Origin: Nemertoderma westbladi | Lineage: Eukaryota > Animalia > Xenacoelomorpha | Reading direction: 5' to 3' | Length of the DNA: 64,000 nt | Assembly: GCA_032718475.1 (NCBI GenBank) | Contig: JAUCBJ010000807.1 | Location: 1 to 64,000 of the forward strand | Part shown: positions 1-64,000 of the stretch, one piece after another | Layout: each line of letters opens with the position of its first letter | How positions within the stretch are numbered: the stretch's first letter is position 1 | The notes under the pieces: generated by a model | Told to the model about the DNA's origin: nothing | Seen by the model: the letters and a program-made list of their open reading frames with translations, nothing else | Databases searched by the model: none | Program-made: the position numbers and the translations under genes

Positions 1-32
1 ACCAACAGGGATATAAGCTGCAGACATCGCTT

Positions 33-2492
33 ATGCACAGATTTGACGGACTGAGGACGACTACATACGGGACGAGGCCACTCCTGAAGGCGTGTCGCGA
101 CAACCTACGCTACATTAAAGTGGGAAACGAGCGATCACTAGGGGTTCCTGTAGAACTCGGAGATGAGCCAAGGGGATACTGGAAGCGCTTCGTGGAGGAC
201 GTCAGAGAACTGGGATACCTGGGAGTTGACACAGAGGGACAAGCCCAGGCACCCCCCACCGCCATCCCTGACCGGGATGCGGATGGGAACCTGACGCTGA
301 TTGGGCCGAAGCATCGAAAGCGGAGGCGGAGGATCCATCAGGAGGAAGCCAGGGCGAAACAAGGAATGGCGTCGAGGCCTTACATAGCTCCGGCACTGGA
401 GACTCTAGACACCGTACTACACCTCGTATCGCCCGGAGGTTTAGTTATCGCCGTCGCGTACCCCTCAAAGGACGGCGAGAGGATCTGGAATAAAATTCCA
501 AAGGCGATGACAGACATATTATTGGACGAGAAGAACTACAAGGTAGGGTCGGCAATTCAAACCGACCTGACGGCTATAGGGGCGCCGGCGGACATCGAAC
601 CGATAGCGGACACCGCACTCCAGTTCCAGGCGATGGCATCGCCAAACACCGACGCATTGTATGCGCCGCCGAACAACGCCTTTGGGCTGGGTTCCTTTGC
701 CCGAGAGACCGGGCTGGTCAACTTCAAACCCATGTCCAGAGAGAAGTACGACCGACAGGCAGGGGCCACACGACTGACAATGGAACAGTTTAAGGCGAGG
801 CCCAGATGGCCCCCCACAACTGTATACTTTCCCATCGAGGAACCGACGACTAGACGCGGTTCAAGAACAATACATCCTACAGGAGGATTACGCAGCGGCG
901 TCAATCCCCCTCCTATTGACAGCCCACATGGTGGGCCTGGTTCCCCGAGCCTTCCGCGATAGTGGAGGCAGGATCCTCTCGGACCGAGAGGCTATCCGTA
1001 GGGTATTGTGGCCCCTTGTGGACTTCCCAAGGGATCAGAACCGGACCGAGGTCATTTATAACGCCAACTACCTGATGGATAAAGAAACCACACCGTCTCC
1101 CCGGCAAATCGACAGAATTCGCCGCCTAGGGGAGAGTAAAGTACCACGGGAGGAGACAAATCCACAGATGGGAAAGGGACCCGACAGTACCTACGAGGGA
1201 GGCTACTCCCTACAACCAGCTCCGGACGTCGAGACCCATAGCGACGACGAAGGTAGCGGCCAAATCCCGGCAGCCAAGATGGCGGCTTACGACGACTGGG
1301 ATTACCGATACGAGCCGAAAAGAGTCTGCCGAAGAGGACAGGACGACCGAGCACAGCTTTGGGGAAGAGCCGTAGAAGGATCTCCCGCGGGGCGGCTTTG
1401 GTGGCGGGATATATACGGGATCAGAGGAGACCGTTTGAACAGGCGGTGGAGAGGATGGTCGCAGACGGGAGAACACGGGACTGGGTTGCGTACTCTGGAG
1501 AGACGATGGACCGAAGGAACTCACCCGCCCGTAGTACTCGGGGGCTCCTCGCCCAGGGTCGCGGGGGGCGTCGCCCAACGGAGGGACCGTTGGGGATGCT
1601 GGGGCGTCGGCCGGGGGAACTACGTCGCCCATATACAGGACGAACGAGTGCCAACGCCGAAAATGACAGCGGGCAGGAGGAACGCGATAACTTCGGGGGA
1701 GAAATGCCGCCCCTGGAACAAATAAGGAGACCGGCACAAAGGGAGACGCGGTCTGCAGTCAGGAGACAGGTGGATCGCCGGGAAGAACCTACCATCCAAG
1801 AACAGCCGTTGCAGGCGGACGGACTTACGAAGGATCAGGGCGCATCAAACGTGGTGAGGGAGAGGAAACACGTTTACTACGTGAAACGTAGACCGATACA
1901 GGACAATGCTGGGTACGAATTTCAGCTACCGGCCTGTTATACCTGTGGAGCCCTGAGTCATATCCAGGACAGGTGTACGTTCGGCCCCCCGGACAAACTT
2001 CTCGGGGATCCGTGCTCGTACTGCGGCGAACGGGGACACTTCCTGGCGGCCTGCCAGGTACTGCACCGACTGTGCGGACGGTGCGGCTTCCGGGGACACC
2101 GGAACAGTGACTGTGACCAGAGGGAGCCGAGGGGGCGCTTAGAGCGATTCGAGTGCAACGCCAACATGGGGGTGGAGACCAGGCGTCGCCTCCTCAGGCG
2201 GGGGATTGCCATGGGTTTCTTCCGCATGAAGCCGGATTTCGTGCTCGCGATATCGAGGCGCGAGGAAACCGTGCAATACACCCATATCCTGCACGTCGCC
2301 ATGACAATAGGCATGCAGAGGATACAGGACACACTAGACGAGTGGCGGCCGGGACACCCGGGACACCTCGAAGGGTTCCTGGACCACTACACCGGGACCT
2401 ACTACCTCGAACACGTGGTAAAATACCACAGGGAGGTGGAGGACCAGAAGGAGGAGGATATCAATGACCGTAAAAGACGGCGAATTAAGTAG
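33..2492 (+). pseudogene. Frameshifted ORF encoding a DEDD(y)/WRN-like 3'-5' exonuclease followed by an Arg-rich linker and three CCHC zinc knuckles; probable LTR-retrotransposon accessory gene
   Basis: ExoI-like GYLGVDTEG, LHLVSPGG, KIPKAMTDILLDEKNYKVGSAIQTD (ExoII-like). After a frameshift near 840 the next frame reads VQEQYILQEDY (ExoIII-like). ORF 1359-2492 has CYTCGALSHIQDRC, CSYCGERGHFLAAC, CGRCGFRGHRNSDC. Split over three overlapping ORFs (33-962, 916-1725, 1359-2492). Confidence 0.7.
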
Positions 2493-2493
2493 G

Positions 2494-2672
2494 ACTGCAC
2501 GTTACGAGACTTATCTGACTGCACCTTACGGGAGATTTAACTGCACGTTACGAGAGTTATTTGACTGCACCTCACGGGAGATTTAACTGCATTTTTACGA
2601 GAGTTATCTGACTGCACCTTACGGGAGATTTAACTGTATTTTACGAGAGTTATTTGACTGCACCTTACGAGA
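2494..2672. repeat. ~47-bp tandem repeat (about 4 copies) directly after the exonuclease/zinc-knuckle ORF stop
   Basis: Alternating ACTGCACGTTACGAGACTTATCTG and ACTGCACCTTACGGGAGATTTA subunits. Confidence 0.85.
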
Positions 2673-2850
2673 GAACCGAGACTATACGTCACGCTGTACA
2701 TATTTACAAGCCACACCTTGCAATGCCCGATGCAATACTTGCATTTTTTTGTTCCATTTGATCCATGTAGGTACGCACCACCGAATGATTACAATGTTTA
2801 TGGAGTAAACCGTCTATAAGTATCCACCACTGGCTGTCTCGGGGAGCTCA

Positions 2851-4932
2851 CGGGGGAGGGGGGGGGGGGGTGTGCGAGTGTGTATGCGTTATTACGGGTG
2901 GATAGTTCAACACAGTTTACAGAGCGGTGTGATTTGGTTAACCTAGTATTTAGAGTGTATGTGTGTACGTACGTGTGTATGAAAGTTACGTATAACAGTC
3001 ACACAGCAGTGGGTGAAGCAGAAGATGCCACCCACGAGTGGGGTTCGTCGCTGTGGACGCTCCCATTCACAACTTACGGTACCGAACAAGTAGGTACCAC
3101 CAATGGGGCCCACCTACCTTATCACAGGTACGTGCGCACATTGGGGGTGGCCCGATACGGACGGCCACAACAATTTGAGGTTGTTTGGAATGAGATAGCA
3201 CCGTGTGCAGTGATTGCGACAGGAATGAGAATGTAAGTTGGAAGTTAACGAATGACACAGAGTAGCTGGTTGGAGCGCAGCTGGGCGGATGGGTAGCACC
3301 CTGGGTTGGCCAGGATGCAGGGGGTCGATCCCACATTTGGGGGCTCGCCGTGCCATAGAGCCGGACCTGGAGAAAGTAACCGATAGCGCGTTCGGAGAGA
3401 TTATAAATATTTAAATGGGTGCCCAAAGGATCGTAAAAAACGTCAGAGAGCGTAGCGATGTGGTGTCCATGGGTGTGCCCATCACCAATAAGTGGTGCAG
3501 GGGTCACCCAGAGTACATACGAGTGAATGAGTGTGTGTGTGCGTGGCACAACGAACAAAATGTGTTTTTTTTTTTAATTAATTTATTTACATTATTTCGT
3601 ATCATGAATCCTTTATGGTGTGATACCATTGCCTACATCCGAGAGTGGATGGCACTGAACAGCGCGTTACGGGGCTTAAACCGTTTCACGATATCAACAC
3701 CCAGATGGGTGTTGATGTCAATCGTCTGTAGGGTCAGCGGAAACTCGTCTAGTGTGCTGACTCACGGCGAATTGGTAAAGGGACTATCAACTCCCGTTTT
3801 TTAAAACCATACTCCGGGTCAACAGTACCCACCATTATTTTTTTATCCTTTTTCTACCACAATTTTTTTTTACCGACAACCGATGGATTGTTTAGGAGTC
3901 GCCTACCTTTCCTGACGTTAACAGGGCGTCTACTGGCTCGTGCCTTTAGATATGGGAGTGTAAATCATTTACACTCCCAAGGGGGAGTGTGTCCGACAAC
4001 CGGAACCTTACCCTTCCCAAATCCACACATTATATTATACGAGTACCACGGGTTTCCCACCCAAGCCTAATGTTTGTACTGTAGGGGTAATTACTGTAGC
4101 GTTTGTACTGTAGGTGTAGGTAGGACTACGGAACTGACTAGTTACAGGGCACACGGGGGGGGGGGGGGGACTGGGCTGCAGTGATTTCCAGGAATATTAG
4201 TATTAGGTTACTACGTACGCCTTCCACCAAGTCAACTCTCAAGGTATCAATACAGACATGGGGCTAGGTGGATTACAAACGAGGTATACAAAGAGCACGT
4301 GATCGGGAACAGGTTGGCCGCCAGGCCACACCTGTAGCAAGACAGAGGTAGCAGGGAGATGGGATATTAGCCTTGCCAGAGATAGGAATGTACAATTAGG
4401 CGGTCAATATGTACTACATTATGTAGTACGTATTTATTGTTATATTGGGGGGGTTTCAGTAGGTTTTAGTTTTAGGTAGTAGGATTATGTACTTAATTAG
4501 GGTTTTTGCTACGTACGGGTGCCAGGCTGGGGTCTTAAACCCCAGTCTGGCTCATTACTAGGGAATATTCATCCGCGCTACCGGGGTACATTAGACACAG
4601 ATTAGCAATATTGGTTCAGTTGGTTTGGTGACAAGAGTGGAAGGTGATATCGTTGTTTTATGGCACAGTTCTTTAGTAGTACAGATTCCTTATTCATTTT
4701 ACGTATTCACTTATATTATTTTATCTTTTGTAAATGCATCTGATTTATTGTTTGTTATCTGTTTATATTCTGTCTATATTCTGTATTACTATGGTGCTGT
4801 GTAGGGATCGGCCTGCACAGACACCACACTGGAGCGTTTAGTTATCAGTTTCCTTTCCACCGGACGGGCGGGTTACCTGATTTGGGCGGTTCAGTGGGGA
4901 ACTCATCATTACGTGATATTTACGCCACTACA
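2851..4932 (+). mobile_element. Candidate polypurine tract plus 3' LTR of the exonuclease-carrying element
   Basis: Purine/G run 2852-2870 followed by TGTG at 2871; candidate end ...CGCCACTACA at 4932 where composition changes to AT-rich host-like sequence. No partner LTR in the window, so the boundaries are unverified. Confidence 0.3.
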
Positions 4933-4944
4933 CCAACCCACCTA

Positions 4945-5180
4945 TTAGTAGCAAATCATGGGATAAAATCGAGGATAAACTGAAAGTTTGAGCTCTTCAT
5001 CTTATAATATGCGAACTAAATAATAAAGAGGAAATAAAGTTGATATATTGTCAGCCGTCGGCTTCTGGCTATCAAATACAACTTACCTTCAGAATCAATA
5101 GCGGAGGCTTCTAACGATCGCCCAAATACGGCTGTCATTGTCACAAAGATTAGAAGCAGAATGAAGATCATTTTGTTCAT
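4945..5180 (-). CDS. Candidate two-exon small secreted peptide (~49 aa): MNKMIFILLLIFVTMTAVFGRSLEASAIDSE|DEELKLSVYPRFYPMICY
   Basis: CAAAATG start at 5180, textbook signal peptide, consensus donor GAAG|GTAAGT at 5087/5086 (phase 1), pyrimidine tract and AG at 5002-5001 giving an in-frame exon 5000-4945 ending TAA TAG. Exon 1 is well supported; exon 2 is tentative. Confidence 0.45.
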
Positions 5181-5454
5181 TTTGGTAAAGAATAATAAAT
5201 TAACTTTACTTAGTTTCCTTGAAATTATCTATTTCTTATTACTGTTACTACTGTACTACCCGTAATTTAGTGTAATTTTCTGAGATGAATTTTTTTTTTA
5301 CAAATCTTTATCATAATGCTTGAAATTTGAAACACAACTAGTTCCACTCACCGTCGTTCACCCCATGAAGCCGGGATTTTCGATTTTGAAGTTAAATTTT
5401 TTGAATACGCATTTACAAAAGTGTCTTTTACAAAATCGCACCCTCCGAACCATT

Positions 5455-5874
5455 GCTATTCTTCACATTAGTTGTAATTTTTGTCATATCATCAGAAAGC
5501 TTGCGTTGCAAGGATTCCAAATATGTAACAATATCTGAATTTCGTTGAGAAACAGCTGGGGAATAGGCGTTCAAAGATTGCAAGAATTATCGTTCGCTGC
5601 AGGCCATTTATTCTACTGTATAATAATAAAACAACGGTATGCCTATTCAGTCTATTCTATTATTGCGTAGCTACACATAGATAAAAATAATGTTCCAGAA
5701 CATTGTGTATTTATTAAATAGAATAAATGGCCTTCAGCGAACAATACTTACAATCTTTGAGCGCCTTTATCTCAGCTGTTTCTAAACGAAGTTCAAACAT
5801 TGTTAGATATTAGGAATTCTTGCAATGCAAGCTTTCTAATGATATGAAAATTTACGACTAATGTGAAGAATAGC
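5455..5874. repeat. Nested ~160-bp imperfect inverted repeat (MITE-like) in the left foldback arm; mirrored at about 20525-20945
   Basis: GCTATTCTTCACATTAG...GGCCATTTATTCTA (5455-5615) pairs with TAGAATAAATGGCC...CTAATGTGAAGAATAGC (5719-5874). Confidence 0.8.
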
Positions 5875-6054
5875 CCCGATTCGGAAGCGCTTGCTATAAA
5901 AATCCCCCTCCCCTTCCTGGGGGGGGGGGGGGGGGGGGGGTTATACTACGTTCATGGTGTATATAACTACAGTAGGCCTAGATGAAAAGTAAACTCACTA
6001 AAAACGCACGGTACACAGAGTTTCAGGTGAATTGCGACACCCCAAATTAGGCCC

Positions 6055-6605
6055 CCCTCACACACACGGAGCAACTTGTTTTGAAACTTGTTGCTGGACG
6101 CCTCGCACACAGAAACAAGTTGCTGTAACATGTTTCCGCATCTTGTTTCCGAAACTTGTTTCAGCAACTTGTTGCTGGACCCCCACACACACAGAAAATT
6201 GTTGCGCAAGAAAATAACAATTATTTCTAAATAAATAGCTAACATGTCCAGGCATTTCTATATAATATCATATCACTCAAATTATCGAATATTAGCTCTA
6301 ATATAAAAATTTGGATGTAATAAAAGTTTAAAAAAAAAATTGCTGGGAATATAACTTCCAGCATCTTGTTGCTGGACCCCCTCACACACAGAAACAAGTT
6401 TCGGAAACAAGTTGCAGCAACTTGTTGCTGGACTCCTCACACACAGAAACAAGTTTTGGAAACAAGTTGCAGCAACTTGTTGCTGGACTCCCTCACACAC
6501 AGAAAGAAGTTTCGGAAACAAGTTGCAGCAACATGTTTCTGTGTGTGAGGGGGTCCAGCAACAAGTTTCTGAAACAAGTTGCAGAAAAAGTTTCTCCGTG
6601 TGAGG
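6055..6605. repeat. Foldback-type internal subrepeats (~57-bp unit with an internal palindrome, in both orientations); mirrored at about 19905-20370
   Basis: Unit AACAAGTTGCAGCAACTTGTTGCTGGAC(C/T)CCTCACACACAGAAACAAGTTT; the spurious ATCCWTP-type ORFs come from it. Confidence 0.85.
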
Positions 6606-7310
6606 TGGGCATAAAATTGGATGAGAGTTTGTATTGAGTGTACTACAATATCAGTATACAGTAGGGCCATGTCAGAACCCCATATGTACCGCGTTACAGC
6701 CATGTCGAAGTGCTACAGTAGTATAGAGCCAGGTCACAAACCGGAGCAGAGAGCCCAGGCAGAGGCCGCCTAGAACCAGAGCAATATCAATATAGAAGCC
6801 GTCCAGAACCAGAGCAATATCAGGGCTTAGGACGACTACTAGAACCAGAACAGTACCAGAGCGGAGTCAAGTGTGATCCATATAGCCAATGCAAGGGTGG
6901 ATCCTGGTCAAAGCTAGAGAATTTCCAGGGCTAGACCATGACCTACTATAACTACTATTATGACCTACTATTATAGAAGGTAGTGGCTAGACCAAAACCA
7001 GTTAGTGCCCGATATGACATCGTATGAACCCGAGTATTGCGCTATTCTGGACAAAACAACAGCAGTGCAACAGCGGAGGGAGTCCAGGTCAAAAACAGTC
7101 ACAAATATCATCAATCATGACTAGATCCAGCAAGAGAGCAGTAGTAGTGCACCGAAAAGTCCAGTGAATATGAGTAATGAGCTCTGTGGCTGTCGGAGCC
7201 ATGCCAGAAGCAGAAATGAGCAAGGTCAACACAACAGCAGTACCAGACAAGACCCCTGTTGGTCATGCCTGGCCAAGCCGGCAGATTTTAGAAGGTTACT
7301 TTCTAACATA

Positions 7311-8787
7311 GTAGACCATAGTAGACATGTACCGTACAACAAGAGTCCCACAAGAAATGAAAACAAATAAGTTGGTGCCAGTTCCCAAGAAGGGCAACCT
7401 AACACTCTATGGTTCTTTTCGGGGAATCTCATTGATCTCGATTGCTGCAAAGCTATACAATACGATTCTATTAAATCGCATCAGGGATCCCATTGAGAGA
7501 CTGCTCCGTGGAAATCAGAATGGGTTCCGTAAAGGTCGTGGGACCATGGAGCCCATTTTGGCACTTAGAAGGATAATTGAAGAATTATCAAAAAAGAAAG
7601 ACAGGCATCTGGCTGTTATCTTTGTTGACTTTTTCAAGGCCTTTGATTCAGTCTCTCGCTCACGTATGTTCAGCATACTTTCATTATATGGGATTCCTGA
7701 TGAAATTATTGCAGCAATCAGATCAGTATACGATGGTTCGACAACATTTGTGTCTACTGTTGACGGTGACACAGAACCATTTGAAGTGTTATGGGGCGTC
7801 CTCCAAGGAGACACACTTGCACCATTCTTGTTCATTATCATTATTGTGGTTGACTATGTTCTACGCATGTCCTTAGATCATCATAATGATGATGGGGTGA
7901 TGATAACTCCACCTACTGGCTCCAGAAGTCGAGGAAATCCTGCCAAGTACCTAACTGATCTAGACTTTGCTGATGACTTAGGAGTACTCTCAGAATCATT
8001 AGAGGGAGCCCAACGGCTCCTCAGCTCATTAGAACATGCTGCTTCTAGTGTTGGTCTTTTTATTAACTCCAGAAAGACCAAAATTCTGACAGTTAACTTT
8101 GAAAGTCCTCAACAAGTCTCTGATCGGATGAGCATAAGCTCAAAGGATGGTATGCTTGAGCATGTGGACGACTTCTGTTACCTAGGATCATGGATCCGGA
8201 CGTCAGGTGAGGACCTTCGAATACGTAAGGGAAAGGCATGGGCAGCCTTGAATAGGCTTTCCAGGATTTGGAAGTCACCGAGAATTAATCGGAAACTTAA
8301 GGTCCGATTATTTAGAGCAGCAGTAGTTCCAGTACTCCTCTACGGGAGTCCATGCTGGGCTCTAACTGCTGAGGACACCAAATCTCTGGATGGCACATTC
8401 ACAAGAATGCTACGCCGGGTTCATTGTGTCAAGTACAATGCACACATCTCCAACCAGACACTATATAACATTGGAGGTGTCTCATTGGTTCCCCCAAGCT
8501 TGACACTAAAACAAAATCGCCTCCGCTTTGCAGGACATTGCTTTCGCCGTGAGGACCAGCCAGTGCATAATCTTGTACTTTGGCAGCCTCATGGAGTGAA
8601 TAAGCATGGTGGACAGCCCATGACTTTCTTGAGACGCATCTTAAAGGACACTGGCCTTAAAGATGCGGATGATCTAGCAAATGTCATGGGTGATAGGGAG
8701 TTGTGGCGGTGCAATTTTGTTGACAAGCCGGCACAGCATTCTTAAAAATGCAGCGGCAATGCAGCATGCCGATCCTAGTAGTAGTAG
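7311..8787 (+). mobile_element. 5'-truncated RTE-clade non-LTR retrotransposon with (TAG)n tail and 10-bp TSD TTCTAACATA
   Basis: TSD at 7301-7310 and 8788-8797. The homologous empty site is present in the right foldback arm (about 19165-19185). Confidence 0.9.
7327..8745 (+). CDS. RTE-type reverse transcriptase (RT and C-terminal part; endonuclease lost by 5' truncation)
   Basis: RGISLISIAAKLYN, QNGFRKGR, FVDFFKAFDSV, GVLQGDTLAPFLF, DLDFADDL, FCYLGS, LLYGSPCW, RLRFAGHCFR. Confidence 0.9.
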   Translation: MYRTTRVPQEMKTNKLVPVPKKGNLTLYGSFRGISLISIAAKLYNTILLNRIRDPIERLLRGNQNGFRKGRGTMEPILALRRIIEELSKKKDRHLAVIFVDFFKAFDSVSRSRMFSILSLYGIPDEIIAAIRSVYDGSTTFVSTVDGDTEPFEVLWGVLQGDTLAPFLFIIIIVVDYVLRMSLDHHNDDGVMITPPTGSRSRGNPAKYLTDLDFADDLGVLSESLEGAQRLLSSLEHAASSVGLFINSRKTKILTVNFESPQQVSDRMSISSKDGMLEHVDDFCYLGSWIRTSGEDLRIRKGKAWAALNRLSRIWKSPRINRKLKVRLFRAAVVPVLLYGSPCWALTAEDTKSLDGTFTRMLRRVHCVKYNAHISNQTLYNIGGVSLVPPSLTLKQNRLRFAGHCFRREDQPVHNLVLWQPHGVNKHGGQPMTFLRRILKDTGLKDADDLANVMGDRELWRCNFVDKPAQHS

Positions 8788-9294
8788 TTCTAACATAAGT
8801 TTAGAAAGTAAATTGACTAGATACTGTGAAAAAAGCTACAATAATTCCTCCCAATTATATACTTTCGTCCAAGTACAATCAATTGCTTACTCAATTACTA
8901 GACAGATAATCTGCTGGTGGCTGGCGTGAGCGCGCAACATAAATGCTTCTGTTTGCTTCATAGATGAGGCATGGATGATAAGTCAAAGCATAGCGCCGCA
9001 CTAATATAGGCCTACTGTATATACTGTATATAACATTATGTACTAAACTTCAAACATAGTGCCGCACTAATGTTGGCATACACAGCATCAACATATCATG
9101 TCATGGAACGACATGGTGTGGCATGCATTGCATATCACTGTACAGTATATAATCCTATAAAACATAATGACACAGAATAGCATAAAATAAAATAAATTCA
9201 CTTTTTACTCTTCGTTCCATAAAGTAAGCAAAGGGAGAACTGAGTAGGACTAATAGCTGAACTAATGATTGTGGCTACTCTCTATGACGCGGTG

Positions 9295-9445
9295 CGGATG
9301 AGAAGGGATGGGAAGAGAGCGGGGATGGGAGGATGAGGGGATGGAAGGAGGCGGGGATGGGAGGAGGCGGAGATGGGAGGAGGTGGGGATGAGAGGAGGC
9401 GGGGATGGGAGGAGGCGGGGATGAGCGGAGGCGGGGATGAGGGTC
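9295..9445 (+). repeat. G-rich 16-bp minisatellite (GGAGGCGGGGATGGGA)n in the foldback arm; C-rich mirror at about 18505-18670
   Basis: About 9 degenerate units, directly visible; potential G-quadruplex. Confidence 0.8.
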
Positions 9446-10252
9446 GATCGTAAATTACGTTATAACACTAGGATGCGCGACCATCTGTCAATGACGTAAC
9501 CAAATATGTGCGCACTAGCTAATGTGGGATAGAGTTTTTAGTAGAAGCGATATGAAATTGTACTTCTACTAGTTTTGTTAACTGTGTCATTGTGGAACCT
9601 CATAGCATTGCAAAATGTCTTCTGCAGAATAGCATAGCACACTTGCTACTGCATGTTATGACACATGTTATAATAGAATGTAACTATTTATACATACTAG
9701 AGACGGTCCCATGAAGCAAGTCGAGGATACAGTACGAGTCAAGTGAAAGCTTTTTGTTCTGTCTGATAAATTAGTGAGAGGGTAGTCCCGGTGTGTACGA
9801 TTTATATTCTAGACAACTTCAAACTATAATTATTACAGTATGCTGTTGTTCTTGTTGCTGTTGTATGTTGTTCTAATGAATTATAAAAGCTGTTGTGATT
9901 ATAGAAGATAGATAGCAGTTAGTGAAATGATTATTTTGTTCTATCGGATAGAGCAGTCAGAGAGGAGTCGAGGTGTCAATTGATTAATAATAATAACAGC
10001 AGTTGTCATGAATTCAATACAATCGCGCACAAGAAGTGCTAATACAAATTCGTTATTATTTTTGTAATAAATTATAAAACAAGTTCAGAAGTTTCAATGT
10101 AAACCGCTTTTACAATTTACACTGTTCAATGTAAACCACGATATTAATTAAATACAACAATTACATTATTATTACAGCAGAGTACAATCAGTATTAGTTC
10201 CCGTTGTTCCGAGTTCCGAGTTTTAGTATTAATTATATTAAATTTAATTATA

Positions 10253-11710
10253 TTGTTATTGCTAAACTGTATAACTAAACTGTTTACCGTGGACCGGCGA
10301 CATACTTTTTATTTGATTTACCGGTACTACAAATTAATTTATATCTGGCACCCTTTGGGCCGATCTGGATTAGTATCTACTACTTTAAGAATGTCGTCGC
10401 AGCGGAAAAGAAACAATAACAGCGATGACAACCATCGTCAAAGTATGTCCTTATCTTCTCGTCGTCTCAGCATTGGAGTTGCAGCTGGGAACCCCAATAT
10501 AAACGAGCCGAAATCTCAACTACACAAACAATCAAAAGAAGAAAACAAAAGGATAAGCGGGAAATCGTCAAATTTGGTCACAGCAACTACTAAATCGGTA
10601 GCGGATCCCACAGCAAATCGTGACGATGGACTAACTGAGATTGAGGTGAGTTGCTCTAGCTCCAATTGCGATGTATCGATGATTTGCATCGTAAAGATAG
10701 GGACGGATTTTGGTCGCATCGACTTCTACTGCGGAAAATGTGTTGGTTGTCGTTTATCTAATTTATCAAAGGAAATGGAAGCCTTGGAACTGCGAGTAGA
10801 CCACAATATAACAAAACTCCATGGACAAGTAAATGACTTCGATTCTCGATCTATGATCTTGGAGGTACAGATCAAAGATAATAGACGAGCTATGGAGAAT
10901 GCTTTCAAGAACCTTAGGGTTGAGACAGAAAGTAATATCGAAGAGCTACAAAAGAAACACGATGATATAGACCTAGAACTCGAAGATTTAAAATCCGCTG
11001 CCAGTAATCGCACGACTGAAAATACGACTACTAATGGTGATACAACAAGTAATGAAGCTTGGCCATGGAAAAACGTGTCATATTCCCGCTGCAAAAAACC
11101 AAACAATACAACAAACCTCGCTATACTAACACGGCAACTAAAACACGAAGAATCTGAACAAAATAAACGCAGATCAAACATCGTTATATCCGGTTCCAGT
11201 CCGCAAGATAATGACAAAGATCTTATTATCGACATCGCCTCTACTCTCAATGTCACACTAGAAGAGAACGATATAAACTTTAAACGTGTGGGGAAACTAC
11301 GAGAAAACAACTCGCAACCCGTAGTAGTTACATTACCCCCAGAAAAGCGGGCTAAACTACTACAGAAAGCTCGTGATTTACGTAAATCACAAAGATATAA
11401 CCACATATATATATCGTTAGATCTCACACCAGAAGAAAGTCGTCTGCAATATGACTTACGACAGGAAAGGCGTGCGATGCAATCTAGTCATCCAGATAAA
11501 CGCTGGGTCATCTACCGAAACGAAGTGGTTGACTCGGCATCTATTAACAATCTAGGAAAAACCATGAACACAGCTGGGCTAACCAACGATCAATCTTTAC
11601 ATAGACAACGAACATTCTACAGATCTGACTCATCTTCATTTAGTACCTCCTGTAATATATCCCCAACTACAACAAATCCATCTCAATCACAGGTAATAAA
11701 TATAGAATGA
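10253..11710 (+). CDS. LINE ORF1 (Cys-rich finger-like segment, coiled coil, RRM/CTD of the L1-transposase-like type); likely start ATG at 10391
   Basis: CSSSNC...FYCGKC, heptad coiled coil, KRRSNIVISG, KRVGK, QPVVVTL, IYISLDLTPEE...LRQERR are typical of CR1/L2 ORF1. Confidence 0.8.
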   Translation: MLLLNCITKLFTVDRRHTFYLIYRYYKLIYIWHPLGRSGLVSTTLRMSSQRKRNNNSDDNHRQSMSLSSRRLSIGVAAGNPNINEPKSQLHKQSKEENKRISGKSSNLVTATTKSVADPTANRDDGLTEIEVSCSSSNCDVSMICIVKIGTDFGRIDFYCGKCVGCRLSNLSKEMEALELRVDHNITKLHGQVNDFDSRSMILEVQIKDNRRAMENAFKNLRVETESNIEELQKKHDDIDLELEDLKSAASNRTTENTTTNGDTTSNEAWPWKNVSYSRCKKPNNTTNLAILTRQLKHEESEQNKRRSNIVISGSSPQDNDKDLIIDIASTLNVTLEENDINFKRVGKLRENNSQPVVVTLPPEKRAKLLQKARDLRKSQRYNHIYISLDLTPEESRLQYDLRQERRAMQSSHPDKRWVIYRNEVVDSASINNLGKTMNTAGLTNDQSLHRQRTFYRSDSSSFSTSCNISPTTTNPSQSQVINIE

Positions 11711-11730
11711 CTATATAATCCAATAACAAG

Positions 11731-13076
11731 ACCCATTGCACCCAGCGGGTCTCCGGTTCCTGCATCCAGGCCCACGGCACCCAGCGGGTCTCCGTTCCCT
11801 GCGTGTAGACCCACGGCACCCGGCGGGTCTCCGTTCCCTGCATGCAGACCCACGGCACCCGGCGGGTCTCCGGTCCCTGCATGTAGACCCACGGCACCCA
11901 GCGAGTCTCCGTTCCCTGCGTGCAGACCCACGGCACCCGGCGGGTCTCCGGTCCCTGCGTGTAGACCCACGGCACCCAGCGAGTCTCCGTTCCCTGCGTG
12001 TAGACCCACGGCACCCAGGGGGTCTCCGTTACCTGCGTGTAGACCCACGGCACCCGGCGGGTCTCCGGTCCCTGCATGTAGACCCACGGCACCCAGCGGA
12101 TCTCCGTTCCCTGCGTCTGGACCCACGGCACCCAGCGAGTCTCCGGTCCCTGCGTGTAGACCCACGGCACCCAGCGAGTCTCCGTTCCCTGCGTGTAGAC
12201 CCACGGCACCCAGGGGGTCTCCGTTCCCTGCGTGTAGACCCACGGCACCCGGCGGGTCTCCGGTCCCTGCATGTAGACCCACGGCACCCAGCGGGTCTCC
12301 GTTCCCTGCGTCCGGACCCATGGCACCCAGCGAGTCTCCGGTCCCTGCGTGTAGACCCACGGCACCCAGCGAGTCTCCGTTCCCTGCGTGTAGACCCACG
12401 GCACCCGGCGGGTCTCCGGTCCCTGCGTGTAGACCCACGGCACCCAGCGAGTCTCCGTTCCCTGCGTGTAGACCCACGGCACCCAGGGGGTCTCCGTTCC
12501 CTGCGTGTAGACCCACGGCACCCGGCGGGTCTCCGGTCCCTGCATGTAGACCCACGGCACCCAGCGGATCTCCGTTCCCTGCGTCTGGACCCACGGCACC
12601 CAGCGAGTCTCCGGTCCCTGCGTGTAGACCCACGGCACCCAGCGAGTCTCCGTTCCCTGCGTGTAGACCCACGGCACCCAGGGGGTCTCCGTTCCCTGCG
12701 TGTAGACCCACGGCACCCGGCGGGTCTCCGGTCCCTGCATGTAGACCCACGGCACCCAGCGGGTCTCCGTTCCCTGCGTCCGGACCCATGGCACCCAGCG
12801 AGTCTCCGGTCCCTGCGTGTAGACCCACGGCACCCAGCGAGTCTCCGTTCCCTGCGTGTAGACCCACGGCACCCGGCGGGTCTCCGGTCCCTGCGTGTAG
12901 ACCCACGGCACCCAGCGAGTCTCCGTTCCCTGCGTGTAGACCCACGGCACCCAGGGGGTCTCCGTTCCCTGCGTGTAGACCCACGGCACCCGGCGGGTCT
13001 CCGGTCCCTGCATGTAGACCCACGGCACCCAGCGGGTCTCCGTTCCCTGCGTCCGGACCCATGGCACCCAGCGGGT
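11731..13076 (+). repeat. 39-bp tandem array (~34 copies) with higher-order 7+5-unit blocks between LINE ORF1 and ORF2; encodes (PTAPSGSPFPACR)n in the ORF1/ORF2 frame
   Basis: Unit CCCACGGCACCCAGCGGGTCTCCGTTCCCTGCGTGTAGA; the variant CCATGG unit recurs at 12320, 12788 and 13061 (468 and 273 bp apart). Confidence 0.95.
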
Positions 13077-13087
13077 CAAACTCAAAC

Positions 13088-16000
13088 ATGAACACCCATA
13101 GATCGGACTTACTTATATATAACACACAAGGTATTATTCGGCTAGATAAACGAAAGAACCTCGCAAATACTCTACTCACGTTAGATTATAATTTCGTGTG
13201 TTTATGTGAAACATGGTTAACACCAGATTTTAATGATAGGGAACTTTTTCTCAGTAAATATAATTTAGTTCGTGCAGAACGACCAGGTAAACCCGATGGT
13301 GTATCCTCACATGGTGGTGCTTTAATCGCTATCAAATCCGGTATACCATATACCACACTAAACATCAAGGATGAGCTATCCGATAATTTTAATCTCTTAA
13401 CCAATGCCGTTTGTGCTTGTACTTGTATTTTAAACAATAGGAAAATAGGGCTTGTATGTATATACAATCCCCCAAGTGAAAGTATATATCGTATTCCAAT
13501 ATCTAATTTTATTATTCTTTTTAACATAATCAAAAACTGGGAAATAAATCTAAATGATTTAATTATTTGCGGTGACTTGAATCTGCCTAATGTGCATTGG
13601 GACTCATTCTTTTCTAGGGATCCATATGAAAGTGCATTTTTAAATATTTTTGATGAATTTAATTTTAAACAATACGTTACATTCCCCACGAGAGGTTCAA
13701 ATACGCTAGACATATTGCTTTTGAACTCTAATAACCTAATTGTGGATGTAAATTCATTTTTCGAAGGCTATAATCATTTGAAAACTAATTGTAAATCCGA
13801 CCACCATCCAGTACAAGTCATACTAAATGCAGCACCAAAACGTGTTCCCACCATTAACTCAACTAATCGTCATACAGTAGTTTCTGTAAACTTGATGTGG
13901 GTGTTGCCACAACCATCTGCACAAAGAACCCCTTCAGCGTAACGGTTGGACCCCATACAATAGAAGACCTAGATAATTTACTCACAAGATGGTACGAATG
14001 GATTGGAAAAATAATTGAAGCTAGCGTACCAAGACGAACTCTCCATCGCTCAGTCTTACCACCATGGGTTACCCAACACACCTCACACAAATTACACAAA
14101 CTGGAAACATTGAAACGCAGAGTTAACAAATACCCCGAACACAAAAAGCCACCACCATCTCTATTGAATAAACTACGAAATATGGAACACGAAATAAATA
14201 CAGATCTAGAAACTGACCAGGCTCAACATGAATGCAAACTAGCCAGTAGTCGCTCTATGCAACAACTCTATAAATACTTCAAATCTTTACGAAACACCAG
14301 TGCAATACCACCTCTTGTAACTTATAATGGGTATACCGCATGTACACCGGCAGAACAAGCTGACCTTTTTTCCGAATTCTTCCACTCAGTTTACAAAAAG
14401 CCAGTAATAAAAACAGCAGCAATTACTCCTCCAACATTATCCCCCACTGAGGATCCCTACCACGATAATTTTATTGACGACTACGATGTGTCTGTATCCA
14501 CTGTACAACTACTCCTAACATCACTAAATGTTACCAAAGCCAGAGGCCCCGATAACTTACCATCACGTTTCCTCCAACAACTAAGCGTACAACTAGCACC
14601 ATCTTTATCTGCATTATTTTTGGTGTTTAAAGACAACTGTTACTTTCCACGAGAATGGAAACATGCATCAATATCACCACGACATAAGAAGGGCAATAGA
14701 ACTCCAGTACCGCTTTACCGTTCAATATCTCTACTTTCCATCCCCTCGAAAATTCTAGAACGATGTATCTACATGCCAATTTACAGCCATCTTCGTCCAC
14801 TTTATCATCACGCTCAGTATGGTTTTAGAAAAGGCCGCTCACCTGTTCTTCAACTGCTTGTGGTTTTAGATAAAATATATCACGCTATAGAAAATAATGA
14901 TTCAACAATAGAAATAATTTATCTAGACTTTCAAAAGGCTTTTGACTCAATATCTCATAGTTCGGTGCTACTAAAGTTATGGAAATTAGGAATTCGGGGT
15001 AAACTATGGGAAATGATACGTAGCTATCTATCAGATAGAACTCAATCAGTGAAAGTTGTGGATGCAGTGTCAAAAACTAAAGATGTTGACAGCGGGACTC
15101 CGCAAGGAAGTATTCTAGCAACATTGTTATTCTTAGTAGAATCGAATGACCTACCGAACATTTGCACACAAACAGACCCTTATCTACTCGCTGACGATTG
15201 CAAACTTGTTTCCATATATCCGACAACCAATCCCCCACAAATACAAGACGATTTAAATAAATTATCAGTCTGGGGTCAAAGTAACGGTCTTGAATTTAAT
15301 ATCAGCAAATGTAAACAACTTATTTTTCAAGGGCAGTCCAACGTAAAATTTATTAATAGCCATCCGATAGAACGAACCACCTCAGAAAAAGATCTGGGAG
15401 TCACCTTCTCATCGAATATTACCTGGACCGCACACGTAACTGAAAAATGCAGTAAAGGAAACATGGCCTTCCAACTAATAAAACGTAACTGTGCATCAAA
15501 TCTTACCGCTCTATCGAAATTAAATATGTACAAATCTATGATTCTACCGATAATAACCTATGCATCACCATGTTGGTCTCCAAATAAACACGACCTATCA
15601 CGTATAGAGAGTCTACAACGACGTGCCACTATCTGGATACTACGAGATAATGAATCGACTTACACAGATCGGCTCAAATCACTCAACATACTCCCCCTTT
15701 CTCTCTACCTACAACTCCTAGATTTGATGACGCTGTCGAAGATTATCGCTGGAAAATGCGATATCAACTGGGAAGAACACCTCAAACTAAGCAGACCATC
15801 AAACCAAAATACTCGTTCAAATGATCGGATTTTATTTAATGTTGTGCGGCCGAAGAAATGCAAGTCAGAACAAAACTTTTGGTTCCGAGTACCTTACATT
15901 GCAAATGTATTACCTAATCGAATCAATTTCACAAACCATGTAGGGCTTAAATCTCGTCTGATCGATTTATTTTGGAGGTACTTCATTAAACACTACTCAA

Positions 16001-16092
16001 TTGATATTCCCTGTAGCTGGTCGGTGTGCTGCAGCTGCGTCTTGATGAACTGTAGAAATAATAACTCTCGTCTCGATGATTTATACCCGTAG
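13088..16092 (+). pseudogene. LINE ORF2: apurinic endonuclease + reverse transcriptase, one frameshift near 13870-13940
   Basis: APE motifs IYNTQG, LCETWL, GDLNLP, TLDILL, SDHHPV; RT motifs QYGFRKGRS, YLDFQKAFDSI, GTPQGSILATLLF, LADDCKL, EKDLGV. Confidence 0.9.
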
Positions 16093-17691
16093 ATAACGAC
16101 TTATATTCTATAATGCTTTATTTAATTAATACAAATTTTATTACATTTCACATCCACTCTGACCCTTTTAATACGTATTTACTGCATCTCATTTTAAATT
16201 TATACGCATATATTTAATTTCATTTTTACGACATCAGAGACCGACCCTTTTATTAATACGTATATATATATTTCATCTTATTTTAATACAAATATTTATA
16301 TCTAATTTCATATAACATCCAGTCTTCTGACCCTTTTAACTTCTTCGTTTAATCTCATAATTAGCACGGCCTTTTTAGACCAATTACATACAGTAATAAT
16401 TTTAACTCGATGTATTTTAATGTACCTTAAATAATTATTAACTCATATTTTAAACTAAGTAATGTATGTAATGTATCTTTTATGGGGGAAACCCCATCAC
16501 CATATAATACTATAGTTAAATTGTCTATGCAGTCTTTGTTCAGTTCTAAGTTATGGTGTAAATTTATATTAATAATAATAATAATAATATCCGATAGTCA
16601 ACAGAAGAACTCTGTCAAACTAAAAGTCATTCAGCTGGCGTGACAGTGAGTAACCTTGTAGATATTCCCATACAGTGGGATTTATGGGAAGAGCTATAAG
16701 CTGGGGTAATACTGTACATAGGCTACATAATCGACCTAGTAAACACAACCTTACTAAACTTGGCAAGTAATATACTTCTCCGCAGTTTGGGCCTATTCAA
16801 TAATAGCATTCATTACTAGACCCTATTTATCATTTTTTTATGAGCACACCAGCGCAGCTGCCGATTCTATCATTGAGTCTATGAAAATTTTCGTGTTTTG
16901 GGGCAATTTTCGAAGTAGAACAACATGCACAATAAATGAGTTTTTATAACAATATTAATAAGCCTAAGGTACGAATTAGTTAATCAGTCAGAATACTTCA
17001 GTTAGATTTTAAACCCGTCTTAGGTTTTAGGTCTTTAGGTCTTAGGTTTGAAACCCGTCTATCCGGTCAGAATGTGTCCGTCATCTCATAAGTCAGTCGG
17101 TAGGCCGTCAAAGGACCGTCGGTAGTCCGACTGGTCTATCCCTTGCTTTGCCTAGTGTCACCGTAGCCCGAATCCTTTTCAGGCTCGTGCTACGCTAACC
17201 GGCTCCGCTCGACTGTCCGCTAACTTATCCACTAATTTAAAAATTATATATTTAGATTTTATAGATTTTACGTTATGCCCGTCATCCATATAGCACTACT
17301 TTATCGCGACTACTGTTGTCAAAACTCTACGTGACCGTTGTTTAGCCCCATAAGGGGAGTCTGTAGAGCTGGTGGTGCCTAAATTCCGTCAATAATATTG
17401 GTCTTCGACTTGGTCATGTTGCTGACTAGAATTGTTCAACTTCACAGCTTTAAATCAACTACAGGTACAAATATTATTACTGTAGTTGCTATTATTGACC
17501 CATCCCGCTAAAAGTCTCACGTCAAGTAGCAAAATGTTTTGCCTTCGTATGGCTTACCCCATTACTGTACCTTACAAATTTCTATAAATTACTAACAAGC
17601 TGACATGCCGTCTTCAGGGAGTGGAGTTTCATAATGAATGTTATTGTAAATTCTGGGGTCTACGCTCCCTTGTACTAATAAAAACGCTTGG

Positions 17692-17733
17692 TTTCCGATC
17701 GATTTCTGGCACTAAGGCCCTTCTTCAGGGAAA
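17692..17733 (-). ncRNA. Candidate minimal type I hammerhead ribozyme (Penelope-like element remnant), slightly degenerate
   Basis: Minus strand TTTCC-CTGAAGA-A-GGGC-CTTAGT-GCC-A-GAAA-TCGA-TC-GGAAA: stem I TTTCC/GGAAA, conserved core, palindromic loop 3, AUC site; mismatch at the base of stem II. Confidence 0.5.
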
Positions 17734-17912
17734 TAATATATTAAATGAAATATTACATAGTACTGCAATGAAAAGATAGACCTAATATTTAGAGTACTGA
17801 TTTAAATTTCAGTCCTACGCGCTACGCTACGGTACATTGCACGTGCCGTGCACAGTTTGGAAGGTATAAAAACTGATAAATGAAATAATGGTACCGGTAT
17901 AATAGGCTAACG

Positions 17913-17943
<31 letters not shown>

Positions 17944-20900
17944 CACAAACACAAACAAAATCGAAAAATAGGATAAGGCGTAATAATTATTGTAGAGTAA
18001 TATATGAAAAAATTTTTTATTGAAATAAAAACTACTATAGTGAAAAACAAATAAACTCGGCGGATGGAACTGAATATTTTATCCAGTTCATCACTATAAT
18101 TATAGTTTCAAGTTGTCTAGAATATTTATCGTACACCACCGGGACTACCCTCACACTAATTTATCAGACAGAACAAAAAGCTTTCACTTGACTCGTACTG
18201 TCTCCTACGACTTGCTTCATGGGACACATAGGCCCGTCTCTAGTAATATGTATAAATAGTTACAGTACATTCTATTATAATATGTGTCATAACATGCAGT
18301 AGTAAGTGTGCTATGCTGTATATTCTGCAGAAGACATTTGCAATGCTATGAGGTTCCACAATGACACAGTGAACAAACTAGTAGAAGTACAATTTCATAT
18401 CGCTTCTACTAAAACCTCTATCCCACATTAGCTAGTGCGCACATATTTGGTTACGTCATTGACAGATGGTCGCGCATCCTAGTGTTATAACGTAATTTAC
18501 GATCGACCCTCATCCCCGCCTCCTCCCATCCCCGCCTCCTCCCATCCCCGCCTCCTCCCATCCCCGCCTCCTCTCATCCCCACCTCCTCCTATCTCCGCC
18601 TCCTCCCATCCCCGCCTCCTTCCATCCCCTCATCCTCCCATCCCCGCTCTCTTCCCATCCCTTCTCATCCGCACCGCGTCATAGAGAGTAGCCACAATCA
18701 TTAGTTCAGCTATTAGTCCTACTCAGTTCTCCCTTTGCTTACTTTATGGAACGAAGAGTAAAAAGTGAATTTATTTTATTTTATGCTATTCTGTGTCATT
18801 ATGTTTTATAGGATTATATACTGTACAGTGATATGCAATACATGCCACACCATGTCGTTCCATGACATGATATGTTGATGCTGTGTATGCCAACATTAGT
18901 GCGGCACTATGTTTGAAGTTTAGTACATAAAGTTATATACAGTATATACAGTAGGCCTATATTAGTGCGGCGCTTTGCTTTGACTTATCATCCATGCCTC
19001 ATCTATGAAACAAACAGAAGCATTGATGTTGCGCGCTCACGCCAGCCACCAGCAGATTATCTGTCTAGTATAATTGAGTAAGCGATTGATTGTACTTGGA
19101 CGAAAGTATATAATTGGGAGGAATTATTGTAGCTTTTTTCACAGTATCTAGTCAATTTACTTTCTAAACTTTTGTTAGAAAGTTACCTTCTAAAATCTGC
19201 CTGCTTGGCCTGGCATGACCAACAGGGGTCTTGTCTGGTACTGCTCTTGTGCTGGCCTGGCTCATCTCTGGTTCTGGCATGGCTCCGACAGCCACAGAGC
19301 TCATTACTCATATTCACTGGACTTTTCGGTGCACTACTGCTCTCTTGCTGGATCTAATCATGATTGATCATATTTGTGACTGTTTTTGACCTGGACTCCA
19401 TCCACTGTTGCACTGCTGTTGTTTTGTCCAGAATCGCGCAATACTCGGGTTCATACGATTTCATATCGGGCACTAACTGGTTTTGGTCTAGCCATGACCT
19501 TCTATAATAGTAGTTTATAATAGTAGTTATAGTAAGTAGGTCATGGTCTAGCCCTGGAAATTCTCTAGCTTTGACCAGGATCCACCCTTGCATTGGCTAT
19601 ATGGATCACTATAGCGGAGTGTGATATGGATCACACTCCGTTCTGGTACTGTTCTGGTTCGAGTAGTCGTCCTGTGCCCTGATATTGCTCTGGTTATGGA
19701 CGGCTTCTATAATGAAATTGCTCTGGTTCTAGGCGGCCTCTGCCTGGGCTCTCTATACTATACTACCTGCTGCTATACTACTGTAGCACTTCGACATGGC
19801 TGTAACGCGGTACATATGGGGTTCTGACATGGCCCTATACTGTAGTAGTATTGAGTATTGAGTGTAGTACACTCAATACAAACTCTCATCCAATTTTATG
19901 CCCACCTCACACGGAGAAACTTTTTCTGCAACTTGTTTCAGAAACTTGTTGCTGGACCCCCTCACACACAGAAACATGTTGCTGCAACTTGTTTCCGAAA
20001 CTTGTTTCTGTGTGTGAGGAGTCCAGCAACAAGTTGCTGCAACTTGTTTCCAAAACTTGTTTCTGTGTGTGAGGAGTCCAGCAACAAGTTGCTGCAACTT
20101 GTTTCTGAAACTTGTTTCTGTGTGTGAGGGGGTCCAGCAACAAGATGCTGGAAGTTATATTCCCAGCAATTTTTTTTAAAAACTTTTATTACATCCAAAT
20201 TTTTATATTAGAGCTAATATTCGATAATTTGAGTGATATGATATTATATATAAATGCCTGGACATGTTAGCTATTTATTTAGAAATAATTGTTATTTTCT
20301 TGAGCAACAAGTTTCTGTGTGTGTGGGGGTCCAGCAACAAGTTTCAAAACAAGTTGCTCCGTGTGAGGGGGGCCTAATTTGGGGTGTCGCAATTCACCTG
20401 AAACTCTGTGTACCGTACGTTTTTAGTGAGTTTACTTTTCATCTAGGCCTAGTATAACCCCCCCCCCCCCCCCCCCCCCCCCAGGAAGGGGAGGGGGATT
20501 TTTATAGCAAGCGCTTCCGAATCGGGGCTATTCTTCACATTAGTCGTAAATTTTCATATCATTAGAAAGCTTGCATTGCAAGAATTCCTAATATCTAACA
20601 ATGTTTGAATTTCGTTTAGAAACAGCTGAGATAAAGGCGTTCAAAGATTGTAAGTATTGTTCGCTGAAGGCCATTTATTCTATTTAATAAATACACAATG
20701 TTCTGGAACATTTTTTTTATCTATGTGTAGCTACGCAATAATAGAATAGACTGAATAGGCATAACGTTGTTTTATTATTATACAGTAGAATAAATGGCCT
20801 GCAGCGAACGATAATTCTTGTAATCTTTGAACGCATATTCCTCAGCTGTTTCTCAACGAAATTCAGATATTGTTACATATTTGGAATCCTTGCAACGCAA

Positions 20901-21142
20901 GCTTTCTATTGATGTGAAAAAATTACAACTAATGTGAACAATAGCAATGGTTCGGAGGGTGCGATTTTGTAAAAGACACTTTTGTAAATGCGTATTCAAA
21001 AAATTTTACTTCAAAATCGAAAATCCCGGCTTCATGGTGTCAACGTCGGTGAGTTGAACTAGTTGCGTTTCAAATTTCAAGCAATATGATAAAGATTTGT
21101 AAAAAAATTCATCTCAGAAAATTACACTAAATTACGGGTAGT

Positions 21143-21274
21143 CTTAAAGATGCGGATGATCTAGCAAATGTCATGGGTGATAGGGAGTTGTGGCGGTGCA
21201 ATTTTGTTGACAAGCCGGCACAGCATTCTTAAAAATGCAGCTGCAATGCAGCATGCCGATCCTAGTAGTAGTAG
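21143..21274 (+). mobile_element. 132-bp 3' fragment of the same RTE family with (TAG)n tail
   Basis: Nearly identical to 8656-8787; abuts the right end of the foldback exactly. Confidence 0.9.
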
Positions 21275-21692
21275 CCCACGCGCGTCCCTCGTGTAATAGT
21301 TTGATCCCCACTGCCCGGGGGCAATTGTCCGGGGGGGGCAATTGTCCTAGATCCGGACTACAGTACTTTATTTACTGTATACCTACTGTCATATCTACTG
21401 TACTGTGCCAAACTTTTGTAAGGAGAACTTCAACTGGTATTACTGATATTTCTACATTAGATAATGTATTTTACATTCTTTTTAAAATCCTGGAAATATA
21501 TACAAGCAAATCTTGCTTCTGATCTGGAAAGGAGTAGATGAAACCAATCGTAAATAGAAGAACGTCAGCTAAATCCGTGTAGGCACACCCACACAATAAC
21601 GACAACTTCCTCCATATCTGTCATTTGTTCCGGACAATTGCCCCCTGGACAACTGCCCCCCGGACAATTGCCCTCCGGACAATTGCCTCCCT
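21275..21692. repeat. MITE-like ends made of GGGCAATTGTCC / GGACAATTGCCC repeats, with one inverted unit of the 27010-27420 minisatellite
   Basis: 21275-21316 is the reverse complement of the 39-bp unit at 27010-27420; GGCAATTGTCC x2 at 21316-21350 and GGACAATTGCCCC x4 at 21629-21692. Confidence 0.6.
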
Positions 21693-22889
21693 AAGAGAAT
21701 ATTGTCAGAAAAAGAAAGTAATAAAATAAAATATACTCTCGTAAGCAACAACTACTGCGCAGTAATAAAAATAAGTTAATGTAAGTATGTTCATTTAATA
21801 CAGTATATAAAATAAATATATTATAAATAATTATTAAATAATAATATTATTAAATATATTATATTTTATTTTATTTGTTTCTGTTTATATCATTGTTCCG
21901 CCGGCTGCTGTGCGCAGTCATATTTACATTTGTTCCATAATTAGGCCTACTGATTACTTGTTACATCATTATATAGAGGGGGTGGGGGGGGGGGGGGGGG
22001 GGTCGAATGTGTATCCACTGTATTTTTTAGAATTCGCGGTCATTATAAGTCGATCCATTACCCATTGTTTGTTAATTCTATTGCTTTCAGTCCCTTCTAA
22101 CTCAAAGTATTGAGTTGTATAAGTATTTTTATAAATAACAACTTACTGAATATTACTAAGCAGTTTTTAAGAGTTGTGATTTTAGAATTGATCGTTGATC
22201 GTCAGACTTGTTAGACTTGTTTCGGGTCGTTTCAGGTACCGATGTGAGTTAGCTGCCTGTCTCCTTTGTTATGTTTGTTTGTTGTTTGTTATTTGACGAG
22301 TGTCGGGTATGTAAATAGGTTTTGTAATAGTCGATATCTGTGATTGCCTTACTGTACATTAAAGATACTGCCGAGACATAATGGCGCCAGTAGTCGCGTC
22401 AGCAGTCTGTCTATTACCGACTGTACTTACAGCTATTAATAATTACTGTACTATCCATAGTCCTATACTGTACTGTACTGTACATAGTCTTATACAGTAG
22501 ACATCAGATTGTAATCTATGTTGATAATTAAAATACAATGATACGTACACTAAGGTACCGCAGCTCTCAAATAGTCCAATTATATGATATGATAATTGCT
22601 TTCTTTACTGCAGCCAGGGGCGGCTTGTGATTGTAGACAGATGGTTTACTGTTTATTGCAGTATACAGTATGTTGGTATTTGTTAACATAATTTGTATTG
22701 AATTGGTGGAATGTAGGTATTTATCCTTTTGACACCACAACCCCCCCCCCCCCCCCCCACCCCCCAGCCATAATGTACATGAATGGTTTAAAGTCTACGC
22801 TTAAACTCAGTTAATATGAGAATATATAAAATAACACATAAGAATATATAAGAATAAATAATATAACACAGGTTGTAAATTAGGTTCCC

Positions 22890-23550
22890 TACTGTTGAAT
22901 CATTTATTATAGTATGCTGATGAATTTGGTTATATTTTCTCCGAGCATTTTTGGTTTACGTCGGTTCTTGGGTCTGTGAACAGTGCGGAATTGAATTTGA
23001 CATAATTTTTAACCCTGTGTAATCACACTGTGTATATTTTTTTCCCAATAAATTTGGTAGGGCCGCTGATGTGTATTTAGGAGGTTTGCCTCTACTGTGT
23101 GTTATTAAGCAGGTACAATATTTAGGACACATTATCAGCTGTGATCTCTCTGACGAGGCTGACATGCAGCGTCAGAAATGTAATTTGTACTGTAGAGGAA
23201 ATCAGTTGGTAAGACGTTTTTCGAAGTGTTCAATATCAATTAAAATTTTGTTGTTTAAGACTTTCTGTTACAATATATATGGCTGTTCTCTGCGGTCGAT
23301 ATTTAGAATGGAAAAGCGTATAATACTACTTTTCGACAGATTTTCGGTTATGGTCGCACAGAGGATGCAGACACTTTATTTGTCGCGAATAGGATTAATA
23401 ATTTCAAAGCTGTAATTCGTACTAATATGTTTTCGCTTTTATCGAGAGTTAGTAAATCAGCTAACAAATTTATTACTGTTTGTGTTTCTACCTGTAGAGA
23501 ATCCTCTGTATTGTTTCAGCGCTGGTATACTGCTCTTGGTGTATAATTAT
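22890..23550 (+). pseudogene. Decayed 3' fragment of a non-LTR retrotransposon RT
   Basis: Degenerate YADE near 22913; VQYLGHIISCDLSDEADMQRQ...LYCRGNQLVRRFSKCSISIKILLFKTFC..IYGC. Confidence 0.7.
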
Positions 23551-23648
23551 GTTAAATAATCTCGGTTTCGGTGTATATTAATTAATAAATAAATTGGAGT
23601 TTGAGCTGTTAATGCAACTGTAATTAAAGATGTAATATTATGGTTTTG

Positions 23649-23866
23649 TTCAGAAATGGAAAAAATGAGAAAGAGCGTCACCGGGGGTTGAACCAGCGCT
23701 ATACGTACGTTTCACCCTATCAGGAGTGGATTAGGTGGGATAGTGAATGTCAGGGACAAGTGGCTGAACTAGTTAGCGCTACTGAAGAGGCCTGATAGGC
23801 TGAAACGTACGTATAGCGCTGGTTCAACCCCCGGTGACGCCCTTTCTCATTTTTTCCATTTCTGAA
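23649..23866. repeat. 76-bp inverted repeat (23649-23724 / 23791-23866), consistent with an inverted pLTR end of a Penelope-like element
   Basis: Arms differ at only about 2 positions and overlap the hammerhead motif. Confidence 0.85.
23774..23820 (+). ncRNA. Minimal type I hammerhead ribozyme
   Basis: AGCGCTA-CTGAAGA-G-GCCT-GAT-AGGC-T-GAAA-C-GTAC-G-TA-TAGCGCT: perfect 7-bp stem I, full catalytic core, palindromic loop 3, predicted GUA cleavage after 23813. Confidence 0.8.
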
Positions 23867-24177
23867 GACACGCATGAAGTATAGACTGAAGTAGAGTGTT
23901 GGGACACGATTGTATCCTGTGGATCATATTTGTGCCGGTTTTGAATATTTCTGCTGACAACGAATAACATCCGAGTAAAGAGTAGACTACAGCATTGCTC
24001 GCATATGACCCGAGAAACAATAGACCCCGGAGGATCTTGCGATCGCATGTGTTTCACGTCGAAAGACGTTTTGCGAAGGCTGACAGTTATTAATAAAGTT
24101 TCGTTTCATCGTTTCACCAGATGTTAGTGATCCGTTGTTTAGACGAGATAATAATTCCTTCTTGCAGTATGAGAATG

Positions 24178-26939
24178 TTAGGATGGATAGGATATCTGGC
24201 ATTGGGAAGGAGTTGGAACATTGTCGGTAGGCCCCACTGAGACTTGCAGTATGATAATCGTTGTCCTGTTTGCTACTGTTAATGAAAAGTGATAATCTAA
24301 GGAACGCACATATGGATTCACATTATCCTTCAAATTCCGGAATAAACAGACGAATTCGACATAATCGAAGGCACCAGTCGCAGTCACATCCAACTGATAT
24401 AGAAACACTGTGTTACCAGACCGACGCTTAGACTCCAAGAATTCTAACAAAGCACTTATAACCAAATCTGAGCCTATCTTCTTCTGATACGCAAATTGAG
24501 CGTTAGGAATCAAATCTTGTATCGGCAAAAATTCCAGAAGGACAATAGATTCAAATATTTTTCCGAACAGACTCACTGTGGCAATTTGTCTGAAAGATTT
24601 ATGATGTCACGTCCCTTTCCCTTATACAAACTTGTGAATATTGTTTCACCAAAAAACTAAGGTATATATATGTCCAGTTCTTAAACACACATTTATAATG
24701 TCTGCAAGAATTCTGCAAATAAAGTTAACGTCCAGGCTAAGCACATGTTCAATAACAAGGCCCATTGTATCTGGAGATTTGCCGGTGGATATAACCAAAA
24801 TTGCTCGCTGTAGTGTTGTAGCAGAGACAGTAGGTACCACCGCGTCTGGGCAGCTATTCTGCAAGTCCGATTTCAGTTCATTGATGGAAGTGTAGAACTC
24901 TTTACCTGGAAAATTTCTCTCTTCTAGTGCGGACCTTATCTTTTCCTGGGCATTTGTTGGTATTGTTCCACTCGTAATTTTATTAGAAGCAATGCTCTGC
25001 CAGAATTTGCTCGGATTTGAGGTCATTGTGGCTGCAACCTTCCTGGCATTGACTGAAACTAGATTTCTAGCAAGGAAATTTTTGAGACGCCGAACTGATT
25101 TTTTGGACTCCTGATACGCTTTACCATAATTGCTATCCATACATTAGCCATCATGACACCACAGGTTATATAGATCCTTTGTAGTTTTTGCCATTATATG
25201 TAACTTTGAAGATCTAATCCTTATGTTATTTGTCTTGCGTTTGTGTTTAATGGATGGCAGAAGTTTAGAAGCCGACTGACAAATTATCTGTTGGACCGAT
25301 TTGGCTACTTATCTACTTCAGTATTTTTCCACCGAGATGGATGCAAGTTGATGGAGGTGTACAATTCTTTAATCTCATGCTCTACTTTTAGCCGATAGTT
25401 CAGTTGATGTTGTGTTGTTACCCGTTTCCAGTCAACCCTAATTGGGCTAGGCATAGTTTTACTGCAATGAATTTCCTCTTTACATTAAATAATTTCTCAC
25501 GATCAATCCAAAACAAAACAGGAACATGATCCGAGAAAATTCCAGGTTCACATTCTAGGATGGATCCCCACGTAGTAAAACCCATGACCATTTTAGAAGA
25601 AATAATATGGTCTATGTATGAAGACCCATAGCCCTTAAAAGTGACAACTGGCCCAGTAAACATATCGTACGTATCCATCACAAGAAGCTCCTTGTTACTC
25701 AGGAATTCATTCAGACGACGTCCATGCCATGATGGTTTTTGTTTATTACACCTGGCCCCCTGCAACGATCCGATAACAGAATTGAGATCTCCTAAGATTA
25801 TCGGCAGAGCGTAGTCCACTGAATCCAATACATTATTGAGCCTTCCCAAGAATATCTCAAATTTCTCTGTGGGTTTGGATGAGTCTGGTGCATAACATCA
25901 TAATATCATTATCGGTGTTGACGTTGAGGTTGACTGATCAGGTGTAGGGTAAGCTAATATTCCTACAATGTCATCGCCGCTAGAGATAGTACTTGTCTTT
26001 GAGAAAATCCCTTTGCGATGCCATAAGCAAACTCCTCCAGCTCCATGTGTACGAGTTGGATTCTTCATCTGTTCACTGATAAAATAATTGCATTCAAAAT
26101 CATTGTTTAGGCCCGGTAATAGTAAATTCGCTTCAGTTTCATCCAACCAGTGCTCTTGCACTGCTAGAACATCCAAATTATTTAACAAATCTACAATATA
26201 ATCTGAGTTTGAGTTATAACCATGACAGTTAATAGTTCCAAAGCGCACTGCATTTGAATTAGTGCATTGAGCTGAATGCTGGGCGGAGTCACTAAACTCG
26301 GTACTGAAATTCTTTGGCCCCACTTGGACCTACTTTGTTCTCACTGGCTAAGGTTAATCCACCATTTCCAATCCCTTGTGGCCTATGGGGACTGGATCGT
26401 TGATAGTTTATATGCTCGTGATGCCCTGGAGTTTGAGCTCTGTAACTACCGGATCCCTGCCATATATTACTCGGCTGTTTCCATGTGTACATACTTCTCT
26501 TATGCTCGGATAATCTTCCACGATTATAAACCATACCAACCCTTGGAATTGCAGGCTGTTGATTCACTCGCCATTCGCGACATGAAATACCACATGGCCA
26601 GAAACTTGAACTGCAAACTCGCTCAAGGTTGTGTAAATCAATAACAATTCTCATGGATTTGTAAAGGTACCCTTGGCAAATTACTTGAATATTGTGAATC
26701 ATAATACCCCTACCAGAGAGGTATGATTGGACATCATCTTGATTAGTGCTGCAAGCTATCCGAGTCACGAATAAGTAGGCATAGTATAGTGAAACTGAGC
26801 CTATATGACTACTATTATTAAGTTCACCAGTTGGTCGATTACCATATATATTCTTCTGTTCAGTACTTCGATTATTCTCAGCACTTTGTGGTCGATTACC
26901 GTACTCATTATTCTGTTGATTGTGTTGCTTATGCTCCAA
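24178..26939 (-). mobile_element. Degenerate two-ORF non-LTR retrotransposon (ORF1 C-terminus, APE, partial RT)
   Basis: ORF1-type LFVTRI...SSFWPCGISCREW; APE FGTINCHG, LAVQEHWL, LGDLNS, SYIDHI, SDHVPV; RT GKSPD, SLFGKIFE, QFAY, LDV..GAFDYV; many stops and frameshifts. Confidence 0.8.
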
Positions 26940-27009
26940 ACTTTCTTGGCCAGAGGGTTGGTATCTAGAAGTAGGATTCCTCCTTTGATCCCCTCCTAGT
27001 TTATCCCTT

Positions 27010-27422
27010 AACTATTATACGAGGGACACGCGTGGGCAGTGGGGATCAAACTATTACACTAGGGACGAGCGTGGGCAGTAGGGATCAAACTATTACACGA
27101 GGGACGCGAGTGGGCAGTGGGGATAAAACTATTACACGAGGGACGCGCGTGGGCAGTGGGGATCAAACTATTACACAGGGGACGCGCGTGGGCAGTGGGG
27201 ATAAAACTATTACACGAGGGATGCGTGTGGGCAGTGGGGATCAAACTATTACACAGGGGACGCGCGTGGGCAGTGGGGATCAAACTTGTACGGAGGGCGC
27301 GTGTGGGCAATGGGGATCAAACTATTACACGAGGGACGCGCGTGGGCAGTGGGGATCAAATTATTGCACGAGGGACTCGCGTGGGCAGAAGGGATCAAAC
27401 TATTACACGAGGAATACGCGTG
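27010..27422 (+). repeat. 39-bp minisatellite, ~10 copies
   Basis: Unit GGGCAGTGGGGATCAAACTATTACACGAGGGACGCGCGT. Confidence 0.95.
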
Positions 27423-27470
27423 GCACTCAAAGGGCCCTATGTCCTTTGATGTTGCAATACGTACACTGAG

Positions 27471-28895
27471 CTACGAAGCGACAGCAGGTGTAGAAAGTGT
27501 GTGACTGTGTTTGAGTTGTACGTGTGCGTCCAGTATCATAGCGCGCTGTAACTCATGGTGTTGCGGTATGATGATAGGATACCTAAAGTCTAGTGCAAAG
27601 TCAATGTTTTGGAGTCTGGACTTGTGACAAAGCAAGCCCTTGTAAATTATTGGACTCCAACTCAAGATCGGTGAAAACTTGATCTGTTTACCCTGATTGA
27701 TTGCTGTGAACTCTCGTGGGAAATATCGCAATTGATAATGTTTAATAATATCAACTTCACAATTACCAATTTCATCCAAATTAAGTCTTCTTGGAAAGTC
27801 GCGTTTGCCTCTGGCATATTGTCTCAAACGTTTGAGCCATGCTAACTTGCGGCACGCGTCCGTCCATGATGTAGTTAGGTTAACTATCCTGTCAACGTAA
27901 GTGTTGGTGACATGGGCATCCTACAAAATCCGCAAGCAACTGTTGTCGTGGCTGTTTGGTGCCTATTGGCGTCAGAACCTTGGAAGTGTCCGTTGGGGTG
28001 GCATAGATCACGGCTTTCGCGTTCGTTGGAAGTTGTTTGGTCCAAATCGGCGTAACTATAGCTATTCCTTCTGCCGCTATGTGGTGGTCTATATAGTTAG
28101 ACCTTGTCTCAACCACGGCCTCTCGCGAAATCAACTGGTAAATGTGGGTGAGTTTCAGTAGCCTGCCAGCCTCTTCACGCTGGTACTCTATCCATCGCCA
28201 TTCTCAGCATAACCAATGATGAGTCTGCCAATGATCCTAATTAGAACTGTCGGCACATTGGCGTACTCGAGTTGACCGATGGACCGTAAAGTCCCTATAG
28301 CGTTTTTGATCTCATCCGCGAGTCGTAGAAGATCGATCAGTTTCGAAATAAGTCCGCCTCTACAGAGGTCTTCTATAATGCCTATAATGTCTTCTATTAG
28401 CCATGACCACATTACTGCCGTATATGGAAAATAAATGGTCGTATGCCAACTCAAAGGCGTTCGGAACACCAATGAAGGTCTCTGCTAATCTCTTCGGCTC
28501 ACCGGATAGAACTTGGAGCAAGTAATTAAACTTCTCCGTCGAGGTGAAGGCACACATAGCGATCTAGGACTCTACATAGTTTACCAGTGTACGCCAGTGT
28601 TTCGCGTTGCCAGAGAACTTAGGCGGTTGTTGTGCTGGTAATCCGTGTCTGGCTGCAAACTTAGCAATCTTGTTGACTAAGTCCAACTGTCCGTGTCCCT
28701 TTTCGGTAATAGCGTCCAGTCGTTCCCGTCCACGCATTGTTCATCAGTATGAGATGTTAATGGGATCTTCTCCTCGATGGTTCGGAGTTTGTCTGGCCTC
28801 CGGTTCTCTATATGGTGGTCGATGTGGTCTAGGTCATTCCAATTCCATGCTGGTCCGTGATCTATCCGATGATGGGGCTTCGAGCTGCTCTTCGA
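27471..28895 (-). pseudogene. Heavily deleted BEL/Pao retrotransposon remnant (gag DUF1759-like region joined to the pre-integrase region)
   Basis: PPKFSGNAKHW, EKFNYLLQVLSGEPK (gag); IIKHYQLRYFPRE...RYPIIIPQHHEL...ILDAHVQLKH (pol). Confidence 0.7.
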
Positions 28896-28896
28896 T

Positions 28897-31800
28897 CTTG
28901 ACGCAGGAGATCCCTTGTCGCAGGAGACCCCTTGTCGCAGGAAATCCCTTGTCGCAGGAAATCCCTTGTCGCAGGAGATTCTCTTGCTGCAGGAGATCCT
29001 TGTCGCAGGAGATCTCCTTGTTGCAGGAGATCCTTGTTTCAGAAGATCCCTTGTCGCAGGAGATCTCCTTGTCGCAGGAGATTCCTTGACGCAGGAGATT
29101 CCTTTGTCGCAGGAGATCCCTTGTCGCAGGAGATTCCTTGTCGCAGGAGATTATCTTGCTGAAGGAGATCCTTGTTGCATGAGATCCCTTGTTGCAGGAG
29201 ATCTCTTGACGTAGGAGATCTCCTTGTCGCAGTAGATCCCCTTGTTGCAGTAGATCTCCTTGCTTCAGGAGATCTACTGCAACAAGGGGATCTACTGCGA
29301 CAAGGAGATCTCCTGCGTCAAGAGATCTCCTGCGACAAGGGATCTCATGCAACATGGATCTCCTTCAGCACATAATCTCCTGCGACAAGGGATCTCCTGC
29401 AACAAGGGAATCCCCTACGCCAAGGGAATCTCCTGCGACAAGGGATCTCATGCAACAAGGATCTTCTTCAGCAAGAGAATCTCCTGCGACAAGGGATCTG
29501 CTACGACAAGGGAATTTCCTGTTCCTGCGTCAAGAGATCTCCTGCGACAAGGGAATCTCCTGCGTCAAGAGATCTCCTGCGACAAGGGATCTCCTGCGAC
29601 AAGGAGATCTACTGCGACAAGGAGATCTCCTGCGACAAGGAGATCTCCTGCGACAAGGAGATCTCCTGCGACAAGGAGATCTCCTGCGACAAGGGATCTT
29701 CTGCAACAAGGATCTCCTGCAACAAGCAGATCTACTGCGACAAGGGATCTCCTGCGTCAATGAGATATCCTGCAACAAGGAGATCTCCTGCGACAAGGGA
29801 ATCTCCTGCATCAAGGGATCTCCTGCGACAAGTAGATCTCCTGCGTCAATGAGATATCCTGCAACAAGGAGATCTCCTGTAACAAGGAGATCTCCTGCGA
29901 TAAGGGAATCTCCTGCGTCAAGGGATCTCCTGCAACAAGGAGATCTCCTGCGACAAGGAGATCTACTGCGACAAGGGATCTTCTGCAACAAGGATATCCT
30001 GCAACAAGGATATCTCCTGCGATAAAGAGATCTACTGCGATAAGGGTATCTACTGCGACAAGGAGATCTCCTGCGACAAGAGATTTCCTGTGTCAAGGGG
30101 ATCTCTTGCGACAAGGGTTCTCCTGCGACAAGGATATCTACGGCGACAAGGGATCTCATGCGACAAGGAGATCTCCTGCGACAAGGGAATCTCCTACGAC
30201 AAGGGAATCTCCTGCGACAAGGGATCACATGCAACTCAAGGAGATCTCCTGCGACAAGGGTTCTCATGCAACAAGTATATCCTGCAGCCACGGGATCTCC
30301 TGCGACAAAGAGTTCTACTGCGACAAGGGGATCTCCTGCGACAAAGAGATCTCCTGCGACAAGGGATCTCATGCAACAAGGATCTCCTGCAGCAAGAGAA
30401 TCTTCGGAGACAAGGGATCTCCTGCGACAAGGGGTCTCCTGCGACAAGGGATCTCCTGCGTCAAGAGATCTCCTACGACAAGGGATCTCATGCAACAAGG
30501 ATCTCCTGCAGCAAGAGAATCGCCTGCGACAAGGAGATCTCCTGCGACAAGGGATCTCCTGCGATAAGGAGATCTTCTGCGACAAGGGAATCTCCTACGA
30601 CAAGAGAATCTTCTGCGATAAGGAGATCTCCTGCAACAAGGAGATCTCCTGCGACAAGGAGATCTACTGCGACAAGGAGATATCCTGCAACAAGGAGATC
30701 TCCTGCAGCAAGGAGATCTCCTGCAACAAGGAGATCTACTGCGACAAGGGATCTTCTGCAACAAGGATCTCCTGCAACAAGGAGATCTACTGCGACAAGG
30801 AGATCTCCTGCGACAAGGAGATCTCCTGCGACAAAGAGATCTCCTGCGACAAGGGATCTTCTGCAACAAGGATCTCCTGCAACAAGGAGATCTACTGCGA
30901 CAAGGGATCTCCTGTGACAAGGGAATCTCCTGCGTCAAGGGATCTCCTGCGACAAGGAGATCTCCTGCGACAAGTAGATCTCCTGCGTCAAGAAGATCTA
31001 CTGCGATAAGGGAATTTCCTGCGTTAAGGGATCTCATGCAACAAGGAGATCTCCTGCGACAAGGAGAACTCCTGCGACATGGAGATCTCCTGCGACAAGG
31101 GATCTCATGCAACAAGGATCTCCTGCTGCAAGGGGATCTCCTGCGACAAGGAGTTCTACTGCGACAAGGGATTCTACTGCGACAAGGAGATCTCCTGCGA
31201 CAAGGGATCTCATGCATCAAGGATCTCCTGCAGCAAGAGAATCTTCTGCGACATGGGATCTCCTGCGACAAGGGGTTCTCCTGCGACACGGAGATCTACG
31301 GCGACAAGGAGATCTCCTGTGACAAGGGGATCTCCTGCATCTTCTGCTCTAAGAGCATCTCCTGCGACAAGGGGTTCTCCTGAGACAAGGAGATCTACGG
31401 CGACAAGGAGATTTCCTGTGACAAGCGGATCTCCTGCGTCTTCTGCTCCAAGAGGATCTCCTGCAACAAGGGATCTCCTGCAACAAGGGATCTCCTGCAA
31501 CAAGGGAATCTCCTGCGTCAAGGGATCTCATGCAACAAGGAGATCTCCTGCGACAAGGAGATCTCATGCGACATAGAGATCTCCTGCGACAAGGAATCTC
31601 ATGCAACAAGGATCTCCTGCAGCAAGATAATCACCTGCGACAAGGGATCTCCTACAACAGGGGAATCTTCTGCGTCAAGGGATCTCATGCAACAAGGAGA
31701 TCTCCTGCGACAAGGAGATCTCGTATGCCTCAAAGAGATCTCCTGCGACAAGGGATCTCATGCAACAAGTATATCCTGCAGCCACGGGATTTCCTGCGAC

Positions 31801-32340
31801 AAGGAGTTCTACTGCGACAAGGGGATCTCCTGCGACAAAGAGATCTCCTGCGACAAGGGATCTCATGCAACAAGGATCTCCTGCAGCAAGAGAATCTTCG
31901 GCGACAAGGGATCTCCTGCGACAAGGGGTTCTCCTGCCACAAGGAAATCTACGGCGACAAGGAGATCTCCTGTGACAAGGGGATCTCCTGCTTCTTCTGC
32001 TCCAAGAGCATCTCCTGCGACAAGGAGATCTACGTCGACAAGGGAATCTTCTGCGTCAAGGGATCTCTTGCGACAAGGGATCTCATGCAACAAGGATCTC
32101 CTGCAGCAAGAGAATCTCCTGCAACAAGGGATCTCCTTTGACAATGGAATCTCATGCGACAAGGGATCTCATGCAACAAGGATCTCCTGCAGCAAGAGAA
32201 ACGCCTGCGACAAGGAGATCTCCTGCGACAAGGGATCTCCTGCGATAAGGAGATCTTCTGCGACAAGGGAATCTCCTACGACAAGGGAATCTCCTGCGTC
32301 AAGGGAATCTCCTACGACAAGAGAATCTCCTGCGACAAGG
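28897..32340. repeat. ~3.4-kb satellite of a 17-19-bp unit (GGAGATCTCCTGCGACAA) with an orientation switch at about 29263
   Basis: 28897-29260 reads TTGTCGCAGGAGATCTCC; from 29266 it reads GGAGATCTCCTGCGACAA; the centre forms the hairpin GTTGCAGTAGATCTCCT-TGCTTC-AGGAGATCTACTGCAAC. Confidence 0.95.
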
Positions 32341-32489
32341 ATAGAGTAGGCCTACTATCCAACACATAAACGGACTCCCAGCATTAATTTAATCAATAAA
32401 ATGGCATCTAACTGAATAGAGTAGGCCTACTATCCAACATATAAACGGACTCCCAGCATTAATTTAATCAATAAAATGGCATCTAACTG
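32341..32489 (+). repeat. Tandem ~75-bp duplication spanning the LDLa gene 5' UTR and start codon
   Basis: ATAGAGTAGGCCTACTATCCAACA(C/T)ATAAACGGACTCCCAGCATTAATTTAATCAATAAAATGGCATCTAACTG occurs twice. Confidence 0.9.
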
Positions 32490-33246
32490 GTTACTCACTA
32501 TGTGTTTGCAGTGCACTATAATTAACATATACATCGCTAATACAGAGTCATCAGAGGGTAGTGATGGTGAACAATTTATGTGTGCTTCTGGCATCATCGA
32601 CGATGGCGCTTTTGATTTCCATGTTTCATTCATTCCAATAGCATCTTTATGCGATGGTAAGAACGACTGCGATGATGGAGGTGATGAGTCTTGGGAAATT
32701 TGTCCATGTCCGGAAGATATGTTTCGGTGCGTCAATGGATCCAACGGATATTACCATTCTTGTATACCAGGGAGTTGGAGGTGTGATGGTTTGGATCATT
32801 GCTCGGATGGTACAGACGAATCCGGATGTGATGAAGGACCTCCCACTGCTTCATACAACGAAACATGTTCTGAGGACCAATTTCTGTGTAGCGGTGGATC
32901 ACCGGGACCGTTTGGAAATTGTATCCTGAGATCCTTTCAATGCGATGGTTTCAATGATTGTTTCGATGGTGCAGACGAATCCGGGTGTGATGCTGATGAA
33001 GGATCCTCCACTGCTTTAAACAATCAAACATGTTCTGAGGATGAGTTAATATGTAGCAGTTATGGTTTACCCCCATATGGTAATTGTGTTGAAGATGAAG
33101 TCCATCAATGCCATACATGTCATGATGATATGTTCATGTGCCAAAAGGGATCCGACTTCACATCTATTAATCCCTGCATTTATGTTAGTTGGATATGTGA
33201 TGGTTATAATGACTGTTCTGATGGAGAAGATGAAATATTTTGCTGA
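32476..33246 (+). CDS. Intronless secreted protein made of 4-5 LDL-receptor class A (LDLa) repeats
   Basis: AAAATGG start, signal-peptide-like N-terminus, CDGKNDCDDGGDES, WRCDGLDHCSDGTDESGC, FQCDGFNDCFDGADESGC, WICDGYNDCSDGEDEIFC; no transmembrane segment; AATAAA at about 33353. Confidence 0.85.
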   Translation: MASNWLLTMCLQCTIINIYIANTESSEGSDGEQFMCASGIIDDGAFDFHVSFIPIASLCDGKNDCDDGGDESWEICPCPEDMFRCVNGSNGYYHSCIPGSWRCDGLDHCSDGTDESGCDEGPPTASYNETCSEDQFLCSGGSPGPFGNCILRSFQCDGFNDCFDGADESGCDADEGSSTALNNQTCSEDELICSSYGLPPYGNCVEDEVHQCHTCHDDMFMCQKGSDFTSINPCIYVSWICDGYNDCSDGEDEIFC

Positions 33247-33552
33247 AATATGGTTTTGGTTCATATTTACTGTGGCTGTCCTATACGGATGTGGTGAGGG
33301 GATTGTGCTAACTGTTTCCTATAATAAGAATCCATAAGAAGTCAAAAGTTTTAATAAAGAAAATATAAGTAAATAATAACAAAGATACACACCCAGGCGT
33401 GGTAAATTTGAAATGCAACCAGTAAAAACACAAGTGTATAATATTTAAGTAATAAGAGTTAATGATCAGTTGGCCTAGTTATCTAGAAGATGTTTTAGGC
33501 AAATAGGGAGTAAATATGGTACATAAGTTGCTTAATTGGTGCTAAGATTTAG

Positions 33553-34743
33553 TGTTCGCGCTTTTAGACCTTTAGCAGTTTAACCTGCCAATTTTAGGTG
33601 TCTTCTAGTTTATAAATCGACTTTAGCCTATAACAAGTATTTGATACACATAAAGTTACATTAGCCGAAGCCAGCCTAAGCGCGACCATTCACCCACGGT
33701 TAAGGGAGACTGGATTCGTATGCTCTGACCTTATTGCGATGTAGACTTACTGTACTATTCGATTGCTCGTTACTATAATATCTCTGACAAATATTATTCA
33801 CTTTCGGGAAATATTAACAGTTCCTTTAGGACGTGGCGCTCTAAGTATGTAAACAGAGTTATGACTTACACTAAACACAACGGGATGGCTATTGATTTTC
33901 GTATAAAGCGCATTCTTTAGGAAATGCTTTGTTATCTGTCACACTCATGCACACTACCGCACACTGCTGCACACTGATCTGCCGACCTTCACTAATTTTA
34001 ATCATATATAAGGAGAACAGCAACTGACACATGTAGGGTCTATGAAATAGCATTCAATTCACTCCAAAACCACTATAATGTAAGTCGCAATTGCTATATG
34101 TAACGGGTCCCTCTTACCTTCAGTATATCAAGAAGATTGGGGTTTTATGATTATTTATCGATATTCTCCAAATATAACAACATATTCATCAACTGATAAC
34201 AATTAATAACCGACAGTAAATAGCAGTAAAATAATGCGGTGAAAGATTGAGTTGATTTGTTTGCTTGAGTTTGCGTGACTCGTTTGGTTTGAGATAACAG
34301 TTATACGTTCCTATAATCAAAGCCTACAAAAGTTTTGCTAAAGTCTGAAACACAGAATAATTCCAAAGCCGATGTTCCAGGGCTCAGGAAAAGGTAAACA
34401 AAGACCGTAATGCATTGCGCGATCTTCCGTAGGCTTCTGTACAAGTTAAAATGAAAATCGCTCTGATTGGTCGAGCGAGCCGAACAAAGAAAGCCAAAAA
34501 GCTCCACATCGACATATCAGCTGGTAGATGTCGTCATCTGAACTACACTGTATTAAGAGTATTTTGACGCATTGCGGCATAAAATGGCTTGTTATGTCCG
34601 CTAAAGTACACATACAGAATAATGGCTTTTTATGTCCGCTAAAACACCTACACAGTAAGAAAAATGGCTTTTTATGTCCACTAAAATATCTACACAGTAC
34701 TTTGCGGGGAAAATGACTAGCTATATCCGCAAAGGCTTTTACA
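33553..34743 (-). repeat. 3' LTR of element A (~1.19 kb)
   Basis: 34017-34743 is a near-identical direct repeat of 48899-49617; the whole length aligns in reverse complement to 61091-62319, which defines both ends. Confidence 0.85.
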
Positions 34744-34821
34744 CCGCTCCCAGAAAATGGGATTTAATTCTATAAAATATAAAAAATCACAGTTTCTAAA
34801 TATAAAAAATACTCTAAACAG

Positions 34822-36227
34822 TTAGTCTTTCTTGCGCGGACGGCGTTTACGCAGTTTTTTGAGGCTAGTAAGATTCCTTTTCTCTTTGGGGCGAGCCACT
34901 TTACTAGGAGGGCTATAACTCCTGGGTGAAGGGTGCAATACAATTGCATCGGAAGGTTTAGAATTACGGTCGGTGTATCCGCCGGTCAAGGTACCCGGTT
35001 GATCGGTATCAACCTCAGTGGAACGAGGTCGAACAACCTTGAGAGCGCATTTTAAGACAGCAGCTCTTACTGGTCCCTGACGGGTCGTTTGCACGAAAGC
35101 GGTAGGTGGACCGTGTGTAGTGAGAAATTTCCTCGGTTTCATGATTCTTTTCAACTCGCATTCTCGGGCTCTATCGGAATCGATATGCTTCTCCTCGAGC
35201 TGATTTTCCTCCGCTTGTCGTTGGAAGCATTCGTCTAAAACTCTTTTAGAGAGTAGGGTCGCCCAAGTTCGATATCTTCTTAGAGATTCTGGATTTCCTG
35301 ATCGAACTGAGATAAAGCTAATTCGTTTACCGCTTGGACTTGCTGCTGAAATTTACGTTTCTCTAAACAAATGTAGGTTCCTTTTCTGATCTTTTGACGA
35401 ATAGTGTCCAACGCGTTTCGTACAACTCTCTCCTCCTCCTCGGTGACAGGTTGTATCGGGTTAAACCGGGACGATGATACGGTTGAATGGCGATATTAGA
35501 TGTCCGCGTCCCAATCCGGCTAGGTAAGATGGGCGAATATCTAGGGAGCCCACAACCGGAGTGCCACCGACTAACTGTTCGGGTAACACTAGATCTTTGA
35601 ACAGTGAGTACAGTTCGGGAGGATCCGTGATACTATTAGGATCAAGAGTCTGAGGTCTAACTAGGGAATGAGGAGGTCTGACCGAGTATTCCGGAACTCT
35701 GATCATAGGTTTATTTAAGGATCATTTGAGTCGAGCGAGCGTAGGTGATACATCGAACAAGTTTCGCTCGAAACTCCCATAAATATAGCGAGTAAAACCG
35801 TGTTTAGAGCAACGTCTCCGCGGATGTTTATGTCTTTCCGTTTGTTGGTTGGGTCTTGGGCATTCATCGCAATAATACCAAAGACGCACGTCTTGTAGGG
35901 GAAACGCGGGTGATATTTATTCGGTTTTACAATGTTTCTCTCAAGAATTCCAAATATACGTTGGAATTACAGCGTTTATCCGGTTCTTTAACGTCTTCTC
36001 TTTCGAGTCGATTTCGAATAGAATTTTCGCATTCGATTTTCAGTTTATCGTTCCGACTCCGCATATTTAAATAGTACCATTTTCCTTTCGGTGTCGACAT
36101 CGTCCGTATCGTGTAAATCGATAGGATGACCAGTAGTTAAGAAGTCCATATGCATAACATTACGATGCGTATAGCGAGTAGTGAATTTTCGATAGTCCAA
36201 TTCACGAGTGAGTTGCTCCTGGGACAT
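34822..36227 (-). pseudogene. Decayed accessory ORF of unknown function between integrase and 3' LTR of element A
   Basis: Consecutive sense-strand fragments 36045-36227, 35461-35706 and 34822-35154; the intervening frame reads WYYCDECPRPNQQTERHKHPRRRCSKHG (Cys/His motif); basic C-terminus. Confidence 0.45.
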
Positions 36228-38082
36228 TGGCGGTTCGATATAACGACCATCGTCCTCCGTAGCAGTTGGACTAGCGTCGCCGCGTATTAAGCTATATCAA
36301 CAAATGCTTGCAACGGTAGAGTATATCGCTCCCTGATACCAAGATCATCTTGTCATAGCTGCTATATGAGTTTATCAATATTATAATTAGTTATAATTAG
36401 GCTAGCGGGCGTCGCTGCCTACCCCTCATGGCCCCCGGACAGCGCAAGATCCTCAGCGCTGATGTACTGTCGCCGCTGTGCCTATCGCCAACATAGTAGC
36501 TGCACAACGACAACAACAACCAGCGCGAGTCACTCCACTGTCCGTCCCAAGGGCTTAGATTTACTTCAGGTTCTTACTGCAGAGGTAGAGCTACTTTCAC
36601 AACTGCGACTCGCTACTGTAAACACACTTTAGTAGTAACATTCACCTATAAACGCACAAATTCCACACAACTGTCACAAACCGCACACATTCGGGCCATT
36701 TGTCCATTAGTCAAGTGCCTTCCAGAATGCCACGTTATTATTAGGTATCCTTGGATACTAACAGTGTGCTATTTATTCCTTATGCTATTCAATGGGGCAA
36801 GCTATTATTGTTCTTTTAACTCGCTTCTAATTCTAGCATGGTTGTTGCTATGGTGACATTATGGAAAGCTAGCAGTAGAATTAGGGTAATTCTCATGCAT
36901 ACAGATCTGGGATGCTATTTAATAGTAATTCTTTAATTGTCAATATTCCCCTTTATACATGATTTTATGAATTTTATCGGCTATTGACTATATATTGGAG
37001 ATTCTCGCACACTAATATACTTAATAGGGTGAATCTCCGCTCCCATGATCTATTAATTAATGGAATTTTGGGAATGTTATAAACGATTGACAATTTATGA
37101 CAATTATGACGTTATGACAATTTATCAAATTCATTAAAAGATATGAATTTAAATTTATTCCCATAAATTTTATTATTTAATATTAAATAGACACAATTTT
37201 ATTCCAGAGCATGTCTGGGGACTAGGATCCTAAATTCTGGGAAATTTGTCCTTTTAAGAGTATCGGTAAGTGCTACGATATCTTAATCGACTAGAATTTT
37301 AAAGGATCTGAAATTTAACAGATTTTAATTTATAGATTTTCTAGAGTTAACTTGTAAGTATTTACTCTATCGTATTTGTTTGACAAATTTTATAAATATT
37401 AATAGTTAATATTTAAGATGGGCACCGGTTTATTCCAGAACATGTCTGGGGACGTTAACCACTGATTCTAGAATTTTGTCTTTCAAGTATATCGGTGGGT
37501 GCCGCGATATCTTAATCGACTAGAATTACAGATGGTCAAAGGGTTTAACAGATTTATTTTGCGTTTTACGCTACTGTTAAAAGGACATCACGCTACTATA
37601 TGTATTATTTAATATACGGTATGAGAGCAATATTGCAAGAAGCAATGTCAGTGAGAAGAGGCAAGTCGTTTCCAAGGTCTACCCAGAGCTTGGTTTAGCC
37701 GAGACACGAGGATCTGAATTTTGCATTCCTAATACTCTACTTACCAATAATACTGGAATATAGTAGGAGCTTTATTGTACTTTAAGAAGTACAGACATTT
37801 CATCTTACTGTAGTCACGCATTTATAATGTAATACGGACAGTAAGGAAAGAGAAAAATAATTATTTCTCGCCGTTGCACTAAATCTATATAATATAAGTA
37901 ATTAAGTAATAAACGCGAATATATATGGCACTAATTCTACTACATAATCGCTAAAATAACATTCTACTAAATAAAAATTAAAGAAAACGATTATTATAAA
38001 ATTACATAATAATATATACCTAAATATAAAAATAATAAAACGAATTTAAAATGATATAGTCACACACCCACTCCAGACGTCG

Positions 38083-41000
38083 TTACGTTGGGGAGTCCCT
38101 GGATGTTTGTTGGATTAGGGAGGTGGTCGTGGGAAGAGTATCTTGCCTTCCATAGTTTCCGGAGAGTTCTCTGTCTCTTTCCAGTAAACATAAACGACCA
38201 ACTGGGCGATTGAGCTGCTGCATCTCGAAGACAATTCCCGGTTTCTTAAAGTTACGTCGCATGACGACGAGTTCTACCGATCGCACCAAACCATCATCAG
38301 AGATGAGTCTCGATGATACGACCTGTCTGCCACCGCTTACGTGGAAGATCTGATTCCACAATAAGGACCATGTCTCCGGCGCTGACGTTTTCTTGCTGCG
38401 CAAACCACTTGGTTCGAAGTTGTAGCGTAGGCAGATAATGTTTTTCGAAATGGTCAGCGAAACGACGGGATAACAACTGCATAAGTTGCCAAGTTTGTCG
38501 GCAGTATTCGTCCCCGTCCGTGATTTCCGATCGTGGGAGCATGGCTACAGGTTTCTTCAGTAGGAAATGCGCGGGTGTTAGCGCTTCCAGGGAATCGGGA
38601 CTCGATGAGACTGGCATAAGCGGTCTCTCGTTGAGATAGGCGGCGATTTCCTCCATTAACGTCCGCAAAAGTTCGTCGGTGAGATACGCTCGGCACGGCA
38701 CTATAAAGTGAAATGCGGTCTTCACGCTCCTGATTAATCTCTCCCAACTTCCTCCCCACCAAGGGGCGTCGGCGGCGTTAAAGGTCCAGCTAGACGCTGT
38801 TACCCTTAGCTGATCGTCCACCTGTCTTTGGTTCCAATCTTGGATGTAAGCCTTGATTTCATTGTTGGCACCAATGAAGTTCGTTCCCTTATCAGATCTC
38901 ATCGTATTACTAGTTCCAAAGCGAGCGATCTGTCGGCGTAAGCTCAGTATGAAGCTGTTGGTAGACAGATCATTCACCATATCGAGATGGATAGCTCTAC
39001 AAGTCATACAGACAAAGATAACACACCATCTCTTGACTATAGTCCTAGCACGATATACTTCAATAAGGCCAAATAAATCCACACCGGTATTTGTGAAGGG
39101 TGGTTCATAGAAGCTTACTCGTTCCCTAGGTAATTCTGCCTCTTGCTGTGTTAAAGGCCTACTGAATGCTTTCCTACAGGGTATACAGTTCCTAAGAACT
39201 TGGTTCAGAGCTCTACGGGGTTTATGAAAATAATAGCGAGTTCGAATTTCGCTAAGAACTCGTTCTCTACCAGCATGGTAAAGCTTACTGTGAACATCTA
39301 CAATCATCTTTGTATTTCAAGATTTCTAATGAGTATGGGAAACTTAGTGTCAAAGGATAATGGAGCATTAGTTAGTCTTCCTCCAACGCGTATTAACCCA
39401 TCTATCATTGTGCTAGAGAAACGATCCCTTAAGCGCATCTGTGGATTTCTCAACAACAGGAAATACTTATCGGAATCCTCATAGCATTGCAGGAGTCTCA
39501 GTATCTGCTTATTGGTTTCTTCATGCTCCTGGTAACTGATCTTCTCCTTCAGAAATCTTTCTGATATCTTGTATTTGGGAAGATCTTTAACAACATGGAC
39601 CTGCGCAGATGTCAGTGGAGCGGTATCACTAGCGATCTCCGTCCTGGAGTAGTGAAGATGAAAACATCGCTTTAAATAAGCAACGGCCTTACAAAGCCGA
39701 TTCCAGGAGCTATAGTGATGTATCGCTCTCTGCAGGAGAGGTGAGAGTCCTTGCGAGACGTCTGGTGTTCCAGATTTCCAATCTCTCTCTCTGATTTCCA
39801 CAACAGACTTATTTGTGGCTGGGGATTTTGGATCCAAAGCGTCGTCTCCGGAAGTGTGTAGTACAGACAGATCTATCACGGGTTTAAATAACTTCGATTT
39901 ACTCGCCCGGGTTTTAGGTTTGACTTTCTCCGCTCCCTTGGCTTGTCTAATCTCAGCCGTGGTAAGATGAGGAGGCCATTCATCCTCTTCCTTGCTTAGG
40001 AAGTCGGGTCCACCTAACCAGTCTGGAGTATCTATCAGTTCTTGTGGAGTGGCTCCTCTGGAGGCAATGTCGGCTGGATTAATCGTCCCAGGGCAATGTC
40101 TCCATTGGTCTATCTTCGTGCGACTAAGTATAATGGCTACTCTGTTGGTAACGAAGACGCTGAACTGACAAACTTCATTGGTTATATACTCCAACACGAG
40201 TAAAGCATCGGTCCAATAGATAGTTTTCTCCAGTGGATAGTCGATCTGTTCTGTTACATTCCGGCCGATGGCTGTAGCGTATAGAGCCGCTTTTAACTCC
40301 GCCCGAGGAACTTTCAACTTGTTGTTTATCAAGGCCTTAGAGGTAACCAAGGCGACCTTAATTCCATCCAGAGTTTCAACCCTCAGGTAGGCTACTATAC
40401 CTATTCCCATATCGCTGGCGTCTCCAAATACATGGAGTTGATAGGAATACGTGGGGAGAACGTGACCAAAATAAGAACGGGAAATCGTAAAATTCTTGAT
40501 GGATGGTAGAGAATCTTCCCATTTCATCCACTTCTTTAATAGTTCTCCCTTAAGTGGATCGTCCCATGAGTGGTTTTCAAGCCACATTTGTTGTACTAAA
40601 CTCTGAGCAATCAATATAACTGGGCTAATAAATCCCAATGGATCGAAATAAGTGCTCAGGATACTTAGACAAATCCGTTTAGTCCGAACTGGATTATCTC
40701 GCTGCTTTAGCTGGAAAAACAGGATATCTCTCTCTGTGTCCCATTTCAAACCAAGCGTCTTGGTTTCTGGAAGATCGTCCTTGATAAGGTCTAGATCTTT
40801 AACTCCTCAGTCTTCTACCGGGATCGATTCCAGAAACTCACGGGAGTTGCTGGTGAATTTAGTTAATCGAAATCCCCCTCTTTTCAAGCACTCTACCATT
40901 CCCTTGGCGACATCAATGGCTTCTTCCACCGATGGGAGGGACTTTAAATTGTCGTCCATATATATATCCCGTTTGATGTTGTCAATAACCTCTTTAGAGA

Positions 41001-42960
41001 AGGCGTCCCGGTTGTCATCAGCAGTGGTGCGCACTACTGAGCAGGCGTTTGAGGGGCTCGAGATGATCCCAAAAGCCTGGATGGTCATCCAGTACTCCAC
41101 CGGTTTCTGGTTGAGGTCTCCTTCCAGCCACCACAGAAATTGTAGGCTGTCTCAATCCCTGTCCAGCGCTTTAACTTGTAAGAACATGCCTTCTATATCC
41201 GAGGCAAAGGCGATCGAATATTGTTGTAATCTTAAGAGTATTCCCAACAAGGATTGGAGTAAGTTGGGTCCCGGCAACAACTCCGAGTTAAGTGATTGGC
41301 CCATGTAAAGGGCGGAGCCGTCAAATACTACCCGAACTTCGTTGGGTTTACCGGGTTTGGGAACGTAATGATGGGTTAAATAGTACGTTCTCTCAGTTAT
41401 GGGTGTTTCTTCCGGTACTCGCTCCGCATATCCCTTATTTATGAATTTCTTCAGCTGTGTCTTGTACATCTCTTTAGCTGAAGCATTTGCCGTAAGGCGT
41501 CGATGTAATTGCGCAATTCTTTTCTCCGCCAAGGGTCGGTTGTTTATAAAATTAGGTTCTCGCTTTCGAAATGGCAGACCAATTTCATACCTCCCTTGAT
41601 CTCTAAGGAAACATGTAGTCGTTGCCTGGATCTGCTTGGCTCTTTCTTCTTCTACCGATAGGGCCTTATCGTAGGAATTGGGCTCTACAGCCTCTTGAGT
41701 AAAGAATCGTACGGCGTGTTCATCGCGAGTCTTCGCGTTGTAACGATCTATCACTTCATTCAGTTCGTCGTTGTAATCGACTTGTCCCGCTGGATGGATG
41801 AGGTGACATAGGTTCACTTGGTTTTGCCAAGTTTCATTTTCCGTAAGGAGGTCGATGGTATTCTCCTCGTCGAATAGTTGGTGGATATCGTCATTATCTG
41901 AGGAGTATGTTGTTCCCTCAGGTGTATCGTATCCCTCACTGATCTCCTCTTCCCATTCACTCACCTGGTAGACTCGATCTTTGGGTAGCCTTTCCATGAG
42001 AGTTCGACGGGAGGGTCCAGTAAAGTACCAACCCACTCTAGTTCTTCCCGCATAGGTTTGCAGTGGTTGCGGTTGAGCAGGCCGTTTCTCCAATGTCTCA
42101 AGCGCTTCATGCACATTTTGGCTGATGAGTATTTGTACTCCAGGGTAGTCTGTGTTGAATCTAGGTATCTCATGCTGCTGGGTGAAATCGTCCTCATCTG
42201 AGTTATAAGGTTCCACTTGGCTGGTAGCAAAGTTCTTTATCGCCACCATCTTTACTGACCTTATACTGTGTTCTCCTAGTTCATCCTGGGGGGTGGACAA
42301 CGCGCCTACATAGTAGTCGGTAGTTACTGTAGATTTCCAAACCTGCATAATTCCTGAAAGGTTCAACTTAGTTCGGAACTTGGGTTGTCCAGCAAAGATG
42401 TCTTCGGCTAGTTCTTTGTCGATGAATGTTCCTGTGCTGCCGGAGTCAAGGAGGGCGTTCACTATATAGCTCTTTTCTGACCCGTGGACTCTCAACTGCA
42501 CTACGGGAAATTCTCGGATTCCTATGTTGGAAGTTGGTGCTTTCCAAGATGGTTGTCGGTCAGGAATAGTTAGGGGGAGCTCACTATCGGTTTCCTTCTC
42601 ATAAGTAAGTGCTCGATACACTGCGGTGTTTATTAGGTAACAGGATTCGTTTTCGTCGGAGAATTCATCCGTGTAGAATCCTTCCATCTCAGAACTTTGG
42701 TCAGTGTCGTTCACATCACTGAATTGGACATGTAGTTCGGACTCACTTACCTGACTCGGGCTGTTTCTTTCGAATTCAGTGTGCAACAAGACGAGATGTT
42801 TCGCGCCGCACTTAGCACACCTTGCATCGGAGTAACAGGTTCGCCGTTGGTGTCCTTGTCTGAGACAATTATAACACAACCGCTTATCCCACATGACTTC
42901 GCGTCTATCTATTTCTTTAAGAATTCCTCACACACACTTAAACGGTGGGGCCCGTCGCAC
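38083..42960 (-). pseudogene. BEL/Pao zinc knuckles + pol (protease, RT, RNase H, integrase) of element A, several frameshifts
   Basis: CYNCLRQGHQRRTC; LLDSGS; VRVVFDGS, GPNLLQ, SDIEGMFLQV, IYMDDN; FDPLGFISP, LHVFGDAS, PRAELKAA, YWTDA, WRHCPGTINPADIASRG; FTNTGVDLFG, RAIHLD, SDKGTNF, APWWGGSWERLIRSVK, LTPAHFL. Confidence 0.95.
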
Positions 42961-43059
42961 AATGCACATTTTGGTTTGATGTTACTTACTTTACCTTGGG
43001 TAGTGTTGTGCACACTCGTTCTTTCCTCGGGCTTTCTTCCATGAATTCTCTTAGGAGAC

Positions 43060-43294
43060 GTAAAAAAAGCAAACAGTCGGCCGAAGCCGGAGGCGACCCG
43101 AAGGCTCCTCTTTCGATAGCTGCTACCCGAGGGTAGGGGTGGGCGCTACTCCTATCCCAAGATTTGCTCGCAGTTATTTAACTGGTACTCATTTCATCGA
43201 CCCCAATGGATGAAAGGCTGAGTGGACCCTGGCGGGGCTGAACCTACAACCAATAGATTGCAGGCCCGGCGCTCAACCAACTGAGCTACCCCGC
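43060..43294 (-). mobile_element. tRNA-derived SINE inserted in gag of element A, 10-bp TSD CTTAGGAGAC
   Basis: Minus strand starts GGCGGGGTAGCTCAGTTGGTTGAGCG (A box) and has GGTTCAGCCCC (B box-like); central CCACTCAGCCTTTCATCC...GGTCGATGAAATGAGTACCAG resembles the Deu/Nin SINE domain (recalled, not searched); TSD at 43050-43059 and 43295-43304. Confidence 0.85.
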
Positions 43295-46200
43295 CTTAGG
43301 AGACATAGGAGGAGTTTTTGTTATCTGTTCTCTCCTGTCACTAGTTCGAGACTTAAATTTACTTACGTCCTTAGGCGCTTTGTTGACATAGTAAGATCTT
43401 TCGGTGTCTTGCCCGTTGTTCTCCTCTTGAGAGGCCTGGCTTTCGCCATCGTCTGTATAACACACTGATGTTACCTTTCTCCTAGAAACGGGTTTCTCAC
43501 TTACCTTATTTTCCGGTGTCTTCTCTCTGGACTGCTTTAGGAGCTGTAATTTTACCTCTCCATCCAAGAATGACATGAGATCAGCCATGGTAGGGTCTCT
43601 TCGTTGTTGTTCCATCATATATAGAACTCTTTTGTCCCAACGAGTACCCACTCCACCCTTTGGTAAGGTAGATGCTACAGCTCCAATAACCATAGAACTC
43701 TGATATTCATGAGACTTACCTAGCCAATCTAATTGTCTACAAATCTCCTGGATCTCATCGGAAAATTCTATAATCCCGCTGCTAATGAACTTTCGGGGCG
43801 CTACCAATTTTGCATACAAATACCTAGCTATGTTATTCCTATTACCATACCTGATGTTTAGTGTATCCCAAACTTGTCTTAATCCATCTGGATGTCAAAT
43901 AAACTTTAACGCCATTAACTTGGGAGATCCTTCCAAGCACTCGATGAGGCATCTAAGTTTCTCTCCATTAGATAGCACATAGTTTTGTATGTTATCTTTA
44001 TAATATTCATTAAAAGGTAACCATTTCATCTCATCTCCGTTAAACTTGACGATCTCTCCCACCTTTACCGCTTGACGGGCTTCGGTTCTAGCCATTTGAC
44101 GTGTAAAACTTTCTTGGGCCATCGTATTATTTAATATCGAGTTATCGGTATATAAATTTCTCGGATTATTATCAGGTCTATATGAAATACCATTATCAAC
44201 AGGTTTATCGCGACCCTTAATAGGGTATACTATAGGAGTTTCTACTTCACTAGCAGTATAGATGCGTGTAGGCTCCACACCTTGCGCATGAAATACTTCA
44301 GACCTAACAGGTTGACACATTGTTACAGAGGGTGGTGGTATACCCTTTTGTAGATTTACTAACTTATCGCGTTCTAACGCGATACTCTGCTGCACTTCCT
44401 GCAATTCTAACCTACTCTCTCTTACTGTTCCCCTTAACTGTTGAACAGTCCCCTCCAACTCTCGGACCTGCTGGGAGGAGCGTGCTTGATTCTCCTCCAT
44501 CTGCCCGAGGAGAATATCCATCCCCAGCCGTCGCTCATCCACCCACTCTACCGCCAAAGCGGGAGCCGCCAACATAGTAGCGGGTAGACGAGGGACGACG
44601 GGCGATAAATCGTTAATGTCTCGCTCGGCGTCCAGGACTGGAATTGACTCTGAAACATTCCTACTGGTTACAGGTAGTTTAGTACTGTGCAAAGGGAATT
44701 TGGAGTTAGGTTCTGGAAGTACAGGGGTCTCTATCACAGAAGGGGTGGCTTCGAGAACAGGCCTAATTATTTCAGGCTCATCTTCTATAGTAGGGAGTCT
44801 TTTTACTCTAATAATTTGGTCTGTGGGTTCTGTACTACCTAAGTCTGTGCTAGCTAGTTGCCTTCTCACAGCTGGGGGCAAATTAGGCAATTTCTGACGG
44901 TGGGGCGTTCTTCTACGCCTGCTGAGACGAGATCTATTTCCTCCGCCTTCAGGATCTGTTGTATCGCCTTCATCAGATGATGTAAATCCCTGTCTCTTGG
45001 GAGTAGATCAACTTATCATCTGCCACTGACTAGCTGTTCTCTGTTTATCTATGTAGTCTTGCTTCTCTTGAAGATTTTCCAACTCTAGTTGGGTGGTCTC
45101 TTCAGACGCCCTCCGTTCTGCTTCTGCCACTGCCTCTGCCGCTTTTCTTTCCGCTTCTGCAGCTGCTCGCTTGCGTCCTTCTGGGCTCCTCCCCGAGGCG
45201 CACCCACGAGGCGGATGCTGTCCCACCACCCCTGGGGCCAGTCTGACTCCATTTTTATCAGACCGGGCCGGAGGGTAGCCCGATGCTTCCCGGGTTCAAT
45301 TTTCAATCCCCCGATCACACCGGCACAGCTCGTCGGTGTAGCCAGATGGTCGGCTACTGTCAACTTACTGTGGCCTGACTGTACATTGAGCCAACTCAGA
45401 GAGTCAACCGGCGGGTGGACCAGTCGATAGCGATCGAGCATCAAGGTCGCCCTTGAGCCAAACCGACGGTCTTGTCCCAAGTGGGCTTGCGCTACCCACA
45501 TGGAATATTGACACGTTTTCACCCGCCTCGCCGACAGTATTGAGGGGAAGTTGGTTGTGCAAACAATACTGACTAGCTCGAAAGCTAGGACACAAGCTAA
45601 CCACTTACCAGTCACTGTACACGTGTACTCAACAGATGCTCACAAAATCAAGTACACAACGGTAAACACAAAATCGGACACATACCATGCACACACAGAG
45701 GACATAATCGGGAAAGACAAATCGGTGACAAAATTAGAGGGGACAAAATTGTATCGACTGATAAAAAGTCGAGAGTACCTTATTTTGCCATCAGGGCAAA
45801 ATAACTTTGTGTGCACAAAGTATGCTGGGGCGCAGTAAAGATATGGTCCTACTAATAACCAGCGGCGTCTAGACCAACCGGCAAGGTTTCCCACACTCAC
45901 TCGCAGTGGCCATACACACACTCACGTATACCACGTACCCACAGCAACAGAAAGCTCAAGCAAACTGCCACTGATCGTCCACACACAAACCACAGATTCC
46001 AGAGTATCTTTCACTCGGACCACACTACCACCATCCCCTCCTTGCAGCGGATATTCCGGGTGCTACCTCCATTCCAATAGTAGTACCAACAGAATCCTGA
46101 AGCCAGAATCAGAATCCTGCCCATTCCGATGCAACACCTCCATTCCAATAGTGCTACCCTGGGAAAAGACACGTTTCGGCAACCGATCGGAGACAGCAAA

Positions 46201-47826
46201 GAGTCTGGTCAACTCATACATACCAAACATAGACCTACCACATAAACCACAGATCACACTAAGCCACCACCCCTACTGTGTACAGGACTGGCAGTACGGC
46301 AACAGGCCGACTAGACGGTACCACGGCACCATGATGATTCATGGTTCGTAAGACACGAGGGCCTTCAGTAACTCCCTTGCACTATAGAAAGGATTTAACG
46401 TGCCCCCAGACCCTCACGAGTCCGCCGCCGCCTGTTAAAGGCACCCCTATAGAGACCTCACCTCTTTAGGTACCTTTCTTTCCGCTTCTGCCTCTTTTCT
46501 TTCCGCTTCTGCTGCTGCCATTGCCGCTTTCCTTTCCACTTCTGCCGCTTTTCTTTCCGCTTCTGCCGCTTTTCTTTCAGCCTCTGCCTCTGCCGCTGCC
46601 GGTGCCGCTTTTCTTTCAACTTCTGCCGCTGCCGCTGCTGCTATCTTTCTGTCTTCTATATGTTTTTTCTTTACCTGTTCTTCTTGCACCCTAGCGATGC
46701 GGATGCTTTCATCAAATTTAGCTTGGTTCGCAGCTAACATTTCCGCATCTATTGCGTCCAACACAAACTTGGCTCCTTCACTATTAGGACGAAGTCCAGC
46801 CAGCCGTCTCCTCAACTCTTAGTCACCTAGAAATCGTTGATAGTCCGACAGATAGATGTCAATAGCGTCCTTCTTCTGAGGTTTCTCTGCTGTCGCTTCG
46901 CTTTCCACTTGAGAAGAGGTAGCGTCTGTTGATTCTCCGTGGGTTGAGCGCTCAGCCAGCTGAAATTTCCACTGGGCCGTTCCTTGAACTTTGAGACCCA
47001 CCCGCTGGAACCAAGTCTTTACGGCAACTTGCAACGACGTGTCTTGGCTTCTTTTCGAAGCTTCCTCAAAGGCCGATAGGATTAGTCTGATTCTTAGAAT
47101 TCTTTCTCGAACTTGATAAAGCAGCTCTCCCTGCTCTTGAGGTCCTTTGGGTTGTTGAAACAGTTGTTCCTCTAATCGCTCCAGAGAGCTGAAGAATCCC
47201 TGTACATATCCTGCTGCCGACCTCTTCCACACAGCTGGATCTCTAGTGTCCCTTACCACTCCCATCCTGTATAAGTCCTCCCAGGCAGCTTCCGATAAGT
47301 TAAACGGGAGTCCGGGTCCGGGGAAATTCCATTGCGTCTCGACAATAGACTTCAGTTCCTCCTTCGTGTATCCCGCATAACTGTCCTTGGTCGATCGCTT
47401 ACTTCTCGCCCAATCCATTTGATGTTCCTCCATCGCAATCAATACTCTAGTGAGTACGGCTTCAGGAAGAATGAGAAGTGGATCCGAATAAACTGCATCT
47501 GCCATCTTTGCTACGCGCTCGGGTGTCAACTCTACAGTATCTGAACTACTGGAGCTATCGGGCCGCTGAGAAATAAGTTCTCGGCTCGGGTGTTGCTGCT
47601 GTTTAACAGCTGCTTCTTGGTCCCGCTTGACTTGAGCCCGAGTGCCTATGATAGACCTACGGTGTTTGACTAGCCTAGGATCTGATACTACTACTACTGG
47701 AGGGATGACCTTTCTTACAGTAGGAGGTGAGTTGAACTTCGGTCTCAAACGTTCCGCACTCCTATCTGGATCACAGATGGTTGTATCTAGGAGACTGTCT
47801 GACAGGTTTTGCTTTGTGTCAGACAT
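43286..47826 (-). pseudogene. Long BEL/Pao gag region of element A (coiled coils, DUF1759-like), interrupted by stops and a ~1.3-kb insertion
   Basis: IVKFNGDEMKWLPF, EKLRCLIECLEG, W...DPTMADLMSFL; AAEAERK coiled-coil repeats on both sides of 45180-46460. Confidence 0.75.
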
Positions 47827-47949
47827 GTTTGTTTGTACAGTTGAATGCCTACTGCTATAACTACAGTTAAAGCAAGTCTAGTAATTCAGTATCAACTGTT
47901 AGCCTAGTAATTAATTACCGATATCGTTACTCTAAGTAACGTGATATAT

Positions 47950-48215
47950 ATACAATATATTAAAATACCGGTATACACTTATAGTATATATATAAGTATT
48001 ATTACAGACTAGGTTTGTCACAGAATACCGGTATATAATTTCAGCGCAAATATATATAAATATATAATAAGCCTACTGTGAATACCAGTATACAGTTCCA
48101 CTTATAGTATATATAAGTATAATTATAGACTAAAATTAATTACAGAATACCGGTATATAATTTCAGCTTAAATTTATAGAAATAAATATAATAAGCCTAT
48201 CGTAAATACCGGTAT
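47950..48215. repeat. AT-rich tandem repeat (~60/120-bp period) in the 5' leader of element A
   Basis: AATACCGGTATA anchor recurs at about 47964, 48024, 48082, 48146 and 48205. Confidence 0.65.
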
Positions 48216-48898
48216 GTCAATTATTTTATAATAACTGAATTTCTGAATTTTAGGGTTACTTTACGTTACTTTATTACCGTTATTTAAGCAGTAGTCCAAC
48301 TGATATTAAGACCTAATTGATGAATGACAGGCCTACTATTTTATAAATCGGTTTGAGTTGATTTATAATATATATACCCGTATAATGGGTTTTTGTCAAT
48401 GTTTGAAATAAATGTTATTATTTCTAGGTAAGGAGTCACTACACAGAAGCTAGACGCTCTCAGTGGAGTGCTACTTATTGTATTGGACACTAAAACAAAT
48501 AATTCTAATTTACTAAGTTACTTATTACTACAAATTACGTACAATTACGGGGTGAGATTACAATCTCTAAATAAACACAAAAGTTACACGTACAAATTTT
48601 AGGGTAACTTTACAAGAAATCTGCAAACCAGCCTAACAAGGGGTTAGAATTTCTGGTTATTACAAACGGACAGGATACTACGGTATTTGAAAATAATAAA
48701 GCAGTAGTAAATATATTGCGTTGTCCAGATAGGAAAATACCACCGTCTGACGACTTATAGTCTCTAGCTTTACAGCTCTATAAGTACTACGTTATGTACC
48801 CGGAGTGTTCCTACCTAGAAGTTAATTACCGCAGCCAACCATAGCTAATGTGCCTATTAACCACTTTACAACACAAATATACTGCCTACACACTAATT

Positions 48899-49617
48899 AC
48901 AGCAACTGACACATGTAGGGTCTATGAAATAGCATTCATTTCACTCCAAAACCACTATAATGTAAGTCGCAATTGTTATATATAACGGGTCCCTCTTACC
49001 TTCAGTATATCAAGAAGATTGGGGTTTTATGATTATTTATCGATATTCTCCAAATATAACAACATATTCATCAACTGATAACAATTAATAACCGACAGTA
49101 AATAGCAGTAAAATAATGCGGTGAAAGGTATATATAGTATGATTATTGAGTGTTGCGTTTTGGTTTGATAACAGTTATACGTTCCTATAATCAAAGCCTA
49201 CTAATGTTTGGCTAAAGTCTGAAACACAGAATAATTCCAAAGCCGATGTTCCAGGGCTCAGGAAAAGGTAAACAAAGACCGTAATGCATTGCGCGATCTT
49301 CCGTAGGCTTCTGTACAAGATAAAATGAAAATCGCTCTGATTGGTCGAGCGAGCCGAACAAAGAAAGCCAAAAAGCTCCACATCGACATATCAGCTGGTA
49401 GATGTCGTCATCTGAACTACACTGTATTAAGAGTATTTTGACGCATTGCGGCATAAAATGGCTTGTTATGTCCGCTAAAGTACACATACAGAATAATGGC
49501 TTTTTATGTCCGCTAAAACACCTACACAGTAAGAAAAATGGCTTTTTATGTCCACTAAAATACCTACACAGTACTTTGCGGGGAAAATGACTAGCTATAT
49601 CCGCAAAAGCTTTTACA
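48899..49617 (-). repeat. Truncated 5' LTR of element A (3' part of the LTR, PBS and ~1.1 kb of leader deleted)
   Basis: Direct repeat of 34017-34743; comparison with the related copy at 61091-64000 shows a jump from mid-LTR to leader sequence equivalent to about 63440. Confidence 0.8.
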
Positions 49618-51067
49618 TTTCGTGGTAGGATATTCTTGTACATAGCTCATCATAGATGGGATTAACATACGTTATTTTATTATTCACCTAAGTAGCTTGT
49701 TGATTATTGTTTTTAGTGGTATCAAGGAACTATAATAATTGACGTTTCCCCAAAGAAAAAATCCATATTTAATTTTTATTGATTGTGTTTGGAGGGAGCT
49801 TTCATAGTTTATAATCTAAGAGAAGGATGAGTAGACTGTTTTTTTTAGATCAAGTGACAGACGATTATCTGATAACCAGCTGATAACCTTTGTTTCAGCT
49901 CTAACATTGAAAATAAAGAGTTGAGGTGGGATTAGAAAGGTAGAGAGGGTTGTACCGTCAGTGAAACCCCACGCTCGTGTACCCCGATTCTGGGGCTTCG
50001 GGCATCACGAAGTCTGTCTAGATGGGCGATTGCGAAGCACTCACTAGCAGCAGACAGAGGAACTATAGAAAGGGGTGTTTCTCTGTGAAGAATTTATAAA
50101 TTTTTGATAAACTAGAGGTGTACACCAAGTTTGGTTCTGTTTTATCAAAGCTTGATGTTCCAGAATAATTTAATAAACTGCACAATATGCTGCAATTGAA
50201 CGGAGAATGAATAAAATTGACACTGGCCTGTCTGTTACACGTAAATTAACTCGGTAACTATAAGTCGCATACGATTTTTAAATAATTATAGTTGATATAA
50301 TTATTAAGGTAAATGATGCCAAAATATTATAAAATTTCACTACAAGGAAATTTAATAAGTAATTTACAATAAATTGATATGGCTGCAAAATCCCCATATG
50401 GAATAACAAGGTATACTTCAGTCAAGCAGACGTAATGTCAGGGGCGTCACAGCCACCCTTGTGACCCCTGCGCTCCAGGGGTGGCGCAAGACCGGTGGGT
50501 GGGGGCTCAGCCGTTTTTTACAAGGACATCTTTTTACATGTTCAGTAAAAAAATAAACGAAAAATATAATAATTAAATAGAAGGTTAATAATTTCGACAA
50601 TTAATTTTTTTACAACTGTGAACATGATAATATTATGTACTGTAGCATCCTATGTGCATGGGCACATGGTTTTGAACCACAGTAATAACCCCCCCCCCCC
50701 CCCCCAGATCTATATTATTAACGATAACAGTTTAGACCAGGTAACAGGTAAGGTTAATGTTATCCCAACCCTGGCCATGGGTGGCCAAACGAATGTAAAA
50801 CGAACGGATGAAGTGGTAGGCATTCACAAGCGGTAACATAGTGTAAAGATGATAGAAAAAATATAAAGTATTGATTGAGGGTCTTTAGCTGGTTATATTA
50901 TATTAAATAAAGTACAATAGACCATTTAAGGTTGTAGCCCCAAGGTCAAGCCAACATTACCAATAATGCCCCCCCCCCCCCCCCCTTCCCCTCCCCCTCC
51001 CGCTCTCCGGCAGATCCCTTTTTCTCCATCCCATGATATGAATCGACAGCCTTATCCTTATCACTCA

Positions 51068-51894
51068 CTACCACAGTAGTCTGTAAAATATTACCGACTC
51101 GCCCTTCAGCCCCGTGTGGTCTACCAAACCCTCGAAAGTTACTTTGAAGGCTCTTCTGTAGTTCAGGGGTGATCCCGATAGCAGAAATGCCGTTGGTTCT
51201 CTTTCGATAACCAAGGTCATGAATAGGTTTAGCAAACCTATCATTATCCAGTCCTCCTGCAGGATATATCGCTTCTGATATATCTTTATCGCTCCTCTCC
51301 GGAATTGATACACCTCTTGCTTCCCCGGTCTCGCTCCCCACTTCAGCGAGTTCGCCAACTCCGCTCCGTACTCCTCCCTGAATTTACCCCAGTCCATTGG
51401 CTTGTGGCATACGAGCCCCATTAACTGGCCCATCGCCACCGCTCCACAATGACCCGCGTTCTCCACTAGTCCCAACCCGGCTGGCGCTGTCATAGCCATG
51501 TAGACCGTTTGCATGTCCAGAAGTTTGGGGGTCTCCGGACCGATGATCCTCTCCGCATCGTCGCGGATCGCCGATCCCACCTTTATCGTCGACTTCTCTC
51601 TTACTAGGCTCTGCACCGCCTTTGGCAACCGGTTTAACTTCGGCCCGTTCTTCTTCCCATACGTTCCCAGATCGAACAGGAATATATCCCCATTTGGCGC
51701 GGCCAAATGTAGGAGTATGGTTCTGGCCGACCCCGCCGACCCTCTTCTCGAACCTTCCTCGTCTTCCACGGTCCCCTCATCGTCTGGGACCATGTATCCT
51801 CCTCTTTATTTCCTAAAGTGCCAAATTTCCTAAATTCTCTAATTTTGTCAGTTACTTTAATTATGTTCTGGAATATCCTGCCTACTGTTACCAT
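51068..51894 (-). pseudogene. DEDD/WRN-like 3'-5' exonuclease accessory ORF 3' of integrase in element B
   Basis: GYMVPDDEG, LLHLAAPNG, NRLPKAVQSLVREKSTIKVGSAIRDD, GLVCHKPM, YQKRYILQEDW; collinear with the protein at 33-960. Confidence 0.75.
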
Positions 51895-52079
51895 AATTTG
51901 TCTAATTTTGATTTTAATATTTAATTTTAATCCTACAACTGGGCTATCAGTGTCTACTAATGGATTATTTATTCTTGTAATCCATATTCTGGCCTACTCT
52001 ATGGGCTGTGCAGTACAGCAGTATGTCTCATGCGGCCTACACGATCTGTCCTGCCGTACCCACGTGCCCCCCTCTCACT

Positions 52080-52612
52080 ACTCACTACTAACTCTACTAA
52101 CTTTTACTAACACACTAACTCTTACTAACATTCTAACTGGCTTCTACTAACGGTACTACGCGTACCCTCTTTCTAACTCTTCTACTAATGGTACTATGTA
52201 CCCTCTTACTAACTAACTCCACTAACTCTTACTAACGGTACTACGTACCCTCTTACTAACTAACCCCACTAACTCTTACTAACGGTTCTACATACCCTCT
52301 TACTAACTCTTCTACTAACGGTACTACATACCCTCTTACTAACTAACTCCACCAACTCTTACTAACAGTACTACGTACCCCCTTACTAACTCTTCTACTA
52401 ACGGTACTACGTACCCTCTTACTAACTAACTCCCCCAACTCTTACTAACGGTACTACGTACCCTCTTACTAACTAACTCCACCAACTCTTACTAACGGTA
52501 CTGCGTACCCTCTTACTAACTAACTCCACTGACTCTTACTAACGGTACTACGTACCCTCTTACTAACTAACTAGCTCTCTAACTAATGGTACTACGTATC
52601 CTCTTACTAACT
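52080..52612. repeat. ~47-bp tandem array (~11 units) between integrase and the exonuclease ORF
   Basis: Unit CTCTTACTAACGGTACTACGTACCCTCTTACTAACTAACTCCACCAA, containing the mini-hairpin GGTAC-TAC-GTACC. Confidence 0.9.
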
Positions 52613-52775
52613 TCTATCTGCCTACTTACTTACTACGTACCTACTATGTACTATTACTTTCCTTTCTCTTATTCTCTATCTCTATTATTTTTAAAAAAAA
52701 ATTTATATTTTGTGTGGGAAGGGTGTCTCGCCCTCAATCCCACCCCCCTTAGTCCAACACTTGGATGACTAAACT

Positions 52776-55532
52776 CTATGGTGCCCCTTCTAGCAGGCAA
52801 CATTTGCCTACAGCCCTCCTGTAGGTCTTTCTGTCTTTCGCTCCTATCTTGCAACCTATCCGCACCTCCACCGATCGGACTCTTCCGTCCTCGTCGGAGT
52901 AAGTGTCCACTACTCTTGCTAGTCTCCATTGATTGTTGATAATGGTGTCATCCGTGACGATCACCAAATCACCCTTCTTTAACTCCCTAGTGGTATTTCT
53001 CCACTTGCTCCTCCTATGTAGCGTGGGTAGGTATTCCTCAACCCACCTCCTCCAGTACTCTGCACTTATCGCCTTAGCGACTTTCCAACTCTGTCGGGAG
53101 TGTATGTCGTCTGGGTCTACACCCCGCATGTCGATGGTCGCTGGCCTCTCCATTAGAAAGTGACTGGGTGTCAGCACATCTAATGATTCTGGGTCGTCAT
53201 TCTCTGCGTATAGCGGTCTGCTATTGATGATACCTTCGCACTTGGCTAGTACTGTCCTTAGTATATCTTCTGTCACCATGTGGGTGTTCATCAACTTCGT
53301 CATCAGATGCTTGGAACTACCCACGAGTCTCTCGACGCATCCTAAAGTATGCGGGGCATACGTCCTCCCTATTTGCGACGAATATAGGGTATCTCGTCTT
53401 CTCATTGTGTAGCCAACCAAGCACTACCATGGAGTCCGTCCAGTAGTGTGTTTCCACTATGTTGGGAATAGTGTCCATCAAGTAGGCTGTGGCCCTTACT
53501 CCTAACCTCGCAGCTGTCAACTCGAGTTTCGGGACCGATGCTGAATCTGGCGGCGTCGACTTTGCTTTGCTGAATGCAAGTCGGGCTTATGAGCCCCCTC
53601 TCGTTGTACTAGGTAGAGTGCCGCTCCGTATGCTTCAAATGACGCATCGGAGAACATGTGTAGATCCAGATCCGTCTTGTTCCCATCCGGAAATTACACG
53701 CGTGGCATGCTGTATGTCCCCATCCGTTCTAAACTCTCCATCCACTTGCTCCATTGCTTGCTGATCTCTTCCGGGACCTCTGTATCCCATTCGTCCTTTA
53801 GCTTATATACTTTCTTAAGTATCTGTTTCCCCGTGACTAATAGTGGGGATGCTAGGCCTAGGGGATCGTATATCCTTGCTATGTATGATACATAGCCCCT
53901 CTTTGCGTGGATGTCTGCGCCCTCCTGTCTCAGCTGGTATTTGAACTCGTCTGTCTCTCGATTCCACACGATCCCTAATGCCTTCTGCTGGGATTCTACC
54001 CTCTTGTTCGCCATGTCCTGTCCCTTGGCTGTCGTGGGGTTATCCATGGTCAACTCTGGCCTCCTGTCCTCTATGGCTTTCATAAACTCTTCTGAGCTGG
54101 ATTGGAACTTGGTCAGGTTGAACCCGGATCCTTTTAGGATGTCGTGAACCTTGCGCCCTGTATCCAGTAGTTCTTTAACCGTATTTCCAGATTCCATTCC
54201 GTCGTCTACATAGAAGCCGCGTCGAATCATATCGACGGCTTTGGTGCTATATTTTTCCTCTTTCCCCTCCACTGTATCCCTCACGTCCACAGTCGTCGTA
54301 AATGAGGACGACTTGGCCCCCATATTCTGCACCACCATCTTGTACACTGGTATTGTCGATGGTTCCTCGTCGCCGTTATACCATAGGAAGCGCTGGCTGT
54401 CACTATCCTCCTCCGTCACGCGGACTTGGTTGAACATGCCTTCAATGTCGCAGGTGAAGGTGTGCCTCCCGTTTCTGAATCTGAGTAGGACCTCGATCCC
54501 TGAGTTATAGATATTGGGACCCTCCAGCAGATAATCGTTTAGGCATTTGCCGTTGGTCTTAGCCGATGCGTCAACTACCATCCGCAGTTTACCTTTCTTC
54601 GGGTCTAGAGCCACGTGAAGTGGCAGGTAATAGGTCCTATCCGTGTTCGGTCTGTCGACCGGTAACTCCACGGCCCATCCTTTCTCGACATACTTTGTTA
54701 TCATTCTATGAATGTACTCATTCTTTTCGGGGCTCCGTTTTAGCGTTTGCTTCAGTTTACGAAGCCTCGTGAGTACCATCCCCTTGTTGTCCGGTAGCGG
54801 TAATTTTGGTTGTTTCCATACCATCCCTATGGTGTACCGCCCCTCGTCGCATCTCATCGACTCCTTTACACTTTGTATTGCCTGTTTATCTTCCACCGAG
54901 GTTCCGACCCCGGTCTCTTTCAATCCCTCAAAATCCTGCCTAAGCAGTCTCCTGAGCTGCTCCTCCGCTCCTTCATCTTCCATCTCCCTCATAGTTCCCG
55001 CGAACATGCACCCTGATGTCTCCGACATCCTAAACGGAATCCTGGTTCTAATTGGGCCGCTTAGCGTCCACCCAAATGGTGTTAAAATTGCCACCCGGTC
55101 ATGCTGCCTGTCTTCGGCGAAGACCGTCTGCATTCTCTCATGGGCTGTCGGGAAGTCCATTCCTACTATAATGGATACCTTCCTAACTTCCACCTCTGGT
55201 ATTGAGAAGTCGATAGTGTCCAGGAATCTATATTGTTTGACCTCGATGTTGTTTGGTCGCCTGGCGTTGATATTTATCGATTCTATCACCTGAATGGGGT
55301 CGATCGTCGCCCCATAATCGCATCCCAGTGCTATCGCTGCTATCCCGCACCGTCCGGTCCTCATCTCCAGGACCTCATCTTTGCTGGAGATGGTTGTTAC
55401 CGCCATTCTACTTGGCCTTGTCTTTAGTCCTATCTCTTCGGCTACCCAATCCTCGACCAATGTGAAGGCTGCTCCACTGTCGACCAGCATTAGCGTGGTT
55501 ACTGATCGATCGCCTTCTCCGATCACCCTCAC
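52776..55532 (-). pseudogene. BEL/Pao pol of element B with an internal deletion removing late RNase H through most of the integrase core
   Basis: LVDSGA; RMVVDAS, EGPNIYN, CDIEGMFNQV, FYVDDG; YDPLGLASP, LHMFSDAS, PKLELTAA, YWTDS, FVANR, then an immediate jump to APHTLGCVERLV, INSRPL, LTPSHFL, DGRVRSV. Confidence 0.9.
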
Positions 55533-55539
55533 TGGTACT

Positions 55540-58500
55540 ACCCCGAGTCGTACCGTTCCTCTCTTCTACGGTGCTTGTCGCCATTGTCTATCCTTTGCCT
55601 TGCATGAACTTAATTGGTGTTTCCTTGCATTGGTTAGCTCTATGTCCACCCATCACACATCGAGGACAGACTTCGCTCCTCCTTGCGTATTCTATCTGAT
55701 CTTCTCTGGGCAGCGCTTGCCAATATCTGCAGTTCATGGTCTGATGAAGTGCGTTCGTGTGTAATTGGCATTTGTTGTTTGGGTTATAGCCATCCTTATA
55801 TAGTGCGCTCCGTATCGCACTTGCGTTCGTACCTAGATCTCTACTATTCTTATTGTTTGGGTTCGGCCTACTGGGCGTGTTGGGGTTATGTTTATTTGTG
55901 TTGTTATTTTTACCCTGTCCGCTCCATGGTGTAGCCCTACCCCCGGCTACATGTGGACTAGCAGTCCCCTGCGTTGCCGTGTATGGCAGCAATTGTCTGA
56001 GCTTTGGCAATGCATTCGCCGTGTTGTGTTCTGGTTTCGGCCTATTGTATTCGGTCTTTGGCCCCTTTCCCAGACTATCCTCGCTATAGACTGGGTCGGT
56101 GATTAATTCGGCTTCATAGTTGAGGAAGCTCGACATTTCTTCTAGGCCTGGTTCCGTACCCGTCTTCTCCCTGGTGAAGAAAGCGATTTTCCTCCATTTA
56201 TTGCGCAGCCAGATCGGCAGTGCCTGCGCTATCGTGGTGATGTTATTAGATGCGTTGAGTTCGTATGGCGCATCTAGCGTCTTCAATATGATTAGCGCCT
56301 TCTCGACTTGACTCTCGACTTATGCTAACGGGGTTATCCTGTAGGCCACCCGATCTTATACCTCTTAGGGTTTGCCGGATGATCTTGGCCGGGTGCCTGT
56401 ACTCCCTGTCTAGCGCCCGCCATGCTGTCGTGAAGCCACCCTCGATGCCCTGGTACTGCCTCACGATGTCGTATGCTGGGCATCCTGTATACACCTGTAG
56501 ATATTTTAGGCACTCCGCCTGCATCAGGTTCTTTGTCAATATTTCATTGCTGTACATGCGCCTAAAATGGAGGTATTCTTCCGGCCTACTTCCATCGAAT
56601 TTAAATGGTTCTACAGGTGGTAACTCGATTCTGGTCTTCAATGCATCGATTAATGTAGCCATTCCCATCGCCTGTGCTTCCAATGGGTTCGATGGATGCT
56701 GTACAGATTCTCCCGTTGGGTGCGGTCCGCTCGTCCTGTCTGTTGCGCTCCTTTGCGTCGGGTATATCATTGGGGGTAATGGCCCCCTCCATATTTCCGT
56801 GTCGCATGATCTGTTCTCGTCCAGGGGGTTCGATGCTTATTCCTGTTTGAGTATATTGTTGATATTGTGATGGGGGAATGTCACCCTGCCCCCCCCCCCC
56901 CCCCCCCCACCGGTATATTTGGTACTGGGGTTGATGTTAATATACATATCCATACACCTATCCGCAATAACTCTCCCCTCCCCTGGATATATGTTATGTC
57001 CCTGCATGCTATAGTCATACTGTTGTGCTGGGACCGGTATAGGCCTATCCACTTCTGGCCTACCTACCGGTATGTACTCCGCGACTTCCTGGCTTAATCC
57101 CGTCGTCCGCGCTACCCTATCGCATACATTATCTCTCCCAGCATGGCCTATAGTATGTGCAGTAAGGCCTACAGTATGTCCTGCAGTCTGTATGTGTCCC
57201 TCCGGACCGAAGTTTAACCTTCTCGAATAATCCAAGAAGTCCTCCCCGCGACTACTGTATCCTCGATCGGCAGCTATATCCCGTCGGGAAGTTTCTCTTC
57301 GATCCCCTCTGCTATTCTCGTCCTCGTACCGTCCTCGTCCTATACCCCTCTCTCGGCGTATAGTACACCTCGCCAGGTCGCGTCTCTCCGGGACGATGGC
57401 AATCTCCCGGAGTTCGACCCCACCGACTCTCCAACTCCATCTCTACTACCGACAGCTCGCTATCCGTCCTCGCTCTCCTGTCGCTCGCAATGACACTTCT
57501 TCTACACTCTTCTCTTCTTCTTTCTGCAGTGTAGCGTCCCCGCTCGTGGGATCTCTCGTCGACCTCCCGGTTAAACTCCACTGTTCTTCTTCCCTCTTCT
57601 GACTGGGCTCGACGTCTCGTCGCTCACCCTCTCGCGACGCCAACCTCTCTCTCTCTACCCGGTAGCATGCCGCTGGGGACATTCGTAATCCCCCTACTAT
57701 TCTCCATCACCGGGTGCTGCAGTTCACCTAATTCGCCCCGCGCATTATCCGCCGACGCCTGTGGGGCACTCTCTGCCCCCCCCCCCCCTCTCGCCCTCTA
57801 ATCTCTCGTTGTGGGGCTCCTGTAGCCCCCCCCCCCCCCCCCACTCGCCACCTATCACTTCACTATCTCTCACTTCACCTCTACGCCCCTCTCTAGTCGA
57901 CACACTATCTCTACTGCGGCTGGGTCTATTCACACCCGCCTCTCCCTCTATTGCTGCGTTGCCTGGCAGGCTCCCGTCGGGTTGACTCAACCCCGCCACT
58001 CCCTGCGCACTAACTACGTGGCCTACAAGGCCCCCTTCGGGGTCTCTCACCCCCGCTACTTCCTGCGTACTGATTACGTGGCCTACCAGGCTCTCGTTTG
58101 CCGGGCCACCTACATTTGCTGTGTTTACATTAATAGCACCATTATTAATATTATTTTCTGAATTATTTAAATTATTAGAATTACTCTGTGCTGAATTCGG
58201 ATTATTATTTAAATTATTTTGTATATTTGAATTATTTTGGATTCGGATTATTTTGTTCGTTTGAATTAAAATTATTATTTAGATTATTTTGCGTATTTAA
58301 ATTATTTGAATTATGTAGTATATTCGAATCTAGATTATTATTTGAATTATCTGTATATTTAAATTAGGATCGTTCGGATTTAAATTACTATTATCGGGCA
58401 AAATATTATTTCCTGCAATGAAAGTTTGATTAGGGTTATCTACTACGGTATTATTAATATTAATGTTCTCTAAAGTATTATTATTACCCCCCCCCCCCCC

Positions 58501-59338
58501 CCCCTCCGCCCGTATGGTTACACCAGTCTTGGGTCTGTCGTCCGGTCCCTGTAAGTGGGGTATTAACAAACGTTTCCATAACTTCTGGCTCCTCGTAAAC
58601 ACTACCTGAGCCAGCCTCGCTCTCTGATAGCCCCAACTGCGCCAGTTCTAGTCGGCGCTTCTGCTTGGCCTGATACTGCATAAGCCCCCTTAGCCGGGCG
58701 TGCATATCATCCCGCATACGCTTTCCCGCTCTCTCTCTCTCCCTATCCTCCCTTAAACTTTGGTCCGCAAATTCTACCTCTCTCGCCTCCCGCTCTCTAC
58801 GTTCATTCATTTCTCTCACTTCCCATTCTTTGCGCTCCGCTTTCTCCCTCATCTCTCGTTCCTCGCGCTCTTTCTCTACTCTCGTCTCTCGTTCCTCGCG
58901 CTCTTTGCGCTCGCTCATCTCTCTTTCTTCCCGCTCCCTACAGTTTCTCGCCACCCTCTCGGCCCTCTCTCTACACTCCTTCGCCAGTTCCCTCTCCTTT
59001 TCTAACAACGCAGTCCCCTCGTCCAACTGCCTCTCTAACTCTTTCTGGTCTAGCGCCACCATGTCCAACTGACACGCCAGATCTATCTCCAACACCCTTC
59101 TTGCTTTCGCGGAGGATGAAGCGGACTTATCGGTCACAACGGACTCCCGTCGCCTCTCTGTCCTACTAATTTTCCCCCGCTTTCTGGGGTTCTCGCTAAC
59201 CAACGAGACCGAATCCTCGGGGTTAACCTCGGATTCGCCCACGTGCGGGTTTGCCCAACCCACTAACTTAATTCCCCTAGCATCAACTAAATACGCCCTA
59301 TGTACACTATCTGGGGCTCCATAATCCCGGATCGCCAC
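55540..59338 (-). pseudogene. gag region of element B (E/R coiled coil, Asn-rich segment, DUF1759-like, zinc knuckles), frameshifted
   Basis: PFKFDGSRPEEYLHF, LKYLQVYT, AWRALDREY, LPIWLRNKW, CQLH..HQTMNC, CPRCVMGGHRANQC. Confidence 0.8.
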
Positions 59339-59989
59339 AGTTCAAATAGTTCGGTGGTGACCCCCCTCGCTCTCTCACTCGCTAGTTCTCCCTGCCCGAA
59401 GTGAACTAGGTACCTAAAGTGTTTGTTCGACACAGCTAGTCGCTGGTTTAATTTCTTACCTTAAATCTTACCTTAAATTTCTACCTTTGCTCCTTGTTTG
59501 GCCTCTTTGAGCTGCTTCTTCGTCGTGTTGTAGGCTCGTCGGAGCCGGTCACTGGTTCCGACGTCCTCGTCGTCGACCTCTCCTCCTCCCCCTCCTGGTT
59601 CGGCATCGTACCGGCGGCCCCACCGTCGCCATTCCGGTGGGCTGTCCGTCGCCCTCGGCCTGTGGCTGGCCGGCGACATCGGTACTACGACCGCCGTCGT
59701 GCGTCGACTCCTCCTCCCGTTGTGGTAGACGGCCGCCCTCCGCTTGGGCTGCCGGATTGTCTCTGTCCGGCGAGTCCGGCGTTGCGGGTCGATACCGTCG
59801 CGTCGCGCCCTCACGGATCGTCTCGTTCGTATCGTCCGGGGTCCGTGGCGGTGTCGTCTCTCCCTCTAGATCTTGGGGTTGCGTACTCATCTTTTAACGC
59901 TTTCTTTGGTGGCTGGCAGTCACAGTTTTAACAGTAGTACTCTGGATTTTTGTTCTGTGACGGGATCAGAGGATCCCGACCAGTGAATT

Positions 59990-60578
59990 TGTTACGCGTC
60001 GCCGTGCCGTTAGGGAAAAGATAGTTTGTTGTTGTTATCTTTGATGTTGATATAAACGGTAATATAATATAATTAATGTGAATATAATAGCACAGTTGTC
60101 CAGGATGAGATAACGAATAATATGATATGCTAATAAGATAATACACTGAATAGGATACCGGTAACGGTGGTAACACGACGGTACAAAAATGTCACTGGTC
60201 CCCACTGTGTGACTGAGATAACTGAATAGGATACAAACACTAACCGGTAATATATATTCACCTCTACTCTACTTGTGGCCTTGTTACTTAGCGGATGCAT
60301 TTTCCTTGTCCCCGATTGGCCAATAACCTAATTCTCGGCTCCCACCTCTGTGGGAGTGTTCCCCCCCCCCCCCCCCCCCCCCGCTGCTGTCACTTTCCCT
60401 CTCCAAGAGGTTTGACCTCTAACCTCTTTTGTGTGTGGCTCTTTGGGGCCGTGTGTTGTCCCCATTTATTGGGGGTGATACGAGGTTGATTGTAATCCAC
60501 CTCGTACTCCCCAATATTGCTTAAAACGTCACTTCTCAACTTTATGGGGTTGGTGGAGCGGAATTGAATCCGCTCACA
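59990..60578 (-). repeat. Candidate 5' LTR of element B (~590 bp)
   Basis: TGT...AACA termini and a TGG start of a possible PBS 7 nt downstream; no second copy to confirm it. Confidence 0.45.
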
Positions 60579-61090
60579 ATATGTGTCAGAGGACGTTGGC
60601 CTGACCCAGGCCCAAATGTGCTCTGATTGGACACAACTTGTTTAAGTCTTAAGTGGCTAGGTTAACGATTTGATATTGTCGTCATAATCATATTGTTTTT
60701 ACTTATTATATTATTACATTACATATTGTAAATATTTACAATTACACTTTTTCTTTATATTTTATTTATCATTATGTATTTAAAGGGGGACTTCGGAGCA
60801 ATAAAAATTCATCCCTCTTCAGAGGAAATTCGACGCAAATAAATAACTACTCGCAAAAATAAAACTGTAACCTGTCTTAGTATGGCCGAGTTTCGTTTTT
60901 TGTTTTGGTTAGAAAATACGTGTCACTGTAACCTGCTCCTTTCCATAAATTGAGCATTTAACATTGATGCGAAATATTAATTGAAAAGATGGATTTATTT
61001 GCGTCCAATCCTACCCCCCCCCCCCACCCCCCCCCCCCCCCCCTGTCTCATTATTTATTATAAGGGTGGGCGGGAAAAGTGTGGTGTGTG

Positions 61091-64000
61091 TGTAAAAGCT
61101 TTTACTGAATTGTCCGGTTATTTTTCCTTATTTTTCCCGTAAAGTACTCTGTAGTTGGTTTACCAGGCATAAAAAGGCCGTGTCCTTGCTGTACTGGTGT
61201 TTTAGCGGACATAAGAGCTATTTCTTCTGTATTTGTACTTTAGAGGACATAATCCGTAATTCCGTGACGTAAAAGCACGATACTCTTGAAAACAGTGTCG
61301 CTACCATGACGACGGCTAGCAGCTGATATTGCCACGTCGACGTTTCTTTGTTTCTCTGTTCTCTCGTTGTTCAGGTTGACCAATCAGAGCGTTTGTTATC
61401 TCTGTGTTGGAGGTATATACAGAAACTCAGTAGTTCAGTGTTATTGTTTTTGTCCAGAGCCTAAGAACCGGCTTTGGCACCTCCGTGTTTTAGTTTTTAG
61501 TCTTACACTAGTAGGTTTAATTATAAAGGGCATATATCCTTTAACGCACCTACCTGACTCATGGAATCACTGCATACTGATGACTGATGTCTGCATACTG
61601 CAGTACTGCATACACTGCATACTGTGTAACATTGTGCATACCTTTATATTGTTATACTGCTATTTACCGTCAGTTCTTCATAATATGGTTGATGAATAAT
61701 TATATTTGGAATAACGATAAACAACCCCGAAACCCAATGTTCTTGATATACCGAAGGTAAGAGAGAAGGGTTACAGATAAACGATTGTGACTTATGTTAA
61801 AGTGGTTTGAAGTGAATCTAATGTTATTTGATAGACCCTACATGAGCCAGTCTGTGTTCCTTATATATGTGACTAAAATCAGTGAAGATCGGCAGATTAG
61901 TGTGCAGTATTGTGCAGCATTGTGTATGAGTGAGTCTGTTAAAGAAGCATTCCTAAAGAATGCGCCATATATGTGAATTATAATTAAGCCATATCGTTGT
62001 GAGTGGTTTAAGTCATAACTCTGTTTATATAGATAAAGCGCCACGTCCTAAAGGAACTGTTAATATTCCCGAAGGTGAATAATATTGTCAGAGATTATAT
62101 AATACTGTCAGTCGAATAATACATTAGGCTTACATAGCAATAAAATTAAACCGTCGAACCCAATCTCCCGGGAATTTCCAGCGGGTGAATGGTCGCGCAC
62201 GGATTGGTTTCGACTAGTGTAGTGAATCAAATACTTGTCATAGACTAAAAACTGATTTAATATCTAGAAGACATCTTAATTTGGTGGGTTAAACTGCCAA
62301 AGGTCTGAAAGCGCGAACATTAAAGGATATAGCTTCTTTATTGCAGTAAGCAATAAAGTCGAAAGTACCGGTCGACCGGTAACCAGTAGGCCTGACTGCC
62401 TGATCATCCGGACCGGTACCTACAGCAGTATTATTCGATTTGATTGTATATACCGGTAGGTCTTAATAATTAATCGGGGACGCCTGGTTTTTATTGAGAT
62501 TTTACTTGGCCTATTTCTGTCAAGTTTTATTTATTTGTAGGCCAGTATTGAACAGAAGGCGTGTAAGCCTGATCAGATTGTACAGACAATTTGTAGGCTG
62601 AGCTGTTGTCTGATTGCTGTTAAGTCCGAACGAATTGCAGTGTGTGTAGAGCACTTGTCCGATTAAGTACGGTTAGGAAGTAGGGGCAGCAACGCTGTAA
62701 GGTAATCCCCCAGACTAAAGAATAAGTCGCACTACTGGGTTAGAGCGCATACTCCCTAATCATTTCGGAGTCTGCATGTCCTGTAGTTTATTTAGGCTTG
62801 AGAGTAGTCTGCCATCGTTTAGTCTGTACTTTGTTTGTGTAAGTCTGTACGGGTAGCGTATAATTTTATTTAGATAATTTGTAGGCTGGATAGTTGTCTG
62901 GCTGTTATTAGGTCTGAACGGATTGCCGCGTGTGTAGATCATCTGTCCGATTAAGTACGATTAGGCAGTAGGGGCAGTGAACACTGTAAGGTAAACCCCC
63001 AACTAAAGAATAAGTCGCACTACTGGGTTAGAGCGCATACTCCCTAATCATTTCGGAGTCTGCATATACCGTAGTTTGTTTAGGCTTGATAGTAGTCTGT
63101 CAGTGTTCGGTCTGTATTTTGTTTGAGTAGTTTGTACGCGTAGCGTAATATTTATTATTCAGAGTTTATGCGATTATTCGCAACATTCAAGTCCCCAAGT
63201 TTGTTCCTACAGTAATTGTGTTTGTTATACATACCGCTATAGTTAAATTAACCTCGGTACTACACGGGCTGCTCGGCGTAGGTAAAGACTGGTGATTTTG
63301 TGCATCGGTCACTCCAGCAGATGCCGTGGTTCTTTTAGCTGTTCAAGTATATTTAATTACTGATTAACTGTTGTGCAAGTACTCGTACCTAATTTAGGGT
63401 TTAGTGTACAGTGCTTTCCGAGAAGTAATTATTGTAGACATTATATTTGTGTTGTAAAGTGGTTGATAGGCACATTCGATTAGCTCTATTAACTTCTAGG
63501 TAGGAACACTCCGTGATACATAACGTAGAACCTATAGCGATACGGCTATAGGTCGTCAGGCGGTGGCATTTTCCTATCTAGACAACGCAGTGTATTTACT
63601 ACTACTTATTATTTCAAATACCGTAGTACCCTGTCCGCTGTAATAACCGGTTTTCTAACCCTTTGTTAGGCTGGTTTGTAGAATTCTTGTAAAATTACCC
63701 TAAAAATTCGTATTTTGCGTTTTTGTAAAATTTTGTGTTTATTTAGAGATTGTAATCTCACCCGAATTGTACGTAATTTGTAGTATTAAGTAACTTAGGT
63801 AAATTAGAATTATTTGTTTTAGTGTCTCATAAGTAACACTTCACTGAAAGCGCACCGCTTTGTGTAGTGATTACTCCCCAGAAATAATAACATTTATTTC
63901 AAACATTGACAAAACCCATTAAAACGGGTATATATATATTATAAATCAAATCTAACGATTTATAAATCGTAGGCCTACAATACAAACATTAGGTCTCAAT
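61091..64000 (+). mobile_element. 5' LTR (61091-62319) and leader of a third BEL/Pao element (element C), a diverged relative of element A, running off the window
   Basis: Starts TGTAAAAGCTTTT and the LTR ends GCGCGAACA; reverse-complement similarity to 33553-34743 and, for about 63440-63980, to about 48330-48875. Confidence 0.85.
62585..63160 (+). repeat. ~289-bp tandem duplication in the leader of element C
   Basis: CTAAAGAATAAGTCGCACTACTGGGTTAGAGCGCATACTCCCTAATCATTTCGGAGTCTGCAT at about 62714 and 63003. Confidence 0.9.

What the first reader, a model, noticed from the sequence alone, without database searches (positions are those of the whole stretch)
51068..52776. BEL/Pao retrotransposon carrying an extra 3'-5' exonuclease (DEDD/WRN/RNase D-like) gene downstream of integrase
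Seen: where an env-like ORF3 would sit, element B has a same-strand ORF with ExoI-like DxE (PDDEG), LHL, LPKAVQSLV...KVGSAIRDD and QxxYILQED, in the order and spacing of WRN/EXD/MUT-7-type exonucleases. Known: DEDDy exonuclease extra ORFs have been described in bdelloid rotifer retroelements, but they are not a standard part of BEL/Pao elements as far as I know. Inference: a captured nuclease that could proofread or trim cDNA/primer ends, or degrade host piRNAs/siRNAs as a counter-silencing factor.
Basis: partly seen in the sequence, partly recalled or inferred. Interest (0 to 1): 0.85.

Follow-up and report, generated by a model that had tools for sequence, protein, structure and literature searches.

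The report
BEL/Pao retrotransposon with accessory exonuclease gene
A broken copy of a many-copy BEL/Pao jumping gene in an animal genome has, behind its integrase gene, part of an extra gene that selection has kept and that likely encodes a 3'-to-5' nuclease; it probably belongs to the element and would most likely trim RNA ends to blunt the host's silencing, a cargo already known from rotifer retroelements.

Summary
The ORF is real: 51068-51805 (minus strand, 245 codons), not the whole interval given. It lies on the same strand as, and downstream of, a decayed BEL/Pao gag-pol. It is multi-copy and protein-constrained: 24 of 34 listed variants are synonymous against 10.5 expected.

A 30%-identical homologue at window 3-1062 keeps all three exonuclease motifs. 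It is followed by three CCHC knuckles, a G-run and an LTR-like end. Pfam, PDB and protein-database searches found no relative. The DEDDy call rests on conserved D-x-E, D and Y-x3-E/D motifs, ESM feature matches to PF01612 (0.78 and 0.94) and a weak profile test chosen after the fact.

The weak point is linkage. Coverage by other copies breaks at both ends of the ORF, no contig was seen bridging it to pol, and no LTR pair was found. Similar depth, shared strand and codon bias, and a comparable deletion inside pol favour a native third gene (about 70%).

DEDDy third genes are known in bdelloid LTR and Athena elements. I found none reported for BEL/Pao. Activity, substrate and expression are untested.

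The parts
51068..51805 (-). Extra ORF (245 codons), DEDDy-like 3'-5' exonuclease domain plus a short helical C-terminal part; probably a fragment of a longer third gene
51773..51796 (-). ExoI-like motif with D8 and E10
   Evidence: aligned to the invariant D and E of 22 PF01612 proteins and to the homologue's DTE
51557..51583 (-). ExoII-like motif, K75 to D83
   Evidence: D83 invariant in the 24-row alignment; the stretch matched by my profiles
51251..51268 (-). ExoIII-like motif Y180 with E184/D185; six residues identical in the homologue
   Evidence: which acid is catalytic is not settled
51799..51805 (.). Break point: contigs of other copies stop matching the window here from both sides
   Evidence: table 8 (X1 record 8, X5 records 31 and 32)
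51024..51067 (.). Stretch private to this copy (single-copy depth) directly after the ORF's stop
   Evidence: table 2 and X2 record 9
50798..51008 (-). Purine tract and multi-copy 3'-terminal segment with a sharp boundary at 50798; not shown to be an LTR
52086..52612 (.). 47-bp tandem array between integrase and the exonuclease ORF
52776..53423 (-). Integrase C-terminal part (DUF5641, E 1.3e-25)
53357..53368 (.). Internal deletion in pol: about 460 codons of the neighbouring BEL element have no counterpart
   Evidence: an X5 contig ends at 53362 (table 8)
53368..55565 (-). Protease, reverse transcriptase and RNase H (Peptidase_A17), with a frame change near 53690
55588..56836 (-). gag pieces: DUF1759 and zinc knuckle
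56837..59893 (-). Broken low-complexity 5' coding region, presumed gag N-terminus; multi-copy with the same strand bias
   Evidence: no Pfam hit
59980..59995 (-). Candidate LTR end and primer-binding-site start; not matched to a tRNA
   Evidence: read from the sequence; untested
3..1062 (+). Second exonuclease homologue (29-30% identity, E 9e-14), frame change near 800-810, open back to the window's first codon
1257..2492 (+). ORF with three CX2CX4HX4C knuckles following the second homologue
2858..3550 (+). G13 run followed by a 680-bp segment with 5-bp inverted ends, 3'-LTR-like; no partner in the window

Best explanation
The ORF is a multi-copy, selection-kept gene fragment lying downstream of BEL/Pao integrase on the same strand; it likely encodes a two-metal DEDDy 3'-5' exonuclease, is probably the remnant of this BEL/Pao family's own third gene, and would most likely trim single-stranded RNA 3' ends to blunt host small-RNA silencing. 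Shown: open frame, multi-copy state, synonymous excess among copies, motif conservation with a 30%-identical homologue, and breaks at both ends in this copy. Inferred: DnaQ fold with D8, E10, D83, Y180 and E184 or D185 (about 90%); native membership of the BEL family, with deletions having brought the pieces together here (about 70%); separate translation from a spliced or subgenomic RNA, since about 1 kb of non-coding DNA separates it from pol; an RNA substrate, suggested by the three CCHC knuckles after the homologue; and counter-silencing as the purpose (about 40% if the rest holds). The confidence given is for 'catalytically competent exonuclease native to this BEL/Pao family', not for the substrate.
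For: Selection: 24 of 34 listed variants in the ORF are synonymous against 10.5 expected, p 2.2e-6. The only other frame with an excess shares third positions (20 of 34) and has 6 stops. None of the 12 listed indel rows (of 23) falls in the ORF. Identity: the homologue at 3-1062 (E 9e-14; best of 30 shuffles 0.12) keeps DTE, KVGSAI-x2-D and YILQED. ESM Atlas gives PF01612 at 0.78 for the ORF and 0.94 for the homologue. D8, E10 and D83 are invariant in a 24-row alignment. With an 8-sequence PF01612 profile the two ORFs rank 1 and 2 of 118 window ORFs, and 2 and 0 of 2,000 shuffles reach them. Linkage: summed depth stays high from about 50800 to 59880 in X1, X2 and X3 (ORF bin 23,774/25,024/11,846; RT bins 20,000-38,000; flanks 632-2,075). 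The purine-rich coding-strand bias runs unbroken from 51000 to 59990. Third codon positions are G-rich and T-poor in the ORF (G 0.44, T 0.10), in this pol (0.35, 0.11) and in the homologue (0.38, 0.11), but not in the other BEL element, the LINEs or the LDLa ORF (T 0.22-0.43). A known deletion inside pol shows the same contig-break signature. Mechanism precedent: arenavirus ExoN takes part in suppressing innate immune signalling (PMC7968707, abstract).
Against: No Pfam hit, no significant PDB sequence hit, no homologue among 1.84 billion representatives or in three word-index searches. Two of my three profiles were weak or blank for the ORF: 165 and 7 of 500 shuffles reached it. hhalign gave at most 2.6% probability, no better than the best of 60 shuffles. 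The profile that worked was chosen after I saw the alignment. ESM 0.78 is a lead only, and the homologue shares 162 features, under the tool's mark of 170. The ORF has proline before D8, and ExoIII reads Y-x3-E-D rather than Y-x3-D. Coverage breaks at both ORF ends, no listed contig bridges ORF and pol (two joints across the break are single contigs with sides under 30 letters), and no LTR pair was found. The homologue's parent element lies outside the window, so its superfamily is unknown. Depth is a summed figure and is not a copy number. Nothing here tests substrate or expression.
Confidence: 0.55

Rival explanations
1. The exonuclease is a real retroelement gene but belongs to another high-copy element, for example a gypsy-type family with an exonuclease-CCHC third gene. 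A 740-bp piece was joined to this BEL copy by template switching, nested insertion or deletion.
For: Coverage breaks at both ends of the ORF, and no bridging contig is listed. The candidate 5' and 3' ends of the element do not match (local score 56, shuffles up to 70). The other BEL element in the window has no such ORF.
Against: Depth of the same order as pol with sharp outer edges. Same strand, unbroken purine bias and the same third-position bias as this pol, unlike the other elements in the window. A true internal deletion in pol gives the same break pattern.
Confidence: 0.25
2. The gene is native and active but serves replication: it trims RNA or single-stranded DNA 3' ends (primer ends, non-templated RT additions) or proofreads reverse transcription inside the particle.
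For: Bdelloid authors proposed 3'-end processing of element RNAs (PMC5408684, section 4). Dada exonucleases were proposed to process cleaved 3' ends (PMC3706591 passage). Nidovirus ExoN proofreads (PMC7968707, abstract). The knuckles after the homologue are nucleocapsid-like and could carry it into particles (inference).
Against: Belpaoviridae are described with only gag, pol and env-like genes (PMC8742986), so most replicate without it. Integrases process 3' ends themselves, and retroelements of about 10 kb manage without proofreading (own knowledge).
Confidence: 0.25
3. The protein is a catalytically weak or dead DEDD derivative kept for RNA binding, like EXD1, Maelstrom or Egalitarian.
For: Odd residues at ExoI (P7) and ExoIII in this copy, and long insertions between motifs. 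Inactive DEDD derivatives act in piRNA biology (PMC5408684, section 4). Unchecked notes report dead exonuclease cargo in other genomes (e1-9332486).
Against: The acidic residues of all three motifs are kept between two proteins only 30% identical.
Confidence: 0.1
4. The ORF is an env-like membrane protein, a host gene, or a chance frame.
For: It sits in the env position, and direct database searches found no exonuclease hit.
Against: Best 19-residue hydropathy is 1.44, with no N-glycosylation or furin motif and 2 cysteines. Synonymous excess, multi-copy state, element-type codon bias and a motif-conserving homologue all argue against it.
Confidence: 0.03

Closest known systems
DEDDy ORF3 of bdelloid rotifer LTR retrotransposons Juno and Vesta, and of Athena/Terminon elements (PMC5408684; passages and sections 3.6 and 4 read)
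   Same: Separate third ORF downstream of pol, RNase D/WRN-like DEDDy type, no transmembrane part, catalytic acids kept, activity not demonstrated.
   Different: Those are low-copy rotifer lineages; whole-word search for BEL + LTR + DEDDy found 0 papers. Here the neighbour is BEL/Pao and multi-copy, with a clear synonymous excess, whereas that paper saw no clear departure from neutrality (tested in detail for env and GDSL ORFs). I could not compare sequences with the rotifer ORFs.
Belpaoviridae / Semotivirus (PMC8742986, whole text read; PMC3118150, passages read)
   Same: gag with DUF1759 and knuckle, then protease, RT, RNase H (PF05380) and integrase C-terminus (DUF5641), in that order.
   Different: The profile lists only gag, pol and an env-like gene. 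'exonuclease' does not occur in the main text of the 62-genome survey (supplements not read). LTRs were not found for this copy.
WRN exonuclease / EXD2 / MUT-7-Nibbler / RNase D group (PF01612)
   Same: Motif order and spacing, invariant D, E and D; top ESM family; top structural matches of the alignment-guided model (mouse WRN 2e6l, Z 9.7, rmsd 3.5, 146 aligned).
   Different: About 20% identity at best, below Pfam detection, with long insertions, Y-x3-E-D at ExoIII and a C-terminal extension. The model was built on PF01612 rows, so its matches are not independent.
Dada DNA transposons of Laccaria and Ectocarpus (PMC3706591, passages read)
   Same: A mobile element carrying a DEDDy domain with four catalytic residues.
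   Different: There the domain is inserted inside a DDE transposase of a DNA transposon; here it is a separate ORF next to a retrotransposon pol.

Membership tests
DEDDy 3'-5' exonuclease (PF01612) | ExoI D-x-E | tested here: met
   D8/E10 align with the invariant D/E of 22 PF01612 proteins; the homologue has DTE. P7 is atypical.
DEDDy 3'-5' exonuclease (PF01612) | ExoII aspartate after the K-x-G strand | tested here: met
   K75 and D83; D83 invariant; region matched by my profiles
DEDDy 3'-5' exonuclease (PF01612) | ExoIII Y-x3-D | tested here: inconclusive
   Y180 aligns, but the acid is E184 (Y-x3-E) or D185 (Y-x4-D); identical in the homologue
DEDDy 3'-5' exonuclease (PF01612) | Score above Pfam's curated cut-off | tested here: not met
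   No Pfam family reported for the ORF or the homologue
DEDDy 3'-5' exonuclease (PF01612) | DnaQ / RNase H-like fold | tested here: inconclusive
   Single-sequence model failed (pLDDT 30.8). The model on a PF01612-seeded alignment reached pLDDT 64 and matched WRN at Z 9.7 but is circular. ESM features point independently to PF01612.
DEDDy 3'-5' exonuclease (PF01612) | Metal-dependent 3'-5' exonuclease activity | not testable with these tools
   needs an assay
BEL/Pao (Belpaoviridae) | gag-PR-RT-RH-IN order with PF03564, PF05380 and PF18701 | tested here: met
   most of the integrase core is deleted in this copy
BEL/Pao (Belpaoviridae) | Two LTRs, primer-binding site and polypurine tract | tested here: inconclusive
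   No matching terminal repeats. A purine tract precedes the 3' segment, but G/C runs of 12 or more occur 15 times in the window. The primer-site candidate was not matched to a tRNA.
Retroelement DEDDy ORF3 (bdelloid type) | Separate ORF between integrase and 3' LTR in independent copies | tested here: inconclusive
   Position, strand, depth and codon bias fit; no bridging contig and no whole genome available
Retroelement DEDDy ORF3 (bdelloid type) | Sequence kinship with Juno/Vesta/Athena exonucleases | not tested
   No such sequences were returned by any search
env-like ORF3 | Transmembrane segment, glycosylation sites, furin site | tested here: not met
   on the surviving 245 codons only

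The most novel reading that the evidence does not exclude
A successful lineage of BEL/Pao elements encodes its own deeply diverged exonuclease-plus-zinc-knuckle protein. It is old enough to have split into 30%-identical forms within one genome, is invisible to Pfam and protein databases, and destroys or trims host silencing RNAs: a retrotransposon-encoded nuclease suppressor of piRNA/siRNA defence in animals.
Probability: 0.2. Interest if true: 0.8.

Novelty: new variant of a known kind. Interest (0 to 1): 0.5.

Why it matters
The Belpaoviridae profile I read lists only gag, pol and an env-like gene. A conserved nuclease in the third slot would extend enzyme cargo from low-copy rotifer elements to a third kind of retroelement. 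It would also give a case where the cargo is clearly under purifying selection, which the rotifer study did not find. If the enzyme acts on small RNAs, it offers a direct test of whether animal LTR elements encode active counter-silencing enzymes. The family is missed by Pfam and by large protein databases, so such genes are probably under-annotated.

Tried and rejected
No hit or no use: Pfam; PDB sequence searches (0; EXD2 at E 0.45, rank 4 of 6 behind helicases; two unrelated hits); homologue searches and full phmmer; metagenome contigs and viral contigs; single-sequence AlphaFold (pLDDT 30.8); Foldseek on the guided model (0 matches at E 0.001 or better). A profile of 20 short PF01612 proteins gave no signal and a mixed profile of 40 only a weak one; hhalign gave no support. 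80 enterobacterial RNase D loci were too alike and were not used in profiles. No whole genome is held. No RNA holder was listed, which says nothing about expression. Look-ups of earlier findings by sequence found nothing. LTR searches failed. I considered the 160 bp before 50798 as a 3' LTR, but it has no partner, and contigs show head-to-tail repeats starting at 50798, so I leave it open. An env-like reading was rejected, and so was the antisense frame (6 stops). Literature searches turned up no BEL/Pao exonuclease in titles, abstract starts or the passages read. Repbase, GyDB, Dfam, subscription journals and the supplements of PMC3118150 were not seen.
Full report
Observation. None of 20,000 base-shuffles of the stretch stays open. 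The rest of the reported interval is non-coding and includes a 47-bp tandem array. Upstream on the same strand lies a BEL/Pao gag-pol: DUF1759, a zinc knuckle, aspartyl protease, RVT_1, Peptidase_A17 and DUF5641. Peptidase_A17 is the BEL/Pao RNase H according to PMC3985635 (passage). This copy is decayed. It has several frame breaks, and about 460 codons present in the window's other BEL element are missing at about 53360.

The ORF is a real, multi-copy gene. Contigs of four public DNA runs (three studies; X1 and X3 are one sample) were laid on the region. Summed depth is high from about 50800 to 59880, including the ORF, and falls more than tenfold on both sides in X1, X2 and X3. The tool states that this depth is not a copy number, so I give none. 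On the ORF itself the tool listed 40 of 200 variant rows, 34 of them inside the frame. Of these, 24 are at third positions and 24 are synonymous, against 10.5 expected (p 2.2e-6). Four other frames show no excess. The plus frame that shares third positions scores 20 of 34 but holds 6 stops. Roughly half of the rows are listed mainly because of single X5 contigs, so they are not 34 independent events. None of the 12 listed indel rows (of 23) lies in the ORF.

A second homologue lies in the same window at 3-1062 on the plus strand, 29-30% identical, E 9e-14; the best of 30 shuffles reached 0.12. It has D-T-E at 228, KVGSAIQTD at 540 and YILQED at 871, and one frame change near 800-810. It is open for 75 codons upstream of the first motif. 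It is followed by an ORF with three CX2CX4HX4C knuckles, short tandem repeats, a G13 run and a 680-bp segment with 5-bp inverted ends. That looks like the 3' end of an LTR element, but its pol is outside the window.

What the protein is. Direct searches fail: Pfam, PDB sequences, 1.84 billion representatives, three word-index searches, and metagenome and viral contigs. The positive evidence is as follows. ESM Atlas returns PF01612 clusters for both proteins, at 0.78 (a lead only) and 0.94 (reached by 4-10% of shuffles). In an alignment with 22 bacterial PF01612 proteins (22 of the 40 fetched), D8, E10 and D83 are invariant, and K75, W156 and Y180 fall in columns conserved at 90% or more. My own profiles were mixed. 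With 20 short PF01612 proteins there was no signal. With all 40, the ORF ranked 5 of 118 window ORFs (7 of 500 shuffles as high) and the homologue ranked 1 (0 of 500). hhalign gave no support. With the eight proteins that looked closest in the alignment, which I call WRN/EXD2-like from recall, the two ORFs ranked 1 and 2 of 118 (7.4 and 5.2 bits; next -0.8), and 2 and 0 of 2,000 shuffles reached them. That subset was chosen after the fact. AlphaFold failed on the single sequence. On the seeded alignment it gave pLDDT 64 and pTM 0.60, with best matches to mouse WRN exonuclease (Z 9.7) and EXD2 (Foldseek E 1.6e-3). This shows only that the sequence is compatible with the fold. Taken together I put the DEDDy assignment at about 90%.

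Does it belong to the BEL element? In favour: the same strand, depth of the same order, and a purine-rich strand bias unbroken from 51000 to 59990. The ORF, this pol and the homologue share a G-rich, T-poor third-position signature that the other BEL element, two LINE RTs and the LDLa ORF lack. Against: contigs of other copies stop matching at 51799-51805 from both sides, and 51024-51067 is private to this copy. No listed contig bridges ORF and pol; two joints across the break are single contigs with sides under 30 letters. No LTR pair was found. The 3' boundary at 50798 is sharp, with loose ends in 25, 14 and 15 contigs of X1, X2 and X3, but some contigs show head-to-tail repeats starting there. 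The certain deletion inside pol shows the same kind of contig break (X5 record 29), so deletions within one element explain the pattern simply. I put native linkage at about 70%.

How it would work (inferred). About 1 kb of non-coding DNA separates the ORF from pol, so it would be translated separately. The four acids would bind two metals and remove nucleotides from single-stranded 3' ends, as in the WRN/EXD2/Nibbler group (own knowledge). Belpaoviridae are described without such a gene (PMC8742986, whole text), so it is accessory. The knuckles after the homologue point to RNA. I therefore favour trimming of RNAs that feed or guide host silencing, with arenavirus ExoN as a loose precedent (PMC7968707, abstract). 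Processing of primer or cDNA ends, proofreading, and a catalytically dead binder are the rivals. None was tested.

Comparison with what is known. DEDDy third genes are described in bdelloid Juno and Vesta LTR elements and in Athena/Terminon elements (PMC5408684, passages and sections 3.6 and 4; PMC6431247, passages and section 7). A DEDDy domain also occurs inside Dada transposases (PMC3706591, passages). PMC6338049 cites the rotifer work for this domain (passage). 'exonuclease' does not occur in the main text of the BEL/Pao survey PMC3118150 or the annelid survey PMC8556966; their supplements were not read. Eight literature searches showed no BEL/Pao case, but Repbase and subscription journals were out of reach. 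Unchecked notes from this scan report exonuclease cargo, one with a CCHC knuckle, in LTR elements of other genomes. They lower the surprise and feed the chimera rival, and are not evidence.

Verdict. This is a real, selected, probably active DEDDy exonuclease gene of a deeply diverged retroelement-borne family, probably native to a BEL/Pao lineage, seen here as a fragment. It is a new variant of a known kind; interest 0.5.

Noticed in passing
window 3-3550: Second, distant exonuclease gene followed by a triple-CCHC ORF, about 44-bp tandem repeats, a G-run and an LTR-like segment; the parent element lies outside the window and is unclassified.
   Followed up: partly
window 34017-49617: A second BEL/Pao element (coding 38083-47877, minus strand) lies between two 728-bp direct repeats of 96% identity (34017-34743, 48899-49617), possibly its LTRs. 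About 3.3 kb after its integrase holds a 176-codon ORF with no Pfam hit and no exonuclease homologue. Related repeats recur inverted at 61130-64000.
   Followed up: partly
window 5293-9575 and 18375-21107: Large inverted duplication in several arms of 90-99% complementarity, enclosing two RT-bearing ORFs and a GC-rich 39-bp array of 34 copies near 11612-13200.
   Followed up: no
window 28878-32350: 17/18-bp satellite whose orientation flips near 29260, forming a palindromic junction.
   Followed up: no
window 32425-33246: Uninterrupted 273-codon ORF with a hydrophobic start and four LDL-receptor class A matches, directly after the satellite.
   Followed up: no
window 50798-50858: Some contigs show this 61-bp terminal unit repeated head to tail, and depth peaks there; the element's 3' end does not look like a canonical LTR end.
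   Followed up: partly
window-wide: 15 runs of 12 or more G or C, several inside the BEL coding region near frame breaks; these may be slippage or assembly errors.
   Followed up: no
window 25418-25897: Fragment of an endonuclease (Exo_endo_phos_2) ORF, a LINE remnant.
   Followed up: no
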